Of a DNA stretch of 64,000 bases, positions 1 to 64,000 are shown piece after piece. Numbering within the stretch: the stretch's first letter is position 1; the number at the start of each line of letters is the position of its first letter. A program made the position numbers and the translations under genes. The notes under the pieces were generated by a model. The model saw nothing but the letters and a program-made list of their open reading frames with translations. It did not search any database and was not told the DNA's origin. The stretch covers positions 62,001 to 126,000 of IMG/VR virus record IMGVR_UViG_3300041411_000129; one strand, 5' to 3'.

Positions 1-3
1 TAC

Positions 4-486
4 ATGTCTAACTTCGTCTTCCTGAAAGAAGAAGGCGGTAAGTTTGGTTTCGAAGGTAACGACCGCAACTACGCGCTGTCGCTCTGCCCTGACATCAAAC
101 TGCAACGGACCAACGTTCGTCAGAAGTTCCGCGAGAACCCACGCCTGCAACACGCGGCTTACATTCTCGTAACCCTGTACTGGATGTTCACGTACTGGAC
201 TGAGTTCGATGACGGCCTACGCTGCACTCCGGCGCAGTTGTATGAAGAAATCAAGGCCATGGGGTACGATTGGGATGCGCTGCTGGATTCTCGCTATTGG
301 TTCATGCCAATCGAAGCCGGTAAGGACATTCCGTTCACATCCGCTATGGACCTCCTTCGTATCCGGGCCGGTCGGTATCACCCTTACTGGTATCCAAAAT
401 CACGTAAAGAAATGGGACTCCCAGAGCCAGTTGACATTGCCGTAGTCGCTGAGTGTGTGGTTCCAAAGGAATCAACAGGAAAATAA
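4..486 (+). CDS. hypothetical protein (160 aa)
   Basis: ORF track; phage-like codon usage; tightly followed by the next ORF. Confidence 0.75.
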   Translation: MSNFVFLKEEGGKFGFEGNDRNYALSLCPDIKLQRTNVRQKFRENPRLQHAAYILVTLYWMFTYWTEFDDGLRCTPAQLYEEIKAMGYDWDALLDSRYWFMPIEAGKDIPFTSAMDLLRIRAGRYHPYWYPKSRKEMGLPEPVDIAVVAECVVPKESTGK

Positions 487-490
487 CATC

Positions 491-772
491 ATGGCCAATT
501 CACTGGTTACGAAGGTCAGCGACCTGCTGTCTAATCAGAACGCGAAACTCGCGGCTAACTTTAATGCCACGTTCCATGTGAACGCGGAGACAGAAGAAGA
601 CGAACTCCGGGCACTCAACAAATACTTCCGTCACGAGTTGAGCAAGATCCGGATCTCTACACTGGACGAGTGTGAGTGTCTGCGAAACGATATCGCGCCA
701 GTGTATTGGCTGAAGTATTTCGAGACTCACGTCCTGCCGACTCTGGTGCGTTTCAATCTTCCCGAGGGCTAA
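491..772 (+). CDS. hypothetical protein (93 aa)
   Basis: ATG at 491 downstream of AGGA; operon spacing. Confidence 0.75.
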   Translation: MANSLVTKVSDLLSNQNAKLAANFNATFHVNAETEEDELRALNKYFRHELSKIRISTLDECECLRNDIAPVYWLKYFETHVLPTLVRFNLPEG

Positions 773-778
773 TTCCAC

Positions 779-1516
779 ATGAACGCTAAACGTAAGAAAG
801 TCACGGAAAAGATGTTGGAGCGAATCGCGTCCATCATTCCCGGCGACGATACGAACGTGAAGATCTTCAGGGAAAAACTCGAGGCAATGAATGATGACGA
901 GTTTGAATCTTACTTGCGTAAGCTCAAGCCCGTCAAAACTCAGGAAGACATCGCTAACCGCGAGTGGATTCCATTCTACGTTCCTAACCTCTCAGGTAAG
1001 CGGGTAAGTATTGCCCGCAACTACCAGATTGCGAAAGGCATGGGACGTAGCTTGGATCACCGTCTGGTAATGACTGACCCTTCAACGGGTTTGCAGTACG
1101 TCACTCCGCACGCATATCCGGTTCTCGATCTTCCAGTGCGTCGACAGGCTCAGACGGTCGCTAAGAAGCGATCTATCCCTGAGCATAACCAACGTATCGA
1201 CGACCTGACCGAACAGCCTACAAGCGAGTCTAAGGGCAGCCGTATCTCCTCTCCTGAGGGTGTGGCGCTCTTGTCTCGTGGTCTTGACAACACGATGCTT
1301 GAATTCGTGAAGATCCGTGGTGGTGACACCGCAGGTTATCGCGAGTACAAACGTCTGCTTATCGAGACGGGTGAGGTCAGCTACGCACAGTTGGATGGGT
1401 TGGGTATCGCTAAATCTACCAAGACTGCATCGATTATCTTTAATTGCATGCACATTGGTAACAACCTCGATCCAAGTACTAAGGTGCCTGCCGATGCCAT
1501 GCCCGACACGCTCTGA
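779..1516 (+). CDS. virion RNA polymerase beta-like subunit, C-terminal part (phiKZ gp149-like)
   Basis: RRQAQTVAKK...DDLTEQP...GSRISSPEGVALLSRGLDNTMLEFVKIRGGD aligns by eye with the RpoB C-terminal region KLxHLVDDK...TQQP...[31 protein letters not shown]. Confidence 0.75.
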   Translation: MNAKRKKVTEKMLERIASIIPGDDTNVKIFREKLEAMNDDEFESYLRKLKPVKTQEDIANREWIPFYVPNLSGKRVSIARNYQIAKGMGRSLDHRLVMTDPSTGLQYVTPHAYPVLDLPVRRQAQTVAKKRSIPEHNQRIDDLTEQPTSESKGSRISSPEGVALLSRGLDNTMLEFVKIRGGDTAGYREYKRLLIETGEVSYAQLDGLGIAKSTKTASIIFNCMHIGNNLDPSTKVPADAMPDTL

Positions 1517-1517
1517 A

Positions 1518-1985
1518 ATGATGAAGCTGATTACCGATATCGTGTTCAGGTATTGCAGTACGCCTGAACGCATCGGTTCGATGCTGACTCTCGCCACTGC
1601 TTCGAAGCTACAGATCAACTTCCGGACTTCCCTGCACTCTAAAACAGGCTGCTTGAAGCTTTGGGATTTCATCGAGGTCCAAACGGACGTCAGTGATCCT
1701 GAGTTCATGGAAGTTCTGATGAACATGGTTGGCGAGTTTATGTTCCTTGCCGAGGTGGATGACACCGCCTTCAACACTGAAATCGCCGGTCCTCTGGCCA
1801 GAACTCTGGCGTGGGTGAAAGACGCTGCCGGTACGCCTGACTCACTACGTGAGATGGCTGCCAATGTCGAGACGTATCGTGAGATGCTCAACTTCAACAA
1901 GTGGGCGGCTTTCGTCTACCTGATGTCGATGACCGATCTGATGCGCGTATTGACAGCGTTAAAGAACGAAGCTGCTAAAGGTTAA
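1518..1985 (+). CDS. hypothetical protein
   Basis: ATG 1 nt after the upstream stop; the longer ORF-track start overlaps the previous gene. Confidence 0.75.
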   Translation: MMKLITDIVFRYCSTPERIGSMLTLATASKLQINFRTSLHSKTGCLKLWDFIEVQTDVSDPEFMEVLMNMVGEFMFLAEVDDTAFNTEIAGPLARTLAWVKDAAGTPDSLREMAANVETYREMLNFNKWAAFVYLMSMTDLMRVLTALKNEAAKG

Positions 1986-1999
1986 CTCCGAGGTTCTCA

Positions 2000-2725
2000 A
2001 TGAGACAAAGGGCGCTTATCGACATCGATATGATCCTGGATACTCGGTACGGCACACTCAAGCGCATCGACGAAAAACTCGCCGATGCGCTCGTGCTTAC
2101 CAATCTGTATCGTGACCGGACGGATGATCATTTCGACCTAATTACCAACGGGGCTATTGACCGTGAGCAGTACAAAGCTCTTTATGCTGCTCGCGACACA
2201 GAAACCCTGTTCAACTCGAAGATGACAGACTTCGTCTATCATTTCCGAAAAGACATCAATGAGGGGTTGACCCGCATCGATCGTAAGGTAGACATCGAGT
2301 CCATCGAGGTGGATATCAACGTCTATCCCTACAATCTGGAAGCCCATGAAGCGGATGTTATCCGTGCATCGATGGAACATTACTTCCAGTGGCCGGCTGT
2401 CGTCAACATCGTAAGACTCGCTCCTGAGGATTTGAGTGCACCGTATGTCGACAACAGTTACGAGCTGATGGCGTATTACAACCATGAGGATTGGCTTGGT
2501 CCAAACACTCAGAGCGTAATCGACAAACGCATTCCACTGGTGACGCTGATCACGCCTCGAATCTCGACGTCAGGTAATGTGCCAAAGCCAGATCAACAAA
2601 TCAGAGACCCATTCGCTACACGGTCTGCGTATCTGGTTAAGTTCCTGGCCTTGCACTTCATCCCAACGTCGTGGGCTTGTTACAACCCGTTTATTCTTCA
2701 GCAGTTACAAAGTTCGAGATGTTGA
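2000..2725 (+). CDS. hypothetical protein with HAD-like N-terminal hhDxD motif
   Basis: LIDIDMILDTR at the N-terminus; GAGG RBS. Confidence 0.6.
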   Translation: MRQRALIDIDMILDTRYGTLKRIDEKLADALVLTNLYRDRTDDHFDLITNGAIDREQYKALYAARDTETLFNSKMTDFVYHFRKDINEGLTRIDRKVDIESIEVDINVYPYNLEAHEADVIRASMEHYFQWPAVVNIVRLAPEDLSAPYVDNSYELMAYYNHEDWLGPNTQSVIDKRIPLVTLITPRISTSGNVPKPDQQIRDPFATRSAYLVKFLALHFIPTSWACYNPFILQQLQSSRC

Positions 2726-3149
2726 GGATGTTCTCACCCTGAGCATCTTCACCTTCGATGAACGATACCGCTGGGAGTGCGTTGACATCCAGTGGCGAAC
2801 GGGTACGTGGTTTGACTGGGCGGTTATCTGCGTCTTGACCCATCATCTGTTTGAGTTGACGGAAGGTGTCGATAACCAGACGACCGTCAGTCGAATCACT
2901 TTCAGCGATGTCGAGTTCACGGGTGGTCAGGGCTGCCTTGTCCATGTCGCGAAGAACGCTGGTCAGGTCTTTGATGTCAGCCGGGATACGGCGTTCTTCG
3001 CCGAGTAGGTCATCGACGATCCGATAACGAAGTCCTTGAGTAAACTTGAGGACATCGCTTGGGTCTGTCGATGCCGAGGTTACTGGAACTTTGGCGTGGA
3101 GCAGCTCGCCTTCAAGGATCTCTCCATCACTTACAAAATCTTCTTCCAT
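2691..3149 (-). CDS. acidic hypothetical protein, possibly virion-associated
   Basis: AGGAG RBS on the minus strand; 152-aa ORF with a 35-nt convergent overlap with the previous gene. Confidence 0.7.
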   Translation of the reverse strand: MEEDFVSDGEILEGELLHAKVPVTSASTDPSDVLKFTQGLRYRIVDDLLGEERRIPADIKDLTSVLRDMDKAALTTRELDIAESDSTDGRLVIDTFRQLKQMMGQDADNRPVKPRTRSPLDVNALPAVSFIEGEDAQGENILNISNFVTAEE

Positions 3150-3180
3150 TTCTATCTCCTTTACCCTCTAAGGAGGGGTT

Positions 3181-3690
3181 ATGTTTCTCAAACGATTAAA
3201 GACATGGTTGTTAGGCGAGGAGGTGTTACTACCCACACAATGGCCTGAAGATGCGTGGGACCGCATGTTGATGATGGCTCACTACGCACAGGACTTTAAG
3301 CTTGGTCCGATCGGTGTCCATCATTACGATATCACCGTTGAGGTAATGTCGACGAATGTGGATGAGCTTTTCGCTCAACTTGAAACATTGATCCACTGCA
3401 CTGCCAACGAGGAGGACGTTCCTGACGGCTGGAACGACCGTGATCGTACGAAGTGGATCGATCCTTTACCAGATTACTATTTCAGCACTAAGGCCGGCTA
3501 CAGGCAGCCACAGGACGTTCTGGGTATAGTGATCGAAAAGGTCATGGTCATACATAACCTACTTGAATCACATGAGATAGTAGTTATCCATCCGTACTAC
3601 AGTTACATGCGGAGAGAGTTCTACTCTGTTGTTTGTGATGTTGTTGAAGTGCTGAACGCCAGTTACGAGTTGCACAAGCTGGCAAAGTAA
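3181..3690 (+). CDS. hypothetical protein
   Basis: AGGAGG RBS, 169 aa. Confidence 0.75.
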   Translation: MFLKRLKTWLLGEEVLLPTQWPEDAWDRMLMMAHYAQDFKLGPIGVHHYDITVEVMSTNVDELFAQLETLIHCTANEEDVPDGWNDRDRTKWIDPLPDYYFSTKAGYRQPQDVLGIVIEKVMVIHNLLESHEIVVIHPYYSYMRREFYSVVCDVVEVLNASYELHKLAK

Positions 3691-3758
3691 TAACCATCTG
3701 TCCTCATTGCCGATCCATCGCTCCCGCGTAAGGTCGGACACGCCCAAAGGATACATTG

Positions 3759-4232
3759 ATGCCAAAGCCTCCGAAGAACTCAACGTTCAGGGAATTGCTA
3801 CGAGATCCAAACAAGAAGTACGATGAGACTTCTCATGCGTTGGCTAAGCTACTCCGCGATATGCTTGCTAACAGTGGGATCGGTCCCGGTGAATGGGACA
3901 AGCTCATCGAGCGTTACTATAAAAAGATGTACACGAATCGTAAGGGTGAGATCGATCTGATCAAGGTTAACCAAGAGAAGTCTAACCTCACCCGTGCTCT
4001 GGCTAAGGACAAGGTGCCTTGGTATCGACTCGATACAGCGATCCAGATTCTTGGATCGGCGAGCTACACAATCTCGATAGAGCGAGAAGATGCACGAGGC
4101 GTGAAGTTCACCAGTAAGCTGAAGATCAAGAACCGGTATGTAATCATGCCTGAGATGAATGAGGGGGAAGATGACGGCATTGACGTACTCACCTCCGACA
4201 ATCAGAAGGGCGATGATAGCGATGAAGACTAA
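3759..4232 (+). CDS. hypothetical protein (helical, acidic tail)
   Basis: AAGGA RBS; ORF track. Confidence 0.75.
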   Translation: MPKPPKNSTFRELLRDPNKKYDETSHALAKLLRDMLANSGIGPGEWDKLIERYYKKMYTNRKGEIDLIKVNQEKSNLTRALAKDKVPWYRLDTAIQILGSASYTISIEREDARGVKFTSKLKIKNRYVIMPEMNEGEDDGIDVLTSDNQKGDDSDED

Positions 4233-4668
4233 AGTTCCTGATCCCATGCTGGATGGTGAAGATCACATCAACGTCTGGACCAAGGCCAAGACGCGCTTAG
4301 GGCGACTCCTGACCAATCCAGCGGACGTTGCAGTAACCCATCCTACGTACGGTCGCTTTCGTACGATGGAAGGGTTACATTTCTATCTGAAGACGGGGAT
4401 GATTTACGAAGACCTTCGCTCCATGAACGGCTATGAGGCACGTCGTTTTGGAGGCACGTTGAAGACGGTCTGGTTCCCTAACTTCATGGAAGAGATCAAG
4501 ATTGGCATTCGATGTAAGATTGATCAACATCCTGAGCTGAAAGAACTGATGGAGGAATCCATCTTGCCTTTCGAACATTACTACGTGTACCCGACGAACG
4601 TGGTGGTGCCAAAGAGCTCTAAAGCTTTCTGCCAGTTGCTTGAAGAGATACGCGCAGAGATGCGTTAA
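4222..4668 (+). CDS. NADAR/YbiA-superfamily protein (T4 gp30.3-like)
   Basis: Ordered NADAR-like motifs: LLTN, FRTMEG..YLK, EARRFG, W, CKIDQHPELKELM, LLEEIR. Confidence 0.65.
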   Translation: MKTKVPDPMLDGEDHINVWTKAKTRLGRLLTNPADVAVTHPTYGRFRTMEGLHFYLKTGMIYEDLRSMNGYEARRFGGTLKTVWFPNFMEEIKIGIRCKIDQHPELKELMEESILPFEHYYVYPTNVVVPKSSKAFCQLLEEIRAEMR

Positions 4669-4669
4669 A

Positions 4670-4713
4670 TAATGGGAGACTTCGGTCTCCCATTATCCCC
4701 ACTTCTTTTTTTT
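4670..4713 (+). terminator. intrinsic terminator
   Basis: 11-bp stem TAATGGGAGAC-TTCG-GTCTCCCATTA with a downstream T run. Confidence 0.8.
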
Positions 4714-4749
4714 GTCTATGGTGTGACAGTTACACTCAGGATGATGACC

Positions 4750-5790
4750 ATGGCCGCTTCATTAGCTAACACGATTTTCCAAGGCAACTCCCGTGACGCG
4801 ATGGTTGTTTCCGACGCGTACAAGATCTCAAAGAACGAGACTCGCAACAGCATGTACGATTCCGTTAAGGGGATCTACAGTGGTGCAGTCGACGGGCTGT
4901 TTGCTAACAAGAGTTCTATCACGACTCTCGCAGGTTTGGTTAAACAAGCCAAAGGCGGGAACATCGATAAGATCGGGATGCTCAACACAGCTCTCGGTGC
5001 GATGGGTTCCAGTCTGCCAAGTCTGCTCGGCACTCTAGGTGGTTCTCTCAAGAATGTCTTGGGTGATGCCGCTGGGTCGTTGATCGGTCCAGGTGCTACG
5101 AAGGGTATCGAGGTACTCTACAAGAACGCCGGTATGCTTATCGGTGCTGCTGATATCGATAGCACTAGCGATCTGTTGAAGTTCGTGAATGCGATGGCTG
5201 GCGATAGTGAGCTGACTCAGTTCATCAACATCGAAGCCGAAAGCGCAATCATCGGTGGTATCGCCAAGAACCTGATGGACTACGGTCTGGACGATCTTGT
5301 CGATGAAGCTATCGAGATGGGTCGTACCGAACAGGTCAGACAGAATGCCTTCGCTTACATGTCGGTGGCTGCTGTTAATGGACCTCTGGGTTCTGGTGTC
5401 GGTGGTTCTAACCTCGACATGATCAACAAGGTCATCGATAACATCGGGATCACCAAGTTCCTCGAATACAACCCTGATGCCGTGGCCTCCATTATCGCAG
5501 GCTACAACTTCGATCCGACTTACACCGTTGCCGATTACCCAGCGCAACGTACGAAACTTCTCGACACACTGGTTCGTATCAATGCTAACTGGGATAAGAA
5601 ACTTCGTGGTGCTGAATACATTCCGAACTTGGGTCCTTTCCTGAAGCAAAGCGCTTCATCGAAAACTTTGTTCTGCATGTCTCCTCCACTGCGTACTCTC
5701 TCACTGGCAGCCACCGGTAAGGCTACCGCTAACGTCGGTACAGTCGTGAAGACACTCTACCCGAATGCTTACATGCCGGGCATCAAGTGA
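4750..5790 (+). CDS. putative virion structural (tail/baseplate) protein
   Basis: Gly/Ala-rich 346-aa ORF converging on the tail-tip and tape-measure genes; product inferred from context. Confidence 0.55.
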   Translation: MAASLANTIFQGNSRDAMVVSDAYKISKNETRNSMYDSVKGIYSGAVDGLFANKSSITTLAGLVKQAKGGNIDKIGMLNTALGAMGSSLPSLLGTLGGSLKNVLGDAAGSLIGPGATKGIEVLYKNAGMLIGAADIDSTSDLLKFVNAMAGDSELTQFINIEAESAIIGGIAKNLMDYGLDDLVDEAIEMGRTEQVRQNAFAYMSVAAVNGPLGSGVGGSNLDMINKVIDNIGITKFLEYNPDAVASIIAGYNFDPTYTVADYPAQRTKLLDTLVRINANWDKKLRGAEYIPNLGPFLKQSASSKTLFCMSPPLRTLSLAATGKATANVGTVVKTLYPNAYMPGIK

Positions 5791-5823
5791 CATAAGGCCG
5801 GGGTTTCCCCCGGCCTCTATGCT
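5791..5823. terminator. bidirectional hairpin terminator
   Basis: CATAAGGCCGGGG-TTTC-CCCCGGCCTCTATGC between convergent genes. Confidence 0.75.
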
Positions 5824-5825
5824 GT

Positions 5826-7772
5826 TTACGAACGATCCGTCGGATTGGATAGCGCTTTGATGAGATCCCCTGACAGACCAGACATGAGTCCAGATGCCAT
5901 GCGATAAGGGGAACGCCATTGAGCGGCTTCCGCACGGCTACGCGCCATGTTGAGTTGCCACTTCCGAGTACCGTTGATCTGCACGTCCAAAGGAATGGAC
6001 GCCATCACCGCCATGAAGTCGGTCCACTTGTTATCTTCACCGTAGGTTGCCTTGGTCAGTGCAGCCGCAGTAGCTTCACCAGCCGATCCGCCCAATGCGC
6101 TAGCCACGGCACTAATAGCACCAGTGACGCCACTCACGTTCGGGTTGATAGGAACCGACAGTACGTTGGATAGGTCATCGATAGTAACGTTAACGTCAAT
6201 ACCAAGAACCTTACCGCCCTTAGCGTAACCAACGTCACCCACACCACGTTCGATACTGATCGAGGAGATCAGACCTTCACGGATGATAGTACGACCTTGG
6301 TTGTAGACTTCCAACAGGAACGGACCGTCATACGAAGCACGACCAGTTGCACGAGGAAGACCCAACGCCAAGATAGCGCCCAACGGAATGAACAGGTTCT
6401 GCAAACGAACCCAGTCATCTGCTGCCCACGATCTCAGGTGGATAGTGAACGTGGTACGGCCAATATCAGCCGAGGACGTTTCATACACCTTTTGAATGTC
6501 AGCGAAGGCGTTACCAGCCAGAGCGATGAACCCTTCTACCTGAGCAGCATTCAAGATACCCTTGGCGACGTCTCCGACGATATCCATAACCGCACCGATA
6601 GGTCCAGCGATGTTACCATCAGCGATGTTGAATCGCGCCATACGAGCCTTGGATGACATCGCGTTGATTTCGGTCTTGATGGACGGTTCAGTGATGGCGT
6701 TGTTGAAGCTATCGGAGTTAGTGCCAGTGTTGTTCACACGGAACGTCACAAAGTCAGCACCCATCCGCGCTTCAGCTTTCGCCTGCTTCGCCATTTTAGT
6801 GACGTAGCTTTCTTCACTGGAATCCTCATCCGTCTTCGGTGGTTTGCTTGCATCGTACTCACCACCAAACGCCATGTACGCTTCTTCGTACTCAGCCAGA
6901 GAGAAGCCTGGGTCACTGAGTTGAATCGTACCTGTCTCGATGGCTTGACCCATCATCTTCTGGAACTGCTCAGCCCGTTGCGCAGGATCAGCAGTCAGAC
7001 CAGACATTGCGTTATCCATCATCGCACGATACTGGTTAGCCAGACGCTGTGCTTTGGTAGAGAACGCAAACACATCGATACCACCAGCCGACATTACAAT
7101 GTCAGGCATGATGCGGTGCATCGAATCGGAGTCAGCCTTATCCGGAACAGCCAGCGGGTCAAAGAACCGTTTCTGTTCATCGTTAACGAAGTGAGGAGAC
7201 AAACCCAAGTTAACGAACATGCCGTTTACGAAACTACTTACCGCCCACCAGTACGGGTACATGGTTGGTTTCAGATAGTAATACTTCGAACGTGGCATAC
7301 CGGCAAAGAAGTCAACCATCTGTCCAGCGAGAATGAACGGCTGGAAAGGGATCGTACCGATGAAGCCTGCAACCTCACCTGCTTTAAACCACACAGACGG
7401 AGCACGACCTGTACGAGCCATCGAGCCTGCGTACACGTTGTAGAAGTTACCGAAGAAGTTCGTCATCGAGTTGAACTTCGGAACACCTGCCCGAATGTGG
7501 ATCTGTTGAGAGTTGTCGTCAAGCACCTCACTCCACCAACGACCTACGCCGTAAGATTTGGAGTAAAGGGATTTGTGCTTCAAGTCACAGTTGCCTGTAA
7601 ACTGAGGCAGAGGGTTTACTTGGAAATGTCCTCCCATCGAGGTGTCGATGAACTTGCGAGAAGAAGTGGTGTAGTAACGTCTGGTGTTGTTCGTGGCATC
7701 GGACAAAGCGCTGGCAGGAGCCAGGAACGCATTACCCGCCCACGTTCTATCGAGGATATATTTCCGAGCCAT
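5826..7772 (-). CDS. putative baseplate/tail-tip protein (phiKZ gp182-like)
   Basis: Immediately downstream of the tape-measure gene; C-terminal ISSISIERG...IDVNVTIDDL resembles tube/hub-fold strands. Confidence 0.6.
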   Translation of the reverse strand: MARKYILDRTWAGNAFLAPASALSDATNNTRRYYTTSSRKFIDTSMGGHFQVNPLPQFTGNCDLKHKSLYSKSYGVGRWWSEVLDDNSQQIHIRAGVPKFNSMTNFFGNFYNVYAGSMARTGRAPSVWFKAGEVAGFIGTIPFQPFILAGQMVDFFAGMPRSKYYYLKPTMYPYWWAVSSFVNGMFVNLGLSPHFVNDEQKRFFDPLAVPDKADSDSMHRIMPDIVMSAGGIDVFAFSTKAQRLANQYRAMMDNAMSGLTADPAQRAEQFQKMMGQAIETGTIQLSDPGFSLAEYEEAYMAFGGEYDASKPPKTDEDSSEESYVTKMAKQAKAEARMGADFVTFRVNNTGTNSDSFNNAITEPSIKTEINAMSSKARMARFNIADGNIAGPIGAVMDIVGDVAKGILNAAQVEGFIALAGNAFADIQKVYETSSADIGRTTFTIHLRSWAADDWVRLQNLFIPLGAILALGLPRATGRASYDGPFLLEVYNQGRTIIREGLISSISIERGVGDVGYAKGGKVLGIDVNVTIDDLSNVLSVPINPNVSGVTGAISAVASALGGSAGEATAAALTKATYGEDNKWTDFMAVMASIPLDVQINGTRKWQLNMARSRAEAAQWRSPYRMASGLMSGLSGDLIKALSNPTDRS

Positions 7773-7823
7773 AGATACATCCTGTTGGGAAAGAAGCCGG
7801 GTGAGTTTCCCCACCCGGCATTG

Positions 7824-10800
7824 TTACGTCACAGCGTTAGCACGCGTGTTGTCCAGAGGAGTCCGGCGCGCTGGTTCTGCTTTCGGTGGAGTTGGAGCGC
7901 CAGCTTGAGGAGTCCCACCACCAAGGTTATCCAATTTAGCCAAGATACCGTGAAGTGTGGTGTTAGAGTCCTGGTTGACTTCCAGCAGTTTCTGCATCAC
8001 ACCGCTGAGGTCAACGTTAGCTGCTTCCTGCGTCTTCATTGCAGATTGTTGCGACGCAGTGGCTGCCGCTGCCGAAGCAGACGGCTGAGGGATCATTGGG
8101 GATGGCGTGGTTACAGCAGGAGCGCCTGTACCTGCACCATTACCACCTTTGATCTCAGCGATAGCTTCTGCCGATGTGCTACCAGTAGCAATAGCGCTAG
8201 GAGCCGCGCCACTACCAGCCGCTGAAGAGGATGCTGCTGCTGCTGCATTAGCACTTGCGGTAAGACCACCCGCTGCGGCGACAGCACCACCTACCGAAGT
8301 AGGACCTTCAGCTTCCTTAGGTTCATTGGCTCCAGCTGCACCACCGGTGCCTGGCGTGGCCGTTGCAGCCGTTGCAGTAGCAGCCATGTCAGCCGCACCA
8401 ACGTCCTTAGCGATACCCGATTGAGTAGTTGTAGACGACTGCCCGGCTTTCTTACGACCGATATCTACACGACGATCCAGTTCAGCAATCGTTTCACCAA
8501 CCGTACGCATCCGCCCGCCTTTATCACGGAATACCGATGCGTTATTCTTGATAGCAGCCGCACTGGCGTGCTGGTCAGCAGAAGCATCACGAGGAGCGGA
8601 GAGGAACCTACGTGCCCCGCCAAGACCCAAGAAGTGAGCTGCATACAGATCGACGTCAGTTACTTTACCGCCAAGAGTTTTGCTAAGGCCGTTGTAGTTC
8701 TCTTTCAGGTAACACATACCCAAGATGGCGTTAGCCCGAGGATCTGTGATCGGCGTATTGGGAGCGATCCCATATGTCGCGCCGTACTTGGTCATCATAT
8801 CGCCCCAAGTACCTTTAACGAACTGATACAACCCATGCGCAATACCGCTAGACGCATTCGGATCGAATCCGGACTCAACACCAGCTACAGCCGCAGCGAT
8901 CTTAGGATCGAAACCAACCATCTCAGCCGCAGCTGTAATGATCGGACCCATCGCAGCCCAACCTTTACCACTACCATTAGGGAGCTTGTTGATATCCCCG
9001 CCAGTACCACCACCTGGATGCACGACCTCAGCACCGTACTTGCCAGACATCAGCAATGCACCAGTACCTTGGCCAGCCGGAGCTTGACCCGCTACACCAC
9101 CAGCGACTTGTTGGCCACTGAACACCTTACCCATGTTCGACAGAGTAGGACCGGTTACCCCGATGTTTCCACGGTTGCCGTTAGCCGAGGTGTTACCCAT
9201 GGCAATGTTGCTCAGCTTAGTGCCGTAGTCCTGACCCGATGTACGCTTCTGAGTTTCCATCCCGTCTACGTTAAGGACCTTGCTCTTATCACCAGTATCA
9301 ATGCCGTCAAGATATAACGTCACTGACCCAGGAAGAGTTTCCAACTCATAACCAACCCAAGGGCTGTTAGTGATGGACCACACACTCACCGAAGACATCA
9401 TGGTGGCTGTAGTAGTCTGGACGGTCTCTTGTAGAACCTCCTTCATCAACACACCCGTAAGGTTACGGGATGCATCTTTCGCAGCGCCATTGAAACGACG
9501 ACGAGACGAGATGCAGTATTGGAGGAAGGTTGGGATGAAACGGTAGTTCAGCCATCGCGTAGCATCTTCGTAGGCTTGACCATCAGCAGGCTTGAAGATA
9601 ACCATGGCCTTTTGAGCCAACTCTTCTTGATTGCCGCCAATCATCGCTTTGTCAGTGCCTGAATACTGCACTGCTTCCCAGTAGATGTCTTCCAACGCTT
9701 GGAGCTGCTGAGCTTTATCCAGCGACATCTCTTTCAAACCGTACGTCTTGAAACGCACTGCTGTTGGGATATCGAGGTTCTTCTTCGCAGCGCTGGCAAC
9801 GCGGTTACCCACTTGAGCAGCTGCACCGAAACCACCTACAACACCAGGAGCGATAGTCAACCCCTTAGCGATGTCGTTTGGAGCCTGACCGTTAGCAGCC
9901 ACACCCAACGTGGTATTCTTAGCAACCTGAGCGGCTGCACCTGTAGCGATACCACCTGCTACGGCAGCGGCTTTATTCTCAGCCTTCTGCTCCTTACGAT
10001 CACGAACCATTTTGATCGCATCTTCAACATCATCCGCATCGCAATCGAGATCGCTATCGAATGGAGAAGTATCAGTATCGTCGTAAACCTTCTGCATGTT
10101 AGCAAGGTCAACGATCTGAAGGAATGCAGAGAGGTCACCGTTACCGATACCTTCATCGGCACTCACCAGATCCGTAGTACCACGGATAGACTGCATGGCA
10201 GTACAGTGAGCCAAGAATACTGGACGGAAGCGAGTAGCGATCCAAGACAACAGGTTGTGCTGTTCTTCAGGACCTTTGGTTGGGAAGAGTTTCAAGAATG
10301 CATCGGCGTCAATGGCTTTAGGGTCCATCGAAGCCTTACCATCACGAGTGACAGTTACAGCACCTTTACATAGGCTCTCAAGAGCAAGCACCTGTTTCAC
10401 TCGATCCTCATCGGTAGGAGCCACCCCGTACTGCGTCATCCGAAGATAGAGCAGAGGGAACTTCTTCGCCTGAGACGATTTGTAGTAGCGATACCCTAGA
10501 TAAGCAATACCACCAACTGCAACCGCACCAAGGATCAATGGCATCCCGAGAACACCAACCACAGCACTACCAGCAGTAGCCAAGGCTCCACCGACAGCAG
10601 TAGCACCGGTCATCAGCGCACCACCTACTGCGGAAGCACCAGCTCCGATCGTAGCCATACCCGGCATCATTCCAGCAGCGGCAATAGCGCCACGACCGAG
10701 CCAACCAGCTGCGCGACCCATCGCACCAACACCTGGGACTTTATTCAGACCCCGACCGACTTTACTGGCGGCGTTACCGATCTTCCCACGGACTCCACGG

Positions 10801-13800
10801 CCAGACCTGAATCCTTTCTTAGGCCGACCCTTCTTCCCACGTTTACCATCGCCACCATCACCACCACCCAGATCAGAAAGATCTGCGGCATCTTCCAGCA
10901 AGCTTGACTCGCCGGCTTCTTCAGTGACTTCAGCAAGGTTATCGAACTTCTTGTCCATGTCCTTGTTCATGGTTTTGATGGCATCTACGATAGCTTCGCT
11001 ACCAGCACCACCCTTACCGGCCATCTTGCTTTCTTTCTCTTCCTTCCTACGCTTCAGGATGTCAGCCCACGAGTTGTCCCGGTCACCGTCACCATCAACG
11101 TCACCGTGAACACCTTCAGGATCAAGCTTCTTCTTCAGGAGGTTGAAGATCTGGCCTTGTACTTTCAGTTGTTCAACACCGATCTCGATAGAGGCAGCAG
11201 CCATCTCCTCATCGAGCATCCCGATACCGCCGTTCTTACCGAACCGCCCAGCCACGAACTTGTAAGCACCACCAACGACTTTGCCAATTCCTTTAGCAAC
11301 GCCTTTGTACATCTTGATAGCAAACTTACCGTACGCCAATGCAGCCTTAGCTGCGAGCTGTGCAGCTTTCACACCGACTTGAGCAAAGCCCTTACCGATG
11401 GTGAACAGTAGCGAACCATTACGAGTATAGAACGACTTGTACTTATCGATCTCTTCCTGAGAAACGATTTCGTTCATCTCGCCCTTCTCGGACATCTCAA
11501 AGACTGGGCCTTTGATTTCCTTGAGGGACATGATTGGGGAACCGTCAGCGTTACGGTACTTACCCTTCTTCATGAGGTTCGAGCGGATACGTGGTTCGGT
11601 GTCGCCTGGGAAGTAAGCATCGAACTGAGTGAATTGGTTGACGGCGAAGTTACTCGCCATCTTGATACCTTTCCACATCAAGCCGTACGTACCACCGATG
11701 TAAGCAGCGCCAAGTTTAGCAGCGATACCACCGGCCTTAGCTCCCAGCTTCAAACCGTAACTAGCGAGGGATTCACCTTTACCGTTGTAGAGCCCTTTTT
11801 CGAACTCTTCATTGGTAATGATTACGTTCCCTTCCCGGTCTTTAACTTCACCGGTAATGTCCTTGATGGACATGATGGTCTTCTGAGTCGCAACGTCGAA
11901 GTACCACCCCTTCTTAATGCCTTTCGCCAGCAGCGATGGTTCTTCATCACCCATGACGTGAACGTCAGATACACCAAGACCGCTGATGCCTTTGAACGGA
12001 AGCTTAGCTGCACCAAAGCCAGCCTTCGCACCGAACTTACCAACCTTCCACATCGCGCCGTAAGTACCCTTGATGTAACCGAGGATACCTTTACCAGCGA
12101 CGGCTGTAGCCTTAGCGCCATGAGCTGCGGCGTTACCGATGGAATAGTCTCTCCACCGACGCTTCTTCGGACCATCAGAAGGACCAGTACCACCATCACC
12201 TGGGACTTCAGTGTCGTCACCCATCGCACCGGACGCTTTGTGCGCCAAGTAATCGAGGAAGCCGTTAGCCGCGCCAGCAGCTGCTACTAATGCATCGAGG
12301 CGTTTGTGCGTCTCTTCATCAGAAGCTTTGAAGAGTTCTGGGAACTCAACGATTGCCTTGATGGACTCCGGCATTACGACGTTGGCTTGAACCTGCGCTG
12401 GAAGCGGAGGGGCGAGATCAGGACGGTTCTTCTTCGGACGATTCGAGCTGCTACTCTTACGTGGAGGACGAGGACCTTTACTGTCACCATCTTGATAAGC
12501 ACGAAGATCATCATCGTCTTCAAGGTCAACAGACCCTCGCTCACGAATCTGGCGCTTCTCTTCTTCAGCCTTCAGACGTTGCAGCTTCTCCTTAGCGGTT
12601 TCCTTCTTGTCCTCTTTCTTAACGATGTCGGTCTCATCACCAGCCAATAGCGCTTGGTAGAGTTCTTTCATCTGGATCGAGTCAGATTGGTTACCGTTAT
12701 ATCGAGTCAGCCCAAGCTCACGCCAAGTACGACGACCAGTGGCGGATGTAAGCTCGCCCATTGCCTTACCGAAGTCAGGCAAACTGTTCGATACGTCGAT
12801 GAACTTATCACGCACGTCGTTGTGGAACGACAGGTTATCCTGGTCACCGATGTGTTGCTTGGTTTCCTTATCCAGTTTGAACTTGTCATGGAAGAAGTCC
12901 ATGATTTCGCTCGCGACGGATGGATCTGTCTTATCCCACGTATTCTTCTCGACGTAACGCTCAGCCTTGAAGTCCATGCCTTCTTGAAGGTCGCCAGTCA
13001 ACTGCAAGCGCAGAGCACGACGGGCTTCGCCGGAAAGTTCACCTGCCCCCATCTCACCAAGGATCTCATCCACCATGCCACGTACGTTCGGCAAGTTTCC
13101 TTTAAGCGTGAGCTTGAGGTGCTGACTCTTTAGCGTGGAACGTGAAACCAAACTACCGGTGTAATGACTGAACGCAGTCTCTTCCTGATCCTGACCGGTC
13201 GCCATGGTTTTAACCCAGCGGTCGATGGAAGCCAAGTGAGCAGGGATGATCTCCACTACCGACTTGTGGAAGATGTTGTCGAACTGCGCAGGCTTATCGA
13301 GATCCATGATCCCGTTACCATTCACGGTACGAGCAGTCTCGTGCGTATCGATCAGGCCTTTAGCGCCCTCATGAAGTGCCCAATACTTGTTATCGTAATC
13401 CGTGTCAGACTTCGCGTAGTCGTTAATCCGCTGGAAGATCCCGCCGAACAATTGACGCAGAATGTTATCGCCAGCTTGTACGCCAGCCATCTTGCCCAAC
13501 TTAGGCTTGATCTTCTTCGCTGCCCAGTTACCAGCGTCTTCAGCTTTATCACCTACCCAGTCTGCTGTAAGAGAACCGAGGATGCTACCAGCCATCTGAG
13601 CGCGGTTAACGCCCATCTCGGAACCTTCATTCAACGACTGGTTAAACTGAAGACCTTGACCGAGCATATCGGAGGCATTCTGTTTGATCCCACCGAAGAA
13701 CTTCTTCGCAGATCCAGCAACACCCTGCATGGCAGCGCCAGCAAGACGTTGTTTCAATTGTTGCTCGACCAATTCGGTCGTTCTCATCTTCAGGAAGTCT

Positions 13801-14555
13801 GGCAAGCCAGTGTTCTTGAGGATGTCCTTCAGCAACATCTCACTCGTGTGATAGTGCTGTTGGTGAAGCTTTAAGGTACGGATACCGACGTCGAGTTGAC
13901 GATAGCCAATCTCGATGCTCTTCCGATGGTAGTTAACCAGAACAGTGTCCTGATAGCCAACCAGTCGACCGATACCTTTAGCTGTTGCTGTGGAGACTTT
14001 CATCTCCGCAGTAAAGCGTTTCTTCTCGCGAACGTCTTTTACAGCTTCGCGGTAATCGCCTTGCATCTGCTGCTTGGCTTGGAAACCAAGAAGCTTATCA
14101 ATGCCGTCGATGTTCTGAGTAAGTTCATCAGGACCTTCGTCGTGGCGGTACGGTTCGTCTGCTGCGTCAACGGCATCGCGGATGGACCCAGGAATCAATC
14201 TCCGAAGAGTTGGATTCATCCGGTCCATCTTTTGTTTTGATTTGATCAGGTAAGGATTCAGCTCGGAAGCGTTATCCTTCATGATGTCGGCAATCGTCGA
14301 GTCTAATGCATCGTATGCATCAAAGGCTTGGACGTAGCCTTTACCGACGACTTTCTTGATCATCCGCTTGATGAAGCCGGGATCGGTTAACTTCGATTTA
14401 ACGTTGGTCTTAAACGTGTCTTTGAAATGCTCGACAGGTTTGCGACTGTCTTTCATCGAGTCTTCGCCGAAATCCATATCGTCGAAGTTGAGATCATCGA
14501 AGTTCAAGTCGTCTAAGTCGTCCTTCCCTAAATCGAATTCGTCTTTCTTGGCCAT
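7824..14555 (-). CDS. tape-measure protein with C-terminal lytic transglycosylase (phiKZ gp181-like)
   Basis: 2243 aa; SLT motifs VESGFDP, GLYQFVKGTW and YAAHFLG near 8480-8950; hydrophobic Gly/Ala segment; divergent from the vRNAP genes as in phiKZ. Confidence 0.9.
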   Translation of the reverse strand: MAKKDEFDLGKDDLDDLNFDDLNFDDMDFGEDSMKDSRKPVEHFKDTFKTNVKSKLTDPGFIKRMIKKVVGKGYVQAFDAYDALDSTIADIMKDNASELNPYLIKSKQKMDRMNPTLRRLIPGSIRDAVDAADEPYRHDEGPDELTQNIDGIDKLLGFQAKQQMQGDYREAVKDVREKKRFTAEMKVSTATAKGIGRLVGYQDTVLVNYHRKSIEIGYRQLDVGIRTLKLHQQHYHTSEMLLKDILKNTGLPDFLKMRTTELVEQQLKQRLAGAAMQGVAGSAKKFFGGIKQNASDMLGQGLQFNQSLNEGSEMGVNRAQMAGSILGSLTADWVGDKAEDAGNWAAKKIKPKLGKMAGVQAGDNILRQLFGGIFQRINDYAKSDTDYDNKYWALHEGAKGLIDTHETARTVNGNGIMDLDKPAQFDNIFHKSVVEIIPAHLASIDRWVKTMATGQDQEETAFSHYTGSLVSRSTLKSQHLKLTLKGNLPNVRGMVDEILGEMGAGELSGEARRALRLQLTGDLQEGMDFKAERYVEKNTWDKTDPSVASEIMDFFHDKFKLDKETKQHIGDQDNLSFHNDVRDKFIDVSNSLPDFGKAMGELTSATGRRTWRELGLTRYNGNQSDSIQMKELYQALLAGDETDIVKKEDKKETAKEKLQRLKAEEEKRQIRERGSVDLEDDDDLRAYQDGDSKGPRPPRKSSSSNRPKKNRPDLAPPLPAQVQANVVMPESIKAIVEFPELFKASDEETHKRLDALVAAAGAANGFLDYLAHKASGAMGDDTEVPGDGGTGPSDGPKKRRWRDYSIGNAAAHGAKATAVAGKGILGYIKGTYGAMWKVGKFGAKAGFGAAKLPFKGISGLGVSDVHVMGDEEPSLLAKGIKKGWYFDVATQKTIMSIKDITGEVKDREGNVIITNEEFEKGLYNGKGESLASYGLKLGAKAGGIAAKLGAAYIGGTYGLMWKGIKMASNFAVNQFTQFDAYFPGDTEPRIRSNLMKKGKYRNADGSPIMSLKEIKGPVFEMSEKGEMNEIVSQEEIDKYKSFYTRNGSLLFTIGKGFAQVGVKAAQLAAKAALAYGKFAIKMYKGVAKGIGKVVGGAYKFVAGRFGKNGGIGMLDEEMAAASIEIGVEQLKVQGQIFNLLKKKLDPEGVHGDVDGDGDRDNSWADILKRRKEEKESKMAGKGGAGSEAIVDAIKTMNKDMDKKFDNLAEVTEEAGESSLLEDAADLSDLGGGDGGDGKRGKKGRPKKGFRSGRGVRGKIGNAASKVGRGLNKVPGVGAMGRAAGWLGRGAIAAAGMMPGMATIGAGASAVGGALMTGATAVGGALATAGSAVVGVLGMPLILGAVAVGGIAYLGYRYYKSSQAKKFPLLYLRMTQYGVAPTDEDRVKQVLALESLCKGAVTVTRDGKASMDPKAIDADAFLKLFPTKGPEEQHNLLSWIATRFRPVFLAHCTAMQSIRGTTDLVSADEGIGNGDLSAFLQIVDLANMQKVYDDTDTSPFDSDLDCDADDVEDAIKMVRDRKEQKAENKAAAVAGGIATGAAAQVAKNTTLGVAANGQAPNDIAKGLTIAPGVVGGFGAAAQVGNRVASAAKKNLDIPTAVRFKTYGLKEMSLDKAQQLQALEDIYWEAVQYSGTDKAMIGGNQEELAQKAMVIFKPADGQAYEDATRWLNYRFIPTFLQYCISSRRRFNGAAKDASRNLTGVLMKEVLQETVQTTTATMMSSVSVWSITNSPWVGYELETLPGSVTLYLDGIDTGDKSKVLNVDGMETQKRTSGQDYGTKLSNIAMGNTSANGNRGNIGVTGPTLSNMGKVFSGQQVAGGVAGQAPAGQGTGALLMSGKYGAEVVHPGGGTGGDINKLPNGSGKGWAAMGPIITAAAEMVGFDPKIAAAVAGVESGFDPNASSGIAHGLYQFVKGTWGDMMTKYGATYGIAPNTPITDPRANAILGMCYLKENYNGLSKTLGGKVTDVDLYAAHFLGLGGARRFLSAPRDASADQHASAAAIKNNASVFRDKGGRMRTVGETIAELDRRVDIGRKKAGQSSTTTQSGIAKDVGAADMAATATAATATPGTGGAAGANEPKEAEGPTSVGGAVAAAGGLTASANAAAAASSSAAGSGAAPSAIATGSTSAEAIAEIKGGNGAGTGAPAVTTPSPMIPQPSASAAAATASQQSAMKTQEAANVDLSGVMQKLLEVNQDSNTTLHGILAKLDNLGGGTPQAGAPTPPKAEPARRTPLDNTRANAVT

Positions 14556-14620
14556 AAATCCGTCTCTCTATAAGGGAGGCAATCGTTCATACAACTTTGT
14601 TTCTAAATGAGGTGAGCGTC

Positions 14621-16291
14621 TTGAAACCTGACATGCTACCCGCGTTGCTCTGGATTCTGCATGCCTCGGATGCAGACCTTAAGCACATCGCTCCAATTAC
14701 ACGACTTGACATCACCGAGGGCGCTACTAGCGACTTCCACGATGACGGTCTTTATTCCACTCGAATCTTCGGGATGGTTGGTTCTACCGAACGTGATGAG
14801 ATTTACGGCAAGATTGATCTTAAAGTAAACATCATCCACCCCAAGGTCTATCGTGACTTGGTAGGTCAGCGTGATCTGTACAAGACTATTCTTGACGGCA
14901 CCCGCATGGCTAAGTTCGACGAGGCTGAAGGTGACTTCGTTGCGAGCATTGACGAGGATGCTGAAACTGGCTTCTCGTTCTTCATGCGATACCTCGACAA
15001 AATCCAGCTGAAGACTAACAAATCTCCAGCGCGTAACGAGCGGATCAAGTTCCTTGAGAAGTGGCGTCACCGTTGGTTGATGAAGAACCTCATCGTTATG
15101 CCTGCTGGTTTGCGGGACGTGGAGATGGGTGAAGATGGTCGCGTGACTAAACACGAGATCAACGAGTATTACTTCAAAGCGATTTCCATCACCAACACGA
15201 TTACCCGCTCAAGCGACATGGAGTCGTCGGCGTACGATCAGGCACGTCTTTCCCTGACCTTGATCATCAACGAGCTGTACAAGTACCTGGAGCGCTTCCA
15301 GGGCGGTAAAGATGGCTTCCTTAAAGATAAGTGGGCATCCCGCCGGGTGCGTGAAGGTACTCGTAACGTATTGACCTCCATGAACACCACCGGTGTCAGT
15401 TTGGACTCCCCTAACGTACCGAGCTTTGACAGTACGGTGCTGGGTGTTTACCAGACAGCAGTGGGTCTTGCGCCGTTGGTCATACACTGGCTCCGCACAG
15501 GATTCCTGTCGAAGGTCATGGCGGCTGGTGAAGGTGACGTTTCTCTGATTGATCCGAAGACTCTCAAACGTACGTGGGTTTCCCTCTCGGCGTATGAGCG
15601 TGACCGCTGGATCACTGAAGATGGTCAACGCGATGTCATCAACCACTTGATCGATAACGAAGCTCGTGGTCGTCCTATCATGATCAACGGCTGCTATCTG
15701 TCGTTGGTTTATCTGGGCGAAGATACCTTCAAGGTGTTCGACTCCATCGATGAGCTGCCGGCGGGCTTTGATAAAGCCAATGTCCACCCAATGACGTTGA
15801 TCGAACTGATTTACCTCTGCGGCTATTCCAAGTGGAGCAAGTACTTCACGGACATCGTTCGTTATCCGGTTACCGGTGATGACTCGACTTATCCGTCTCG
15901 CATCTACGTTAAGTCCACATCCGTTGGCGAAGTTCGCTGGGAGCTGGATGAACATTGGGAGAAGCAGACTGGCGATGAGTTCATGGCCGTTGAGTATCCA
16001 AAGTTCGGCTTGACCACGTATCACGATTCTGAATCACCACACCCTAGCCGTCTTAGCGGCCTTGGCGCTGACTTTGACGGTGACACCGGTTCGTCCACCA
16101 AAGTCATGATGAAAGAATCGCTCGAAGAAACTGAGCGGTATCTCGGAACGCGAGCTGCATGGGTGAAGCCTTCTGGCGCTCCTCGTGCGTCTGTTGTTTA
16201 CGATACCTCCGAATTGGTCATACGTAACCTGACCAGTCGATTCAATCATGTCGTTCAGAACGCTGACACTATTCGTAAGTCGGTTGACTGA
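14621..16291 (+). CDS. virion RNA polymerase beta-prime-like catalytic subunit (phiKZ gp180-like)
   Basis: GLYSTRIFG, VMPAGLRD, RYP and catalytic GADFDGD (16064-16084); probable TTG start after GAGGTG. Confidence 0.92.
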   Translation: MKPDMLPALLWILHASDADLKHIAPITRLDITEGATSDFHDDGLYSTRIFGMVGSTERDEIYGKIDLKVNIIHPKVYRDLVGQRDLYKTILDGTRMAKFDEAEGDFVASIDEDAETGFSFFMRYLDKIQLKTNKSPARNERIKFLEKWRHRWLMKNLIVMPAGLRDVEMGEDGRVTKHEINEYYFKAISITNTITRSSDMESSAYDQARLSLTLIINELYKYLERFQGGKDGFLKDKWASRRVREGTRNVLTSMNTTGVSLDSPNVPSFDSTVLGVYQTAVGLAPLVIHWLRTGFLSKVMAAGEGDVSLIDPKTLKRTWVSLSAYERDRWITEDGQRDVINHLIDNEARGRPIMINGCYLSLVYLGEDTFKVFDSIDELPAGFDKANVHPMTLIELIYLCGYSKWSKYFTDIVRYPVTGDDSTYPSRIYVKSTSVGEVRWELDEHWEKQTGDEFMAVEYPKFGLTTYHDSESPHPSRLSGLGADFDGDTGSSTKVMMKESLEETERYLGTRAAWVKPSGAPRASVVYDTSELVIRNLTSRFNHVVQNADTIRKSVD

Positions 16292-16311
16292 TCCACGGGG
16301 ATATCTCAATC

Positions 16312-19300
16312 ATGTCTGAAATGTTAAATCAAGACGTTTATTACAGACAGTTTAGTTTGTGGCGGCAATCGGAGATCAATGCTCCTAAGTTGTATCCGAT
16401 TGCCAAACTCTGTCTGCCGAAGTTGGCGATCTTGCATTACGCCAATGTTGACGGTGTGTCCGTAGGTCCTCAAGCGTCTGACCAGATCTTTCTGACTCGT
16501 CAGGCACTCCTGTACATCGATCACATGCGTCGCTATGTCGATCCGATTGGGAACCCTGTGAAGACCCTCAGCAACATCGAGGGTATGATCACTGAGTACC
16601 GCCGTCGGAACCGTGCGTTTCGTCCTATGCGTAAGCTGGAGCGCTTAGAGACTGATAAACAGTCGCTGATCGTCTTCAACTATTCCATGTTGGCGCACAT
16701 CGTCAAGTATTCGGCATCATTCCGCGCTTCGTACTTCATGTGGTACAACATCTACCACGAAGTTATTCTGAACATGAACCATTTGGCAAAGGTTAGTAAC
16801 CGCCAACAATTCATCGAGATTGACCTCCCTGATGTCATCCCTCCTCTCGCTGCATTGCGTGAGTATCAGAGTAACCTCACCGCACAGACGCTGGCTAAGT
16901 TCCGCACACCTGAAGCTAAGCTCCTGGCTGACCTCTTCATGTGGGCTGGTCCTGAACGCTCCAAGAGTCTGTTCGGTAAACTGGAGTACGACAACCTCAG
17001 CAAAATCAACTTGATCGTTCGTCGTTTGAATGGCTGGGTGGTGATCAACCTCGGTTGGTTGGATTCGTTCCGTTCTGAGAAGAACCTTCCTGCGGACACA
17101 GATCCAAAGGAAAAGAAGCAGCGTGAGAAAGGTGAAGAACCAAAGACCTTTGCTCTGCGCTTCCTGAAGCTCATGACCACGATCCATCAAGGTACTACTC
17201 CTATCGCCACTGAAACTGGCGACGCTGTACTGGAAGAGCCTCTGGTTGAAGTTAACCCAGATGACGCGAAGATCGACTCGCAAGACTTCGACCTCGAAGA
17301 CGAGATGACCGCACTGGGTGATTCCAATCAGCTGATGGACGACGACGTTGAACTCTCCAAGCTTGAGAAAGAACTGGAAGAGCTCGACAAGCTGAAGGAC
17401 ATGTACGCCACTTCCGAACAAGTCGACGAAGAAGGTGACCTGATTGAACAGAAGGTTATCAACGTTGACCTCATGGCCCAGAAAGCAGGTGTCGCCAAAG
17501 AAGGCGAGGCAATGCTCAACAAGGCCGATGAGTTGTACGGCAAGGGGTTGCTTACCCAAGGTGAGTATCGTCGCTTAGAGCGCCTCTCAACCGTCTACGA
17601 GACACTCCCTAACCCCTACGGTGGTGAAGGTAGCTTCGTTGACGCGATGAAGATCACTCGTGAAGATGTTTTGGTCGATCCTAAAGAGTTGACCAACGAT
17701 TCCGTGGTGACCGATAAGTCGCTGGCATTTAGCCGTGTGGATGCTGTTGATCAGAAGTACATCAAGTCTGTACTGAAGAAAGACATCATGCGTGCTGTGT
17801 CTTCGATGCAGAAGGGCGCCGTAGCGATTACGAGTTACGTGGTTGATCGTAAGATCGATGCCGTGAACGATCGTGAGATGCACATCGTCAAGTTTGCGCC
17901 GGCTGTGGGTGTTCCTTCCACGGTTAAGTTCGAGCTTCCGACTATTCGTGAAGATGGCACGTTCCTGTATAACGGTACTGAATACCGCATGCGGAAACAG
18001 CGTTCCGACTTGCCGATCCGTAAGGTAGGTCCTAACCGAGTGGCGCTCTCCAGCTACTACTCGAAGATCTTCGTTGAACGGTCGAACCGTAAGAAGTTCG
18101 ATTACGGCAAATGGCTGTTGGGTCAACTGACTGTTAAATGTCTTGATCCAGACGATCCGCACATCAGCAACGCTGTACTGTCTGATGCAACCAACTTCAA
18201 AGCTGACGTACCGATGGTCTACTCGACTATCGCCGGTAGCATTGCTGGATTCACGGTTGATAAGCTGGATCTGTACTTCGATTACAAACACCGGATCAAG
18301 AAGTTCAACTACACCAAGGAAGAACTGTCGCTCGAGAAAGGCGGCTACGTTCTCTGTGGTCGTTCCAAGATGGGTCCGCTGGTCATGGCGCCTAACGGCA
18401 TGATCTACGTTCATTGGAAGAATGAGCTGCAAGACCTGGGTACGGTTGAGTCTCTGTGCGGTATCGAGATTGGTCCTGATTCGACGCCGATGTACATGGC
18501 TGAGATGAAGATCTACTCGAAGACCATTCCGGTAGGCTTTGCACTGGCTTACCTGTTGGGTATCGACGAACTGCTGAAAGTGCTTAACGTCGTTCCACGA
18601 CGCGCATTGGTTGGCGAACGTCTGAACCTTCAGGCTGATGAGTACGCAATCCGCTTTAAGAACGAATCGCTGATCTTCAAGCGCAGCGACGTAATGGCGG
18701 GTATGTTGCTCAGTGGCTTTAACCTTTACCATTCCGTCATCCGGAACTACGACATTGAACTGTTTAACGACAGGGATGTGTACGCTGCTGTACTTGAGCG
18801 TAGTGGTGTAGGTTCGCGCTATGTTCGTGAGTTGGATGCGTTGAACACTTTGTTCATCGACCCGATTACTCAGGACCTGCTCGAATGGATGAAAGAACCT
18901 ACGACCTTTACTGGTCTTCTGGTTCGTGCTACAGAGATGCTCCAAACCAACATGGTGCGTGTGCGCCGTGAAGATAAGGATCGTCTGGTAGAAGGTCTGG
19001 AAAGGGTTCGTGGTTACGAACGTGTGGCGGGTGTGGTTTACGAGACACTCTCGAAGGCTATCCGTTCTTACACTACTCGTTCGGCTACTGGCCGGGCATC
19101 TGTGGTGGTTAACCCGAACGACACCATCAACGCGCTGGTGCAAGATCCAACCACATCTCCAGTAAACAACATCAACCCGATCCACAGTCTGCGGGAACGG
19201 GAAGTTATCACCTTTGGTGGTCGTGGTGGTCGTAGCCGTCGTGCGATGGTTGCAAACACCCGTCTGTTTACTGATGAAGACATGGGCTTTATCTCGGAAG

Positions 19301-20586
19301 GTACGGTTGACTCCGGTGACGTGGCAATCATCACCTATCTGTCTCCGAACTCCAACCTGACCTCTGTACGTGGTACGGTTCGGATGTACGACGCAGAACG
19401 GGATGGTGCATCTGCATTGTTCTCTACCGCAGGCTTGCTCAGTTTCGGTGCGGACGGCGATGACCCTAAACGTCTGAACTTCATTCAAGTACAACACGGT
19501 CACGGTATCATGACTGTGGGGTCGGAAGTTCAAGGCGCTCGTACCGGCATGGAGCGAGTTATCGCTTCTCGGATGAGTCCTGAGTTTGCTGTTACCGCGA
19601 AGCAAGATGGCGAGGTTACTGAGATCGCCGCTGATGCAATCACCGTTACCATGAAGGACGGTACTACTGCTAAGTATCCGCTTGGATTGGTTCACACGAC
19701 TGCCGAAGGTTCTGTCTATCCGAACACCATCGCCACTACCCTTAAGGTTGGTGAGAAGGTCAAGGAGTTCGACGTCATTACCTACAACCAAGGCTTCTTC
19801 AAACCAAGCCTGTTGGACAAGCGTCGCGTTGACTACATGAACGGTTGCATTGGTCGCATCGCACTTCGTGAAGCCACGTATACCGTAGAAGACAGTAGCT
19901 CCATCTCTGTTGATTTCGCCAAACGTATGGGTACTTACGTTAGTAAGCTCAAGACGATTGTAGTCGACTTCCATGACGGCATTAGTGGGTTGGTTAAGGT
20001 GGGTGATAAGACTGACCTTGACACAATTCTATGCACGATTGAAGGCGCGGTTTCGTCTGCTGCCGGGCTTTATGACGACGCTACGCGGGAGACACTCCGT
20101 AACTGGGCAGCGATGACGCCTAAGGCTAAGGCCGTGGGTGAGGTTGCCAAGGTCGAGGTCTTTTACAACGGTGAGATCGACTCGATGTCCGACAGCCTGA
20201 TGGAAATCGTGGCTGATTCGGAGAAAGAGCGCAAACGCTCTGCCAAACGTCTGGGTAAGGAATACGTTCCTGCTCGCGTAGGACGCAACGTTCGTATCGA
20301 CGGACACACGCTTGAAGACCGTCAGGCAATCATCATGATTTACATCACCACCCCGGTGGGAATGGGCATCGGCGATAAGCTGGTAATTGCCAACCAGATG
20401 AAGTCTACAGTCGGTGAAATCCTCATCGGTAGCAACCGGACACTTGAGGGTGAGTTCATCGACGCGATCTTCGGTGCCAAGTCGGTTATTGACCGGATCG
20501 TAACAAGTCCGTTCGATATCGGAACGACCAATACCGTCCTGCGGTTTATCGGTGAAGAAGCATACGCCGATTACTTTGGCGAGTAA
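16312..20586 (+). CDS. virion RNA polymerase beta-like subunit, large N-terminal part (phiKZ gp178-like)
   Basis: 1424 aa; GTFLYNG, EGTVDSGDV, EDSSSIS and GDKLVIANQMKST (equivalent to RpoB GDKxxxRHGxKG). Confidence 0.92.
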   Translation: MSEMLNQDVYYRQFSLWRQSEINAPKLYPIAKLCLPKLAILHYANVDGVSVGPQASDQIFLTRQALLYIDHMRRYVDPIGNPVKTLSNIEGMITEYRRRNRAFRPMRKLERLETDKQSLIVFNYSMLAHIVKYSASFRASYFMWYNIYHEVILNMNHLAKVSNRQQFIEIDLPDVIPPLAALREYQSNLTAQTLAKFRTPEAKLLADLFMWAGPERSKSLFGKLEYDNLSKINLIVRRLNGWVVINLGWLDSFRSEKNLPADTDPKEKKQREKGEEPKTFALRFLKLMTTIHQGTTPIATETGDAVLEEPLVEVNPDDAKIDSQDFDLEDEMTALGDSNQLMDDDVELSKLEKELEELDKLKDMYATSEQVDEEGDLIEQKVINVDLMAQKAGVAKEGEAMLNKADELYGKGLLTQGEYRRLERLSTVYETLPNPYGGEGSFVDAMKITREDVLVDPKELTNDSVVTDKSLAFSRVDAVDQKYIKSVLKKDIMRAVSSMQKGAVAITSYVVDRKIDAVNDREMHIVKFAPAVGVPSTVKFELPTIREDGTFLYNGTEYRMRKQRSDLPIRKVGPNRVALSSYYSKIFVERSNRKKFDYGKWLLGQLTVKCLDPDDPHISNAVLSDATNFKADVPMVYSTIAGSIAGFTVDKLDLYFDYKHRIKKFNYTKEELSLEKGGYVLCGRSKMGPLVMAPNGMIYVHWKNELQDLGTVESLCGIEIGPDSTPMYMAEMKIYSKTIPVGFALAYLLGIDELLKVLNVVPRRALVGERLNLQADEYAIRFKNESLIFKRSDVMAGMLLSGFNLYHSVIRNYDIELFNDRDVYAAVLERSGVGSRYVRELDALNTLFIDPITQDLLEWMKEPTTFTGLLVRATEMLQTNMVRVRREDKDRLVEGLERVRGYERVAGVVYETLSKAIRSYTTRSATGRASVVVNPNDTINALVQDPTTSPVNNINPIHSLREREVITFGGRGGRSRRAMVANTRLFTDEDMGFISEGTVDSGDVAIITYLSPNSNLTSVRGTVRMYDAERDGASALFSTAGLLSFGADGDDPKRLNFIQVQHGHGIMTVGSEVQGARTGMERVIASRMSPEFAVTAKQDGEVTEIAADAITVTMKDGTTAKYPLGLVHTTAEGSVYPNTIATTLKVGEKVKEFDVITYNQGFFKPSLLDKRRVDYMNGCIGRIALREATYTVEDSSSISVDFAKRMGTYVSKLKTIVVDFHDGISGLVKVGDKTDLDTILCTIEGAVSSAAGLYDDATRETLRNWAAMTPKAKAVGEVAKVEVFYNGEIDSMSDSLMEIVADSEKERKRSAKRLGKEYVPARVGRNVRIDGHTLEDRQAIIMIYITTPVGMGIGDKLVIANQMKSTVGEILIGSNRTLEGEFIDAIFGAKSVIDRIVTSPFDIGTTNTVLRFIGEEAYADYFGE

Positions 20587-20597
20587 ATAAAAGCACA

Positions 20598-20621
20598 CCA
20601 CTCCCGGAAGACCGGGAGTGG
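20598..20621 (+). terminator. hairpin, terminator or processing site
   Basis: Perfect 10-bp stem CCACTCCCGG-AAGA-CCGGGAGTGG. Confidence 0.65.
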
Positions 20622-20650
20622 CTGTATGTATATAGTCGAGGTATTTCCTG

Positions 20651-20842
20651 ATGTCTCCCAACGAAATTAAGAATTTGCCGATTCTGGCAACCGCCATCCA
20701 ATTGATCGGCGATGTCGCGCTGAACGTTATCGGCAACGACGTTGCTGCTGAAGTTGACGGCGTGAAGATCACCCAGTCCTCGGTCAAAGTTCTGGCCGTT
20801 GCCTCCCTGAACAAAGTACTGAGCGAGAAATGCCATGCTTGA
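20651..20842 (+). CDS. small hypothetical protein
   Basis: GAGGT RBS; overlaps the next start; optimised codons. Confidence 0.7.
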   Translation: MSPNEIKNLPILATAIQLIGDVALNVIGNDVAAEVDGVKITQSSVKVLAVASLNKVLSEKCHA

Positions 20843-22226
20843 GCCTAGCGCTATTGCCGCAGCAATTCCCCTTTCCCAGATGTTGGCTGAGAAAGGCATC
20901 TCGCTGGATGCCCACGCTGACACTCCTCTCGCCTGCATCGTCCGTGACGCTCCGCTGATTGGTTTCAATCCGGGTGAAGCGAGCTACGATGCAATCAGTG
21001 CTGCATTGCTGAATGCAAGCCGTGGCGAAACCCACGCCGCTCTGCTGTCCGAGTGCATCGAGTTGGTGACCACTTCGGTTCGCCGTACTCTGGACTTCTC
21101 CCGTAACACCGTGATCCCTCACGTTCGCCGTGTACTGGAGTCGTTCACTGCCCGTCTGGAAGGTCTGGACATCGTTCCTTTGCCGTTCACGCTGAAGTTC
21201 AACTACCTGCCTGAGATCTACAAGCTGGCTCCTGGCTTGCAGTTCGTTGAGCGTTGGGAAAACAACCCAATGGCTAGCATGCCGGGTGCGTTGACTCTGG
21301 GTACTTACTCCCCAGCTGAAATCGAAACCCTGGCGCAGCTGACCGACGAAGGTGGTTTCAACGAATCCCTCAAGGAACTGTTGAACGCCGAGGAAGGTCG
21401 TGGCCTGTCCGCAATCGCTGACGTCCTGAGCGGCCGCGTAGGCATCGCCAATATGCCGGTAGAGTTCTCTCTGCCGTTGGCTATTGTTCTGCGCAACATC
21501 GAAACGCCGAAAGAAGGCGTACAGTCTTCGCTGACTGCGTACAACGATGCTCGTTCGGTTCTGTCCAACGTCGCTGCCAAGCGTGCGCTGAGCCTGATCG
21601 ATCAACTGAACATCCAGATCAAGAACAAGTCCCTGTATAAGGGTAACTTCGTTAAAGAGCTGGGCGTGATCGAACTGACCGGTGAGGTTTACAAGATCCT
21701 TCTGAACGAAGGTCTGACCTCTGAAGCCGTGATCGGTAACGAACTGATCGGCCGGAAGTACATCGGTGGGCAGATGCTCAACCCTGAGATCATTGCTGAA
21801 CTGACTGACGTCTATGCTCGCGATTACGCTACACGCAAGCAGGCTGTCAGCATCAGCAAGCACGAACACACCCGTAAGGCTCTGCAAGCTGTTCTGCGTG
21901 AAGACGTGAACATGATCGCAGAGAAGGGCGAGTTCGTGATCGAAGGTGACAACGCCGAGAAGGCGTGGGGTCGTCTGCGTCAGTTCATCGACGCTCTGTA
22001 CGAACACAACGGTCTGCAATTCGAACCGTCGGGTATCATCACTGCGGCTATCTGCGTGGTTTGGTACGCCCACACCGACGCGGCCCGTGTGATCGACATC
22101 ATGTTCAAGGTCGAGAAAGAGCAGCCTGGCCTGCCGGCGAAAGAAGTAGCTACCCTCGCCACCATTCAGTATCTGAGTGAGTGGGTTGGCAGCATGATGC
22201 TTCCTACGAAGGCTGAAGCTGCTTAA
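20835..22226 (+). CDS. putative head protein (phiKZ gp177-like)
   Basis: Synteny between the vRNAP beta gene and the protease; strongly biased codons. Confidence 0.6.
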   Translation: MLEPSAIAAAIPLSQMLAEKGISLDAHADTPLACIVRDAPLIGFNPGEASYDAISAALLNASRGETHAALLSECIELVTTSVRRTLDFSRNTVIPHVRRVLESFTARLEGLDIVPLPFTLKFNYLPEIYKLAPGLQFVERWENNPMASMPGALTLGTYSPAEIETLAQLTDEGGFNESLKELLNAEEGRGLSAIADVLSGRVGIANMPVEFSLPLAIVLRNIETPKEGVQSSLTAYNDARSVLSNVAAKRALSLIDQLNIQIKNKSLYKGNFVKELGVIELTGEVYKILLNEGLTSEAVIGNELIGRKYIGGQMLNPEIIAELTDVYARDYATRKQAVSISKHEHTRKALQAVLREDVNMIAEKGEFVIEGDNAEKAWGRLRQFIDALYEHNGLQFEPSGIITAAICVVWYAHTDAARVIDIMFKVEKEQPGLPAKEVATLATIQYLSEWVGSMMLPTKAEAA

Positions 22227-22245
22227 TCATCAAGGGGCGTGACGT

Positions 22246-22968
22246 ATGCTTTCATCGGTATATAAACGCTCGAAGGCCCGTGTGGATGCTTGTCTCAAGA
22301 AGGCAGGCACCACATTCATCGCGATGGAACCTTTGCGGATTCATATCCCTGAACGGTTTGCTGAACGTGGTCTGGCTGTGATCGAGGATGTCTCGTACAT
22401 CCTCGGTTGTTTGGCCATTATCACCGAAGACAACTATTACGCTCCATCCACTGTTACGGCTATGTTGAAGACAGAGCCTGACCGTGTGGGTCGTATCGTG
22501 ATCGATGACGTCGGGTATATCGAGCTCAGCTACAACAAAGGTTCAAAGGTCATCGCGTCTACGGAACCGGTCGTGGTGGATAACCTACCTCACCGCATCT
22601 ATACCGAGCTTCTAGGTAAAGGTCGTATTCCGTGGTATTACGATTACACCGACATTCCGTTCATCTTCCGCGAATCCCTTAAATACAATGGTGTGCGTTT
22701 AGGCGCGGATCTTGCTATTTGGGAATACATCGCAGCGCAACTGTGCCGTGACCCGGATAACCCGACCAGATACTGGCGGCAGGTTCCGAACGCCAAAGCT
22801 CTGCTGGCAACTAAGTCACCGTACTTTGTGGCTCTTCGTAACGTGAGTATTGGCTCAACCAACATGACGGCCCGTCTGGGCGGCTCTTATTTCGACCCAG
22901 GTATGACCAGTACGTTGGCGAATCCATCCGATCGTAATGAACGGTTCGAGACGGTATTGCGTCGATAA
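22246..22968 (+). CDS. virion RNA polymerase beta-prime C-terminal-like subunit (phiKZ gp176-like)
   Basis: VALRNVSIGSTNMTARLGGSYFDPGMTSTL resembles RpoC C-terminal [23 protein letters not shown]; synteny. Confidence 0.7.
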   Translation: MLSSVYKRSKARVDACLKKAGTTFIAMEPLRIHIPERFAERGLAVIEDVSYILGCLAIITEDNYYAPSTVTAMLKTEPDRVGRIVIDDVGYIELSYNKGSKVIASTEPVVVDNLPHRIYTELLGKGRIPWYYDYTDIPFIFRESLKYNGVRLGADLAIWEYIAAQLCRDPDNPTRYWRQVPNAKALLATKSPYFVALRNVSIGSTNMTARLGGSYFDPGMTSTLANPSDRNERFETVLRR

Positions 22969-22979
22969 GGAATAGAATC

Positions 22980-23786
22980 ATGGGCATGCCTTCCATTCAA
23001 TTGCCGAACTCCAGTCAGGTCAGCTCCTACAGTAGCATCGCTTTGGCGAATAGCGGCAAGAAGGGCGTTCTGAAGGATGTAGGTAACGGCTATAAAGAAA
23101 TCCTGCTGGGGGCATTCGGTGCCTTCGGTAACGGCGGCTGGCTTTATGACACCGCCTCTGCAATGCGTTATCTGGAGAACGACCAAGAGTTCCTGCGTAT
23201 GATGCAGGCTGGTCGTATCCGTGGCGAGTGGGGTCACCCAGTTCGTCCGCCAGGCATGAGCGACCAAGATTGGTTCGTTCGTATCTGTACGATCGTTGAA
23301 GCCAACATGTGCTGCCACATTCGCCGCGTTCGTCCTTCGTTGGATACCGTGGTTGACGAACGTGGCCGTAAGGTCATCGCCCTGATCGGCGAAGTCAAGC
23401 CTTCTGGTAAGGAAGCCAAAGCGTTTGGCGACATGCTGGACAATCCGGATGAAGACGTAAACTTCTCCATCCGTTGCTTCGCGAAGAAGAACTTCGGCAA
23501 CATGACCAAACACATGACCAAGATCATCACTTGGGACTTCGTGTTTGATCCGGGCATTGCCCTGACCACAAAGTACAACACTCCGAGCATGGAGTCGAAG
23601 AGCGTGACTCGTCAGCTTGACGAGGCTGAGTTCAACCTCGAGCGTCTGCGCAATGGTTTCGACCACACGCGTCAGAACAACTCCGAAGAGAGCTTCGAAA
23701 GCGTTGCTCCAGCGGTAGAGATCCTCGGTTCTCTCTATGAGAAGACCAAGTCTCAAATCTTCGTCCCTACCTCTCTCGGCTGGTAA
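22980..23786 (+). CDS. prohead protease (phiKZ gp175 / T4 gp21-like)
   Basis: GEWGHP, FSIR and WDFVFDPG motifs; C-terminal S-x-E sites (SME, SFE). Confidence 0.9.
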   Translation: MGMPSIQLPNSSQVSSYSSIALANSGKKGVLKDVGNGYKEILLGAFGAFGNGGWLYDTASAMRYLENDQEFLRMMQAGRIRGEWGHPVRPPGMSDQDWFVRICTIVEANMCCHIRRVRPSLDTVVDERGRKVIALIGEVKPSGKEAKAFGDMLDNPDEDVNFSIRCFAKKNFGNMTKHMTKIITWDFVFDPGIALTTKYNTPSMESKSVTRQLDEAEFNLERLRNGFDHTRQNNSEESFESVAPAVEILGSLYEKTKSQIFVPTSLGW

Positions 23787-23813
23787 TTAGCCAACACAAC
23801 TAGGATTGCATCC

Positions 23814-25178
23814 ATGAGCAAAGATCTCCTGCTTCAATACGGCATCGAGTCTGGTGAAGTAGCGCCAGAACCTGAGCTGGCCACCCAGACCGCTGAAGAA
23901 GTTCTGACCGAAGTGTTGGTCGAAGAAGTAGCCGCTGGCGACGATACCCTGTCCAGTCACATGGAGCAGGTTGAAGAAACCAAGGACATCGCCGAACAGC
24001 TGGAAGAACTGGCTGAACGTACCGAAGCTCTGGCTGATGCTCAGGAAGAAAATCCTCCTGCCGCTGAAGTCGTAGCAGTGTCCACCGAATCCGCCAATCG
24101 CGAATTCCGCACCATCATGCGTGCCAATCGTCTGCCTTTCGTAGCGTCCAGCTTCGAGGCCAACGAATCCGGCAACCGCCTGCGCGATCTGGCCTCCGAC
24201 GCCCGTCGCGTACAGCGTATCGCTGAAGGTCACCGCGCCAACCTGTTGGATCTGTCCAACGAAGGTGCCATCTCGCGTTTCCTGAACCGTGATGAAAGCA
24301 AGATCGCCAAAGGCATCAACGCACTGGGCGCTGCCGAAGCTTCCCTGTCGGGCAGCCTGCAATCCCTGAAAGACCACCCGGTCATCATCACTCATGACGG
24401 GATTGCTGGGTTCCTGACCCAAGGCGATTCTCCTGTCATGAACTTGAAGCAGGGTGTCGAGAAAGATGCTGCGCATCTGTCCCATTGCCACGACGCTGTC
24501 ACCAAGTCCCTGGCTACCATCGGTTCTCTGGCTAACGGCCTGAAGGCTAATGGCGCTACCAAGGGTTCGGCTGTATCGAAGATCCTGGGCGGTAACTTCC
24601 TGGGTGATCTCAGTGGCTGCGCTACCAAAGGTCCTGCTCTGATGGGCAACCACGCGTTCCTGGTTGACGGTGCTGCCGAACACGGCGTTCCTAAACTGAA
24701 ACGCGTTCGCGACACCGCGAAGAAAGATGCCAAAGGTACTGGTCGTCACATCGCTATCGGTGTTGCTGTCGGCGTTATCGTCGGTCTCGCAGTCGGTGCA
24801 GTAGTAGGCGGCGTTGTCGGCCACCTGGCCGGTAAACAAGTCAACCGTGAGGGTAGTCAAGCCAAGTCCGCAGCTTCTGCTGCCGATCTGGTAAGCGCTA
24901 TCAACACCGTAAAGGGCTTCAACAAGATCACCGACTACAAGGTCGACACCGACGCGATCGACAAGGCACTCAAAGACGCTCGTGCTTCGATGGGCGAATT
25001 GTCGGCCGAAGACAAGGCTGCTACCAAGAAAGCGATCAGCGCTCTGGAAGACGCAATCTCCCGTCTGGTGATCATCGCCGACTGCGCTTACGAGCAGGCG
25101 TTCTACGACATCACCACCATGGCATCTGTTGTTACCGCAGTGGCCAAACAAGCTGGCAAACAAGCCGGCGACGAATAA
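23814..25178 (+). CDS. internal head (ejection) protein, paralog 1
   Basis: Acidic N-terminal propeptide, S-x-E sites (STE, SFE, SNE), adjacent to the protease; glycine-zipper segment. Confidence 0.7.
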   Translation: MSKDLLLQYGIESGEVAPEPELATQTAEEVLTEVLVEEVAAGDDTLSSHMEQVEETKDIAEQLEELAERTEALADAQEENPPAAEVVAVSTESANREFRTIMRANRLPFVASSFEANESGNRLRDLASDARRVQRIAEGHRANLLDLSNEGAISRFLNRDESKIAKGINALGAAEASLSGSLQSLKDHPVIITHDGIAGFLTQGDSPVMNLKQGVEKDAAHLSHCHDAVTKSLATIGSLANGLKANGATKGSAVSKILGGNFLGDLSGCATKGPALMGNHAFLVDGAAEHGVPKLKRVRDTAKKDAKGTGRHIAIGVAVGVIVGLAVGAVVGGVVGHLAGKQVNREGSQAKSAASAADLVSAINTVKGFNKITDYKVDTDAIDKALKDARASMGELSAEDKAATKKAISALEDAISRLVIIADCAYEQAFYDITTMASVVTAVAKQAGKQAGDE

Positions 25179-25187
25179 GGGGCAGTC

Positions 25188-26597
25188 ATGCGTGAATTCA
25201 AGGATCTCATTTCAACTGAATCCAGCGTAGTAGTTGCTGAATCCAGTGATGGTCCTGAAGTCAGCGTATCTGACGTATTGGTGGAAGACACCGCTGCGGC
25301 ACCAAGCGTTACTGAGCACTTCGATCGCATCGAAGAAACTCAAGATCTGTCGTCCCAGCTCAATGAGTTGGCAGATCACGCTGATGCCGTGGCGCGTGCC
25401 GAAGAGAATGGCGAAATCAGTTCTGAAGCAGCCTTCCTCTCCACCGAATCGATGAATCGTGAGTTCAACTCTATCATGCGTTCGGCTAAGCTACCTTATA
25501 CTGCTTCGAGTTTCGAAGCGGCTGGTAGTGAGGCTGAGCGTCTGTCGGGTATTGCTCGTGATGCTCGTCGTGTCAGCTCTATCGCTATGGAGCATGTGGA
25601 TTATCTCAGGGACTACACCGAAGAAGGTGCGCTCCTGAGTTTCCTGCGTCGGGATGAAAGTAAGCTTAACAAAGCTCACGATCAACTCGATCAAGCTGCC
25701 AAACGACTTCAGAAGAACATCGACAAGTTGTCCGATCGGCCAGTGAAGATTCGTAACCAAGGCTTTGCCCGGTTCATGACTCGGAACAACCGTCAGGTCA
25801 CCGACCTGGCTGCGGCTATCGGCTCCGAAGCGAAGTACCTGTCCAATGCTCACGATCAGATCGAATCGGCTATTAAGGCAATGGGCGTAATGTCCAACAA
25901 CCTTCGTGGTTCTGGCGTTCTGGCTGCACTGAACGGTCTGTCCAATGCACGGCCATTCGCCGCTGCATCCAACTTGGGTACGGATGAAGGTTACCTCATG
26001 GGTAACTGCACTATCGAATCCTCAGAGACCGAAGGTCCTTATCCGCACCTACTTATCCCTAAGTACACTCGTACTAGCGGTATTCGGGTTCAGGGCAAAT
26101 CCATCGGTTGGGCTGCATTGGGCGCTGTTGGTGGTGCCTGGGCTGGACTGGGCTGGACTACGATCATCGCTATCGGTGGATTGGCCGTAGGGCTTCCTAT
26201 AATCACCGGTGCGGCGTATGCAGCTCGTAAGGTTGTGATAGCCGGCATGGCTATCCGCGGGGCTGTAAACACCTATAACGAGACGCAGGACGAGAGTAAC
26301 ACTCGTTCACAAGCATCTGCTGGCGATATGAAGAAAGTCGTTGAGATGGTGCTGGGCTACACCCGTTACACCAACTACAGCGTTGATGCTGATTTGATCC
26401 GTGCAAACCTGAAGGCTGCTCGCAAGAACACCGACGGGATGAGTTCTGATCAGAAGAAGCAGTTGGTGGAAGTAACCTTGGCTCTTGAAACGAGTCTGGA
26501 CCGTTTGGTGCGGCTGGCTAGCCAGACGTATGAGCAAGCGTACTACACGACCACACTGTCCGCTGCGATTATCACAGCGGCATGCAACAGGTCGTAA
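25188..26597 (+). CDS. internal head (ejection) protein, paralog 2
   Basis: Shares STESxNREFxxIMR, ASSFEA, DARRV, FLxRDESK, LMGN and YEQAxY with the previous ORF. Confidence 0.7.
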   Translation: MREFKDLISTESSVVVAESSDGPEVSVSDVLVEDTAAAPSVTEHFDRIEETQDLSSQLNELADHADAVARAEENGEISSEAAFLSTESMNREFNSIMRSAKLPYTASSFEAAGSEAERLSGIARDARRVSSIAMEHVDYLRDYTEEGALLSFLRRDESKLNKAHDQLDQAAKRLQKNIDKLSDRPVKIRNQGFARFMTRNNRQVTDLAAAIGSEAKYLSNAHDQIESAIKAMGVMSNNLRGSGVLAALNGLSNARPFAAASNLGTDEGYLMGNCTIESSETEGPYPHLLIPKYTRTSGIRVQGKSIGWAALGAVGGAWAGLGWTTIIAIGGLAVGLPIITGAAYAARKVVIAGMAIRGAVNTYNETQDESNTRSQASAGDMKKVVEMVLGYTRYTNYSVDADLIRANLKAARKNTDGMSSDQKKQLVEVTLALETSLDRLVRLASQTYEQAYYTTTLSAAIITAACNRS

Positions 26598-26600
26598 GCA

Positions 26601-26639
26601 GCATACATCGCCCGGCCTTCTTGGCCGGGCTTTGTGCCG
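26601..26639 (+). terminator. hairpin terminator
   Basis: GCCCGGCC-TTCTT-GGCCGGGC followed by TTTGTGCC. Confidence 0.7.
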
Positions 26640-26660
26640 TATAAATCGTATTCAAAATAA

Positions 26661-26677
26661 TTACAGTCACACATTGT
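26661..26677 (+). promoter_or_regulatory. putative early (vRNAP) promoter
   Basis: TTACAGTCACACATTGT, one copy of the recurring TTAYAG-N3-YACATTRY motif. Confidence 0.65.
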
Positions 26678-26739
26678 TGGAGTAGATAAACACTACGATA
26701 GCCATTCCGGTTATCTATCTAACGACCGTGGAGGTCACA

Positions 26740-27186
26740 ATGTCCAACGCAATCAAAACCCTGCAAGCTGCTTTCGATCGTATTGAAAACGTTGTTGAAT
26801 ACAACGAAGAGTTCAACAACGGTACTGGCTACTTCGACCATCTGGTGAATCACGACACCGGGCTGGAAGTTGGTCAGCGCTTCAAGATGCAAACTCCAAT
26901 GCCGAACAACCGCAAGGTCATCGGCGTGGTTACTCCTGTCGGTAACGCAGTGTTCTTCGAACGCTATACCGGTGGCGAGCGCGGTATCGTTGCACGCAAC
27001 ATCCCATCGTCCTTCAGCGGCATCTTCATTGAAGGCCAGGTTTCCGATGAGCTGCTTTCGATGGCAATCGGTTCCGCTGAAGGCTACAATCGCAACATCG
27101 GCCACATGCTGAAAGCCGTAGTTATTAAAGCTACTGGCAATGGTTTCATGGAAGCTAAGGCTGAGAAGCCAGCAGACCTGAACTAA
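26740..27186 (+). CDS. hypothetical early protein
   Basis: GGAGGT RBS; preceded by the promoter motif. Confidence 0.8.
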   Translation: MSNAIKTLQAAFDRIENVVEYNEEFNNGTGYFDHLVNHDTGLEVGQRFKMQTPMPNNRKVIGVVTPVGNAVFFERYTGGERGIVARNIPSSFSGIFIEGQVSDELLSMAIGSAEGYNRNIGHMLKAVVIKATGNGFMEAKAEKPADLN

Positions 27187-27191
27187 AAGAT

Positions 27192-27208
27192 TTATAGCTA
27201 CACATTGT
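27192..27208 (+). promoter_or_regulatory. putative early promoter
   Basis: TTATAGCTACACATTGT. Confidence 0.65.
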
Positions 27209-27261
27209 AAACTCGCAACACACCTAACCTTTCGAAACAATTTGTTATTTGGAGATACACC

Positions 27262-27510
27262 ATGTCTGCTGAAATCGCTCAAGTTGCTGCTCAATCCGTT
27301 TCTTACCTGCAACGTCTGAAAGACCTGGCTACCGCTCACCCAGTGGGTGCAGTAGTCGCTGGTACTGTCGTAGCCACTGTTGCAGTGGTCGGCGGTTACA
27401 AGCTCGCCACCAAGGTCTTCGGCGAAAAGAAGAAAGAGCCGCACGCTGACGTAACTGTCAACGTTGATGCTCGTCCTGCTGCGGATGCGACTGCCAAACC
27501 GGCAGCGTAA
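27262..27510 (+). CDS. small single-pass membrane protein
   Basis: GGAG RBS; hydrophobic VGAVVAGTVVATVAVVGGY followed by a basic patch. Confidence 0.75.
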   Translation: MSAEIAQVAAQSVSYLQRLKDLATAHPVGAVVAGTVVATVAVVGGYKLATKVFGEKKKEPHADVTVNVDARPAADATAKPAA

Positions 27511-27516
27511 CCTCAG

Positions 27517-27563
27517 TCATCAGATCGGTCGGCCAACGGCCGATCTGATGATTTCTTTTTTTT
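27517..27563 (+). terminator. intrinsic terminator
   Basis: TCATCAGATCGGTCG-GCCAA-CGGCCGATCTGATGA plus a T run. Confidence 0.85.
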
Positions 27564-27576
27564 GTATTTAAATCAA

Positions 27577-27593
27577 ACACAAACCTACATTAC
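27577..27593 (+). promoter_or_regulatory. putative early promoter
   Basis: ACACAAACCTACATTAC, matching the core of the motif. Confidence 0.5.
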
Positions 27594-27709
27594 CACATTG
27601 AGAATCAGCTGCAATCACAGCCTCGGTTTCTGTAGATAGTTACATTCGTAGTAAACCCTGTGTTCGAAAGTCGAATACCCCTAACCCGTGTAATACAAGG
27701 AATCGCAAC

Positions 27710-28168
27710 ATGAGCAAAGAATTGAACCCAGCCGTACGCGCCCTGGCCGATGACCTGAAGCCGATCATCGTTCTGGACGAAACCACTGGCGTGGCCGAAG
27801 CTACTGGCGCCGAAGACGTATTCGCCAAGCATCTGCCTGAAGGCATCACCCTCGACACCGTGAAATCCGTTCAGGACAGCCTGCTGACCTACGCTGCTGC
27901 TCACACCCTGGCCAACGGCGAAGTTCAGCGCGATGCAATGGTCAAGAACAAAGACCTGGCGTCCGGCTCGCTGTCGACCAAGATCGGCTACAGCAAGATC
28001 GAATCCAGCTACCACCGCAAGAAGTCCGGCACCGCCATGGGCAAGCCGTGGGAGAAGTTCGGCGTTTCCAATACCGACGTTACTCTCGGTGTCGGTCGCA
28101 AGGGCTCGGATCTGAAAGCTGTCGTGAACTACCTGAGCGAAGATGCGGCCTCCGTATTCGCCAACTGA
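27710..28168 (+). CDS. probably highly expressed hypothetical protein, possible remote HU-like DNA-binding protein
   Basis: AAGGA RBS; codon bias like the chimallin and sheath genes; own promoter motif and terminator. Confidence 0.75.
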   Translation: MSKELNPAVRALADDLKPIIVLDETTGVAEATGAEDVFAKHLPEGITLDTVKSVQDSLLTYAAAHTLANGEVQRDAMVKNKDLASGSLSTKIGYSKIESSYHRKKSGTAMGKPWEKFGVSNTDVTLGVGRKGSDLKAVVNYLSEDAASVFAN

Positions 28169-28230
28169 TTGCACTGCCTGGGCACCGTGACTGGAGAAGG
28201 GGCCAACACTTCTCCAGTGGTAGCCGATCG

Positions 28231-28275
28231 TAAAGCCGGGGGTTCGCCTCCGGCTTTATGCCCCTTTATTTTTTC
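28231..28275 (+). terminator. intrinsic terminator
   Basis: TAAAGCCGGGGG-TTCG-CCTCCGGCTTTA then TGCCCC and a T-rich tract. Confidence 0.8.
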
Positions 28276-28318
28276 TTAGTATACATTTCACTTTCTCACA
28301 ACCCGTAAGGACTAAAGC

Positions 28319-28642
28319 ATGATCCTCCGCACTTCTGATTTCAAGAACCTTGGCACTCTGGCTGATGCTCTCTTCCGTGAGAGTAAGATCCGCATTGTGT
28401 TTCAGGCTGACGCAGATACACCTCTGCTCAAAGTTCCACACCGCGGGCGTTATGCCTTGCCTATTCTGACTGGCAACATGACTGTCGCTGCGTACGTCAG
28501 CATGATCCGCGGCCCTCTGCGTACTCGTGGTCTCAATGCTGGCGATGATCACATTCTCGCCAATGTAGGGATTACCGTGATCAGTAAGACGGGTAATATC
28601 CCGGCTGGACAAACCCTCATCAAGAATATTGGTTTCGAATAA
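28319..28642 (+). CDS. hypothetical protein
   Basis: TAAGGA RBS. Confidence 0.75.
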   Translation: MILRTSDFKNLGTLADALFRESKIRIVFQADADTPLLKVPHRGRYALPILTGNMTVAAYVSMIRGPLRTRGLNAGDDHILANVGITVISKTGNIPAGQTLIKNIGFE

Positions 28643-28652
28643 GGATTCATCG

Positions 28653-29177
28653 ATGGATCGTGAACTTGTAGAACTCGTCAGCGAGCAAATGCCGAAGTAC
28701 GAGATTCCAAAGCAGCACTGCGGTCTCATGATCGTAGATACTCCTGAACGTGTTGATGAGCTGTACGAACAGTTCGGGTTCAACGGGACCAAGTTCATTC
28801 AGATCACTCACGGTACACTCTGGGATCGTGCCATGTACCGCAATGAACATTCTGAAGATATCCATGTGGTCGTCATGGACCTCATCGATATTAATGAACT
28901 TCATCGTTTCGGTCCACCATCGCTGGCTTGGGTAGAGTCGTGTATCCGCAACATCTTCGCTCGGTATTACTGCCGGGATGAGAAGTACTTAGCTGCCGAA
29001 GGCGATGAGCGTATCTCTCTGATGCGCCGTCAGAACGGTGGGAAGAACATCGACACCGAGTTTGATATCGTTGCCATGGGCACTAAGGACTTCATCTACA
29101 AACACAAGCATCGAGGTGTGGTCGGTCCTGCTCAGGTATTTGTAACGAAACCTTATCCAAACCAAACTACTGATTAA
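28653..29177 (+). CDS. hypothetical protein
   Basis: TAAGGA RBS directly after the previous stop. Confidence 0.75.
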   Translation: MDRELVELVSEQMPKYEIPKQHCGLMIVDTPERVDELYEQFGFNGTKFIQITHGTLWDRAMYRNEHSEDIHVVVMDLIDINELHRFGPPSLAWVESCIRNIFARYYCRDEKYLAAEGDERISLMRRQNGGKNIDTEFDIVAMGTKDFIYKHKHRGVVGPAQVFVTKPYPNQTTD

Positions 29178-29179
29178 CA

Positions 29180-29228
29180 GCATAAAGACCGGGGCGTAAT
29201 GCCCCGGTCTATGCCACTTCTTTTTTTT
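29180..29228. terminator. bidirectional terminator
   Basis: GCATAAAGACCGGGGC-GTAAT-GCCCCGGTCTATGCC plus a T run. Confidence 0.8.
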
Positions 29229-29229
29229 G

Positions 29230-29547
29230 TTACCGTTTGGAGGTTATCCGGTACTTGGTGCTCTTCGGCAACACAAGCTTACCAACCATCGTCCCAATCA
29301 TGATCTCCCCAGTCATGCTTATGGACTCCAAACGATAGTCACTTCCTTCCAGAAAGCGGCTATCTACACAATTCTGACTGTAGTGGATGACTCCACCCAG
29401 TTCCCGTAGGGCTTCCCCGACCCTACGAACCTCATCCCTGACGTTTTCTTTGTCTAGGTATACGATGCCACAGGTCCCCACACCTTGCAGCCTCAAATCG
29501 CTTTCCAGCTCCTTGAGCGACTCAAGTATTTTGTGTTGTGCTGGCAT
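29230..29547 (-). CDS. hypothetical protein
   Basis: 105-aa ORF filling the gap between two terminators. Confidence 0.6.
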   Translation of the reverse strand: MPAQHKILESLKELESDLRLQGVGTCGIVYLDKENVRDEVRRVGEALRELGGVIHYSQNCVDSRFLEGSDYRLESISMTGEIMIGTMVGKLVLPKSTKYRITSKR

Positions 29548-29621
29548 AGTGCTATCTCTTTTAGTACTTCACGGTATAAAGCCTGGACTCAACCTTTCGG
29601 AAGAGTCCAGGAGTAACGGTG

Positions 29622-30482
29622 TTACGGAGTTACCAACGAGCCTTTGATCGCATTGATCTGCTCGGTGAAACCCGTTGCAACGGCCGATACGTTGGAATCA
29701 ACGCCGGTGACGAAGTTGGCCTGGTACTGTGGGTCCATACCGCTTACGCGGACGGCATCCATGAAGCCCTGAGCCAATTTGTCAACTGCGTAACCAACCT
29801 TCTGCCAGCCAGTCCAGGACAGGTTGTAGGTGGCAAGCTCACCATCCTGCTGAAGCTGACGGTTACCGATGTTCTCACCAATTTCCTGATGGAGCCAGAA
29901 GTTGGTGATCAGCCAGGAGTTCTCGACGTAACGGAAAGTCTTGTCGGGCTCGAAGGCGATGATGGTGCCGCCGTACACGTCCGCCAGCTGGTCAGTGAAT
30001 CGATCACTTACACCAGTGAGGAGTGGATGGCCGGTATCCGGGTCCATGAACAGGTAACGCACCATGTCTTCCATGAAGCGCATGATTGGACGACGATCCT
30101 TGTCCACCACAGTGGAGGTGATCTGCGACCGCGCACGCGATACACGGGATGGGGTCTGGAAGACCTCACCGGCGTTACCCAGCTGAGTTTCCTGGGTGTT
30201 AACAGTCAGGGTACGGTTGAAGCCGTTCCAGGACTGCATCCAGTTTTCGATGAAGTTCTTGTAGGCAGCTACGTACAGCTGCCCATTAGGAAGCATCATC
30301 AGACCGGCGGGCGCTTGCAGCACTTTGATGATCAACGGTTTACGGATGTAGTCCGTAGCCGATGGGTAGTACTGCATGTCGGTCAGGTAGCCTTGTTGGC
30401 CCTGTACCGCCATGTTCAGCACTGTCATCTGAGCGCGTTCGGCGTACGCCTTATTGGTCAGAGTATCTGCATACCGTCCCAT
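29622..30482 (-). CDS. tail tube protein (phiKZ gp30-like)
   Basis: 286 aa directly downstream of the sheath; strongly optimised codons. Confidence 0.8.
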   Translation of the reverse strand: MGRYADTLTNKAYAERAQMTVLNMAVQGQQGYLTDMQYYPSATDYIRKPLIIKVLQAPAGLMMLPNGQLYVAAYKNFIENWMQSWNGFNRTLTVNTQETQLGNAGEVFQTPSRVSRARSQITSTVVDKDRRPIMRFMEDMVRYLFMDPDTGHPLLTGVSDRFTDQLADVYGGTIIAFEPDKTFRYVENSWLITNFWLHQEIGENIGNRQLQQDGELATYNLSWTGWQKVGYAVDKLAQGFMDAVRVSGMDPQYQANFVTGVDSNVSAVATGFTEQINAIKGSLVTP

Positions 30483-30485
30483 TTA

Positions 30486-32552
30486 TTAAGTCTCCGAAGA
30501 ACGACGGTTTTGCGCGATGATCGCCAGGTTCTCAACGGTGCGAGCGTTGTCACCAGCCATCTCGATATTCAGGTGCCACGAGAAGTTGCTCTGAGTATCG
30601 AACGCATCGAAATAAGCGTCCGGAGTCACGTCGACGCGGCCGTCGTACTTACCAGCAGTACGAGCGGTAACCTTGTCGTTTACCATGTCCAGGAACTGCT
30701 CATCGGTGAGCTGCGAATCACCGGACATTTCACGCCAGGTGATGTGCCCGATCCGCGTCAGGTTGCACGCGATGCACACGTTGATGTACGCATGCAGAAT
30801 CGAGGTTTGCTCTTCGTAGATCGACTGGATGCCGGCCCAGAAGAGGCGGCCCATATCGAAGTACTCGGCGTAGTTCATCCCGTTGTCCCAGTCGACCTGA
30901 CGCACTTCAGGCTCTTGGGTCACGACGTTGTGGTCGCGATAACGAGTGATGGTGTTCTGCTCACCACGGCCGAACGATTTCTCGTTCTTCATCTCACCAC
31001 CTTCAGCGCCCATGTACTCGGTGCCGAGGATCAAGATGTATTCCAGGAATGGAACGATGCCGTCGTACAGATCGTCGATCAGATAACCAGCCTGACCGAA
31101 TACGCAGAAGCGCAGCGCCTTGGTGCCGAACTCGGACGATTCTTGCTGCGCACGGAAGTGCGAACGCAGGGTGATAGCAATCGAGGAGTCTTGCGCCGGA
31201 GTGTTCAGCGGCTTCATCACGTCCTGGGTGCAGGTGTGAACGTAGACGTCTGGACGCGCGGTGTGGAATGCCGAGAACTTCAGCTTGGTGGCAACCGGGA
31301 AACCCGAATCCCAGACGGAGTCGTACGGCATGCGTGCGATGTCTTTGTATGGGACGCCATTGCTGCTGAGGTCGGTCAGGACGGTGTCCATCACGGCGTT
31401 GAAGCTGTCGTTACCCAGTTCACCGTCTGCGCCGCCAGTCATCCACAGGTTGGACAGTTCGCCCAAGAGGATGCCGCCGTCAGCAGGACCTTCAATGACG
31501 AAGGTATGGTAAGGGTTGCCGTTGATGTCGGTGCCTGTCAGGAAGTTGAACAGGTTGACATCTTTGAACTCTTCGGTGGTGTAATCCGACTCGGCCGTAG
31601 CCAGAGTGGTCAACAGCGCCTGGATGTTCGCATCGTAGAACGCGAACTTCTCGCAAGGACCCCAACCGGTGAAGGCTTGTGGATTGCTTGCTTCGTAGTT
31701 CTTCTTGATAACCTTTCCACCGTAGTACTCGGTGGAGGTCGCCAAGTCGATCGTGCCTTTCTTGAACGAGAAGTCCAGGAATGGCTGGCTACGCAGCGTG
31801 CGCTGCAAAGTAGCGGTCGAAGACTTGTTGGCGCGGTTCACGAACTGAACGCGATAGAGTCGAGCGCCCAGAGTGTCGGCCAGATCTTCATCAGCAGGCT
31901 GCTGCGACTTGGTAGTCGGAGCGATCAGACGCAGACCGATGTTGTTACCCTTCTCGCCTTCGAAGCGAGCCAGGCCGTCCCAGATTGGGATCTCTTTCGA
32001 GACCGCACCGTCGACGGTGGAAACCAGCAGGCCTTCTGCTTCAGCAGCAGCGCCGAAGGTCGATTCGCCTTGAGCGGTTTTGCTAACAGGCTTCCAGCGC
32101 CATTGAGCGCGGTGACCGGTTGCAGTTTCGCCAGTAGGAATCTTGGCGCCTTGGGCATCGAGCTTCAGGCTACCGTCGGTGTTCCGCTCGTAGAGAGGAA
32201 TCAGGTCTTCGACGACATCGAGAGCCAGGCGGAAGGACGCTTGTGCAGCACCCGGCGCAGGCAGACGAACGAAGATCGCTTTACCGGAAGCTTCGAAATG
32301 GCTACGGATGAACTGCGATTGGTGAGTGAAGAACGGAGACAATGGGTCCGTTACACCCGAACCGAACAGCAGGCTCAAGCCCGAGTCGTTTACGTAGCGA
32401 CCGTTACCGTACTCACCCCAAGGTGCGAACGATTGGAACAAAGGAAGACGAATCGGAAGGTTCTCGACCGGAAGGGTCAAGTTCGTTACCGTCTCGTCCT
32501 TAACGCCCCGGAACTCAGTCCGTGGCACGGAACTCAAACGACTTACAGACAT
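30486..32552 (-). CDS. contractile tail sheath protein (phiKZ gp29-like)
   Basis: 688 aa; PFFTHQ, GGADG and WDSGF motifs typical of phiKZ-like sheaths; paired with the tube gene. Confidence 0.85.
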   Translation of the reverse strand: MSVSRLSSVPRTEFRGVKDETVTNLTLPVENLPIRLPLFQSFAPWGEYGNGRYVNDSGLSLLFGSGVTDPLSPFFTHQSQFIRSHFEASGKAIFVRLPAPGAAQASFRLALDVVEDLIPLYERNTDGSLKLDAQGAKIPTGETATGHRAQWRWKPVSKTAQGESTFGAAAEAEGLLVSTVDGAVSKEIPIWDGLARFEGEKGNNIGLRLIAPTTKSQQPADEDLADTLGARLYRVQFVNRANKSSTATLQRTLRSQPFLDFSFKKGTIDLATSTEYYGGKVIKKNYEASNPQAFTGWGPCEKFAFYDANIQALLTTLATAESDYTTEEFKDVNLFNFLTGTDINGNPYHTFVIEGPADGGILLGELSNLWMTGGADGELGNDSFNAVMDTVLTDLSSNGVPYKDIARMPYDSVWDSGFPVATKLKFSAFHTARPDVYVHTCTQDVMKPLNTPAQDSSIAITLRSHFRAQQESSEFGTKALRFCVFGQAGYLIDDLYDGIVPFLEYILILGTEYMGAEGGEMKNEKSFGRGEQNTITRYRDHNVVTQEPEVRQVDWDNGMNYAEYFDMGRLFWAGIQSIYEEQTSILHAYINVCIACNLTRIGHITWREMSGDSQLTDEQFLDMVNDKVTARTAGKYDGRVDVTPDAYFDAFDTQSNFSWHLNIEMAGDNARTVENLAIIAQNRRSSET

Positions 32553-32705
32553 GTTGTACTCCCAGGAGCTAGTTCTGCGCAGAACTTCGAGGAATGGTAT
32601 GGTCAGCGAACTTCAGCCGAAACGCCGAAGTAAGCATACTATTTTTATTCCCGCTTTATGCAAACGAATGTAACTTTTAACTCACATAAGTAGGAGACGC
32701 GAACA

Positions 32706-33605
32706 ATGTTCGAGACCCCATACCAGACCACTCCATGTTCGCGGTTCTCTTTGGACGAAACCGCTGCTGCGATTCGGAAGCTGGAAATCAATGAAGAACT
32801 GGTTGGAACGGACTTCAGCACCCAAGGTGTGTTGCTTATTCCACCGGGTGTTATTGACATCAAACCATTCCAACAAGTGTTCACTCGCGTCCAGATTCCA
32901 TCCTTGCAAGCACCGGCTGTCATTGATGGCCGCTCGTTGATGCGCGCAGACGGTCGCTTCATTAAAGATGATGCTGCTAAGCACGCTATCTTGGTTGCTG
33001 ACTTGGTTGTGATGTGGTACACCCAAGAAACTTCCTTCAAGCGTGACATGTTGAACGTCGGTGATTTCCCAGCCAAGGTTTTCATCTCCTGGCTCAACGG
33101 GGCAATCAGTCAACGGATTGGTCTCGACCTTGGTCAAAGCACTTTGGTTCGAGCGATGATCGCAATCTACTACGTTCAGCTCTTTGGCCCACTGCCGGAG
33201 AATGCATCTGAGAACGACGTTGATCGTTTGATGGTTCGTGCATCCCGTCTGCTGCCGGCGATGGACCCTACAACTCTCCGCGGCGCACTGGGTGAGATTC
33301 CTTCACTCAATACGTTTAAAGATCTGATTTCATGGATCGTAAGAGTGTTGGATTCTCCACGAACTCACGACTTGACAGTGGCCTACGTCTACACTGCATT
33401 AGGAGCAAGCTTCGGCCCACTCCATCGTGAAGCCGTCGCCGTCGCCGTCGAATACCCGCCAATGTTCTTGGCGATGCTGTATTCCACCTGCAAAGAACGC
33501 AGCTATACCCGCACAGGACTTGGCCGGGTTATCGAAGCGGTAATCCGTCAGGGTTCCGATAAAGAATTCGTCAAGAGCATGAACCACCTTATCGGTCAGA
33601 GGTAA
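32706..33605 (+). CDS. virion structural protein (phiKZ gp28-like)
   Basis: MFETPYQTTPC N-terminus; synteny, divergent from the sheath. Confidence 0.65.
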   Translation: MFETPYQTTPCSRFSLDETAAAIRKLEINEELVGTDFSTQGVLLIPPGVIDIKPFQQVFTRVQIPSLQAPAVIDGRSLMRADGRFIKDDAAKHAILVADLVVMWYTQETSFKRDMLNVGDFPAKVFISWLNGAISQRIGLDLGQSTLVRAMIAIYYVQLFGPLPENASENDVDRLMVRASRLLPAMDPTTLRGALGEIPSLNTFKDLISWIVRVLDSPRTHDLTVAYVYTALGASFGPLHREAVAVAVEYPPMFLAMLYSTCKERSYTRTGLGRVIEAVIRQGSDKEFVKSMNHLIGQR

Positions 33606-33609
33606 GCAC

Positions 33610-36228
33610 ATGGTTAGTTCAACCGACTTTCTGGTTGATCACGCCTACCGGAATGCTTGGTGCAGTCCACGGCAAGATCGCCAGCACATCGTAGCACCGA
33701 CGCGGGTAACTAAACGCCAAGGTGCTATCGGTAACGTCAAGCTCGGGATGAAGACTTACAACCTTCCTTCGCTGGGCCAGTGGTATCACGTTTTCAACAT
33801 CGGCGACCTCCCACCTATCTTGGTGGGGATGAACACAATCGTCGATAAATGGGTATCGGTAATGGGGCAGTGTAATGCCACTTCATTACTGGTAGATCTG
33901 TATACCGAACTCGGTTTACACATCCCGGCCCACAGAGCATATTGGCTGTACACACATACCGGGCAGTTGGTCATCGCTATTTTGGATACCAAGAAGATCG
34001 CAAACCTCGGTATTGAGCAGCCGTATATCCGTTGGAGAAGCAACGCTTACTTCGACGAGGGTATCACGTTTCAGAATGACGGCGTCGAGATCGCAGGCCT
34101 TACGCCGACCACTCAGGCTCAGTATTCGCTATTCCAAGCGAAATGGCGCGATGCCAAACTGAAGCCTGGTTATGCGTGGGCTTTCGTCAACGGTGTGCGC
34201 GTTAAGGACATCAACCTGACTACCGCGAAGGTCGGGGATATCCTTGAGTACACCTACGACGCTTCGGTTAAGGTTGTTACTGAACTGAAGATCAAGGACC
34301 TCAAGTCGTTCTTGAGTATCCTCGATACCAAGGGTAAGTATCTGGTTCCGCGTGCTGGTGTTTCTGACATCATCGATTATTGCGATGACATCGACATCTA
34401 CATGCTGCGCTACCAATTGGCGCAAGCCTACACCGGTCACTATTACCACCAGAACCAACCGGACTCTGTTCGGATGGTGACTCATCGGGATTACTCGATT
34501 CCGCAGACCTATCTCCAACACTTCATCGATAACATCGACGGGTGGATCTGGAACGATGATCTGCGTCTGGAAGTGATTGTCCGGAATAGCGGCTGGACGA
34601 ATCGCCCTCTGGTTAACGAGGCGCATCGGATCAAGGAACTGTTCAAGCTTTCTGAGACTAACCGTCTGAAGGCAATGATCGGTGAGCAGTCTCTCGATAT
34701 CTGGCATGCAGCCGAACTCGAGAACAGCTTCTATCCGAAGATCATGCGCGCTGAGTTTGGTGGCATTGATCGTCCGATGGTCGAGAAGGCTTATGGGTAC
34801 AACGCGATCTCTAAACTGATCTGCGACGTGCCTTACAAGATTGCTGTGAATTCGCCATGGGTGGATCTTCCATTCGCAGTGACGCAGTTCTCGACTGTGT
34901 TTGAATACGACGCTTCCGGTCTGTTGCTCGGATGGTACGTTCACGATAACTCGATTCAGTATCCGGTCCACAATGCTGGAACGATGTACATCGAGAGCTA
35001 CGTTGGTCGTGGCGGCACCAAGTTGTCGACGGTTTACGATACCGACATGGTTAAGCTGGACTACGGCGTTGACTACCGGTTCTACGTTTGTGACATCTGG
35101 AACGGCGTTTCCAAGAACAACTGGAAGGACGTAACGGGTGACGATGAGTACTACACCATCTCTAACCGGGTGGTTAGTTGGCACATCGATCAGACGAAAC
35201 ACCACACGGCAATCCGTGACAGTAGAGACTTCCTGTGTCACACCCTCCAGTTGAACTATCGGGATGACCTGCTGACTCTCACCGTGAATATCGATGAAGT
35301 GTTGAGTGGACGTGTTCCGGTTACCGACGTGATGCGTGTTCCGCCTGGTCAGTTCGACGTGATCCTCAACAAGTACACTCTGGTGCCTGATATCGACTAC
35401 TACGTCGAATGGCCTGAGGTCTGCATCGTCAACAAGATGTATCTGAAACCGGGTATCATGCAGGACGTGACCATTCGTGGTCGTGGGTTCTGTAACCCTG
35501 ACATGACTTTGGAAGCGGTCGGTGATTCTGGCTTTGTTGCTTACGAGCAGCTCAGTCACAACGCTCGGTTTAACGTACGTGACGATAAGGTCTGCCGTAT
35601 CTCCATTGCAGGTCAGTTGTATACCCGTGAAGAAGTTGCTTTCAGTGAAGACGGGACAGTGCTTGCCACTGGTGTGAAGAACGGCACGCCGTACCTGATC
35701 ACTCACCCGGTGATTCCGATGATGGGCGTAACGGATACCGACACCTACACATTGAAGGCTGTTTCTGATGCCATCGATGAGAAAGTGGAAGGGTATCTCA
35801 CTCAGTACAGACCAGAACCGGTGCAACCTTTGCCGTCTGGGATGCCTGCTTGGTATTCGGTCTTCAGTCCTTTCTGCGCAAAGCTTATCTACGACATGCT
35901 TAACGGCATTTTGTTGATGGATGAGTTCATGGGTACTTATACCTTGCAGCAGGTGAAGGAGAAGTTGGTTGGTTACGAATGGATTCTCAAATACGACCCA
36001 GCTGTACGGGGCGTGAATGATGAATACGTCAAGATCGATCCGCATCCTGAAGCCGATGTCCTTGAGCTCAACATCTACCAGTATCGGTTCTTGGATCGGG
36101 CGGTCGAAGCTTTCCTCGACGGTAAGGTTCCTCTCAACCACCACTTGGTGATTGTAGAGCCTGGCTACGAGCATGAGCAGGACGATCACCCTCACCCGCA
36201 TCGTTCTTGGGACGAAGTGTCGGCATAA
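33610..36228 (+). CDS. virion structural/baseplate protein (phiKZ gp27-like)
   Basis: HAYRNAWCSPRQDRQ and VRMVTHRDYSI; synteny. Confidence 0.7.
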   Translation: MVSSTDFLVDHAYRNAWCSPRQDRQHIVAPTRVTKRQGAIGNVKLGMKTYNLPSLGQWYHVFNIGDLPPILVGMNTIVDKWVSVMGQCNATSLLVDLYTELGLHIPAHRAYWLYTHTGQLVIAILDTKKIANLGIEQPYIRWRSNAYFDEGITFQNDGVEIAGLTPTTQAQYSLFQAKWRDAKLKPGYAWAFVNGVRVKDINLTTAKVGDILEYTYDASVKVVTELKIKDLKSFLSILDTKGKYLVPRAGVSDIIDYCDDIDIYMLRYQLAQAYTGHYYHQNQPDSVRMVTHRDYSIPQTYLQHFIDNIDGWIWNDDLRLEVIVRNSGWTNRPLVNEAHRIKELFKLSETNRLKAMIGEQSLDIWHAAELENSFYPKIMRAEFGGIDRPMVEKAYGYNAISKLICDVPYKIAVNSPWVDLPFAVTQFSTVFEYDASGLLLGWYVHDNSIQYPVHNAGTMYIESYVGRGGTKLSTVYDTDMVKLDYGVDYRFYVCDIWNGVSKNNWKDVTGDDEYYTISNRVVSWHIDQTKHHTAIRDSRDFLCHTLQLNYRDDLLTLTVNIDEVLSGRVPVTDVMRVPPGQFDVILNKYTLVPDIDYYVEWPEVCIVNKMYLKPGIMQDVTIRGRGFCNPDMTLEAVGDSGFVAYEQLSHNARFNVRDDKVCRISIAGQLYTREEVAFSEDGTVLATGVKNGTPYLITHPVIPMMGVTDTDTYTLKAVSDAIDEKVEGYLTQYRPEPVQPLPSGMPAWYSVFSPFCAKLIYDMLNGILLMDEFMGTYTLQQVKEKLVGYEWILKYDPAVRGVNDEYVKIDPHPEADVLELNIYQYRFLDRAVEAFLDGKVPLNHHLVIVEPGYEHEQDDHPHPHRSWDEVSA

Positions 36229-36272
36229 ACCCATAGGGGGCGGGCAACCGCTCCCTCTACTGAGTCGAAATT

Positions 36273-37991
36273 ATGGCTGAGAATATCATCCCGTTACCGA
36301 ACGGTTATACGGTGATCACTGACCAAGATCGCGAAAAGGCGTCGGTGTTCAAACTCGCTGACCTCTACTCCTACAGACTCGTGGACGATGGCAGCGATGT
36401 TATTAAAGGCGAAGGCAAGTACGTACCGAACGTCGATGACCTGGTCATCATTTATGACCTCGGTATGTTTCGTGTTAGTCGGGTGGATTACACCAGTTAC
36501 GTCGCTGACCTAGAACTCTGGGAACTCCCCAAGTCTGGTGGTGATGTTGGCGTGGTCGATGTTCTGCTCGGTGTTGGCACGGGCTACACCAGCGAAACTT
36601 GGCGGGCAATGCTGGACACCCGCAAGCTGCCGTACACTCTGGACGTTGATGGTCGACTCCACATGTACAGCGATCTGGCGAAAGAATTCCGTGTCTTCAA
36701 AGGCATTGACATCACCCAGACTGGCGAAGTCATCAGTGCGTATTACAACGCATCGAACGAATACGTCAATGACGCTATCCCGCTGAAGACAGTTGGTACT
36801 GACGTTGTTACTAACCTCAATATCAAAGCTCCTACAGCAGGCTACAGCACCGTTGAGCTCGAAGATGGTGCATTGGTGACTGCTGTATTCTACAGCTTCA
36901 CTGGCGCGATCCTGAGCATCGCTAAGCTGTTGATCCACAACACCAACGTGGTCCGTCATCCGGATGATTCTGTCAAACGAATCAAATCGATCGAGATCAT
37001 CAGTCCGTATCTGTCGACGACTGAGCCGAACGTCCTGAACATCTCCATCTCTGCAACTGTGGCCACTCTGGCACTGCGCGGTAAGGTGACGTACATCGAT
37101 GGCTCGACTTCCATCCAAGACGTTGTGGATGAAGACTCGAACGGCAAGATGAAGTTGCTGGGCCTGAAGTACTGGTCCCCAACCATCACCGGTCGTTACG
37201 CCGACGTTACTCTGAGCTATGCTCCGAGTGAAGGTGAGGAATTCTCTTACAGTCAAGGCACCACATATGCCGGTACTGTGACTGTTCCTTATCAGATCCG
37301 TGGCCTGCCAGCAGATCCATCCTACAGCCTCAAGCTGTTCGTGTTCCCATCGTGGATCTCGAACCTGCAAGGCTACACGTTGGAATACTGGCTGTACGAT
37401 CTGAACCGTCAAGTCGCTCGTCGTGTGCCGAAAGCTGCGGTGGAATTGCACGAAGAGTCCATGCCGTTCGACGGACTGGAATACACTTCGGTGCAGACTC
37501 TGAAGTTCGGTGTGAACCTCAGCGTTGTCGATACCAGTTACGGCAGCAACCGTCATGTACAAACCGTGCAGATTGCGTTGCAGCGTGATGGTGGTCTTCG
37601 GGCTACCAACTGGAAAGTCAAGTTTGCGAGCAACCAACCGGGTTACTACGGTACTGGTGTCGAAGCAATCATCCGTGCTGGCAGCAGCGGCCTGAGTACT
37701 GTCAACTTGAAGTGCGGTGCTGTTGATAAGGATGCATGGCTGAAGTTGGTCTTCGAACCACTGCAAGCTCTGTACGATCCGCAAACTGAAGTGTCGGCTC
37801 CAGCTCCTACTCACTTCATCGTGACTACGAAGACTCGCGTCTACGAATTCCCGATCAGTCAGTGGGCGAACGACCTCACATTCATCAACGATCTGCTGGA
37901 AGGCGAGACTCTGTACGTTAAGTTCCTCAAACGTAACGTCTCTGGCGATCTGCAATTGGCTGTGGCTGGTTTCCCTACGCACTCGGTCTAA
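36273..37991 (+). CDS. virion structural protein (phiKZ gp26-like)
   Basis: YVPNVDDLV; beta-rich; directly upstream of terminase. Confidence 0.65.
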   Translation: MAENIIPLPNGYTVITDQDREKASVFKLADLYSYRLVDDGSDVIKGEGKYVPNVDDLVIIYDLGMFRVSRVDYTSYVADLELWELPKSGGDVGVVDVLLGVGTGYTSETWRAMLDTRKLPYTLDVDGRLHMYSDLAKEFRVFKGIDITQTGEVISAYYNASNEYVNDAIPLKTVGTDVVTNLNIKAPTAGYSTVELEDGALVTAVFYSFTGAILSIAKLLIHNTNVVRHPDDSVKRIKSIEIISPYLSTTEPNVLNISISATVATLALRGKVTYIDGSTSIQDVVDEDSNGKMKLLGLKYWSPTITGRYADVTLSYAPSEGEEFSYSQGTTYAGTVTVPYQIRGLPADPSYSLKLFVFPSWISNLQGYTLEYWLYDLNRQVARRVPKAAVELHEESMPFDGLEYTSVQTLKFGVNLSVVDTSYGSNRHVQTVQIALQRDGGLRATNWKVKFASNQPGYYGTGVEAIIRAGSSGLSTVNLKCGAVDKDAWLKLVFEPLQALYDPQTEVSAPAPTHFIVTTKTRVYEFPISQWANDLTFINDLLEGETLYVKFLKRNVSGDLQLAVAGFPTHSV

Positions 37992-38050
37992 GGGATACGA
38001 TCTAGGGAGGGCGACCTCCCTAGGTCACTATGCCGCATTGAGGACCAATC

Positions 38051-40237
38051 ATGACTCTTTTGTATTTAGACGACTGGGATAACAAATATCCCAACGCGAT
38101 TGCCGATACCCTAACGCGCCGTAAGACGTGGGTTCAGTTGGCAGCAAAGTACCAGAAGATGGGGGTGAGTAACTATTACTTCCACTTGGCTTTGCATAAC
38201 CCTCTCTTGCAGGGGGTCGATCCATATTCGGATGACTTGACTCCTGCGCAACAGCAGATGATCTTGCTCGAGTGTTCCGAGAACTTCTGGTACGCTTTAC
38301 GTGAGGTGATTCGTTTCCCGGATGCTGGTGGTGATCAGTATTTCCACTTGGATGCGAACCGTGGCAACATCGCCATGTTCTGGTGTATCTTCAACGCCTT
38401 TGTTACTTACGTACAGCAGATTCGTCAGACTGGTAAATCGCTGAACAGTCGGGCAATCATCATCCTGTTGCACATGTTTGCAGCTCAAGGTTCTGACTCC
38501 ATCCTCTTCACCAAGGGTGACTTACGTAAAGGCGAGATCAAGAACTACAAGGCTTATCGGGACGCTCTTCCGAAATGGATGTGGTACAAGGCGGACAAGG
38601 ACACGGATAACCAGTACGAATTCACCACGATGATGAATAAAAACATCACGTACTCGTACGTTCCACAAGGTTCTCCTGAGGAAGCGAACAACGTGGGTCG
38701 CGGTAAGACCCCTCGCTTCATCTACGGCGACGAGATTCCATTCTTGCCGTACGCTGCAATCTCTCTTCCTGCATTGATCGCATCCACCACGGACTCCTTC
38801 GATAAGGCGAGAGCTCAAGGTCTGTTCCACGGTGTTCTCTACACGACTACGGCCGGTGACTTGTCCACCGATTCTGGTAAGTACGTTTACGAGAAGATCA
38901 AGAAGAAGGCCATGTTCTTCAGTGAGGCTCTGTACGACGCCCGTAATCGTGCAGAAGCTATCGACATGATCATGGCGAACAGTAAGTGTGAATCCCGCGA
39001 TGCACCGTTCGTGGATATCTCGTTTAACCACTTGCAACTCGGTAAGACGAACGAATGGCTCCGCGGTAAGATCGCGATGGTTTCTGCATCTCGTGACCAG
39101 ATCGAACGAGACTTCCTTGGACGTTGGACTTTCGGTTCTGAGAGTAACCCGATTCCTGAGAAGATCCTCAACAAGATCCGTGACCACGCAACGCAAGCGC
39201 CACACGTTCAAGTTGAAGAGAAGTACAAGTACCACATCAAGTTCCAACTTCCACCTGAGGAAGTAAGGGCTCGTAAAGCTGTGATGGGTCTCGATACCTC
39301 TAACGCGGTTAACCGAGATGCCATTACTGGCGTGATGATCGATGTGGAGACCGGTGAGACGTTGATGACGTTCATGGTGAGTGAGATCAGTCTGTCTTAC
39401 TTCGCTTATTGGTTGGCTCAATTCATGGCCGACTTCCCGAACTTCACCCTGATTCCTGAGAACAAGTCCTCGTGGCTTGGTATGTTCGACATCCTTAACA
39501 GCCGTCTCCCGATGTTGGGTGTGGATGTGGGTCGTCGTATCTACTCGGATATCGTGGACAATGCTTACGGCTCTGATGCTGAGAAGCGCACCTACCGCGA
39601 CTACACGTCTGGTGGTAGTTCTGAGCGTAAGTACTTCCCGTTCCGTAACGACTTTGGTTTCATGACTACGGCCGGTAGTCGGGGCGATCTGTACATCGAC
39701 ATCTTGAAGTTGGCTACTGTTCAACAGGCTGAACTGATCCGTGAGCCTGCGCTTATCGATGAGCTGTCCAGTCTGGTGGAACGTCGCGGGCGAGTTGACC
39801 ACAAAGCCTCCGGGCACGATGACCATGTAATCTCATGGCTCATGGCTAACTGGTTCCTTCGTTTCGCTCGTAACTTGGATCACTACGGAATCGATCCGCG
39901 TAAAGTCTTGTCCCGTGTACGTTCTGTTACTGCCGGTAATGATCCTAAGGTCGTCGCCAAGAATCGTAAACGTGAGAAGCATGCGATTGATGTAGAGATC
40001 CTTGAAGCACGCATCGAAGGCGCGGCTACTCTGATCGAACGTCGTTACTTGGAAGCCAAACTCAAGTCTCTGATGTCTGAGGCTATGGGTGAGGAAGAGT
40101 CCGACGTAGTTTCGGTTGACCGGGTTGCTGTTAGTGAGAAGAACATTCAAACAACTGCTGCTCGTGGGATGAACCGAGATGGTCTGTTCGCAGCCGCTCG
40201 CAACATGCCTTTCCGTCCAGGCTTCAATCGTCGTTAA
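38051..40237 (+). CDS. terL: terminase large subunit
   Basis: Walker A RQTGKS, Walker B IYGDE, TTTAG motif, nuclease GLDTS and HDDHVISW. Confidence 0.93.
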   Translation: MTLLYLDDWDNKYPNAIADTLTRRKTWVQLAAKYQKMGVSNYYFHLALHNPLLQGVDPYSDDLTPAQQQMILLECSENFWYALREVIRFPDAGGDQYFHLDANRGNIAMFWCIFNAFVTYVQQIRQTGKSLNSRAIIILLHMFAAQGSDSILFTKGDLRKGEIKNYKAYRDALPKWMWYKADKDTDNQYEFTTMMNKNITYSYVPQGSPEEANNVGRGKTPRFIYGDEIPFLPYAAISLPALIASTTDSFDKARAQGLFHGVLYTTTAGDLSTDSGKYVYEKIKKKAMFFSEALYDARNRAEAIDMIMANSKCESRDAPFVDISFNHLQLGKTNEWLRGKIAMVSASRDQIERDFLGRWTFGSESNPIPEKILNKIRDHATQAPHVQVEEKYKYHIKFQLPPEEVRARKAVMGLDTSNAVNRDAITGVMIDVETGETLMTFMVSEISLSYFAYWLAQFMADFPNFTLIPENKSSWLGMFDILNSRLPMLGVDVGRRIYSDIVDNAYGSDAEKRTYRDYTSGGSSERKYFPFRNDFGFMTTAGSRGDLYIDILKLATVQQAELIREPALIDELSSLVERRGRVDHKASGHDDHVISWLMANWFLRFARNLDHYGIDPRKVLSRVRSVTAGNDPKVVAKNRKREKHAIDVEILEARIEGAATLIERRYLEAKLKSLMSEAMGEEESDVVSVDRVAVSEKNIQTTAARGMNRDGLFAAARNMPFRPGFNRR

Positions 40238-40239
40238 CA

Positions 40240-40270
40240 GCATAAAGCCCGGCTCACGCCGGGCCTTATG
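40240..40270. terminator. bidirectional terminator
   Basis: GCATAAAGCCCGGC-TCAC-GCCGGGCCTTATG between convergent genes. Confidence 0.75.
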
Positions 40271-40275
40271 TTCGC

Positions 40276-41532
40276 TTACTTCTCGTTGTGGTGCTTTGTG
40301 AAGGCACGCAGAAGAATGTAAAGAAGTACGGCGTTACGTACTGATGAGATCAAAACCTTGTTCTTGGACTTGATCGCAATAGTCGTAATCTCTTCAGTCA
40401 GCTCCCGCATCTCCAGAATCATCGGGTTGTTCGTACGAGACGCTTGATACAACGAGCGCATCTTACGCAACAGTCCTGGGATGTCAGAACTGGAGACCAT
40501 GGTCGATGGATTCTTGTTCAAGTAGTCGAACGCATGTTGCAGCGTAATCTCACAGATCCGCTGTACGCGCTTGTCAGCTCGAGGAGAGGCATTGTTGGAC
40601 ATGTACGACAGTGTGTTCACCAACGCGCTCTTAGGCATCGTAGGGACTGTCTTAACGATAACCTCGACCAACTCCGGGATGATGAAGTTGTTCTTATCGC
40701 TAATGATCTCCAACAGGTAACGGATGTAGCTCGAATACAACCGAGTCTTGTCGCGGATCTTGAGCTCACCATCGAGTTCGATCTGCGCATCCGAGTTACG
40801 GATCTGAAGAGTTGGATCATGCAGCACGGTTTCGAAGACATCCCGGATGTTCTTCAGGATGTCCTTGATACGGCCTTGGGTATCGTTGGCGATCTTGTCG
40901 ATGTCCTTATCGAACTTGACTAGGTGGTTGTACCACAGCGTCCCCGGACTCACGATATCCGCAGCACGTTGCTTAAGCAACTCACCCCAACTACCTGCTA
41001 CCTTAAGACCAAACCGTTTTGATAGCTGAGCGTAGGTCGCTTGGGCGACGATGGGATCGGCGTCCCAGGTAAACCAATTAGCGAGAATAGATGTGATATA
41101 CTTGTACTGGAGAACGAGAGCGCAAGCCATAGCGCCAGAGTGCCGATCGCCTTCATTGAGTTTATCTGCCGTCAGAAATTTATGGATCATCCAGAGGCAT
41201 GCCAAATTCATAACGTCGCTGGATACGTGCCGGTGAGTTACCACTTCTGGAAGAGCGTGTAGATCATCCTCGAGGGAATCCTCATCCACGTCCATCACTT
41301 CATCGAACCACTTGTTCCGGTCTTCATCTTTGAATCGAACCGGGTCAACGCCCATCAGGTTCCCACCGAAGAATCTGATGTGTACGTCATTCTTGTTTAC
41401 GAACCGCTGTTCGTAATCCATCACCTTCCGGAGAAGCTTCTGATCAAAGACAAGGTGGGAGCAATGTTGCTCAAACACTTCTTTGATATTGCGACCCGGC
41501 GCTGTGGATGGTCTGAGAGAATCTTGAATCAT
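40276..41532 (-). CDS. conserved chimallivirus virion protein (phiKZ gp32-like)
   Basis: FFGGNLMGVDPVRF and YAQLSKRFGLK..GSW; synteny with terminase. Confidence 0.6.
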   Translation of the reverse strand: MIQDSLRPSTAPGRNIKEVFEQHCSHLVFDQKLLRKVMDYEQRFVNKNDVHIRFFGGNLMGVDPVRFKDEDRNKWFDEVMDVDEDSLEDDLHALPEVVTHRHVSSDVMNLACLWMIHKFLTADKLNEGDRHSGAMACALVLQYKYITSILANWFTWDADPIVAQATYAQLSKRFGLKVAGSWGELLKQRAADIVSPGTLWYNHLVKFDKDIDKIANDTQGRIKDILKNIRDVFETVLHDPTLQIRNSDAQIELDGELKIRDKTRLYSSYIRYLLEIISDKNNFIIPELVEVIVKTVPTMPKSALVNTLSYMSNNASPRADKRVQRICEITLQHAFDYLNKNPSTMVSSSDIPGLLRKMRSLYQASRTNNPMILEMRELTEEITTIAIKSKNKVLISSVRNAVLLYILLRAFTKHHNEK

Positions 41533-41586
41533 CGAAGTCCCCACCCTGTTAGGGTTCTTTAGTCACAGGATACCTAACGCAAATTA

Positions 41587-41603
41587 TTATAGTCCTACAT
41601 TGT
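41587..41603 (+). promoter_or_regulatory. putative early promoter
   Basis: TTATAGTCCTACATTGT at the head of the early island. Confidence 0.65.
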
Positions 41604-41647
41604 AGAATCAGTATAACAACACTAACCGACCGTAGGAGGTCAACGCA

Positions 41648-41827
41648 ATGAGTAATCAAGCAACTAATAAGCCGATCTTTCTGCGTTCCGGTGATGATCT
41701 TGACTGCGATTGCGGTCGACGGGGAAGCGTAAAGATTCCGTATCAAACAGCTCCAGGCAAAACCTCGTACCACGTTTTCTGTGATGATCATTACGATGAT
41801 TGGAAGGAAGACAACAAAGGGTCTTAA
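41648..41827 (+). CDS. 59-aa putative zinc-finger protein (absent from the ORF track)
   Basis: AGGAGGT RBS; translated by hand as MSNQATNKPIFLRSGDDLDCDCGRRGSVKIPYQTAPGKTSYHVFCDDHYDDWKEDNKGS; CxC...CxxH. Confidence 0.75.
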   Translation: MSNQATNKPIFLRSGDDLDCDCGRRGSVKIPYQTAPGKTSYHVFCDDHYDDWKEDNKGS

Positions 41828-42018
41828 TGATGTCTCAGCAAGAACCTGCAAAGCTCCAACCGGTTTGCTCTCAGTGTGGGAAGCAGGTCGATACGTTGTT
41901 CACCACAACGTTAAACACAGGTGGGTACAGTTCGATTGTTGCGAACGTGTGTCCTGCTTGTATTTCTTCTAAGGGTGACGTTAGCAAGCATCTTGCCGAC
42001 TACTCACCAGAAGCATAA
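41827..42018 (+). CDS. small zinc-ribbon protein
   Basis: TAATG coupling; CSQC...CPAC. Confidence 0.75.
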   Translation: MMSQQEPAKLQPVCSQCGKQVDTLFTTTLNTGGYSSIVANVCPACISSKGDVSKHLADYSPEA

Positions 42019-42086
42019 GGACTTGCCGGGGCGTTCCCGGCGCTTATGCCGCTAAGCACGATTTCTAACTTCTTAAGGATTCCAAG

Positions 42087-42878
42087 ATGATCACCACTGA
42101 CACTACACCAGTATCCGCTCTGCAAGCTGCTTTCGCTCACGTTCAACAGGAACATCTGGTAACTGCCGCTGACTTCCCAGTCGTTTGGTGTAATGCGCCA
42201 GAGTCCGAAGTTCTGAAAGCATACACCGTAGACAACGGCAAGATGTTCCTCACCGAGGCTGAGTTCCAGGAGATCATGGCCAACTCCGCTAACAACAAGA
42301 ACGTAGTCAATATCTTCAGTACTCCGGTCAGGCAAGACCTCACCGTCGATCTATACCGCAACAAAGACGTTAACAAGGTCGACCTGTCTAACAGCAAGTA
42401 CATGGTCCGAGGTGACCTCGACTCTATTCCAGTTGATGAAGTGGTTGACAAAGACGCCAAGCTGCGTTACGTCCTGTCTGCCGCCGATATCTGGCCTGAA
42501 TCCGAAATCCCTGTCGAAGTTGCTCCAGCTCCAATCGAAACCGAAATGGGGCTTAGCACCCCACGTACGTACATGCAGTCGATCGCTGAAATCAAACCTC
42601 TGGATGAACCTATCATCTGGAACCAAACCGATGGCATCATCGAATACCTGCACATCTTCAAGAACCTCCCGACCAAAGAGCTCGACAAGGAATGTGCCTC
42701 GCCGTGCTTCCGTAGCATGATGGTTGCATTGAAACGCAATCTCTGGTTCAACGAAGGTATCAACGTAGAACTGGCGCGCCGTCTCCGCAAGGAAGGCTTC
42801 ACCGTGAACTACGTGACGTACCGTAATGAACTGACCGTCATCGTACACCCTGATGGACCTTTCGTCTGGAAGGTTTAA
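42087..42878 (+). CDS. hypothetical protein
   Basis: TAAGGA RBS, 263 aa. Confidence 0.8.
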   Translation: MITTDTTPVSALQAAFAHVQQEHLVTAADFPVVWCNAPESEVLKAYTVDNGKMFLTEAEFQEIMANSANNKNVVNIFSTPVRQDLTVDLYRNKDVNKVDLSNSKYMVRGDLDSIPVDEVVDKDAKLRYVLSAADIWPESEIPVEVAPAPIETEMGLSTPRTYMQSIAEIKPLDEPIIWNQTDGIIEYLHIFKNLPTKELDKECASPCFRSMMVALKRNLWFNEGINVELARRLRKEGFTVNYVTYRNELTVIVHPDGPFVWKV

Positions 42879-42962
42879 ACTGAGTCCCCTTTAGTCCGGC
42901 GTCTTTACTGTTCCCTTGGGATGCCGGGCTCTTTTTTTCTTTGTCCAACGTTGGAGTTTCTC

Positions 42963-43514
42963 ATGCCCTTAAGATCTGAACGCGATAAACTGCTACTCCT
43001 CTACATCTCTTCTGATGTTCCGATCATCACTCTCGAGAACTACGAGAAGTGGTACAACATCTACGTCGTTTTCCCAGGTGACGTAGTAGAGACAGTTCCA
43101 GGTGATCTCGTGATGGAAGCTTCTGGAAATGATGGCTTGTGGGTTGACCATGACTATCACCCTCAACTACTGCACAACTTGGCCAAGATCTACTGCGGTC
43201 AAGTCGATCATCTGGCTCTAGAAGTGGCCGCTGGTCGCTGGGTTCTTTCTGGTCATGGCAGTATCGGCGATACAGGCTACATTGTCGATCAGGAAGTTGA
43301 AGACACGATGTTCGAAGCCGCCGATGATACTTCGTTCGAGATGGAACGTAACGTTCGTTGCCATTGCTGCGTCAAAGTAGCACGGGAGCAGTTCAAGGTT
43401 TCCCGTCGGATCGATCCTGTCGGTGAGCACAAGCTGTTCCGCTTCTGCGGTGAACACCTCAAGGAGTTCAACGAACACCGTTTCAACTGGATCTCTAAAC
43501 ATTACAACGGCTGA
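42963..43514 (+). CDS. hypothetical protein with C-terminal Cys/His finger
   Basis: GGAG RBS; CHCC...FCGEH. Confidence 0.75.
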   Translation: MPLRSERDKLLLLYISSDVPIITLENYEKWYNIYVVFPGDVVETVPGDLVMEASGNDGLWVDHDYHPQLLHNLAKIYCGQVDHLALEVAAGRWVLSGHGSIGDTGYIVDQEVEDTMFEAADDTSFEMERNVRCHCCVKVAREQFKVSRRIDPVGEHKLFRFCGEHLKEFNEHRFNWISKHYNG

Positions 43515-43524
43515 GGAAGTCACG

Positions 43525-44256
43525 ATGTTCACTATTACAGCGCTGCACGTTATCGAAGAATTGGGCCCTAAGTTCAGTGAGTTCCTGAAGAAGAACCAAC
43601 TGATTGAGTTTGTCACCGACCCTACTGGCTATCTGGATGAGAAGACCGTTATCGGTACTATCTTCACTTTGGCTTATGGCAATGGTGTCCACTCGGCGCA
43701 GTTCGAAGAATGTAGTAAGCGCCTTGTTTCATTGTTGGGTGGCCATGTGCCTGAAGAACTGGTCGATGAGATCCTTTCGCAGGCACTGGGTTATCGGGAT
43801 AGAGCTCAACTTCGTTCTAAGGCTGTAAAGCTGAAGTTCAAGTCGAGAACGTATTACTACCCGAGCGTTTGGCGTCACGGGATGACTGGCCGGAAACAAA
43901 TCTTCGAGCCGGACTCCATTGCTCCAATCGACGTAAAGGTTAAGGTCATCGATTACTGGTCTCTGTTCCTAGAGCGAGGCTACGACATTCAACCAGCGAC
44001 TTACTACACTCCGGTCGACTACATGGTGAAGGTGGCATTCCACTATAACCAATGCCGTAAGACCTTGAAAGAGTGTGCGCGGGATATGCAGATCCTGTCG
44101 TCTGGTCAATTGACCCTCGGTGACTCTTACCGACTCCTAGCTAAGGCGATGGGGTACGAATCTTGGTATCACGCTAAGGTGTCGTCTGCTCCTGACGAAC
44201 ATATCGAAAACCTGAGAAACCCACGTCCCTCTATCGGCGATTACGCCCAACTTTAA
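43525..44256 (+). CDS. hypothetical protein with a duplicated small helical domain
   Basis: GAGGA RBS; two copies of ECxxx(L/M)xxLxxG...(I/L)LxxA(L/M)GY. Confidence 0.75.
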   Translation: MFTITALHVIEELGPKFSEFLKKNQLIEFVTDPTGYLDEKTVIGTIFTLAYGNGVHSAQFEECSKRLVSLLGGHVPEELVDEILSQALGYRDRAQLRSKAVKLKFKSRTYYYPSVWRHGMTGRKQIFEPDSIAPIDVKVKVIDYWSLFLERGYDIQPATYYTPVDYMVKVAFHYNQCRKTLKECARDMQILSSGQLTLGDSYRLLAKAMGYESWYHAKVSSAPDEHIENLRNPRPSIGDYAQL

Positions 44257-44268
44257 GGAATACCTATC

Positions 44269-44634
44269 ATGGGTGAATTGATTATTTGGTGGATTACTGG
44301 CGAGCAAGTAAAAGAGATCTTTGCTCGTTACGCTAAACATGAGAAAGGTGAGTTTGACCGAGTAACTTTACCCGATGGTCTTCCGAATTACCTGAAGGAG
44401 GAGCTCGGTTCTCGTAATGGCCGGCCTGGACGTTGCCGTCTGTGGATCAATCATAAGTTTGAATTCCAGGGCTGTAACTGGGATCAGGCTAAAGCTGACG
44501 AGTTGTTCGAGGGTATTGATCAGGCAGACATTGGCGGTATCGTCATGTGGCGTCACGATATCCAGCGTCTGTTGGATTTCGATTTCCCTAATCTCTTCAC
44601 AGACAAAGATCTGAATAAGATCGAAGAAATCTAA
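44269..44634 (+). CDS. hypothetical protein
   Basis: TAAGGA RBS. Confidence 0.75.
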   Translation: MGELIIWWITGEQVKEIFARYAKHEKGEFDRVTLPDGLPNYLKEELGSRNGRPGRCRLWINHKFEFQGCNWDQAKADELFEGIDQADIGGIVMWRHDIQRLLDFDFPNLFTDKDLNKIEEI

Positions 44635-44676
44635 ACTATACGGCGTTTATGCCGTAACCGATAAGAGTTAAGTCCC

Positions 44677-46155
44677 ATGACTATCCGCGAAGAAGTTATC
44701 GCTTTGAAACCAACAACAACCGAACGTGAAGTTCCTACCCGTATCTTCGGCGAAGCTGAAGTGCGTCAGACGTACATCGACAAGGCTAAGTACGAGAGTG
44801 CTGGTCGAGGTTCTTTCAATCCGTTATTGTCGCTGATTGGACCTAATGCTGACTTCGATGGTAATGCCTTGAATATAAAACCGGGGCAACTAGAGCAAGT
44901 GCTCTTTACACGAGGTTACGCTACAGATATAAATTCCGACATCTCTCTCACTCCAGATGCGTTCGCTGATTATCAGCGGTTTATGGCTGAGTCACAAACA
45001 GCGATGGTTCTCGAGACAGGTGACGCGACTAAAGCCCTGATCATGGAGAACAAACCGCTGGACGAGAGCGAATACTTCAACCGTAAAATGTTGGCTAAGG
45101 CTGAAGCGGTTGAGCAACGTATCTTGAAGTTGATGGAAGAAGGGATGACTCGTGTTGAGGCTACTCAAGTAGTTGCTTATAACGCAGATCAGCTCAACAA
45201 AATGCGCCAGAAAGAATGGCGCGCACACGTCAACGGTTATGAACTCTTTGGTCCTGATGATCCTAATCGCCGGCCTATTAAGGACCCGACATCTTACGAT
45301 GACGATCTGATCGCTCGTCAATACCGTGATCCACTCTTTAAGGTCCGAGCTATTGAGGATCACATCGAGAGCATCATGATGTTCAAAGATCCTGGTTGGG
45401 AAGCTCGGATTATCCGTCTGCGTAAAGAACAAGCGATGTTGATGGCGCCGGTTGCAGAACCTGTAGTCGCTGAACCGGAAGAGCCACCACCTCCACCGCC
45501 TATTCTGGACTTCACCACCGGTGATCTGGAAATGCCTGAGCGATTCATCATCAAGGATCTCAAAGGCTTCGAGTTCAATCCAGATACCAAGTTCGATGGT
45601 CTGCGCCTGCCTTACGATTCCTGCCTGTTTGTATTGGGTGATGAACTGAAGGCTGTTGTTCTGGCTACTCAAGAAGATGAGGACGTAATCACTCTGAAGC
45701 TTCTATCTGAGACCAAGAAGGATATCCCTTGGCACGCCACTGCAACGCTGTACGCGCGTCTTCAAGGCGATAAGGTTAAGGTTCGTTGGGGTAACACTAA
45801 ACGCAGCCTGGATAAGCGTTTGGGTATGGTGTCTTCTGTTCTTGCCTTCATCGCTGGTGAGCAGCTTAGTGAAGTTGAGATTGAAACCGTTATCACCGCC
45901 CCTGAGCAAGATGTTCCTCCACCTAAGCCTGGCAACTGCTACAATGTGGTTAGTCTGGTGCAAGGTCGTCGCGGTAAACGCACTGACTGGAAAGGTGGCA
46001 CTCACGCCTCTCCTCGCGAACACAAACGTAAAGGTCACTGGTGGCCTGGCAAACACGGTCCTATCTGGATCAAGGCTACTATCGTGAACAAAGGCGTTCT
46101 CGGTAAAGTCGATAAAGAATATCACGTCACTAAACTTGAAGGAACAAACGCATGA
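44677..46155 (+). CDS. multidomain early protein with an RNAP active-site-like peptide (PNADFDGN) and a C-terminal SPRxHxRxGHW domain
   Basis: 492 aa; motif at 44845-44865; poly-Pro linker; basic His-rich C-terminus. Confidence 0.8.
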   Translation: MTIREEVIALKPTTTEREVPTRIFGEAEVRQTYIDKAKYESAGRGSFNPLLSLIGPNADFDGNALNIKPGQLEQVLFTRGYATDINSDISLTPDAFADYQRFMAESQTAMVLETGDATKALIMENKPLDESEYFNRKMLAKAEAVEQRILKLMEEGMTRVEATQVVAYNADQLNKMRQKEWRAHVNGYELFGPDDPNRRPIKDPTSYDDDLIARQYRDPLFKVRAIEDHIESIMMFKDPGWEARIIRLRKEQAMLMAPVAEPVVAEPEEPPPPPPILDFTTGDLEMPERFIIKDLKGFEFNPDTKFDGLRLPYDSCLFVLGDELKAVVLATQEDEDVITLKLLSETKKDIPWHATATLYARLQGDKVKVRWGNTKRSLDKRLGMVSSVLAFIAGEQLSEVEIETVITAPEQDVPPPKPGNCYNVVSLVQGRRGKRTDWKGGTHASPREHKRKGHWWPGKHGPIWIKATIVNKGVLGKVDKEYHVTKLEGTNA

Positions 46156-46781
46156 AACTGATTACCCGCCGTGCATTCAAACTGTTGGAAGGTGAAGTAC
46201 TGTTCTCGAAATACTCTCCGATGGTCTTCGAAGGATTTGAGATCAAACTCGAAAACTGCGGCAACAACGATTGGGTTACCGATCCGATCCGACCTGACAA
46301 CATCATGAACGAAGGCTCGGAGGACATGTACCTGAAGTTGGATGTAGCGGAGCAGCTGAAGGATGATCCTAATGCCCCACATCTGGAGATGGATTTCGAC
46401 TACTCTGGCCGTGACGGTCTTTACGAAGATGACGATTCTCTGATCGCTATCTACGACGAGGCCGATATCCTCAAGTTGGCGGAGCGTCTTGTACGTCTGC
46501 TGCCAAACCACGAGCTGGTGCTTAAAGCCCCCGAGGTTGAGCCAAAGACGGTGGATCTCGACGATGGGCTAACGAAAGAAACTGCTCCAGATCCTGAACG
46601 CTGTAACGATGACGTTTACAAACACGGCGTTAGCCTTGGTTTCCACGACATGACCAAAGACGAGGCGGAAGCCTGGTGTATCGAACAAACCAAGGTAACC
46701 GGTCGTAAGCACGACTGGCACTACGTTGGTGGTCGTGTTCACATCAAGGCTATGCCAGAAGTTAAGGGAGGGGAACAGTAA
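46152..46781 (+). CDS. hypothetical protein
   Basis: ATGA coupling to the previous gene. Confidence 0.8.
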   Translation: MKLITRRAFKLLEGEVLFSKYSPMVFEGFEIKLENCGNNDWVTDPIRPDNIMNEGSEDMYLKLDVAEQLKDDPNAPHLEMDFDYSGRDGLYEDDDSLIAIYDEADILKLAERLVRLLPNHELVLKAPEVEPKTVDLDDGLTKETAPDPERCNDDVYKHGVSLGFHDMTKDEAEAWCIEQTKVTGRKHDWHYVGGRVHIKAMPEVKGGEQ

Positions 46782-47296
46782 TGGGTGCGGATTGGCATGG
46801 TGCTTCCGTAAAACTGAAACCTCGGACGATGCTTAGCGATACTCCGAATACTTTCCTTACGGGGATGTTCGGGCGGGATGTATCTATCACTGACATCGAA
46901 ATCGCCATGGTTCCTAAAGAGGTGGATCTAGGCCGAAACTATCGGCTGTTCTCTTGGTTAGCTGGCGTCTGCGGCGAAACACCACCTCTCCATGAGAATC
47001 TCGAAGAACGGGGTGAAAAGGTTCTGGAGTTACTCGACTGGTTGGGGATCGATAACGACTACAATAAGACTGGTGATTTCTGGATCGGCGATTCCAACTG
47101 GAACTACGTCAGCGTAAAGGAGTTGGTTGAGTTCAATTACGATGCTGAGTCTGTGCCGGGTGGTGATACTTACCGTGAGTTATTCATGGTGCGTGGTGTT
47201 CCTGAAGAGCAGCGTGACGAGTTCTTCAAGTTCATCCAGTGGTGTTCTGAAACCGGGCAGGATTGGATTGTGTTCGGCTTCTACGACGCGTTCTAA
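46781..47296 (+). CDS. hypothetical protein (RNYxLFxxLAGV-type phage motif)
   Basis: TAATG coupling; RNYRLFSWLAGV. Confidence 0.75.
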   Translation: MGADWHGASVKLKPRTMLSDTPNTFLTGMFGRDVSITDIEIAMVPKEVDLGRNYRLFSWLAGVCGETPPLHENLEERGEKVLELLDWLGIDNDYNKTGDFWIGDSNWNYVSVKELVEFNYDAESVPGGDTYRELFMVRGVPEEQRDEFFKFIQWCSETGQDWIVFGFYDAF

Positions 47297-47298
47297 GA

Positions 47299-47337
47299 GT
47301 AGCCTCCCTTCGGGGAGGTTGCTTCATTCTTTTTTTT
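47299..47337 (+). terminator. intrinsic terminator
   Basis: GTAGCCTCCC-TTCG-GGGAGGTTGC plus a T run. Confidence 0.85.
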
Positions 47338-47683
47338 GTAAGAAATAACTTCGACACTTCTCTTATGCATCACACTTCACTCAGCTTGGGAAAGAGGAGG
47401 AAGGGTGGTGTTTACGAAGTAAACACCGGGTTGGTGGTGAATGGGATAGACTAGACTCCGTAGCGAAATGAGTGAAACGATATTGAGTAGGAGTATCTTT
47501 ATAGCGAGGAACTCGCTAAGAGGAATTAAAAATTAACGAAATGTCCTAATGATATTTATAGGGCGTGTAAACAGGATAGGCCTATTGCCTATCCGAGTGA
47601 AAATCCTTTTATGCTCTTTACTTAAAAAAAGCCCTAATGAAATGTAAGCAACTGCTCTTAATTGTTTTTCGAGGATTTCACCG
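47338..47683. other. non-coding hairpin cluster, candidate replication origin or ssDNA signal
   Basis: Three GAA-triloop hairpins, one further 8-bp hairpin and an AT-rich tract; no credible ORF. Confidence 0.5.
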
Positions 47684-48190
47684 ATGACTGAAGCTGAAGA
47701 GAAAGAAAAAGCCAAGAAGCTGGTAGAGGAAACTCAACCGGGCATGCACCTGCGATCTATGCCTGACGCTCGCGAGTCCGGTGAAGTCATGATCGAACTC
47801 CCAACCACCATGCCGTTTGACGATGGCGTGAATGGGATTATCGAAAGTCTTGAAGCCAAGGGTTTTAAGGTTAGCTGGCGCCGCGAAGGCGACGCTTCTT
47901 TTGAAGACGCGTCTGAAGGTATCGACACAGGTCGTCCTGTGGCGGGTACTGCATCTGGGGATAACAACATCATCAATGGCGTAAGCTTACCGAAGGTAGA
48001 CGACCACTCCGTCTACAAGGTGGTAAAGCTGGTGCGTCCTGAAGATACCGTCAAGGATGGCGAGAGCGGATTGCTCTACCTGATGAATGGTAATGGTGAT
48101 GTAAAGGAATACCTTCAGAATGAAGGATTCCTCGTGGTGGATGAAGAAGAGCAGTTGCACACTGCGATTCTGGAGAATGGTGAAGCTTGA
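47684..48190 (+). CDS. acidic hypothetical protein
   Basis: GAGGA RBS; contains SLE and SFE, possible protease sites. Confidence 0.75.
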   Translation: MTEAEEKEKAKKLVEETQPGMHLRSMPDARESGEVMIELPTTMPFDDGVNGIIESLEAKGFKVSWRREGDASFEDASEGIDTGRPVAGTASGDNNIINGVSLPKVDDHSVYKVVKLVRPEDTVKDGESGLLYLMNGNGDVKEYLQNEGFLVVDEEEQLHTAILENGEA

Positions 48191-48238
48191 TCATGCGGCA
48201 TAAAGACGGGGTGGGATTACCCACCCTATCCTAAACCT

Positions 48239-48255
48239 CTACGGTCATACATTAC
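48239..48255 (+). promoter_or_regulatory. putative early promoter of the homing endonuclease
   Basis: CTACGGTCATACATTAC. Confidence 0.55.
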
Positions 48256-48286
48256 CACTTCGATATACATTCGCTGAGGTAATGTC

Positions 48287-48883
48287 ATGGGATCTAAATC
48301 AACTCCTGGGTTCTATGTGATTAAGCATAAACCATCAGGTCATTACTACGGCGGTTCTACCCATTCTGTAATTCAGAGGATCGGCCGCCATAAATCGTTC
48401 CTAACTCGTAGAGAACATCCTAACGAGAAACTGCAAAGTATTTTTACCTCATGGGAAGATATCACTATCACCGTGACGGCTACCGATGATCTTGAAGAAG
48501 CTCAAAGATTGGAGCAAGAGTTCATAAACGAACATTTGAATAAAGAACTGTGCTGCAATGTCGGTACTGGCTCCTCTAGCGTTTGGGCTAAAGGTAAAAT
48601 GCCAGAACACATGAAGGATAAAATCCGTAAGGCTAACACCGGTCGGATATTGTCTGATGAGCATAAAAGAAAAATAGTTGAATCGTTCAAAAATAGTACA
48701 GGGTATGTCAACGCTAGGATCGCAGCTAGAGAGGCATGCGGAAAGAAAGTAAGCATACGCGGTGTAGTTTACCCTAGCGTCAAGGACGCCTCCGTTAAAT
48801 TAGGACACACCCGGCCGACTATCACTAGAAGAATAAATTCCGGCAACCCAAAATACAGTAATTGGTTCTGGGTTGCCGGGTAA
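48287..48883 (+). mobile_element. free-standing GIY-YIG homing endonuclease with NUMOD3 and NUMOD1-like DNA-binding modules
   Basis: GFYVI...YYGGS...R..H...E..FI...N; HMKDKIRKANTGRILSDEHKRKI; YPSVKDASVKLG HTH; more AT-rich than its neighbours. Confidence 0.85.
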
Positions 48884-48902
48884 CGCTAATTACCGACGTG
48901 TA

Positions 48903-49742
48903 TCAGTATCGAGGTCTTGCACCGAGAGACAGCTTAAGGATTTTACGCTTAAGCTCTTGGTCTGCAAGCATCCCGACTTTCTTCCAATCCACGTTGAGGT
49001 AATCCATGTACATCTGGTCAGCATCTGCGTAGCTGTCGATAATCTCCCGGATACGTCCGAGACTTGCGCCAGCTCGAATCTGACCTTCATCCAGATCAAT
49101 GATCAGGTTGTTGTAGATGTACGCCTTGACTGCACGGAAGACGAGTTCCGCAAACTCTGAGTAGTACATCGGGTCGAGGTTGTTAAAGTTCGCCTCGTGG
49201 GACACACGACACCGTACTGCACCGTCACCGACCAACTGGTTGATGTCGTTGACTAGGATGGTGTTAATTCCTACGAGTTGAACGTATGCTGTACCCATTA
49301 CGGTACTGCCGCTAACGGCCCGCATGATGTCACGACCAACCATGAGCATATCGCCAGCACGACGATCGAAACCTGAGTTAGTACTGCTACTCAGGCCTTG
49401 AGTCAAACCGTAGATAAGTTCATGGACAGTTGTGATGTTCCGACCACCCAATGCTTCACGGGGGAATCGGTACACTACGTTGTAAGCATCGATGAAATCA
49501 ACTTCCGCAAAACACAACGGAAGGAACATTTCAGTACCAGAGTTCAGGTTGACATCGATTGCGACACGAGCCTCAATAACGAGTTCGCGGATACGCTGAT
49601 CAATAGACAGCCCATTGACGTTATCGAAATAACGCTCTTGGCGTGTTGGGTCGTAACGCTTTGGCATGAATGCTTGCTTCAAGATATCCGGTGGAATACC
49701 GTTCTTGACACGCATGATCGCCACTGTAACCGGATCTGACAT
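48903..49742 (-). CDS. conserved chimallivirus hypothetical/structural protein
   Basis: GGAGG RBS; IPPDILKQAF and AVKAYIYNNL; divergent from phuZ. Confidence 0.7.
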   Translation of the reverse strand: MSDPVTVAIMRVKNGIPPDILKQAFMPKRYDPTRQERYFDNVNGLSIDQRIRELVIEARVAIDVNLNSGTEMFLPLCFAEVDFIDAYNVVYRFPREALGGRNITTVHELIYGLTQGLSSSTNSGFDRRAGDMLMVGRDIMRAVSGSTVMGTAYVQLVGINTILVNDINQLVGDGAVRCRVSHEANFNNLDPMYYSEFAELVFRAVKAYIYNNLIIDLDEGQIRAGASLGRIREIIDSYADADQMYMDYLNVDWKKVGMLADQELKRKILKLSLGARPRY

Positions 49743-49825
49743 AACGAATCCCTCCAATAGGACTCAAGTGATTTCGCTTGAAGCCTCTTACCATTGTTGC
49801 ACCAACCATCCATTAGGAGCTGTAC

Positions 49826-50833
49826 ATGTCTGAAGTAATCAACACTGGCCTGATCAACGTTCGTCCTCGCACTATCCGTTTCTACGCCTGTGGTGGTACT
49901 GCAATCAACCAACTGCGAGCATACCGCGATAACCATCCTGGTGAACCGCGTCTGCATGGCGACGAGAAATACAGCTACATCGATACCAGCTTCGCCAACC
50001 TCGATGGCGCGCTGATGTCCGAAACCTTCACCCTGAAAGAAGCCGATGGTTCGGGTTCCGACCGGAAGAAGAACGCCGCGCGTATCGTGGGGGTACTTCC
50101 TGAAATCATGTTGGCTCACCAGCCTGCTGACTTCAACGTCGTTATCTTCTCCCTGTCTGGCGGCACTGGCTCCGTGGCCGGCCCGATCATCCTGAAAGAA
50201 CTGCTGGCCAAAGGTCACAAAGCTGTCGGCGTTACTTCCGCAGCATTCACCTCCGGCAAGAAATCCTCCAACGCCATCGATACCCTGACTGGCCTGGAGT
50301 TGGCTGTTGCGTCCGTCGGCCGTCCGGTTGTTCTGAGCTACACCCCGAACGATCCGAACAAAACCGATTCCGACAACAACATCAAACCACTGTTCGTTCT
50401 GCAAACCCTGGCCAAACTGGCGAGCGGCAAGAACGGCCATCTGGATTCGTCCGACGTGGCGAACCTGTTCGACTTCCACACCGTAACCAACTACAAGCCA
50501 TCGCTGGCTCTGCTGGATGTGTACGCTGGTGAAGAACAGTTGAAGTCTGACGTTACCAGCGCCATCGGCATTGCCGGTCTGCTGAAAGATCGCACCAGCG
50601 TCATGCCGGCTATCAATGCCGCTTATGACACTGTCGGCTACCTGCCTGAAGACAATCGTGAATTCGCCAACTCCTTCTACTTCGTCGTGTCCATCGAGAA
50701 GCTGAACGGCGTTGTCAAAGACATGAACGATCGTAAAGCTCAGGCTGAACTGAAAGAACGCGTCACCAACACCGTTTCGACCCTTGCTACCGCAGGCGTT
50801 ATGGTAGATGAAGCAACCGGCCTGGTCTTGTAA
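49826..50833 (+). CDS. phuZ: phage tubulin PhuZ
   Basis: ACGGTAIN, IDTS, GSGSDR and the tubulin signature SLSGGTGS; HLDSSD T7 loop. Confidence 0.95.
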   Translation: MSEVINTGLINVRPRTIRFYACGGTAINQLRAYRDNHPGEPRLHGDEKYSYIDTSFANLDGALMSETFTLKEADGSGSDRKKNAARIVGVLPEIMLAHQPADFNVVIFSLSGGTGSVAGPIILKELLAKGHKAVGVTSAAFTSGKKSSNAIDTLTGLELAVASVGRPVVLSYTPNDPNKTDSDNNIKPLFVLQTLAKLASGKNGHLDSSDVANLFDFHTVTNYKPSLALLDVYAGEEQLKSDVTSAIGIAGLLKDRTSVMPAINAAYDTVGYLPEDNREFANSFYFVVSIEKLNGVVKDMNDRKAQAELKERVTNTVSTLATAGVMVDEATGLVL

Positions 50834-50847
50834 GACCTGAGCCGTTA

Positions 50848-50884
50848 ATAAACTGCGGGGCCAAGTGCCCCGCAGTTTATGCCC
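50848..50884 (+). terminator. hairpin terminator
   Basis: ATAAACTGCGGGGC-CAAGT-GCCCCGCAGTTTAT-GCC. Confidence 0.8.
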
Positions 50885-50907
50885 TATTCGTAAAGAGGTT
50901 CACCATC

Positions 50908-51129
50908 ATGGCTGTAAATCTGAACATGCGTTTTGTCTGTGACCATTGCGGTAACGTAGACGACCTGCATTACACTCATCAATCTGGCGGTAATGGTTTC
51001 GAATGCCATCGTTGCAAGTTTGGTACATGGCACGGCTATTTCAGCGAAGATAAATACGATGAAGTCCACCACGTCTGCACCAACCGCGTCAATCCATATT
51101 TCAATGAAGACGGCTCCCCTAAATTCTGA
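50908..51129 (+). CDS. small zinc-finger protein
   Basis: GAGGT RBS; CDHC...CHRC. Confidence 0.75.
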   Translation: MAVNLNMRFVCDHCGNVDDLHYTHQSGGNGFECHRCKFGTWHGYFSEDKYDEVHHVCTNRVNPYFNEDGSPKF

Positions 51130-51139
51130 TAGGGGTCAC

Positions 51140-51190
51140 GAACGCTAGGAGATCCGTAAAACGATCTCCTAGTGGCGTTCTTTCTTTTTT
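51140..51190 (+). terminator. intrinsic terminator
   Basis: CTAGGAGATC...GATCTCCTAG stem plus a T run. Confidence 0.8.
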
Positions 51191-51300
51191 GTTATCACGG
51201 TATTCATTTGTATTCGAAACGGCTTCTATGCAGCTCGTAGAGCCTTGTAGATGTATTTATCTACAAAACGACCTAATCATGTAGGCTATAGGGGACACGT

Positions 51301-51693
51301 ATGTTTGAGAATCTACGACTGCCGGACAAAATCTTAGATGAGCGAAACTTCACTGTCGTTGATATCAGTGAACAAGTGGAGTTGCTCAAGCGTCATGGTA
51401 ATTTCCATCCAGATGTGATGGAAGCATGGATGGCCCGTGGATACGCCAAGAATCATGGTGTCGCCACTGTAAGCGCCAGCCTGTTCGAAAGACCTGGACA
51501 ACAAACCGCGTTCGAAAGAATGCAATTGAGCGTAACGGCGACAGAGATCGGCCTGCGTCCAGTTGACTTCCTTCCAGAGCCGGAAGACGATTGGCTAGAT
51601 GAGTGCGGTGTTTGGTTTTACGTTCGTGGATCGTACTTAGCAATGGGGAATAGCCGTGCTATTGAAAAATGTTGGCGACGACTGCGTAATTGA
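51301..51693 (+). CDS. hypothetical protein, first gene of a coupled operon
   Basis: GGGG RBS; ORF track. Confidence 0.7.
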   Translation: MFENLRLPDKILDERNFTVVDISEQVELLKRHGNFHPDVMEAWMARGYAKNHGVATVSASLFERPGQQTAFERMQLSVTATEIGLRPVDFLPEPEDDWLDECGVWFYVRGSYLAMGNSRAIEKCWRRLRN

Positions 51694-52108
51694 TTTCTCA
51701 GAGATCAGCGACAATTTCTTCGGCGAGGCTACAAGGTTCACAAAGGAGCCGACGTCTCGAGATAGACGGAATGTCGAACGTGTAGTGGGTGAGATGTTCG
51801 ATGACTACATGACGAAGAGCATGACTTGGACCAAGGCGTTCCACGACTTCAATGAAAGTTACTTCATCAACCGGCTGCCTAAGTGCTGTCGCGATCATCC
51901 AAATATCCGCACGGTCATCATCGATGTTTACGATGAGATCTCTGAAGTGTTGGCTGAGGTGATGGCGTTACCTACATGGTACGATGTATCAATGCGCGTA
52001 TCAGGAACTGCTATCCATCTGTCAGTGGGAGAAGACCAACGTATAGTCCAGTGGACAAAAGAGCACGCCCATGAGTATTCGACTAACTACAACGGCAAGG
52101 GATGGTGA
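51656..52108 (+). CDS. hypothetical protein
   Basis: GTG start, overlapping chain. Confidence 0.7.
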   Translation: MLLKNVGDDCVIDFSEISDNFFGEATRFTKEPTSRDRRNVERVVGEMFDDYMTKSMTWTKAFHDFNESYFINRLPKCCRDHPNIRTVIIDVYDEISEVLAEVMALPTWYDVSMRVSGTAIHLSVGEDQRIVQWTKEHAHEYSTNYNGKGW

Positions 52109-52562
52109 TGTAATCGTCCATGCTGTGGACGAATGGTACTCACGGTTCAAAGATACCCTTGACCTTGATAATACAGAGCTGCGGGGGATGGATACAAAAG
52201 TTAGGACGTTGATCGTGAATGTCGTTGACACAATCATCAACCCTACCGAGTCCTCCATTTATCAGCTAGCGGTCAGAGCAACCAATTCTCGAAAGGCGTA
52301 CACCACGCTTCTAGAACAGTTGGTCGAGTTCGACCACGAAATGCGTGAGCTGGTTAAGATGTGTCACGATCGTAAATGCGACGTGACTGGTGTAACCATC
52401 CCACATGACAAACTTATACTTGTCTTCCATATGGAAGATACTCGGAGGCCAGATGAAACTGGATTTGAAACTTATATCGAATCTTGTCGAAGAAGCGGTG
52501 AATACGTCCACCCAGAACTCGACAAGCAACTCAGGCTCTGGAGAAGTATCCGCGGCGCCTAA
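52071..52562 (+). CDS. hypothetical protein
   Basis: Overlapping chain. Confidence 0.7.
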   Translation: MSIRLTTTARDGDVIVHAVDEWYSRFKDTLDLDNTELRGMDTKVRTLIVNVVDTIINPTESSIYQLAVRATNSRKAYTTLLEQLVEFDHEMRELVKMCHDRKCDVTGVTIPHDKLILVFHMEDTRRPDETGFETYIESCRRSGEYVHPELDKQLRLWRSIRGA

Positions 52563-52992
52563 CTATTCGTATAAGTACGTGATCGTTGACGTCGGTGACT
52601 TCAACATGACTGACATATCCGAAAGTACGCTGATCGATCCGGGTGCTCTGCTGAAAGCTGTATTGAAGTACGAGTTCTGGGACGATGACTTCGACTTCAA
52701 GCATCTGTCTCAGGACATCCCAGATCCGTCTGAAGGCAACGTATCGCTGGCACTCGACACTTGGTACGCCGAGAACGTAGAACGCCTGCATGACACGTTT
52801 GAGTTCCTGCGTGATGTTCGCCCGGCTGTCGTTAGCGACTGCTTGATTGTACACGGCCAATGCCTGATCGAAATCTGTAAGGCATTGTCTCCTGAGGCCC
52901 AACTCGAATTGGACGACCCAGATCTCCACCTCGAGCCAGCCACTGATCTGGACGAAGAAGATCTTGACGTTCCGGAAGATGGTGATGAATGA
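52453..52992 (+). CDS. acidic hypothetical protein
   Basis: GGAGG RBS before ATG 52453. Confidence 0.7.
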   Translation: MKLDLKLISNLVEEAVNTSTQNSTSNSGSGEVSAAPNYSYKYVIVDVGDFNMTDISESTLIDPGALLKAVLKYEFWDDDFDFKHLSQDIPDPSEGNVSLALDTWYAENVERLHDTFEFLRDVRPAVVSDCLIVHGQCLIEICKALSPEAQLELDDPDLHLEPATDLDEEDLDVPEDGDE

Positions 52993-53396
52993 AGCTAGGC
53001 AAGGGGACAAGACGTACCCTTATCGTGGATATCGACAATGAGTTCCACGAAGCGCTGATACGTCTTGGTGACCATGTCCCCAACTATGAGCGCAACCAGT
53101 TCATCCAGTACACCGCAAGCATTCTGTTAATGTCGTTGTTGATGTGCGATAGAGATGGTGCCGTTGATGCATTTGAACGCATCACCTCTCTCGCCCACAT
53201 CTCTGACATGAAGAAGCATGCGACTATCTGGGGTGAGTTCTTAGCCCTGGCCAACTACTTCCACAACCACTACTATCACCATGACGAATTGATCAGAGAT
53301 CTTGAAGACATGATGCCGAAGCATCCCAAGGAATTCCCTGAGTTGATCTTCGAAGTAGAGGTTGCGGACAAAGGTGGCTATCTGAAGGTGAGTTAA
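52989..53396 (+). CDS. hypothetical protein
   Basis: ATGA coupling. Confidence 0.75.
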   Translation: MKLGKGTRRTLIVDIDNEFHEALIRLGDHVPNYERNQFIQYTASILLMSLLMCDRDGAVDAFERITSLAHISDMKKHATIWGEFLALANYFHNHYYHHDELIRDLEDMMPKHPKEFPELIFEVEVADKGGYLKVS

Positions 53397-53834
53397 ATGA
53401 CTACCGAAAATGATTCAATCAGGATTATTGCTGAGATTGATTCACACGGCAGCCATTACTTATTCAAGATCGCTGATGACTTGCAGAAGATGCCAGACTT
53501 TGAGGGCGAATGCTCTGATTATCTGGCATCGCTGGTTCTCAGCTCGATCATTGATTATTGGTGCTTAGCGGATATGGACGAACTGTCCTACATCCTAGGC
53601 GCTTGCGATGAGTACGACGATCAGGAAATAGGTCGCCGAACTAAGCGCAATATAATGGATCTGTCGAAAGCCGATCTGGATGACTTCCCAGATTTCTACA
53701 ACACCAAGTTAACTCTCATCGACATTGCACAGGAACAAGAAAGGAAGGGTTGGAAGAAGTATCGGTTCACTGAACCAGAAGTTAACCCCAACCGGAAGTT
53801 CTTTGTAGTCTGGATGGAAAAGATCTTAGATTAG
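53397..53834 (+). CDS. hypothetical protein
   Basis: Abuts the previous stop. Confidence 0.75.
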   Translation: MTTENDSIRIIAEIDSHGSHYLFKIADDLQKMPDFEGECSDYLASLVLSSIIDYWCLADMDELSYILGACDEYDDQEIGRRTKRNIMDLSKADLDDFPDFYNTKLTLIDIAQEQERKGWKKYRFTEPEVNPNRKFFVVWMEKILD

Positions 53835-53843
53835 GGAGGTCAG

Positions 53844-54161
53844 ATGTTGGAAGCGGAACAGTTTGTTATTGAGATTACACATACCCACGGCGTATCTGAC
53901 TCCGCCGTGGGTTTTATGCTGTCTAATTGGGTATTGGACTCAGCTTCTCGTAAAGAATGGTTGAGTGCTGACACGCTCATTACCCTTACCCATGACTACA
54001 ATCTCAGTATTAAAACCATTGAGAAGATGTCAGGTGACGTACTCGACGCACTGGAGGAGTGCGGGTTATATGCGCAACTGATGACCGACGATCGCAGACT
54101 CAGCTCAGTATCATGCAGGGTTAAGCGCGATGTGGCGTTAATTGATCTGGAGTGGACATGA
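53844..54161 (+). CDS. hypothetical protein
   Basis: GGAGGT RBS. Confidence 0.75.
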   Translation: MLEAEQFVIEITHTHGVSDSAVGFMLSNWVLDSASRKEWLSADTLITLTHDYNLSIKTIEKMSGDVLDALEECGLYAQLMTDDRRLSSVSCRVKRDVALIDLEWT

Positions 54162-54529
54162 AAGCAAATACGTTACCAGCAATCGCTACAAAGAGCTTGA
54201 TTGCCGTTCATAACGACTCCCTCAACAGTTTCATTAACACCGAGGATCTGTCGGAACACATCAAGGTTCTGTCTGGAATCGCGTTTGATTTCGTGCAGGC
54301 TATGCCAATCTGTCAATATGTTTATAACTGGCCGCCTGCTGAGATCATTCTTGATCGCTGCACCGGGAAGTCAAAGCTTTCCACGCTGTACAACGCTTTG
54401 TTCGATGAACTGTCTGAGAATGGATACCCTGTATCTGTCCTTATGACCATGCAGGTTGTCCAACATGTCCCAAAACGATATACCGTGCTTTCCGTCCCAC
54501 TTGCGGCGAGACTCGGGAGGCTCCACTGA
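54158..54529 (+). CDS. hypothetical protein
   Basis: ATGA coupling, GGAG RBS. Confidence 0.7.
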   Translation: MKANTLPAIATKSLIAVHNDSLNSFINTEDLSEHIKVLSGIAFDFVQAMPICQYVYNWPPAEIILDRCTGKSKLSTLYNALFDELSENGYPVSVLMTMQVVQHVPKRYTVLSVPLAARLGRLH

Positions 54530-54896
54530 TAAGGAGTTCATCGTTGTAGATATATCCGATACGGTACGGGCATTCTGCAATGAAGTTGACCGAGAAGTGG
54601 AAAGTCTTTCGTACGACATCGATGCCATCATCAGGCAGTATTCAGCTTATCGCCATGTAGGACGGTATGATGAGATCGTCACGGGTCTGTCAAACAAGTT
54701 CCTAGAACATGGTTGTGTAAAAATTGACGACGATGGACCAATAATAGCAAGAGCTGCCCTTGGTACGCTTTACCGTGGAATCACCGAACATATCCGTGAC
54801 TTAGGGTACATGATCGGAGCAGTCCACGATGTGAAGCTGAAGTTAAATAGTATCAACCGGCAGATAAGATGTAACGCAATCATGATGGTTATCTAA
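54465..54896 (+). CDS. hypothetical protein
   Basis: Overlapping chain; start uncertain. Confidence 0.65.
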   Translation: MSQNDIPCFPSHLRRDSGGSTDKEFIVVDISDTVRAFCNEVDREVESLSYDIDAIIRQYSAYRHVGRYDEIVTGLSNKFLEHGCVKIDDDGPIIARAALGTLYRGITEHIRDLGYMIGAVHDVKLKLNSINRQIRCNAIMMVI

Positions 54897-54914
54897 CCAG
54901 TACGGAGCTGCTTC

Positions 54915-55280
54915 ATGAAAAACCACTGTATCGTAGGCTACAGTCCGGGATTCTACGATTACCTGCAATCAGTGGGGTATCGTGAAGTCCCGGAACAGGT
55001 GTCCGCTGATGAACCAGACTCCCCACTGGCTTCAATCGACACACAGTTCGTAAACTGGGAACGCATTGAGTTTCTGGATTACCTGACCAATTGCATGATC
55101 GGTATCGAATCTATTGATCCGGATTATCTGGCTACCGTCGAAAGTCTCTATGAGGCTATTGATGACGATGATTTGAGACAACTGGTCGAAGAAGGTTCGA
55201 TCGAAGATTTGATATTTAATGACCGAGGCTATTACTTGGCTCGGCTGGAGAGTGTAAATGCCCCTCAACGAATCTTTTAA
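54915..55280 (+). CDS. acidic hypothetical protein
   Basis: GGAG RBS. Confidence 0.75.
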   Translation: MKNHCIVGYSPGFYDYLQSVGYREVPEQVSADEPDSPLASIDTQFVNWERIEFLDYLTNCMIGIESIDPDYLATVESLYEAIDDDDLRQLVEEGSIEDLIFNDRGYYLARLESVNAPQRIF

Positions 55281-55653
55281 AGGGAAGACGCTCAGTTTCG
55301 AGCTGAGCTCTGGTATCCGGTACACGAACTACAAGCTGCTGGCCCTGCTCGATGTGGGGACCGTTGTAGCGGTGGGGTTCCAAGCGGCTGGTGAACACCA
55401 TCAGAACTACCCGTACATGCCATCCGATTCTCCAGACGACTTCACGGCGTATGCGTATGCCAAGTTCGTCGATCCGGAGAATAAGATCCTGTATGTTGGC
55501 GTACCGTGGATCAAGGAAGGTTCCATCACCGTCCTCGACAACGTCAACTACAACTGCCTTCTCCTGAACCCAACCTCCGCCGAGCTGGAAACATTCCGCT
55601 CGATCCTGGTGGCCTCTGGGTTCGAAGGACGATTCAAGCTCACCGTAGCCTGA
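55258..55653 (+). CDS. conserved chimallivirus protein upstream of the DNA polymerase
   Basis: H.Q.YPYMP...PDD..Y.Y...VGVPWIK pattern; synteny. Confidence 0.7.
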   Translation: MPLNESFKGKTLSFELSSGIRYTNYKLLALLDVGTVVAVGFQAAGEHHQNYPYMPSDSPDDFTAYAYAKFVDPENKILYVGVPWIKEGSITVLDNVNYNCLLLNPTSAELETFRSILVASGFEGRFKLTVA

Positions 55654-55658
55654 TCACG

Positions 55659-55708
55659 CACTCCTGCCAGCCGTAAAAGGTTGGCAGGAGTGTAGCGTCT
55701 TTTTTTTT
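55659..55708 (+). terminator. intrinsic terminator
   Basis: CACTCCTGCCAGCC/GGTTGGCAGGAGTG stem plus a T run. Confidence 0.85.
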
Positions 55709-55768
55709 GTTTTGTTGAAAGATACAAACCGTACTAACAATACGTAGAGTACCTCAGAGGTTTGATTG

Positions 55769-57898
55769 ATGGCTAACGATAACCCGTTCCTCTTACCAGT
55801 AGAGGAATACAAACGTGACATCGATGTCAAGAAAGGCTATATCCAACAAGTAGCCAAGTATCTTTCACTTCAGCTCAAACTCCCTTACGAGAACACGCTG
55901 AAGTACGTCCTTAAGAAAGTAGCTAAGGGCGGCATGTTTGCATTCAAAGATCCTGCAATGCAGCAGTTGATCAAGAAAGCACGCGGTCACCGAGTTGAGG
56001 ATGAAACTACCTTCCTCGGTTACATCGAAGAGATTCGTGAGTCTGGTCGTATTGTTTCCCCATCGCTGGTGGTTTACGAGCGTCCAGAAGTAGAACGTTC
56101 CGTTACAGCTGAATGGCTGGACGATAACATCGCGGCTCGTAAGAAGTCGAAGAAAGCGATGTTTGAATTGAAACAGATCGGTGAACTGATGAAGTCTGCG
56201 CTTGCGGACTATGACCAGAACGCCCGTAAGATCCGTATCAACTCCGTATCCGGTATGCGTGGCTTTGAAGGTAACCCAATCTTCTTGGCAACCGGTCACT
56301 CCAGTCTGACATCCATGTGCCGGGCAGCAGCGGGGTACGGTAACGCCACTGTTGAAAGATTCATGGCGGGGTCGAAGCATTACCATACGCCAGAGATAGC
56401 CAAAGCCAACTTGACGGCCATCACGACTATCGAACAGATGAGTCGGGTTCAGTTGGTGATTGACGAATACAACCTCGTGTATCCAACTGTGGATGACGTG
56501 GTAGCCATGGTTGAGCGTTCTACCAGTCTGTACTGGGATATCCCTCACGAGATGGCTTTGATCCGTCAGATGGCAGAAGGGATGACTCCACTGGAGCGTG
56601 CCACCGTTTGCTACTCGGGTGACATGTACCACTTGGCTAAGTTCAACCCTGAAGTTGTTAAGAACCTGATGGGTGAGATGATTGCCATCAATATCGAAGA
56701 CATGGAAGACGTTGATACTGACGCCATCTTGATGACTGTCGATACCACGGCCATCGCTTACATCAACGCCCTGTGCGCAAACATCCTGAAAGGTAGTACG
56801 CACAAGCTGGTTAAAGAGAATAACCCGGCAGGTTGGCAGGTTATCGGTCGTACAGCACAACGCTTTAAAGAAGCCTCTGCGAAGTACGCAACCCTGATCA
56901 CTAACCTATTTGCGCCTAAGCATCTTCCGCCGACTGTAGCCGCTCTCAAGGGCATTCAGCGCCGTGTATGTCTGGCAGCAGATACCGACTCCTCCATCTT
57001 CAGTACCGAATACTGGGTTGAGTGGTATACCGGCAGCATGAAGCGTGGGGAAGTAGAGGACCGTATCTGGTATCTCGCCACCTACATGTCTTGCCAGTGC
57101 ATTGCGCACAGTCTGGCAATGTTGTCGGCAAACGTCGGTGTGGAGCGTTCGCAACTCTTCCGTCTGGCAATGAAGAATGAGTACGCCTTCCCGGTGTTTG
57201 CTCTGACCAACCTTGCTAAGCACTACTTCTCCTTCATGTCCATGCGGGAAGGTAACGTTTACGAAGAGAACGAGCTGGAGATCAAGGGTGTAGAGCTGCG
57301 CGGTTCTACTGCACCTAAGCATATCTTGAAAGCGGCTGAGGAGATGATGGAGAACATCGCTACTCACGTCAACGAAGGTCGGAAGATGAATGCGGGTAAA
57401 CTCCTGCGGTTCGTTGCCGATCACGAGATTGAAACGATCCAGTCCATTAAGCGTGGGGAATACAAATACCTGCGTTCCGCTCAGATCAAGCCGGACAGTA
57501 ACAAGATGCTTCACCACGTACTGTGGCAAGAAGTGTTTGCTCCTAAGTACGGCGAGTCTGTTAATCCTCCGTATCCATGTGTTAAGATCACTTCCGAGCT
57601 GTCTAACAAGACGAAGACTCAGGAATGGTTGGCGGGTATGGAAGATCAGGAGCTGGCCAAGCGAATGGCTGCGTGGATGGTCAAGTGGAACCGTAAAGAG
57701 ATCACTACCTTCTATCTACCAACCATGGTGATCAAGAACGGTGGTCTTCCTATCGAACTACAGGAAGCTGCAAACGTCCGGAAGTTGGCCTATCAGATCA
57801 ACTCAGGCTTCTACAGGATCTTGGAGTCTACTGGTCTTCATCTGGTGGATCGGAATAACTACCGTCTGATCTACGATTTCTTGGGACTCACTGCATGA
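55769..57898 (+). CDS. family-B DNA polymerase, polymerase subunit (phiKZ gp50-like)
   Basis: Motif B QNARKIRINSVSG, motif C ADTDSSIF, KHY and IKGVEL. Confidence 0.88.
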   Translation: MANDNPFLLPVEEYKRDIDVKKGYIQQVAKYLSLQLKLPYENTLKYVLKKVAKGGMFAFKDPAMQQLIKKARGHRVEDETTFLGYIEEIRESGRIVSPSLVVYERPEVERSVTAEWLDDNIAARKKSKKAMFELKQIGELMKSALADYDQNARKIRINSVSGMRGFEGNPIFLATGHSSLTSMCRAAAGYGNATVERFMAGSKHYHTPEIAKANLTAITTIEQMSRVQLVIDEYNLVYPTVDDVVAMVERSTSLYWDIPHEMALIRQMAEGMTPLERATVCYSGDMYHLAKFNPEVVKNLMGEMIAINIEDMEDVDTDAILMTVDTTAIAYINALCANILKGSTHKLVKENNPAGWQVIGRTAQRFKEASAKYATLITNLFAPKHLPPTVAALKGIQRRVCLAADTDSSIFSTEYWVEWYTGSMKRGEVEDRIWYLATYMSCQCIAHSLAMLSANVGVERSQLFRLAMKNEYAFPVFALTNLAKHYFSFMSMREGNVYEENELEIKGVELRGSTAPKHILKAAEEMMENIATHVNEGRKMNAGKLLRFVADHEIETIQSIKRGEYKYLRSAQIKPDSNKMLHHVLWQEVFAPKYGESVNPPYPCVKITSELSNKTKTQEWLAGMEDQELAKRMAAWMVKWNRKEITTFYLPTMVIKNGGLPIELQEAANVRKLAYQINSGFYRILESTGLHLVDRNNYRLIYDFLGLTA

Positions 57899-58098
57899 GA
57901 CAGAAAGCTGCTGCATTTATCACAGGTATCACAATCAAACGCGGTAAGTTTGGTCATGGTGAATGCGGCAGCATTTCGTTCCATGTCTTTGACGAACCGA
58001 TGACTATGGCAATGGCGTCTTGTCTCGTGTTCATTCGCGAGAAGATGATCCAAAGCGTTTACGGCAGTCTGGTGTCGGGTGAATACAATGGCGATTAA
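57895..58098 (+). CDS. hypothetical protein
   Basis: ATGA coupling to the DNA polymerase. Confidence 0.55.
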   Translation: MRQKAAAFITGITIKRGKFGHGECGSISFHVFDEPMTMAMASCLVFIREKMIQSVYGSLVSGEYNGD

Positions 58099-58525
58099 AA
58101 CAATGGTTGGCTTTGATTTCCCAGTCGGTGGGTTCAAACCAAATGAAGGTGGGTTACAGTTCAATTCTACCCCTCCAGCAAATATACATTGGGGGCAGCA
58201 AACTGTATACGGTCCGATGTTCTCAGGTAAGAAATTGTTCGAGCTGAAAGCAACACACGGCTTACCTCTGGATGTGGCTATCAGCAAGATCTTTGATGAC
58301 AGCCTGCAAACTCGCATCGATTGGGCTGAATTCATCGAGACTGCCCGATCTAACGGCTGGTGGGATTATCAGACAATCGAGGTTATTGAAATAGCCTTGA
58401 CCGATGCCGATGTCCGTCGTGAATATCGCGACGAGGTATTGCAAAGGGCCAAGATGTATATGCTGGCCAATCCAATCGACATAGCCACCGCTTTGGTGGC
58501 CAAGGGTGATAGCAATGATCGGTAA
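58088..58525 (+). CDS. protein with an alanyl-tRNA-synthetase helical-motif-like segment
   Basis: SGKKLFELKATHGLPLD...IDWAEF versus AlaRS (S/D)GxxAFxLYDTYGFPxD...VDxxGF. Confidence 0.6.
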   Translation: MAIKTMVGFDFPVGGFKPNEGGLQFNSTPPANIHWGQQTVYGPMFSGKKLFELKATHGLPLDVAISKIFDDSLQTRIDWAEFIETARSNGWWDYQTIEVIEIALTDADVRREYRDEVLQRAKMYMLANPIDIATALVAKGDSNDR

Positions 58526-58646
58526 TATCCTTATCGGTACTAATAGTCTTCCATTGGGCGCTCCTGTGCCCGGCGTTACTGAAGCTATCCCAGAACCGGA
58601 AGTAGCTGAAGAACCTACCGAAGAAGTTGAACCGGTAGACGAGTAA
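58515..58646 (+). CDS. 43-aa acidic Pro/Glu-rich peptide (absent from the ORF track)
   Basis: Translated by hand as MIGNILIGTNSLPLGAPVPGVTEAIPEPEVAEEPTEEVEPVDE; GGGTGA RBS; ends just before the terminator. Confidence 0.55.
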   Translation: MIGNILIGTNSLPLGAPVPGVTEAIPEPEVAEEPTEEVEPVDE

Positions 58647-58648
58647 AC

Positions 58649-58688
58649 GGCATACAGAGCGGGGCAGTGCCCCGCTCTGTTTTATGCT
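58649..58688. terminator. bidirectional terminator
   Basis: GGCATACAGAGCGGGGC-AGT-GCCCCGCTCTGTTTATGC. Confidence 0.8.
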
Positions 58689-59767
58689 GCTGGCAGTCTT
58701 TCCACAACCATCCTTACAAGGCGCTCAGACAAGTAACCCGAGGCAGCCCCAGTAAGGCCATTGTCAAATGTCTTCTCTTCCTTGATCTGGATGAGAGTGC
58801 GTCTGAGGATAGTTGTTTCCTTGAGGATGCGGTCGTAACCACTCTTCTCAGCAAACGCCAGCATTACAGCTACAGCATCCATCTTCTGCGCCATCAGTGC
58901 CCACTCTACCTGATAGGTAGGAGTCATGGATGGGAGACAAACGGTGTCGAGATAGTTGCTGCCGAAGATAGCTGGAATAGAAGCCATCATCTGCCCACCA
59001 GTCATGGCTTTAGCCGAGACTTTACTGTAGACATCAACAACAATAGCTTGAGCTGGGTCATTCACAGAGGTTTGACCGAATGGCAGGTTGGTCTTGACAT
59101 CGCAGCTTTCACGAATACCCAAGTGAACCATCAACTTATTGAACAGAGCCACGTTAAGGTGACTCTTAATCAGGTTGAGCAGAACAACCTGGGTCAGGAA
59201 GGCTTCGATCAACTTACCCGGATTAGCCGCCTGCCACATCTTCCATTGAGCAGCCAACAGAGGGATGTCGATATTGATGACCGCTAAGTCTGGCTTCTCG
59301 ATATCGATGGAGTTCATCACACCGAGTTCGACCATCGTCATATCGCTGATCGGGTGGTTGACTACGGTGACCGGCTCAAGGTCATGCCATCCACGCCAAA
59401 GGTCCATGATCGTGTACGACTCATCGCGAGAATACATAATGATCTCAGGGCAGCCCGGATAGAAGACGCCTTCTGTGAATAGGGTCCCTTTGCTGAAGCT
59501 GGCCGCAATGCCCAGTCCAGAACACATCCGTCTGGCCGCTATCTCGCAGTCAGCCATGTACTTGACCAGATCCCCTGTGAACTCGACATTGAGGTTCAGA
59601 AGGATCTTAGCTAATAGATGAGAGCTGTCGACACGACCTGGATAACTACCGCGTTCGGTTACGTACTTCTTGTAGTTCTCGCTAACCCTCCCACGCAGAT
59701 AGTCCATCCGGGGGAATTGGAAAGGCGAATTCTCAAACCGGGTTGTCCGATTAAGTAACTGATACAT
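58682..59767 (-). CDS. conserved chimallivirus protein (phiKZ gp52-like)
   Basis: 361 aa, divergent from chimallin in the conserved position. Confidence 0.65.
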   Translation of the reverse strand: MYQLLNRTTRFENSPFQFPRMDYLRGRVSENYKKYVTERGSYPGRVDSSHLLAKILLNLNVEFTGDLVKYMADCEIAARRMCSGLGIAASFSKGTLFTEGVFYPGCPEIIMYSRDESYTIMDLWRGWHDLEPVTVVNHPISDMTMVELGVMNSIDIEKPDLAVINIDIPLLAAQWKMWQAANPGKLIEAFLTQVVLLNLIKSHLNVALFNKLMVHLGIRESCDVKTNLPFGQTSVNDPAQAIVVDVYSKVSAKAMTGGQMMASIPAIFGSNYLDTVCLPSMTPTYQVEWALMAQKMDAVAVMLAFAEKSGYDRILKETTILRRTLIQIKEEKTFDNGLTGAASGYLSERLVRMVVERLPAA

Positions 59768-59923
59768 TTTAATGTCCCGGATAGATGGTTGCGTAAAAAG
59801 TTACACATGTTCACTATTATATAGTAGATCCCTCGAAGACATTCGTAACCCGAATGTCTCGACAGCGTCTGCTACCCCAGTACGCTGTTTAGAGTCATTT
59901 CATTTGGACCGCGACCAACAAAT

Positions 59924-60002
59924 TTCTGGTGATACATTATCATCGTGCATATAGAAACACGCTGATGGAAATGAATCTAAAAACATTACAGGTATACATT
60001 AC
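59924..60002 (+). promoter_or_regulatory. tandem putative early promoters for chimallin
   Basis: TTCTGGTGATACATTAT (59924-59940) and TTACAGGTATACATTAC (59986-60002). Confidence 0.6.
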
Positions 60003-60243
60003 CGTAGTGAATATAACCAGTGGATAAGGAAAGTCGAAGTGATCTAAGTAAAAAGTCACACAGCAACAGAATCTTAAGACCCGTAGCGTAAAGCCGGTTT
60101 AGTGCAACCGGTTCAAGCCCGTGCTATTCACGACGGTGGGTATTGCCGGGAATCCCTGATAGCGATAAGGGTAATAGTACCGTAATTGCCAGTTAGGCAC
60201 CATCGCAATAAATGTGTACACAAAATCTTTAGGAGTAGCACCA

Positions 60244-62262
60244 GTGAGCAAAGAAAACGGTAACGACGGCTTCGAAATGAAAGATGACGCCCCAGCCCCA
60301 CGCGCCGAAGCTCCAGCATCTGAGCGCCGTGAAGAACGTCGCGAAGAGCCACGTCGTGAAGAACGCAATACCCGCCGCGATCGCGATGAGCGTGAAGAAG
60401 GCGAAGAACGTGCGTTCACGATTGCGGACATCGGCCGTACCCTGAACGTCCGTCCATCCAGCGGTGGCCTGAGCGATGCTGCTCTGTCCGCACTCATGGC
60501 TGCGTTCGAGAAGAACAAGGCGTTCGACAAACCGAACCTGCCTGATGCAATCAAGCGCGACCGCTTCAAAGTGATTCCGCTGGACGGCTCCCTGGCCAAG
60601 TCCTCGCTGAACTCGCTGCTGGTAACTCTGCCAATCGTCATCGGCGCTGGCAAGGCAACTCTGGTTTACGTTCTGACCATCGAACCGGCCGGTGGCCACG
60701 GTACTCGCAGTCAGGTCGATCGCGGCACCACTTACGATGCGATCGTTCTGCCTGAAGACCAACTGGCTACCAAGCCGTACAAACGCGCCATCGAAGATCA
60801 GGTCTCCGGCCTGAACAAAGATGCCAAGGTTGTGGTGATCGGTTCGCAGGTTCTGCTGTCGTCGGTTGTAGCGAAGCTGAACAAAGAAGAAAACAGCGCC
60901 GTCGTCGATCGTATCTTCGACAACGCCCTGGATGCACTGTGCGGCTACCGCGAAAACCTGGTCGACAAGGCCGGTGGTTCCCGCAACAGCGCCTTCCGCA
61001 TCAGCCCGAAAATGATCGGCCGCACTGGCCGTCTGGAAACCACCTGGAACTACAGCGGTCAACCGGGCGAAGATAGCTCGGGTCAGCCGATCCGTTCCGA
61101 CTGCACCGGTAACCTGTTCTACAGCGAAGCCAGCAACGAAGACGATAACCAGTACGACCGTACCCCAATGGGCGAAATCCGTGCAGGTATCGACCTCTTC
61201 CTGGCCGACAACCGTGAACAGTCCAGCGGTCCATCCTTCTCGCGTCGCCGCAAGTCGCAAGAAGAAGGCGAACCGTTCATCCAGGCCGTTCTGAACATCA
61301 CCTCGATCGCTCCAGCGCCGAACTTCCCGTTCTCTCTGGAACTGGCACTGCTGCTGTTGGCTCAGGCCAACCTGCAATCGAACGACTACCGCTGGGCTTC
61401 CCAGCTGCGTCCTCGCACTGCAATCAGCAACCCAGACGGCACCGGCGTGATGAAGCCTACCAGCAACATCAACTGCCTGCACCTGCTGAACCCGAACCGC
61501 GACTTTGCCAAGATCTTCGACGACGTGTCTCCGAACATGGACGACAACGATCTGAGCGATTACCTCGCGTTCACGGTCTTCCCGAAACTGGCCATCGGCA
61601 TGATGATCCCAAGCTCGGGCGAGAAGTCCTCGGTTCTGTCGATCTTCGAAAGCATCGCGACCACTCGCGATACCGACGTTGCTCGTCGCCACACCAAGAC
61701 GCTGTTCGAAGCTGCCGACGTTCTGTCGGGCAACCGCTTCAGCCGCGCCTACAAGGACCTGGCTGGTTCCACCGACGTAGCTCCAGTGCGTTCGATGGGT
61801 ACTCGTCAGCTGATCGGCACCTGGGTTGATAACCAAGGCAACGTGCGCGACCTGCGCGAATGGAACGTTCAGTCTCTCCTCACCGAAGTTGGCGAGAAGA
61901 ACATCGATCTGGTTACTGACTTCCAGTACACCTACGAGAACGATCGCAACACCGTGGACTTCTGCCTGGCAGAACGTCTGGGCTACCTCCAGAAGGTTGT
62001 TCCGGGCATCCGCGTTACCACCACCGCTCCGCTGCTGGGCTTCGAGCCCGACTTCCTCGAGGCGCTGTCGCGCTCCCTGGACGCAGCTGACATGTCGAGC
62101 TACATGACTGCCGAAGGTGGTCTGAACACTCGTCGTCACGTTGGTGGTAGCAACTGGTCGCAGCTGGCAACTTCCGACATCGGCATCAGCCGTCGTCGTG
62201 GTTCCGACCGCACCACCGCTGATCGTGGCCGTGGTGGTCTGTTCGACACCATCGACTACTAA
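60244..62262 (+). CDS. chmA: chimallin, major phage nuclear shell protein (phiKZ gp54-like)
   Basis: About 670 aa with strong codon optimisation; GQPIRSD motif; lies between the gp52-like gene and the nvRNAP beta-prime gene; GTG start after AGGAG. Confidence 0.88.
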   Translation: MSKENGNDGFEMKDDAPAPRAEAPASERREERREEPRREERNTRRDRDEREEGEERAFTIADIGRTLNVRPSSGGLSDAALSALMAAFEKNKAFDKPNLPDAIKRDRFKVIPLDGSLAKSSLNSLLVTLPIVIGAGKATLVYVLTIEPAGGHGTRSQVDRGTTYDAIVLPEDQLATKPYKRAIEDQVSGLNKDAKVVVIGSQVLLSSVVAKLNKEENSAVVDRIFDNALDALCGYRENLVDKAGGSRNSAFRISPKMIGRTGRLETTWNYSGQPGEDSSGQPIRSDCTGNLFYSEASNEDDNQYDRTPMGEIRAGIDLFLADNREQSSGPSFSRRRKSQEEGEPFIQAVLNITSIAPAPNFPFSLELALLLLAQANLQSNDYRWASQLRPRTAISNPDGTGVMKPTSNINCLHLLNPNRDFAKIFDDVSPNMDDNDLSDYLAFTVFPKLAIGMMIPSSGEKSSVLSIFESIATTRDTDVARRHTKTLFEAADVLSGNRFSRAYKDLAGSTDVAPVRSMGTRQLIGTWVDNQGNVRDLREWNVQSLLTEVGEKNIDLVTDFQYTYENDRNTVDFCLAERLGYLQKVVPGIRVTTTAPLLGFEPDFLEALSRSLDAADMSSYMTAEGGLNTRRHVGGSNWSQLATSDIGISRRRGSDRTTADRGRGGLFDTIDY

Positions 62263-62285
62263 GTCGGCAGATGCGGTAAACTGAC

Positions 62286-62326
62286 ACAGGAGGAGGGGCA
62301 ACCCTCCTCCTGTTTCTTTTTTCTTT
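62286..62326 (+). terminator. intrinsic terminator
   Basis: ACAGGAGGAGGG-GCAA-CCCTCCTCCTGT plus a T run. Confidence 0.9.
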
Positions 62327-62342
62327 ATCTGCGAGAAGCGCC

Positions 62343-63833
62343 ATGGATTTGATTAATTACGATATCTACGAGCCACGTCAGCGTTATCCGGGGCGTAAGG
62401 GTATCTATCCAGTCATTGAAGACTTCGACCTGATGTTCAAGAACTTGAGCATTAAGCCGATGTTGGCAAACGACCTGGATCTCGAAACAGATGAAGGTAA
62501 ACAGCGGTTCAACGATCTGGTCTACACCAAGTACGATGGTGACGTGTTCTCCAACGTGCCGGCGTGTCCATGCCGTAAGACTTCTGGTGGTAGCCGTATT
62601 CATGACAACTGTATTCACTGCGGTTATGAAGTACTGCCAATTACAGAGCAAACTATCGAACCTATCGTCTGGGTAAGGGCACCTGACGAAGTTCCTGGGT
62701 TCATCAACTTGACAATCTACCGGTTGCTCAAGGCCCGATTCACCAAGTCCTCATTCAGCGTCTTCGACTACATCCTTGATCCAAAGTACCGCCCTCCTAA
62801 GCTTAACAGCAAAGAAGAGCGTCTTATTGAAGCGATCGTACCTACTCGTGGGTTGGTCTACTTCCATAAGCACTTCGATGAGATCATGTCCAAGTTGTGC
62901 GCAATCAGGCACTTCGTAACAGCGGCCAAAGCTGCTAGCACGATGCGTTTCATTGATATCCACAAACACCTGATCTTCTGCCGCTACATGCCGTTCCCAT
63001 CCAAGATTGGTTTCATCGTCGAAGATGTGGGCGACCGTACGTACGTCGATCCAAAGATGGCACCCGCACTGGATGCGCTCATCTGTCTTGGCAAAGTAGC
63101 ATCGGCCAAGCGCATTTCTCTGTACGATCTTGAATCCCGGATCGCACGGTCAAGCAATAAGCTCTGCACCTATTACTCGGGTAACGAGCATCTCAAGATC
63201 TTTGACAAGAAAGGAGTATTGCGAAAACTGGTTTACGGTGTATCGCCGCACTTTACGTTCCGTACGGTAATCACCTCGAACCACAAACCTCACGATCACG
63301 AGTCTCTCGAGATTCCATGGGGTTCAGCAGTTCTGACGTTTAAGCTCCACATCGCGAACAAGCTACGGAAGGAGAAGTATACTCCTAACGAAATCTTGAC
63401 GCTGGTCTACGATAACGTTCTTCGGACGCACCACCGCATTGAGAAGATCTTCGACGAGCTGATCGCCGAATCTCCAGGCGGTCGAGGGATGATGGCAGGC
63501 TTTACGCGGTTCCCATCGCTTAAGCGTGGTTCTACGCAAGGCTTCTACATCGATACGATCAAACGCGATCCTACCCAATTGAGTACATCCATCTCTGTAT
63601 TGACGCTGGTAGCACCCAACGCCGACTTCGATGGTGACTACATGTCTGGACAATTGGCACTGGATAACGTGACAGCAAGGGCTTTCGAGCGCCTGAAACC
63701 AAGTACTGGGTTCATGGACCTCAAGAAGGTCTTCGGAGTGAGTAACCACGCAAACATACCTGCGCCGGTTATCTCTACAATCAACGCACGTATTGAGGAA
63801 GGAAACGACCTATCAGTACCCATGGGAGATTGA
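62343..63833 (+). CDS. non-virion RNA polymerase beta-prime-like catalytic subunit (phiKZ gp55/56.1-like)
   Basis: Zn finger CPC...CIHC, KKGVLRK, RFPSL and catalytic NADFDGD (63618-63638). Confidence 0.93.
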   Translation: MDLINYDIYEPRQRYPGRKGIYPVIEDFDLMFKNLSIKPMLANDLDLETDEGKQRFNDLVYTKYDGDVFSNVPACPCRKTSGGSRIHDNCIHCGYEVLPITEQTIEPIVWVRAPDEVPGFINLTIYRLLKARFTKSSFSVFDYILDPKYRPPKLNSKEERLIEAIVPTRGLVYFHKHFDEIMSKLCAIRHFVTAAKAASTMRFIDIHKHLIFCRYMPFPSKIGFIVEDVGDRTYVDPKMAPALDALICLGKVASAKRISLYDLESRIARSSNKLCTYYSGNEHLKIFDKKGVLRKLVYGVSPHFTFRTVITSNHKPHDHESLEIPWGSAVLTFKLHIANKLRKEKYTPNEILTLVYDNVLRTHHRIEKIFDELIAESPGGRGMMAGFTRFPSLKRGSTQGFYIDTIKRDPTQLSTSISVLTLVAPNADFDGDYMSGQLALDNVTARAFERLKPSTGFMDLKKVFGVSNHANIPAPVISTINARIEEGNDLSVPMGD

Positions 63834-63834
63834 C

Positions 63835-64000
63835 ATGGCTTACATCGTAAGTGCTGATGATGACGTAATCCATGCTGCCACTCACGGTATCATGGACAGG
63901 GATGACTTGAGCTTCCTGCGAGATCGCATGGACAGCGCAATGACATCTGCTGGCGGATATGCATCCAGCTTCTTAAAGGCGGCTAGCGACAGGCTGGCTA
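63835..64000 (+). CDS. conserved chimallivirus protein, truncated by the window end (possibly phiKZ gp59-like)
   Basis: GGGAG RBS; open to the end as MAYIVSADDDVIHAATHG... Confidence 0.6.
   Translation, partial: MAYIVSADDDVIHAATHGIMDRDDLSFLRDRMDSAMTSAGGYASSFLKAASDRLA

Follow-up and report, generated by a model that had tools for sequence, protein, structure and literature searches.

A jumbo-phage protein with a string of RNA-polymerase motifs N-terminal of a predicted AcrVA2-like domain

The question at this locus

Why would a jumbo phage keep an altered copy of the catalytic loop of its own RNA polymerase inside a protein that is not a polymerase subunit? The question is raised by a 64,000-nucleotide stretch of viral DNA (positions 62,001 to 126,000 of IMGVR_UViG_3300041411_000129, from now on referred to as the window), in which an earlier note based on the sequence alone pointed out such a loop within ORF 44677-46155 (+). 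The note read the ORF as an unrelated, early-expressed protein without further RNA polymerase (RNAP) character, and inferred a decoy for a host sensor, toxin or protease, or a regulator of RNAP assembly. We find that the observation itself is correct, while the interpretation is supported only in part.

An altered catalytic loop maintained at protein level

The ORF (P0003, 492 aa) encodes LSLIGPNADFDGN at 44827-44865, while the non-virion RNAP (nvRNAP) beta'-N gene encodes LTLVAPNADFDGD at 63600-63638, with NADFDGD at 63618-63638. Nine of 13 residues are identical and 30 of 39 nucleotides match, with synonymous differences at the P, N and A codons. Both peptides lie in long ORFs, the second of which (62343-63833 (+), 496 aa) is a phiKZ gp55-like nvRNAP beta'-N subunit (phrog_2987, E 1.6e-129; Pfam RNA_pol_Rpb1_2 is a weak hit) and represents the model for the copied loop. 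Pairwise BLASTP over 40 residues gives E 5e-5, but the decisive point against a chance match is that the motif recurs in 24 homologues. The DNA flanking the loop is not unusually similar (26/60 and 16/60 nt), indicating that this is not a recent gene conversion. Ongoing conversion was also rejected because the motif flanks do not track the resident RNAP in Noxifer.

The flagged copy spans aa 51-65 (44827-44871 (+), LSLIGPNADFDGNAL), and its third Mg-binding Asp is replaced by Asn. This replacement is a fixed family feature: among the 24 family members, NADFDG is followed by N (19), S (2), G (1) or D (2), so that the third Asp is replaced in 22 of 24, compared with 0 of 79 true beta'-N homologues carrying the motif. 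Retention of the motif and its conservation relative to its flanks had been named beforehand as a test of function, and both held. With dS of about 1, dN/dS is 0.03-0.14 in motif residues and 0.15-0.27 in the rest of the tail, supporting the note's suggestion that the peptide is maintained at protein level. The gene is under purifying selection along its whole length.

A predicted disordered tail of nvRNAP-derived segments

The claim that the rest of the protein has no RNAP character does not hold, and neither does the description of the protein as unrelated. Residues 1-140 form a predicted-disordered mosaic of at least five nvRNAP beta, beta'-N and beta'-C segments, each of which matches nvRNAP best and not the host enzyme or the virion RNAP (vRNAP). 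The first segment, aa 19-30 (44731-44766 (+), VPTRIFGEAEVR, including the beta-like PTRIFGEAEVR), is a copy of the nvRNAP beta-C motif, for which Erwinia phage RAY gp248 has NTPTRFGESELR and E. coli has QRFGEMEVWAL. Its best local alignment is to RAY nvRNAP beta subunit 2, residues 613-625, and the word GESE occurs in 19 of 36 N-terminal extensions. The second, aa 43-50 (44803-44826 (+), GRGSFNPL, within the beta'-N-like AGRGSFNPLL), looks like a contracted copy of the beta'-N segments 'PGGRGMM...F(G)R(N)P(T/S)L', the R-x-P-T-L-H element of the beta' barrel. It should be noted that evidence for this segment is weak: the alignment to residues 370-384 of the window beta'-N scores only 31, equivalent segments of homologues hit phrog_2943 'polymerase' at E 9e-6, and the comparison with three beta'-N sequences was made by eye. 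The NADFDGN loop follows directly. The longest segment, aa 67-139 (44875-45093 (+)), is contiguous and homologous to nvRNAP beta'-C from the F-loop (GQLEQVLFTRGYATDINSDI) to the start of the bridge helix (PLDESEYFNRKM; EYFNRK). Residues 67-146 hit the nvRNAP beta'-C profile phrog_3015 (E 3.7e-10) and align to beta' subunit 2 of Erwinia phage pEa_SNUABM_37 (BLASTP E 3e-16, about 80 aa, 30% identity). Within this segment E132, Y133, R136 and K137 are invariant in 25 homologues.

The motifs recur beyond this gene. A search with the ORF returned 23 homologues at E<=1e-3, and in 34 of the 167 superfamily proteins collected at least two kinds of RNAP motif are found N-terminal of the domain, in varying order and number, whereas about 130 short relatives have none. 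An unbiased 4-mer count of the N-terminal extensions was topped by EYFN/FNRK, NADF/DFDG/FDGN and GESE, making these the most conserved words of the region. In the AlphaFold2 (AF2) model of the full-length protein, aa 1-128 have pLDDT of about 30 and the tail docks on nothing, although the alignment was shallow.

The homology to beta' is therefore detectable but local, and the region is derived from beta' without being a beta' subunit: the third of the three Mg-binding aspartates is not retained, no double-psi beta-barrel is predicted, no Pfam RNAP domain is found, and the motif order is not colinear with RNAP, differs among homologues and mixes beta with beta' pieces.

A C-terminal AcrVA2/FinQ-like module

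The tail is followed by a helical region, aa 130-256 (45064-45444 (+), pLDDT 70-88), which may be the counterpart of the helical N-terminal domain of AcrVA2 (PMC10846135), although this correspondence is inferred. A Pro-rich linker (EEPPPPPPIL) at aa 257-277 (45445-45507 (+)) has low pLDDT at 259-268, and its PPPP word is conserved in the close clade. Residues 278-492 (45508-46152 (+)) are predicted to form an AcrVA2/FinQ-like module (Pfam PF26125), consisting of a beta/alpha body followed by a tail of short beta-strands. An AF2 model of this module based on 96 sequences has pLDDT 82.8 and pTM 0.80. A shape search of the ESM Atlas gave TM 0.71 over 204 aa to a cluster in which 46% of members carry PF26125, and 74 of the 100 nearest feature clusters carry PF26125. 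AcrVA2 itself (7ci1_A) ranked first of 48,161 PDB representatives, aligning over nearly its whole length (model 1-221 against chain 2-293), but the Z of 4.8 is weak on its own, and Foldseek against the PDB found nothing with either model.

The stretch that the note described as a basic SPREHKRKGHW domain is the conserved HxRxxH tail of this family. HKRKGH at aa 449-454 (46021-46038 (+)), 43 residues from the end, where the family has the motif about 35-45 residues from the C-terminus, is equivalent to AcrVA2 H286/R288/H291, which are required for mRNA down-regulation (Marino et al., 10.1101/2022.11.29.518452), and H449 and R451 are invariant in 25 homologues. Sequence searches of the PDB with ORF-family profiles and with single relatives returned no AcrVA2 hit, and the link had to be made through an annotated AcrVA2 orthologue: the family profile aligns to Shewanella phage Y11 ORF43 (hhalign E 2.6e-5), which in turn aligns to 7ci1_A (E 1.5e-72), with the HxRxxH residues aligned (AcrVA2 reads KRPHIRRGHW).

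Pfam, NCBIfam and PHROGs searches with the whole protein and short relatives gave no informative family apart from the RNAP PHROG for the N-terminus. The Pfam copy used gave no PF26125 hit for any member even at E 10 and apparently lacks this model. Precomputed PF26125 hits exist for three relatives, P0025, P0056 (weak) and P0053 (faint). A profile of the module finds 2,975 relatives, and database names for the relatives we looked up are all 'hypothetical'.

Comparison with known systems

AcrVA2, an anti-CRISPR of a Moraxella bovoculi prophage (PDB 7CI1/7CI2), binds a conserved N-terminal peptide of nascent Cas12a and causes translation-dependent loss of its mRNA (10.1101/2022.11.29.518452), and its C-terminal part associates with ribosomes and polysomes (PMC13728456). 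The ORF shares with it the C-terminal motif P-R-x-H-x-R-R/K-G-H-W ... W ... V-N, the predicted arrangement of body and tail, and a location on a mobile element. However, sequence identity outside the tail motif is not directly detectable, and the ORF carries an extra N-terminal region of ~270 aa that contains RNAP-derived motifs, while AcrVA2 is not reported to carry pieces of its target. Marino et al. note that most homologues occur without Cas12a and propose that homologues on mobile elements, including megaphages, have other targets. As there is no Cas12a context here, an anti-CRISPR role is not implied and we do not classify the protein as an anti-CRISPR.

FinQ, a fertility-inhibition protein of I-complex plasmids named as an AcrVA2 homologue by Marino et al., is reported to lower the mRNA of a rival element's genes. 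A 350-aa protein on about 200 conjugative enterobacterial plasmids shares the C-terminal 70 aa with the ORF family (hhalign probability 95%, E 3.6e-8) and has no RNAP motifs. That this protein is FinQ is our inference from plasmid type and size, as the records call it hypothetical.

With the nvRNAP beta'/beta subunits of nucleus-forming jumbo phages (phiKZ gp55-type beta'-N; Erwinia phage RAY gp248/gp249) there is real local homology, namely the NADFDG loop with its flanks, the F-loop through the start of the bridge helix, and the GE-x-E-x-R and RMN motifs. The ORF differs by loss of the third Asp, retention of only the signature motifs, variable order, predicted disorder and fusion to an unrelated effector module. 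Eukaryotic TTC5-mediated tubulin autoregulation, an analogy drawn by Marino et al., relies on the same concept, recognition of a conserved N-terminal peptide on the nascent chain triggering decay of the mRNA being translated, but shares no homology, and the parallel is one of mechanism only, itself hypothetical for the ORF.

Proposed function

It is well supported that the gene encodes a jumbo-phage member of the AcrVA2/FinQ family, in which a complete AcrVA2-like module is preceded by a helical region and an intrinsically disordered tail of ~130 aa. The tail is a string of short segments copied long ago from nvRNAP core subunits: beta-C (GE-x-E-x-R; RMN in relatives), beta'-N (GRG/NP-x-L and the NADFDG loop) and beta'-C. 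NADFDGN is one bead on this string and not a catalytic site.

How the protein works is tentative. We hypothesize that, like AcrVA2, the C-terminal part sits on translating ribosomes and, when a specific nascent polypeptide is engaged, triggers loss of the mRNA being translated. The motif string would supply or gate specificity by presenting peptide elements that normally pack together around the nvRNAP active centre, so that it could engage nascent, unassembled nvRNAP subunits, either of a co-infecting or superinfecting rival jumbo phage or of the phage itself for dosage or timing control. Loss of the third Asp would keep the copy from binding Mg2+ and mark it as non-catalytic. The analysis itself establishes the nvRNAP origin of the segments, their recurrence and conservation, the predicted disorder, the Asp replacement and the AcrVA2-like nature of the module, whereas peptide binding, ribosome association and mRNA loss are inferred by analogy with AcrVA2, for which alone they have been described, and any link to nvRNAP synthesis is likewise inferred. 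Taken as a whole, we consider this account about as likely as not.

Several points weigh against the proposed mechanism. No experiment or prediction links the tail to any partner, and the one complex prediction, of the ORF with beta'-N, gave no answer and is not used as evidence either way. In the full-length model the tail docks on nothing, and the motif flanks do not track the resident RNAP in Noxifer. Similarity to the solved AcrVA2 structure is weak. Because the C-terminal module already aligns to nearly the whole of AcrVA2, it may have its own peptide-binding site, which would leave the tail with a regulatory or decoy role rather than a targeting role. Further, silencing nvRNAP would hit the phage's own essential enzyme unless timing or sequence differences protect it.

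In its boldest form, which is doubtful but not excluded, a subfamily of AcrVA2-like proteins in nucleus-forming jumbo phages would use a modular, reshuffleable string of motifs copied from the target complex, the nvRNAP active centre, as guide or bait, making it a peptide-programmed, co-translational silencer of a rival phage's, or its own, RNAP synthesis. This would be the first assigned target for an AcrVA2 homologue that is not an anti-CRISPR, and an example of specificity encoded by copies of target-derived motifs. AcrVA2 is so far the only bacterial-world example of a protein that silences a gene by reading its nascent polypeptide, and its roughly 2,000-3,000 homologues on mobile elements have no known targets. 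This subfamily points to nvRNAP as a directly testable candidate and, if confirmed, would reveal control of, or conflict over, the enzyme that makes nucleus-forming phages independent of their host. A disordered, shuffleable array of target-derived motifs fused to a generic effector may also be useful for designing polypeptide-specific gene regulation. Even if the mechanism is wrong, conservation of a de-activated catalytic loop and five other RNAP signature motifs as bare peptides is an unexplained and striking case of molecular mimicry.

Alternative explanations

Some kind of peptide-level mimicry of nvRNAP is the natural reading of a conserved motif in a predicted-disordered region, and to this extent the decoy idea of the earlier note is supported. 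In its closest surviving form, which we regard as possible but unlikely, the motif string is bait for a host or rival-element factor recognizing unfolded or nascent nvRNAP peptides, such as an AcrVA2/FinQ-like silencer on a prophage or plasmid, a protease or a sensor, while the C-terminus merely places the bait on polysomes, where the attack occurs. In favor of this view, several different motifs are kept as bare peptides, the catalytic Asp is dispensable, and the AcrVA2 superfamily is very large and lives on mobile elements in conflict with each other. However, the invariance of H449 and R451 and a C-domain dN/dS of 0-0.07 argue that the module keeps its own activity rather than serving as an anchor, and its identity points to co-translational mRNA control rather than a passive sponge. 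A stoichiometric sponge against co-translational attack would also need very high abundance, and no attacking factor is known. Regarding the early expression assumed in the note, a single general search of sequencing runs, which is not a dedicated search for RNA, listed only DNA runs of the rhizosphere metagenomes from which the phage comes, and early timing remains an assumption.

Somewhat less likely still is a pseudo-substrate or autoregulatory role, in which the module itself recognizes nvRNAP motifs and the copies in its own N-terminus either cause auto-inhibition by occupying the binding site in cis or make its own mRNA a target, limiting the level of a potentially self-harmful silencer. 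The module corresponds to almost the whole of AcrVA2 and should thus have its own peptide site, the motifs lie at the extreme N-terminus, where the motif recognized by AcrVA2 lies in Cas12a, and the D-to-N change could, by inference, tune affinity. On the other hand, one binding site would not need five or six different motifs to be conserved, and no docking of the tail is seen in the full-length model.

A recombination relic, consisting of leftover RNAP gene fragments fused by illegitimate recombination or a mobile-element insertion and without a function of their own, is largely refuted. The contiguous beta'-C piece and a sharp difference in dS between the two halves of the gene, which suggests a mosaic history, would fit, but the motifs persist across homologues whose C-domains are only about 30% identical while the linking sequence is deleted or shuffled, and the conservation, dN/dS and flanking DNA described above argue against it. 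A real RNAP part, be it a divergent extra beta'-like subunit, a minimal polymerase or an assembly factor built into the enzyme, is very unlikely despite local homology to segments surrounding the active centre, given the features listed above and the presence of complete vRNAP and nvRNAP genes of the usual kind. A nuclear-import tag was judged unlikely because nvRNAP appears to be imported as an assembled complex through Imp1/Imp7 (10.64898/2026.09.21.753271) and an AcrVA2-like ribosome-associated module would have no ribosomes inside the phage nucleus.

Genomic context

No near-identical DNA was found in sequenced phages. A conserved downstream partner was rejected, as the gene overlapping the stop codon is not homologous between the window clade and the Noxifer clade. 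In a tree of the C-domains the motif-bearing proteins fall into one group of 42 tips, which is suggestive only, as support is just 0.32 with midpoint rooting. A strong terminator-like hairpin at 47297-47324 (+), with a 12-bp stem containing 6 GC pairs and a T-run, identified as a consensus match only, probably ends the transcription unit that holds the gene and its two downstream neighbours.

The catalytic-loop-like peptide and its nvRNAP counterpart

Re-examination of the two peptides in the earlier note confirmed its observation. Window:44827-44865 reads LSLIGPNADFDGN and window:63600-63638 reads LTLVAPNADFDGD, with 9 of 13 residues and 30 of 39 nt being identical and the P, N and A codons differing synonymously. 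The first peptide is part of ORF 44677-46155 (492 aa, protein P0003) while the second is found in ORF 62343-63833, which encodes a non-virion RNAP (nvRNAP) beta'-N subunit (phrog_2987, E 1.6e-129) and is located directly downstream of the chimallin gene (60214-62262). The pairwise match alone is modest (BLASTP E 5e-5), and the flanking DNA is dissimilar; the match is therefore neither due to chance nor a recent copy, as the family data presented below show.

The window originates from a nucleus-forming jumbo phage. It carries a divergent family-B DNA polymerase (55766-57898), a tubulin-like gene and two adjacent virion-RNAP genes (14597-16291 and 16312-20586, together spanning 14597-20586), specifically, a beta'-N-like gene of 564 aa (phrog_2986, loop GLGADFDGDTGS) and a 1,424-aa subunit (phrog_3148) in which simple pattern searches found none of the usual beta signature motifs. 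No sequenced phage was found to be close at the DNA level, and the sequence occurs in rhizosphere metagenomes.

The N-terminal region is a string of nvRNAP-derived segments

The earlier note stated that the remainder of the protein lacks RNAP character, which did not hold. Residues 67-146 match the nvRNAP beta'-C profile phrog_3015 (E 3.7e-10) and residues 40-221 align to nvRNAP beta' subunit 2 of an Erwinia phage (E 3e-16), with the alignment running from the F-loop (GQLEQVLFTRGYATDINSDI against GQ..Q....RGYLTDHNSRI) to the start of the bridge helix (PLDESEYFNRKM against PLEDSEWFNRKM). Residues 19-30 (VPTRIFGEAEVR) match NTPTRFGESELR of RAY nvRNAP beta subunit 2. Relatives also carry RMNHGRLLE, which resembles beta ITKRMNLGKPTEQ and E. 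coli SRMNIGQILE. Further, GRGSFNPL (aa 43-50) looks like a contracted copy of the beta'-N "GGRG...R-x-P-T/S-L" elements, although this assignment is weak. For the GE-x-E, NADFDG, F-loop and bridge-helix segments, the best partner is an nvRNAP subunit and not E. coli RpoB/RpoC or the phage's own virion RNAP with its GLGADFDGDTGS loop, while the RMN segment, taken from relatives, scores about equally with E. coli RpoB and RAY nvRNAP beta. AlphaFold2 modeling yielded a pLDDT of about 30 for aa 1-128, followed by predicted helices at 130-256, a poly-Pro linker and a folded C-terminal domain.

A homology search identified 23 relatives while an exhaustive profile search with the C-terminal domain returned 2,975 representatives. 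Among 167 superfamily proteins examined, 34 carry at least two kinds of RNAP-like motif N-terminal of the domain, whereas about 130 shorter relatives carry none. The motif-bearing proteins group together on a C-domain tree, but with weak support. The motif string is not universal among jumbo-phage AcrVA2 homologues, as the isolated Pseudomonas phage pPa_SNUABM_DT01 (L016), which has the closest cultured beta'-N to the window (37% identity), encodes a short (297-aa) AcrVA2-like protein without any RNAP motifs (L016:1399-2292).

The order and number of motifs differ between homologues. The window ORF shows the order GExE, NP, NADFDG, F-loop, EYFNRK, while Noxifer gp262 shows NP, GExE, RMN, F-loop, EYFNRK, NADFDG. 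The homologue P0011 shows NP, RMN, F-loop, GExE, NADFDG, EYFNRK and the homologue P0022 EYFNRK, F-loop, NP, NADFDG. In the shorter members, the ~45 aa linking the F-loop and the bridge helix are deleted while the two motifs are kept. An unbiased 4-mer count over 36 N-terminal extensions is topped by EYFN/YFNR/FNRK (25-26 proteins), DFDG/ADFD/NADF/FDGN (20-24) and GESE (19). Among four close orthologues, dS is about 1 and dN/dS is 0.03-0.14 in motif residues compared with 0.15-0.27 in the rest of the tail. Loss of the motif in homologues, or conservation no higher than in its flanks, had been named beforehand as grounds for rejecting the proposal; instead, homologues retain the motif and it is more conserved than its flanks.

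The third aspartate of the loop is N in 19, S in 2, G in 1 and D in 2 of 24 family members, whereas all 79 nvRNAP beta'-N homologues that show the motif keep D. One exception to the D-to-N rule is P0038, a distant metagenomic family member of 545 aa, which keeps the full acidic triad (AADFDGDEL) and has two EYFN/EYLN-RK copies, showing that motifs can be duplicated.

The C-terminal domain is AcrVA2/FinQ-like

The region described in the earlier note as a basic SPREHKRKGHW domain is the most conserved part of the protein, with GGTHASPREH-x-R and VNKG being invariant. Several independent results identify aa ~278-492 as AcrVA2/FinQ-like (Pfam PF26125). Precomputed Pfam hits exist for the in-family homologue P0025 and for the short relatives P0056 and P0053, of which the latter two are weak and faint, respectively, while the Pfam version used for our own scans apparently lacks the model. 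Based on ESM-Atlas features, 74 of the 100 nearest clusters carry PF26125, with scores of 0.96-0.97. A structure model based on a 96-sequence alignment was of good quality (pLDDT 82.8, pTM 0.80) and its best Atlas shape match is a PF26125 cluster at TM 0.71 over 204 residues. In an unbiased scan of 48,161 PDB representatives, the top hit is the AcrVA2 crystal structure 7ci1_A, although at only Z 4.8. Direct profile searches of the PDB and Foldseek did not find AcrVA2, however, a sequence bridge could be established: the family profile aligns to the annotated AcrVA2 orthologue of Shewanella phage Y11 over the tail motif (hhalign E 2.6e-5), and that orthologue matches 7ci1_A at E 1.5e-72. The assignment thus rests on the convergence of these lines of evidence and not on one strong hit. 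The AcrVA2 sequence KRPHIRRGHW...WQPAVFVN corresponds to SPREHKRKGHW...WIKATIVN of the ORF, so that H449, R451 and H454 are the equivalents of AcrVA2 H286, R288 and H291. A 350-aa protein found on about 200 conjugative I-complex plasmids, which we take to be FinQ, shares the same tail.

AcrVA2 has been shown to bind a conserved N-terminal peptide (LSKT) of Cas12a and to cause translation-dependent loss of cas12a mRNA, independently of codons or promoter (Marino et al., 10.1101/2022.11.29.518452). The H286A, R288A and H291A mutations abolish down-regulation but not binding. Homologues are widespread on mobile elements, "including plasmids and megaphages", mostly without Cas12a, and the authors suggest that they have other targets. 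A 2026 summary reports that the C-terminal part of AcrVA2 associates with ribosomes and polysomes and that a cellular enzyme does the cutting (PMC13728456). AcrVA2-like proteins in huge phages were already noted in 2020 (PMC7162821). We found no paper that mentions NADFDGN or an RNAP-motif array.

Proposed function of the motif string

Our analysis establishes a complete AcrVA2-like module with its functional motif intact, preceded by a predicted-disordered string of nvRNAP signature peptides that is under purifying selection. By inference only, and by analogy with AcrVA2, the module would work as in AcrVA2 and the string would direct or gate it with respect to nvRNAP. In our preferred, still tentative version, the string presents the peptide elements that pack around the active centre, drawn from three of the four core polypeptides, and would in that way engage nascent, unassembled nvRNAP subunits, either those of a rival jumbo phage or the phage's own for dosage or timing control. 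The only interaction test carried out gave no answer. The copy found in Noxifer does not track the flanks of its own beta'-N, so the string follows its own consensus (NADFDGNAL) rather than mirroring the resident enzyme.

An alternative that appears unlikely but possible is a ribosome-tethered decoy against a factor that reads nvRNAP peptides, representing a refined form of the idea put forward in the earlier note. Somewhat less likely, the string may be a cis pseudo-substrate or autoregulatory element. A functionless relic is largely refuted by the motif conservation and dN/dS data, and a true RNAP part is refuted by the lost Asp, the predicted disorder and the shuffled order.

The interpretation of the earlier note therefore receives partial support: the mimicry is real and much more extensive than was seen, but the protein is neither unrelated to RNAP nor a simple sponge. 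It is an AcrVA2-family protein with a target-like motif array. This finding is of high interest because it nominates a target for an otherwise orphan and very large family.

Sequence divergence and genomic surroundings

Comparison of window:44677-46155 with L004, L011 and L012, the corresponding sequences of close phages, showed that synonymous divergence differs several-fold between the two halves of the gene among the four phages, with dS being 0.6-1.5 in the N-terminal and helical half and 0.15-0.27 in the AcrVA2-like domain. The nvRNAP beta'-N protein of the 255,742-bp relative is 100% identical to that of the window, while this ORF is only 87% identical. This suggests a mosaic or recombinant history, or fast evolution of the N-terminal half.

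A short perfect hairpin (tACGGCgtttatGCCGTa, window:44640-44657) lies in the 42-nt gap between the upstream gene and the start codon of the ORF. In both the window clade and the Noxifer clade, the gene downstream of the AcrVA2-like gene overlaps its stop codon by 4 nt (ATGA; window:46152-46781 and, in the homologous loci L003 and L005, L003:6345-7136 and L005:11230-12012). The downstream proteins of the two clades are nevertheless not recognisably homologous (23-25% identity in a forced alignment). Further upstream, two same-strand ORFs (window:42921-43514 and 43423-44256) overlap by about 90 nt as listed. In the relative L004, the second gene is called shorter (243 aa), so the GTG start at 43423 is probably too far upstream. 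Elsewhere in the window, a giant 2,243-aa ORF (7824-14555, minus strand) has tail-fibre (phrog_3201) and transglycosylase (phrog_4067) matches, while a 1,004-aa ORF (29619-32633, plus strand) without a PHROG family at E<=1e-3 represents an orphan large protein in a structural or RNAP-rich region.

What the first reader, a model, noticed from the sequence alone, without database searches (positions are those of the whole stretch)
47338..47683. Non-coding cluster of DNA-type GAA-triloop and tandem G.A hairpins: candidate origin or ssDNA recognition element
Seen: 346 bp without a credible ORF. It holds GGTGTTTAC-GAA-GTAAACACC (47407-47427), TAGCGAG-GAA-CTCGCTA (47502-47518) and GGATAGGC-CTATT-GCCTATCC (47574-47594). 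A purine-rich element (47455-47494) folds as ACTCC..GC-GA-AAT-GA-GT-GAA-AC-GA-(T)ATT-GA-GT..GGAGT only if tandem sheared G.A pairs are allowed. An AT-rich tract and two CCTAATGA copies follow. Established: GNA triloops and tandem G.A pairs are exceptionally stable in single-stranded DNA, whereas most terminators here use RNA-type loops such as TTCG and GCAA. Inference: strand-specific selection on ssDNA structure, pointing to a replication origin, priming site, packaging signal or hairpin promoter.
Basis: partly seen in the sequence, partly recalled or inferred. Interest (0 to 1): 0.72.

Follow-up and report, generated by a model that had tools for sequence, protein, structure and literature searches.

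The report
Conserved structured RNA of jumbo phages
The hairpin cluster is real: it is the core of a previously undescribed, conserved structured element of about 230 nt, most likely a non-coding RNA, present once per genome in a small clade of nucleus-forming jumbo phages; its function is still unknown.

Summary
The window comes from a 254-kb PhuZ-encoding (chimallivirus-type) jumbo phage assembled from a rhizosphere metagenome.

Three of them (47406-47428, 47455-47494, 47502-47518) are strongly supported by compensatory changes in 14 distinct relatives: 94% of cells paired, 21 of 30 pairs with double changes, 0 of 500 shuffles as good. 40 of 42 loops are GNA. The proposed tandem G.A positions are mostly invariant or near-invariant, and in one lineage one pair of them is replaced by Watson-Crick pairs. 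Conserved G.U wobbles put the selection on the + strand.

The element sits after the upstream gene's terminator. It begins about 40 nt downstream of an invariant phiKZ-type TATG promoter motif. About 200 nt later comes a hairpin followed by a second TATG, the terminator-promoter module used across this genome.

It occurs once per genome, matches no Rfam family, and has one cultured homologue, Pseudomonas phage pPa_SNUABM_DT01.

There is no GC-skew or gene-strand switch at the site, and nothing requires single-stranded DNA.

Best reading: a new structured RNA, either a discrete ncRNA or a promoter-proximal leader. The origin or ssDNA reading is not excluded, but nothing supports it. No transcript data exist.

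The parts
47297..47337 (+). Intrinsic terminator of the upstream gene 46781-47296: a 12-bp stem with a TTCG loop, then a T-run. It insulates the element from upstream transcription.
   Evidence: (terminator scan). A terminator with a T-run lies about 40 nt before the TATG in the relatives aligned, although the upstream genes differ.
47364..47367 (+). TATG motif #1, the putative phiKZ-type (non-virion RNA polymerase) promoter, with +1 at G47367.
   Evidence: Invariant at a fixed offset, 35-42 nt before GGGTGG, in all 14 relatives and in phage DT01. phiKZ late promoters are TATG with +1 at the G (PMC4666361). TATG and TTTATGC are enriched upstream of genes in this genome (53 vs 22.8 expected; 14 vs 1.4). 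The PWM score of this site is only moderate (85th percentile of coding TATGs). Function as a promoter is inferred.
47388..47405 (+). Uninterrupted 18-nt polypurine tract (GGGAAAGAGGAGGAAGGG), followed by the invariant T-GG that opens hairpin 1.
   Evidence: It is 18-20 nt of pure A/G in nearly all relatives, with A/G transitions. The proposed pairing with the upstream pyrimidine-rich stretch is not supported.
47406..47428 (+). Hairpin H1: 10 pairs including a conserved U.G at the base, with a GNA triloop (GAA).
   Evidence: helix 1: 98.6% of cells paired, 6 of 10 pairs with changes on both sides, U.G in 13 of 14. The loop is GAA, GTA or GGA in 14 of 14.
47429..47454 (+). Conserved G-rich joiner (GGGTTGGTGGTGAATGGGATAGACTAG).
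   Evidence: Invariant or near-invariant letters. No supported pairing was found.
47455..47494 (+). Hairpin H2: outer stem ACTCC/GGAGT, an internal loop, two tandem G.A steps separated by 3-4 pairs, a 2-bp tip and a GNA triloop.
   Evidence: helices 2-4 (13 pairs, 9 with changes on both sides). Most of the G.A positions are invariant or at least 80% conserved; the lower step becomes G-C/A-U in L006. It is the minimum-energy fold on the + strand as RNA only.
47495..47501 (+). Joiner with a conserved TCT.
47502..47518 (+). Hairpin H3: a 7-bp stem with a GAA triloop.
   Evidence: helix 5: 94.9% paired, 6 of 7 pairs with changes on both sides. The loop is GNA in 12 of 14.
47519..47573 (+). A/T-rich linker with two conserved boxes: (G)TAAAAAnTTAC-like at 47526-47537, and AATGATA at 47548-47554, 11 nt further on.
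   Evidence: A 4-5-bp hairpin reading of the first box is not supported. It resembles the phiKZ middle-promoter box AAanTTACc (PMC4666361), but it does not match this genome's own TAAA-N12-ACATTAC class.
47574..47594 (+). Hairpin with an 8-bp stem, the putative terminator and 3' end of the RNA.
   Evidence: A strong 8-10-bp hairpin of unrelated sequence lies at the same place in all 11 types, 197-217 nt after TATG #1 in 10 of them. A hairpin followed by a TATG promoter motif (typically cttTATGcc) is the common intergenic module in this genome. There is no U-run in the window; DT01 has a canonical hairpin plus U-run.
47610..47613 (+). TATG motif #2 (CTTTTATGC), the putative promoter of ORF 47684-48190, with a 71-nt 5' UTR.
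   Evidence: 96th percentile of coding TATGs. Present in all 11 metagenomic types examined, absent in DT01.
47684..48190 (+). Downstream gene: a 168-aa acidic protein (pI 4.4) of unknown function. Every homologue found has the element upstream.
   Evidence: No Pfam, PHROG or phage-collection match. The AlphaFold2 model is poor.

Best explanation
The region encodes a previously undescribed structured RNA of about 230 nt.

Transcription is inferred to start at the G of a phiKZ-type TATG promoter (47364-47367), after the upstream gene's own terminator. It would be carried out by the phage's own multisubunit RNA polymerase. The RNA would end at the hairpin 47574-47594, which together with a second TATG (47610) forms the terminator-promoter module this phage uses between genes.

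The RNA has an 18-20-nt single-stranded polypurine tract, then three hairpins capped by GNA triloops, the middle one carrying two tandem G.A steps. The hairpins are joined by conserved purine-rich linkers and followed by an A/U-rich tail.

Shown: the three helices, their strand specificity, the single-copy conserved position, and the conserved flanking signals.

Inferred: that it is transcribed, that it is a discrete product, and how it acts. My committed guess is that the invariant loops, G.A steps and linkers are protein-recognition surfaces, so the RNA works as a small RNP or decoy rather than by long antisense pairing. The polypurine tract would be a single-stranded platform.
For: - Covariation.
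- Strand specificity: conserved wobbles, and hairpin 2 folds only on the + strand as RNA.
- TATG is invariant in all 14 relatives plus DT01 at a fixed offset, and TATG is the phiKZ late promoter with +1 at the G.
- TATG-type motifs are enriched upstream of genes, usually just after a hairpin.
- A positionally conserved hairpin lies 197-217 nt downstream.
- The next gene has its own TATG.
- The RNA core stays 57-97% identical, while identity of the neighbouring protein falls as low as 34-36% in the lineages where both were measured.
- In DT01 the RNA is kept, but no homologue of that protein is detectable.
- One copy per genome.
- Short RNAs that stop at a terminator just downstream of their start site, ahead of a gene, are documented in phiKZ and 201phi2-1 (PMC11512511).
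Against: - No transcript evidence. The only RNA-library runs hold low, even depth of a relative about 90% identical, and one run is probably DNA.
- The context score of TATG #1 is only moderate.
- The window's 3' hairpin lacks a U-run.
- G.T wobbles, GNA loops and G.A steps would also be compatible with a folded + strand of DNA.
- The neighbouring protein is acidic and unlikely to be the RNA's partner, so no partner is known.
Confidence: 0.5

Rival explanations
1. A cis-acting leader rather than a free RNA. The structured RNA is made from TATG #1 and acts on its own transcription complex or transcript to decide whether transcription passes the hairpin at 47574-47594 into the downstream gene or genes. 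It could work like the put RNAs of phage HK022, which make the polymerase resistant to terminators, or as a protein- or ligand-sensing attenuator.
For: - The order promoter, structured RNA, hairpin, gene is kept on the same strand in every member, while upstream neighbours vary.
- No insertion ever separates the RNA from the next gene, although homing-endonuclease genes have inserted just beyond that gene.
- In DT01 a canonical terminator is followed within 35 nt by the next ORF with no TATG between them.
- Highly conserved junctions resemble aptamer or protein-binding cores.
Against: - No antiterminator covaries with the terminator arms: each RNA's own arm pairs no better with its upstream sequence than foreign arms do (-9.8 vs -10.1 kcal/mol). 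This argues against a classical riboswitch or attenuator, but not against a put-like mechanism.
- In the metagenomic clade the downstream gene has its own well-matching TATG.
- In DT01 the downstream gene is not detectably homologous.
Confidence: 0.25
2. A DNA-level element: a replication origin or priming site. In its most coherent form, transcription from TATG #1 leaves a persistent RNA:DNA hybrid at the polypurine tract. The displaced + strand folds into the GNA/G.A hairpins, and the A/T-rich stretch 47519-47573 unwinds.
For:
- An 18-20-nt pure purine tract ending in a G-run follows the promoter motif in nearly every member. Purine-rich RNA makes the most stable hybrids (own knowledge).
- An A/T-rich tract follows.
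- One copy per genome.
- No origin is known to me for these phages.
Against: - No GC-skew extremum or gene-orientation switch at the site.
- The DNA-parameter fold does not recover the covariation-supported hairpin 2.
- The conserved wobbles (13 of 14 and 11 of 14) are typical of RNA.
- The element is confined to a small clade and absent from ten other cultured chimalliviruses searched.
- No replication gene is adjacent.
Confidence: 0.1
3. A packaging signal, or a hairpin promoter of the N4 type.
For: Only the resemblance of 5-9-bp stems with 3-nt purine loops to N4 promoter hairpins (my own knowledge).
Against: - The phage carries fragments of a multisubunit RNA polymerase, not shown to use hairpin promoters.
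- Its own promoter-like motifs are linear: TATG and TAAA-N12-ACATTAC.
- GNA hairpins are not used elsewhere in the genome.
- The element is far from the contig ends, and no terminase gene is nearby.
Confidence: 0.03

Closest known systems
5'-UTR-derived and intergenic small RNAs of phiKZ and 201phi2-1, for example the sRNA upstream of phiKZ gp182 / 201phi2-1 gp277 (PMC11512511)
   Same: Same virus group. Both are short structured transcripts that begin at a phage promoter and stop at a terminator just upstream of a gene, conserved by position across genera, with unknown function.
   Different: No sequence or model match: phiKZ, PhiPA3 and 201phi2-1 give no hit. The neighbouring gene is different. 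Here the structure is backed by extensive covariation but not by any transcript data.
put RNAs of phage HK022 (RNA-mediated processive antitermination; my own knowledge)
   Same: Promoter-proximal, multi-hairpin RNA with conserved internal loops, lying upstream of a terminator and always in cis to the genes it precedes.
   Different: No homology tested or expected. put acts on the host polymerase. This element has three hairpins plus a polypurine tract, and a second promoter follows the terminator.
Riboswitch or attenuator leaders
   Same: Conserved junction and loop nucleotides, followed by a hairpin upstream of a gene.
   Different: No Rfam match and no covarying alternative pairing with the terminator.
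Transcription-primed origins: ColE1 RNA II, T4 oriF/oriG, mitochondrial CSBII (my own knowledge)
   Same: A promoter followed by a purine/G-rich tract and an A/T-rich stretch, with a structured transcript.
   Different: No skew or orientation signature. Nothing shows an R-loop or initiation here.
Extra-stable DNA mini-hairpins d(GCGAAGC), single-strand initiation signals, N4 promoter hairpins
   Same: C-GNA-G triloops and pyrimidine-GA-purine tandem mismatches on one strand.
   Different: The context is a sense-strand transcription unit. RNA parameters reproduce the conserved fold better than DNA parameters.

Membership tests
Any Rfam 15 family | Covariance-model match at or near the gathering score | tested here: not met
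   No gathering-level match in the window. Nothing overlapping the element's structured core (47388-47594) at E<=10 in 47200-48300; the only overlapping hit is a chance-level one (E 7.8, minus strand) reaching 47365. No match at E<=1 in four relatives, including DT01.
phiKZ-type late (non-virion RNA polymerase) promoter | TATG motif whose G is the transcription start | tested here: met
   TATG at 47364-47367 is invariant at a fixed offset in 14 relatives plus DT01. The family definition comes from PMC4666361.
phiKZ-type late (non-virion RNA polymerase) promoter | Initiation by the phage polymerase at that G | not testable with these tools
   No usable RNA data. In phiKZ, TATG is necessary but not sufficient.
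Intrinsic terminator (hairpin 47574-47594) | G+C-rich stem followed by a U-run | tested here: inconclusive
   The stem is present and positionally conserved. The window has no U-run (one search does not list it). It does match the genome's own hairpin-plus-TATG modules. DT01 has a hairpin plus a T-run.
Riboswitch / transcription attenuator | Mutually exclusive antiterminator pairing that covaries with the terminator | tested here: not met
   Own-arm and foreign-arm duplex energies do not differ.
Riboswitch / transcription attenuator | Ligand binding | not testable with these tools
   No assay is available, and the downstream gene gives no clue.
Replication origin | GC-skew extremum or switch of gene orientation at the site | tested here: not met
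   cumulative skew is noisy with extremes at 15 kb and 200 kb. The genes flanking 109.3 kb on both sides are on the + strand.
Replication origin | Initiation, copy-number peak, or R-loop | not testable with these tools
   Needs data from infected cells.
ssDNA-specific structure | The fold is better explained by DNA than by RNA energetics | tested here: inconclusive
   The + strand z-scores are alike (RNA -4.62, DNA -4.66), but only the RNA fold reproduces the covariation-supported hairpin 2. The DNA parameter set may lack G.A bonuses.
N4-type hairpin promoter | Presence of an N4-like single-subunit virion RNA polymerase | not tested
   Only a fragment similar to the multisubunit beta subunit was seen nearby. 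The genome was not searched for an N4-like enzyme.
CsrB/RsmZ-type protein sponge | Repeated GGA motifs presented in hairpin loops | tested here: not met
   The loops are GAA or GUA in most members. GGA occurs in a loop in only one lineage for H1 and one for H3. There is no Rfam hit on the element.
Kink-turn | Three-nucleotide bulge directly followed by G.A/A.G, with the partner strand continuing into a Watson-Crick stem | tested here: not met
   By inspection of hairpin 2: a C-G pair separates the asymmetric loop from the G.A step, and the upper step has only a one-base bulge.

The most novel reading that the evidence does not exclude
The element is the transcription-primed replication origin of this group of nucleus-forming phages. 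The TATG promoter fires, the 18-20-nt polypurine tract forms a persistent RNA:DNA hybrid that serves as primer, the displaced + strand is held open by the GNA/G.A hairpins, and the A/T-rich stretch unwinds. To my knowledge it would be the first origin defined for a chimallivirus.
Probability: 0.07. Interest if true: 0.85.

Novelty: new variant of a known kind. Interest (0 to 1): 0.55.

Why it matters
Nucleus-forming jumbo phages transcribe with their own unusual polymerases inside a protein shell. The searches run here turned up only one conserved sRNA candidate for this phage group, supported by a four-phage alignment and single-sequence fold predictions, with no covariation analysis.

This element is a well-supported new RNA family in that group. 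It is better conserved than the protein gene next to it. It also has a cultured representative, Pseudomonas phage pPa_SNUABM_DT01, so it can be tested directly.

If it acts on the phage polymerase or primes replication, it would open a question that is currently hard to approach. If it is a small regulatory RNA, it is a useful but ordinary addition.

Tried and rejected
- **5' hairpin and GTAA-N4-TTAC mini-hairpin.** Pairing of the pyrimidine-rich 5' stretch with the polypurine tract, and a small hairpin at the GTAA-N4-TTAC box, are no better than shuffles or slid controls. Single-sequence folds of the 5' stretch are weak, z -0.1 to -3.0.
- **Long-range pairing of the TATG region** with the joiner after H1, suggested by one alignment, disappeared when sequences were anchored on TATG.
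- **Covarying antiterminator:** none found.
- **Small ORFs and a mini-ORF after the Shine-Dalgarno-like AGGAGG:** not conserved.
- **Early-promoter class TAAA-N12-ACATTAC:** absent from the element.
- **Repeats or paralogues:** one copy per genome.
- **RNA evidence:** two RNA-library runs hold only short, low-depth contigs of a relative, spread evenly over genes and element.
- **Neighbouring protein as a clue:** no family, a poor structure model (pLDDT 45), and acidic, so I did not run a protein-RNA complex prediction.
- **Homologue of that protein in DT01:** none by profile search.
- **BLAST of the locus against cultured phages:** nothing. BLAST of the DT01 element finds only DT01 itself.
- **Weak model hit in Burkholderia phage FLC9** (E about 1): not convincing on inspection.

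Full report
**What the window is.** The window is bases 62,001-126,000 of a 253,921-bp virus record with 51% G+C. A PhuZ tubulin gene lies at 49826-50833, a DUF7484 gene (homologue of phiKZ gp42) at 48903-49757 on the minus strand, and a fragment similar to the RNA-polymerase beta subunit at 44677-46155. This is an uncultivated chimallivirus-type jumbo phage. Runs holding its DNA are rhizosphere, root and soil metagenomes. Its closest cultured relative is only 34-41% identical in PhuZ and DUF7484.

**The observation.** The gap 47297-47683 (387 bp) is among the ten longest in the genome. Its ORFs are short, overlap signals, and are not kept in relatives. The gap opens with a strong terminator for the upstream gene, 47297-47324 plus a T-run.

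**Relatives.** I searched with the downstream protein and with a hairpin-1 pattern in IMG/VR and JGI metagenomes, and fetched contigs through protein look-ups. This gave 14 distinct versions of the region. In every one the element lies on the same strand immediately upstream of a homologue of ORF 47684-48190, while the gene upstream of it differs. The RNA core stays 57-97% identical to the window; identity of that protein falls as low as 34-36% in the lineages where both were measured. A covariance model finds exactly one copy per complete genome.

**Structure.** Three hairpins are supported by covariation:
- H1, 47406-47428
- H2, 47455-47494
- H3, 47502-47518

| Alignment | Cells paired | Pairs changed on both sides | Covariation score | Shuffles | Slid partners |
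|---|---|---|---|---|---|
| 11 sequences, MAFFT, anchored on TATG | 96.6% | 19 of 27 | 0.593 | 0.209 (0 of 500 reach it) | at most 0.109 |
| 14 sequences, model-based | 94.2% | 21 of 30 | 0.573 | 0.199 | not quoted |

Loops are GNA in 14 of 14 (H1), 14 of 14 (H2) and 12 of 14 (H3) sequences. In locus L006 the lower step is replaced by G-C and A-U, which supports their juxtaposition.

A U.G at the base of H1 (13 of 14) and a G.U in H2 (11 of 14) would be A.C on the other strand. H2 folds only on the + strand. Selection therefore acts on the + strand.

**RNA or DNA.** Covariation alone cannot separate an RNA from a folded + strand of DNA. The context favours RNA.
- A TATG is invariant 35-42 nt before the core in all 14 relatives and in DT01. 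In phiKZ, TATG is the late-promoter element, with the G as start site (PMC4666361).
- In this genome TATG, and especially CTTTATGC, is enriched upstream of genes (TTTATGC 14 vs 1.4 expected). It typically sits directly after a G+C-rich hairpin, forming a terminator-promoter module.
- Exactly such a module follows the element: the hairpin 47574-47594, then CTTTTATGC at 47606-47614. All 11 metagenomic types examined have a strong hairpin of unrelated sequence there, 197-217 nt after the first TATG in ten of them, followed by a TATG.
- With RNA parameters the minimum-energy fold of 47367-47600 reproduces H1, H2 and H3 as supported by covariation. With DNA parameters H2 is not recovered.
- Cumulative GC skew and gene orientation show nothing at this site.

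The weak points are these. The only RNA-library runs carry low, even coverage of a related phage, and one is probably DNA. The sequence context of the first TATG scores only moderately.

**What kind of RNA.**
- A classical attenuator is unlikely. The terminator arms differ between lineages, yet they pair no better with their own upstream RNA than with foreign ones.
- A helix between the 5' pyrimidine-rich stretch and the 18-20-nt polypurine tract is not supported, so that tract is probably single-stranded.
- The downstream gene has its own promoter motif.
- In the cultured phage pPa_SNUABM_DT01 the element is recognisable at MW735835.1:119,630-119,842 (31.9 bits, E 6e-7 per genome). DT01 keeps the TATG, the polypurine tract, an extended H1 with two G.A steps and a GAA loop, the joiner, and H3. 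H2 is replaced by a different insert.
- In DT01 no homologue of ORF 47684 is detectable nearby, and the element ends in a canonical terminator.
- The protein of ORF 47684 is acidic, pI 4.4, and an unlikely RNA binder.

Together this favours a self-contained RNA gene, with a cis-acting leader (possibly put-like) as the main rival. Because sequence is most conserved in loops, G.A steps and linkers rather than in long single strands, I infer recognition by protein. That step is inference only.

**Comparison with known systems.** There is no Rfam match for the window or for relatives. There are no hits in phiKZ, PhiPA3, 201phi2-1, Goslar, RAY, Eowyn, RP12, RTH11, LucasX or pEa_SNUABM_37. The nearest described things are the 5'-UTR-derived small RNAs mapped in phiKZ and 201phi2-1 (PMC11512511). 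They share the architecture but not the sequence. A full-text search found no report of a conserved structured RNA in Chimalliviridae matching this one.

**Verdict.** The best reading is a new family of structured phage RNA of unknown function, testable in DT01.

Noticed in passing
window 48229-48255, and about 15 other + strand intergenic sites genome-wide: A second promoter-like class, TAAA-N12-ACATTAC(c), is strongly enriched in intergenic regions (ACATTAC 12 vs 1.4 expected). One copy lies just upstream of the HNH endonuclease gene 48287-48883. It resembles the A/T-rich ...TATATTAC early promoters that I recall for phiKZ (not checked here).
   Followed up: partly
genome-wide, e.g. window 50853-50885 and 44623-44655: Recurrent terminator-promoter modules: a G+C-rich hairpin, often with a TTCG or GAAA loop, directly followed by CTTTATGCC.
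   Followed up: partly
window 48287-48883; L053:2104-2745: Free-standing homing-endonuclease genes (HNH here and an HNH homologue in L020, GIY-YIG in L053) sit between ORF 47684 and the DUF7484 gene in some lineages and are absent in others, such as L004/L015, L005 and L006. This looks like a hot spot for endonuclease insertion next to PhuZ.
   Followed up: no
window 47637-47687: A 16-codon upstream ORF (MKCKQLLLIVFRGFHR) whose TGA stop overlaps the ATG of ORF 47684 (ATGA). In L028 the same stretch is fused in frame to the main ORF, in L049 it is 11 codons, and it is absent in L005.
   Followed up: partly
window 47545-47554 and 47633-47650: AATGA-containing boxes are conserved both in the tail of the element (AATGATA) and in the 5' UTR of ORF 47684 (CCnAATGA(A)ATGTAAGC) across several lineages. 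They could be a shared protein-binding site.
   Followed up: no
window 46528-46584 (inside ORF 46152-46781): In the DNA run X1, a minority contig (depth 235 vs about 920) replaces 55 bases with 124 other letters, a population variant in this gene.
   Followed up: no
genome ends (G000:C1:1-127 and the last 127 bases): The 'direct terminal repeat' is exactly 127 bp, a length that looks like an assembler overlap of a circular or permuted assembly rather than true phage ends.
   Followed up: no
L065:1400-1470 minus strand (Burkholderia phage FLC9, LC667451.1, about 14.0 kb): Downstream of a TTATG there is a purine-rich stretch containing GAGCGAAGC (a C-GAA-G loop motif) followed by a hairpin terminator, about 5 kb from PhuZ. 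The weak model hit (E about 1) lies just upstream, at L065:1501-1598; not convincing.
   Followed up: partly

What the first reader, a model, noticed from the sequence alone, without database searches (positions are those of the whole stretch)
51301..55653. Coupled array of 11 small acidic ORFs between phuZ and the DNA polymerase, several sharing an N-terminal hhhD(I/V/F)x(E/D) strand
Seen: eleven 105-180 aa ORFs that overlap or nearly abut. Near their N-termini they share a motif followed by a predicted helix: FTVVDISE (51301), CVIDFSE (51656), YVIVDVGD (52453), TLIVDIDN (52989) and FIVVDISD (54465), with weaker IIAEIDS (53397) and FVIEIT (53844). Inference: an old tandem paralog expansion of one small alpha/beta fold. 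From recollection, some phiKZ nuclear-import specificity genes lie in the equivalent phuZ-polymerase interval, so this could be a diversified adaptor set for cargo import or host-protein binding.
Basis: partly seen in the sequence, partly recalled or inferred. Interest (0 to 1): 0.62.

Follow-up and report, generated by a model that had tools for sequence, protein, structure and literature searches.

The report
Small-protein operon beside phage DNA polymerase
An uncultivated nucleus-forming jumbo phage from plant-root soils carries one operon of ten small conserved proteins plus a known polymerase partner; the two members I could model share a fold found almost only in such phages, including in a known nuclear-import adaptor, so the array may be this lineage's own import-adaptor set, but that function is untested.

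Summary
The 11 ORFs are real. They are colinear in about 15-20 related phage contigs and under purifying selection. Terminator-like hairpins flank them and none lies inside, so they read as one operon. The last ORF (o11) does not belong to the proposed family: it is Pfam SH3DP, the phiKZ gp49 polymerase partner.

Sequence does not link the other ten. BLASTP gives E of 0.17 or worse, and profile-profile probability is at most 11%.

I had two AlphaFold2 jobs and used them on o02 and o09. Both models are confident and share one topology. In both, the motif is the end of strand 1 and the start of helix 1. Their BFVD neighbours are almost all jumbo-phage proteins, and 17 of the top 50 are shared. 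No PDB fold matches.

o02 is the N-domain of phiKZ gp43. o09 sits where Imp2 (gp47) sits, and its best structural neighbour is an apparent Imp2 homologue.

Eight members remain unfolded, and no function is shown. The Imp1-o09 co-fold gave no verdict.

The parts
49826..50833 (+). PhuZ tubulin homologue, the left landmark
   Evidence: It falls in the same phmmer cluster as the annotated PhuZ of Noxifer and DT01. A terminator-like hairpin follows at about 50855-50878.
50908..51129 (+). 73-aa CxxC...CxxC ORF between PhuZ and the array; not part of the array
   Evidence: ORF. No Pfam or PHROG hit. dN/dS is 0.078 against L005.
51143..51190 (+). Terminator-like hairpin plus T-run, the upstream boundary of the operon
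   Evidence: 12-bp stem followed by a T-run.
51301..51693 (+). o01, 130 aa; motif FTVVDISE with an invariant Asp
   Evidence: 16 colinear orthologues. The Asp is conserved in 17 of 17 aligned sequences. dN/dS 0.087. Probable DT01 orthologue PA10_00134, hhalign 84%.
51656..52108 (+). o02, 150 aa; N-terminal domain of the phiKZ gp43 / PhiPA3 gp039 family; motif CVIDFSE forms strand 1
   Evidence: hhalign 99.9% to gp43 residues 1-160. AF2 pLDDT 91.8. BFVD neighbours.
52071..52562 (+). o03, 163 aa; the fastest-changing member
   Evidence: 16 orthologues. 61% identity to L005 where the polymerase is 98%; dN/dS 0.445. SNP cluster at 52226-52388.
52453..52992 (+). o04, 179 aa; motif YVIVDVGD; acidic C-terminal tail; overlaps o03 by 110 nt
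   Evidence: GGAGG four bases upstream of the ATG. 39 orthologues, including DT01 PA10_00138.
52989..53396 (+). o05, 135 aa; motif TLIVDIDN
   Evidence: 17 orthologues. dN/dS 0.063.
53397..53834 (+). o06, 145 aa; weak motif IIAEIDS
   Evidence: 13 orthologues. dN/dS 0.116.
53844..54161 (+). o07, 105 aa; weak motif FVIEIT
   Evidence: 17 orthologues. dN/dS 0.131.
54152..54529 (+). o08, 123-125 aa (the ATG at 54158 makes an ATGA overlap with the o07 stop)
   Evidence: 13 orthologues. dN/dS 0.093.
54465..54896 (+). o09, 143 aa; motif FIVVDISD forms strand 1; positional and structural counterpart of Imp2
   Evidence: AF2 pLDDT 84.4. Top BFVD hit is the 183-aa Psa21 protein matched by length to gp042, an Imp2 homologue. 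Sits second upstream of SH3DP, as Imp2 does.
54915..55280 (+). o10, 121 aa; positional counterpart of Imp4
   Evidence: 19 orthologues. dN/dS 0.033. No sequence link to Imp4.
55258..55653 (+). o11, 131 aa; SH3DP, orthologue of phiKZ gp49, the polymerase partner; not a paralogue of the others
   Evidence: Pfam PF20287, E 3.8e-18. Found in 76 loci. Role of gp49 from PMC12571901.
55658..55709 (+). Terminator-like hairpin plus T-run, the downstream boundary of the operon
   Evidence: 15-bp stem followed by a T-run.
55766..57898 (+). Family B DNA polymerase, the right landmark
   Evidence: tblastn matches 292 jumbo-phage records; the best is 43% to pPa_SNUABM_DT01.

Best explanation
o01-o11 form one transcription unit of a rhizosphere chimallivirus (a nucleus-forming jumbo phage).

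What is shown:
- Ten of the genes are distinct, conserved, fast-evolving small proteins.
- The eleventh, o11, is the SH3DP partner of the DNA polymerase.
- o02 and o09 share one predicted fold that otherwise turns up almost only in jumbo-phage proteins: strand 1 ending in Asp, one hydrophobic linker residue, a helix starting Ser-Asp/Glu, a helical core and a C-terminal beta-hairpin.
- The same fold appears in the gp43 N-domain and, on length-based mapping of some hits, in the Imp2 import adaptor family.
- o09 occupies the Imp2 position and o10 the Imp4 position.

What is inferred:
- o01, o04 and o05 probably have the same fold, because they carry the same motif.
- The array descends from an old tandem expansion whose sequence signal has decayed, leaving only the strand 1/helix 1 junction recognisable.
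- The proteins act as small protein-binding adaptors at or in the phage nucleus. On this view they bind particular cargo in the cytoplasm and present it to the conserved Imp1 machinery, as Imp2 and Imp4 do in phiKZ.
For: - Real genes: each ORF has one colinear orthologue per locus in 13-76 loci. dN/dS against L005 is 0.03-0.17 for all but o03. Four independent metagenomes show no indels.
- One operon: terminator-like hairpins lie at 51143-51174 and 55658-55693. Within the array the scan found none on the + strand, only two weak - strand matches.
- Shared fold: the AF2 element order is E-H-H-H-H-E-E in o09 and E-H-H-(H-H)-H-E-E-H in o02, at pLDDT 84 and 92. The two models share 17 of their top 50 BFVD hits and 9 of their top 50 PDB chains.
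- Imp2 link: the hits include PhiPA3 gp044 (named in BFVD) and proteins matched by length to Psa21 gp042 and Noxifer gp041. HMM confirms all three genes as Imp2 homologues.
- Motif: unbiased test, 1 of 400. The best hhalign local alignments repeatedly place the motif in register. phiKZ Imp2 has SFVVINISD at residues 30-38 and o09 has EFIVVDISD at 27-35. A motif HMM trained only on the window's clade ranks Imp2 second among 56 phiKZ ORFs.
- Position: the o09 and Imp2 families both sit second upstream of SH3DP.
- Machinery: the genome has ChmA, Imp1 and Imp3 homologues but no sequence-detectable Imp2 or Imp4.
- Imp2, Imp4 and Imp5 are described as cargo-specific adaptors.
Against: - No pair of array families reaches significance by BLASTP or hhalign; the maximum probability is 11%.
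- No sequence link exists from any array family to Imp2 or Imp4.
- Only 2 of the 10 candidate members were folded.
- Structural matches to the apparent Imp2 homologues are modest: TM 0.40-0.47 and Foldseek E 0.005-0.06.
- Three of the BFVD-to-gene assignments rest on protein length.
- The strand-Asp-helix junction could be a common structural solution rather than a mark of ancestry.
- A crude propensity score for an N-terminal strand and a C-terminal hairpin did not separate the array from other small proteins.
- The Imp1-o09 co-fold gave no verdict.
- No expression or localisation data exist; no RNA runs were found.
- Co-transcription with SH3DP, next to the polymerase, fits a replication role equally well.
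Confidence: 0.42

Rival explanations
1. The ten proteins are replication accessory factors that work with the polymerase and SH3DP inside the nucleus. Any resemblance to Imp2 reflects only a common small scaffold.
For: They are co-transcribed with SH3DP and lie directly upstream of the polymerase, with no internal terminator. The gene order is conserved across a clade whose polymerases are only 62-74% identical. phiKZ gp49 is reported as a polymerase interactor with a strong knock-down phenotype.
Against: No member resembles a known replisome part in Pfam, PHROGs, PDB or the ESM Atlas. A strong terminator separates the operon from the polymerase gene. These proteins change far faster than the polymerase: 30-43% against 71-75% identity.
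Confidence: 0.22
2. They are unrelated lineage-specific ORFans that bind host proteins (host take-over or anti-defence). The motif is a coincidental or convergent strand-helix start.
For: Sequence comparisons among them are insignificant. They evolve fast, with mosaic dS of 0.2-1.5 and one member at dN/dS 0.445. The o09 family is narrow, with 52 clusters among 1.84 billion representatives. The crude secondary-structure score does not set them apart.
Against: Both folded members have the same topology and the same phage-restricted structural neighbours. The motif beat 399 of 400 random sets. Gene content and order are fixed across the clade, unlike typical accessory or anti-defence islands.
Confidence: 0.2
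3. Some or all of the ORFs are not genes.
For: No database family matches o01-o10. Several starts are GTG or TTG and overlap the preceding gene.
Against: dN/dS is well below 1. Orthologues are colinear at 30-43% identity. Two AF2 models are confident. Natural populations show no frameshifts.
Confidence: 0.01

Closest known systems
phiKZ Imp2 (gp47) and its homologues PhiPA3 gp044 and 201phi2-1 gp79: cargo-specific nuclear import factor
   Same: It lies second upstream of the SH3DP gene and the polymerase, as o09 does. The size is similar. The N-terminal word is similar and sits at the same distance from the start: SFVVINISD against EFIVVDISD. The best BFVD neighbour of o09 is matched by length to an Imp2 homologue, and the o02 model hits four apparent Imp2 homologues at probability 0.92-1.00.
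   Different: No significant sequence or profile similarity: hhalign 0.7-1.0% and BLASTP E 0.12. TM-scores are only 0.40-0.47. Requirement for Nlp1 import, nuclear localisation and dependence on Imp1 are all untested here.
phiKZ gp43 / PhiPA3 gp039 family (function unknown)
   Same: o02 is homologous to its first 160 residues or so: hhalign 99.9% and HMM E 9e-34. It holds the same place in the interval.
   Different: gp43 is 357 aa with a C-terminal half that the window's phage lacks. o03, the next gene, shows no similarity to that half.
phiKZ Imp4 (gp48) and PhiPA3 gp045
   Same: It lies immediately upstream of SH3DP, as o10 does. The 126-aa Psa21 protein matched by length to gp044 is a weak structural neighbour of o02, at probability 0.47.
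   Different: No sequence similarity to o10. o10 was not folded.
Pfam PF20287 SH3DP (phiKZ gp49)
   Same: o11 matches at E 3.8e-18, above the curated cut-off, and lies directly upstream of the polymerase.
   Different: Nothing notable. It is simply not part of the proposed paralogue set.

Membership tests
Imp2 (phiKZ gp47) family | Detectable sequence homology to gp47 | tested here: not met
   The Imp2 HMM finds nothing in the genome. hhalign of o01-o10 against Imp2 gives at most 5.3%, and o09 gives 0.7-1.0%.
Imp2 (phiKZ gp47) family | Gene position second upstream of the SH3DP gene and the polymerase | tested here: met
   The o09 family is at position -2 in 39 of 41 loci. The Imp2 family is at -2 or -3.
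Imp2 (phiKZ gp47) family | Same predicted fold | tested here: inconclusive
   The top BFVD hit of o09 is the 183-aa Psa21 protein matched by length to gp042, an Imp2 homologue (probability 0.93, TM 0.40). o02 hits PhiPA3 gp044 and three further proteins assigned to Imp2 by length, or for SL2 by length and kinship alone, at probability 0.92-1.00 and TM 0.45-0.47. I could not fold Imp2 itself.
Imp2 (phiKZ gp47) family | Required for import of a specific cargo, itself imported, dependent on Imp1 | not testable with these tools
   This is defined genetically in phiKZ. The Imp1 homologue + o09 co-fold returned no verdict.
gp43 N-domain family | Profile homology to gp43 residues 1-160 | tested here: met
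   For o02: hhalign 99.9%, E 1e-36, and a reciprocal HMM hit.
SH3DP (PF20287) | Pfam score above the gathering cut-off, and a position next to the phage polymerase | tested here: met
   For o11: 65.7 bits against a cut-off of 25.
One paralogue family spanning the array | Significant pairwise or profile-profile similarity | tested here: not met
   Best BLASTP E is 0.17. Best hhalign probability is 11%. Iterated HMM searches never cross families.
One paralogue family spanning the array | A shared N-terminal motif beyond chance | tested here: met
   For o01, o02, o04, o05 and o09: 1 of 400 random sets reached the array's score. The motif forms the same strand 1/helix 1 junction in both models.
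One paralogue family spanning the array | The same fold in all members | tested here: inconclusive
   Two of two folded members agree. The crude propensity test was uninformative.

The most novel reading that the evidence does not exclude
Every nucleus-forming phage may carry, next to its polymerase, a tandem array of one fast-diverging small fold. Imp2, probably Imp4, the gp43 N-domain and most of o01-o10 would all be members. On this reading, cargo selection for the phage nucleus is set by a diversifying paralogue family, and each lineage has evolved its own adaptor repertoire that sequence searches cannot recognise.
Probability: 0.22. Interest if true: 0.75.

Novelty: new variant of a known kind. 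Interest (0 to 1): 0.52.

Why it matters
Imp2, Imp4 and Imp5 were reported as conserved only in Pseudomonas phiKZ-like phages. That leaves open how other nucleus-forming phages choose their nuclear cargo.

If the small proteins at the same genomic position in distant lineages share the Imp2 fold, two things follow. They are the obvious candidates for lineage-specific adaptors. And the question becomes testable in cultivable relatives, for example genes PA10_00134 to PA10_00140 of pPa_SNUABM_DT01.

The result would also give structure-based names to many 'hypothetical' jumbo-phage genes.

Tried and rejected
- Pfam and PHROGs scans of o01-o10 gave nothing above threshold.
- Megablast of the array against GenBank phages gave no match.
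- My first hhalign run used a wrong flag and was discarded. One batch timed out.
- hhalign of the array families against phiKZ gp44-gp48, PhiPA3 gp038/040/045 and the DT01 genes linked only o02 to gp43 (99.9%), o01 to DT01 PA10_00134 (84%) and o10 to PA10_00140 (14.5%, weak).
- I tested whether o03 is the missing C-terminal half of gp43. There is no similarity.
- A profile search with the o09 family against 1.84 billion representatives found 52 clusters. None bridges to Imp2 or to another array family.
- hhalign across the families found at positions -1 to -3 extended the o09 family weakly to more distant clades (51%) but not to Imp2.
- Atlas look-ups of o05 and o01 found no model and no usable lead.
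- A Chou-Fasman-style score for an N-terminal strand and a C-terminal hairpin did not separate the array from other small proteins (p 0.33 and 0.74). My by-eye reading of a hairpin in every member therefore carries no weight.
- Complex prediction of the Imp1 homologue (L087:1495-3084) with o09 returned no verdict. It is evidence neither for nor against binding.
- The sigma-70 promoter scan found fewer sites than shuffled controls.
- No RNA runs were found.
- Paper searches for gp43 found nothing relevant.
Full report
**Context**

The window is bases 62001-126000 of a 253,921-bp IMG/VR viral contig with direct terminal repeats. It is a chimallivirus, that is, a nucleus-forming jumbo phage. It encodes a PhuZ homologue at 49826-50833 and a family B polymerase at 55766-57898. 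The polymerase's best GenBank match is only 43% identical, to Pseudomonas phage pPa_SNUABM_DT01. The genome also encodes ChmA, Imp3 and Imp1 homologues. Near-identical DNA occurs in rhizosphere, root and soil metagenomes of 19 studies. No RNA run holds it.

**Observation**

Neighbouring ORFs overlap or abut: the junctions run from -110 to +18 nt. All quoted motif instances are present.

All eleven have net negative charge, but that is ordinary for this phage, whose median pI is 5.84.

Terminator-like hairpins with T-runs lie at 51143-51174 and 55658-55693. Within the array the scan found none on the + strand, only two weak - strand matches. The eleven ORFs therefore look like one operon of about 4.4 kb.

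**Are they genes?**

Yes. I fetched 83 related loci. In iterated HMM searches each ORF found exactly one colinear orthologue per locus:
- o01, o03, o05-o08 and o10: 13-19 loci
- o02, o04 and o09: about 40 loci
- o11: 76 loci

Against L005, whose polymerase is 98% identical, dN/dS is 0.03-0.17 for ten ORFs and 0.445 for o03. dS varies from 0.2 to 1.5, which points to mosaic recombination. Against L008 the ORFs are 32-42% identical while the polymerase is 75% identical, and o06 gave no tblastn hit there. Four independent metagenomes show SNPs but no indels, with a SNP cluster in o03.

**Identities found**

- o11 is Pfam PF20287 SH3DP at E 3.8e-18 and the orthologue of phiKZ gp49. gp49 is described as an SH3-domain interactor of the phage polymerase with a strong knock-down phenotype (PMC12571901). 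It does not belong to the proposed family.
- o02 is the N-terminal domain of phiKZ gp43 / PhiPA3 gp039 (hhalign 99.9%).
- o04 and o09 have orthologues in the DT01 clade, PA10_00138 and PA10_00139. o01 probably does as well (PA10_00134, 84%).

**Are they paralogues? Sequence evidence**

Sequence comparison gives no significant link. The best BLASTP E among them is 0.17. The best profile-profile probability is 11%. No HMM search ever crossed from one family to another.

Even so, the best local hhalign alignments repeatedly put the N-terminal motif in register:
- o01 16-31 with o09 27-42
- o02 8-60 with o09 27-67
- o04 57-66 with o09 27-36
- o01 16-33 with o02 8-25

An 8-mer search that knew nothing of the motif chose FIVVDISD of o09 as the best shared word. 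It scored 90, against 72.9 +/- 4.5 for random sets of 11 small proteins, and 1 of 400 reached 90.

The Asp is invariant in the o01 family and is the commonest residue at that position in the o02, o04, o05 and o09 families.

Leave-one-family-out scans ranked the held-out member 6th to 11th of 275 proteins for four families, and outside the top 12 listed for o01. The E-values were not significant.

**Are they paralogues? Structure evidence**

Only two AlphaFold2 jobs were available. I used them on the two motif-bearing families with the deepest alignments.

| Model | Mean pLDDT | Elements in order |
|---|---|---|
| o09 | 84.4 | E24-29, H31-44, H52-57, H68-81, H88-112, E118-128, E133-142 |
| o02 | 91.8 | E9-13, H15-25, H34-55, H67-71, H76-79, H84-102, E109-116, E119-127, H128-140 |

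The plan is the same in both: strand 1, a helical core, then a C-terminal hairpin. The motif does the same job in both. The strand ends at the Asp, one hydrophobic residue links, and the first helix starts Ser-Asp/Glu.

**Link to the import factors**

Imp2 is phiKZ orf47 and Imp4 is orf48. PhiPA3 orf44 is an Imp2 homologue (10.1101/2024.03.27.586873). All lie between PhuZ and the polymerase. Imp2, Imp4 and Imp5 are called cargo-specific adaptors, and imp2 and imp4 lack transposon insertions.

Several BFVD hits correspond to Imp2 homologues:
- PhiPA3 gp044 is named as such in BFVD.
- The 183-aa Psa21 protein matches gp042 by length.
- The 167-aa Noxifer protein matches gp041 by length.

My Imp2 HMM confirms gp044, gp042 and gp041 as Imp2 homologues, at E 9e-62, 8e-68 and 9e-46. 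The Psa21 protein is the top hit of o09 (probability 0.93, TM 0.40). The o02 model hits all three, plus a 178-aa SL2 protein that I take to be Imp2 from its length and SL2's kinship to phiKZ alone, at probability 0.92-1.00 and TM 0.45-0.47.

Other hits match by length the genes at the o01 and Imp4 positions of Psa21. In several phages the hits have adjacent accession numbers. This suggests tandem arrays of this fold in many jumbo phages, although I did not verify gene adjacency.

The o09 and Imp2 families both sit second upstream of SH3DP. phiKZ Imp2 carries SFVVINISD at residues 30-38 and o09 carries EFIVVDISD at 27-35; BLASTP aligns these regions at E 0.12. A motif HMM trained only on the window's clade ranks an unannotated phiKZ ORF just upstream of gp43 first, and Imp2 second, among 56 phiKZ ORFs, at low scores.

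No profile method links any array family to Imp2 or Imp4. The genome has no sequence-detectable Imp2 or Imp4.

**Function**

Nothing here tests function. The co-fold of the Imp1 homologue with o09 returned no verdict.

My preferred reading is small adaptors that present cargo to Imp1. It rests on fold, position and the presence of the core import machinery.

A replication-accessory role fits the operon structure equally well. A host-binding role fits the fast evolution.

I put about 0.7 on o02 and o09 sharing a phage-restricted fold with the Imp2 and gp43-N families. I put about 0.5 on most of o01-o10 sharing it, and about 0.3 on an import-adaptor function.

**Novelty**

The interval, its small genes and Imp2/Imp4 are known. 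I found no report that the gp43 N-domain, Imp2 and the unrelated-looking small proteins at the same place in distant lineages share one fold. The papers I searched describe these proteins as lacking predicted functions and as restricted to Pseudomonas phages.

The claim is modest and rests on two models and on moderate TM-scores.

Noticed in passing
window 52071-52562 (o03): o03 changes much faster than its neighbours. It is 61% identical to L005 where the polymerase is 98%, its dN/dS is 0.445 against 0.03-0.17 for the others, and eight of the SNPs seen in other metagenomes fall at 52226-52388.
   Followed up: partly
window 52453-52562: o03 and o04 overlap by 110 nt in different frames. The conserved C-terminal helix of o03 lies over the poorly conserved Ser/Thr/Asn-rich start of o04. 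A similar overlap appears in L008.
   Followed up: partly
L009:15900-16328 (phiKZ NC_004629 35899-36327): A 142-aa ORF between gp42 and gp43 is not annotated in the RefSeq record, yet it has homologues in Psa21 (gp038), Noxifer and other phiKZ-like contigs. It starts with LYVVDVTRV and holds the position that o01 holds here.
   Followed up: partly
window 50908-51129: A 73-aa ORF with two CxxC pairs (zinc-ribbon-like) lies between PhuZ and the array, with a terminator-like hairpin on each side. It is conserved (dN/dS 0.078) and matches no family.
   Followed up: no
window 50875-50884 and genome-wide intergenic regions: The word CTTTATGCCG and close variants are enriched: 69 matches with up to two mismatches against 43 expected in the window, and 6-7-fold enrichment of its 7-mers in intergenic DNA. 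It may be a phage promoter. One copy sits just before the 73-aa ORF. Upstream of o01 there is only a poorer version (CTTCTATGCAG).
   Followed up: partly
window 48287-48883: A GIY-YIG homing endonuclease with an I-TevI-type DNA-binding domain lies next to a DUF7484 gene (48903-49757, - strand), upstream of PhuZ.
   Followed up: no
window 52905-52992: o04 ends in a strongly acidic, probably disordered tail (about 30 residues, mostly Asp/Glu/Leu/Pro). Its pI of 4.05 is the joint lowest in the array, with o10.
   Followed up: no
window 51908-51931 (o02 residues 85-92): o02 has a second copy of the motif word (VIIDVYDE). In the model it lies inside a long helix, so the word alone does not mark a strand.
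   Followed up: yes
G000, outside the array: Six of 81 contiguous blocks of 11 genes elsewhere in the genome scored as high as or higher than the array in the shared 8-mer test (maximum 115). Other paralogue clusters probably exist in this phage.
   Followed up: no
window 51100-55800 in run X4: One rhizosphere run holds the whole stretch in a single contig at word depth of about 519, with 16 substitutions. This suggests a bloom of a near-identical phage in that sample.
   Followed up: no
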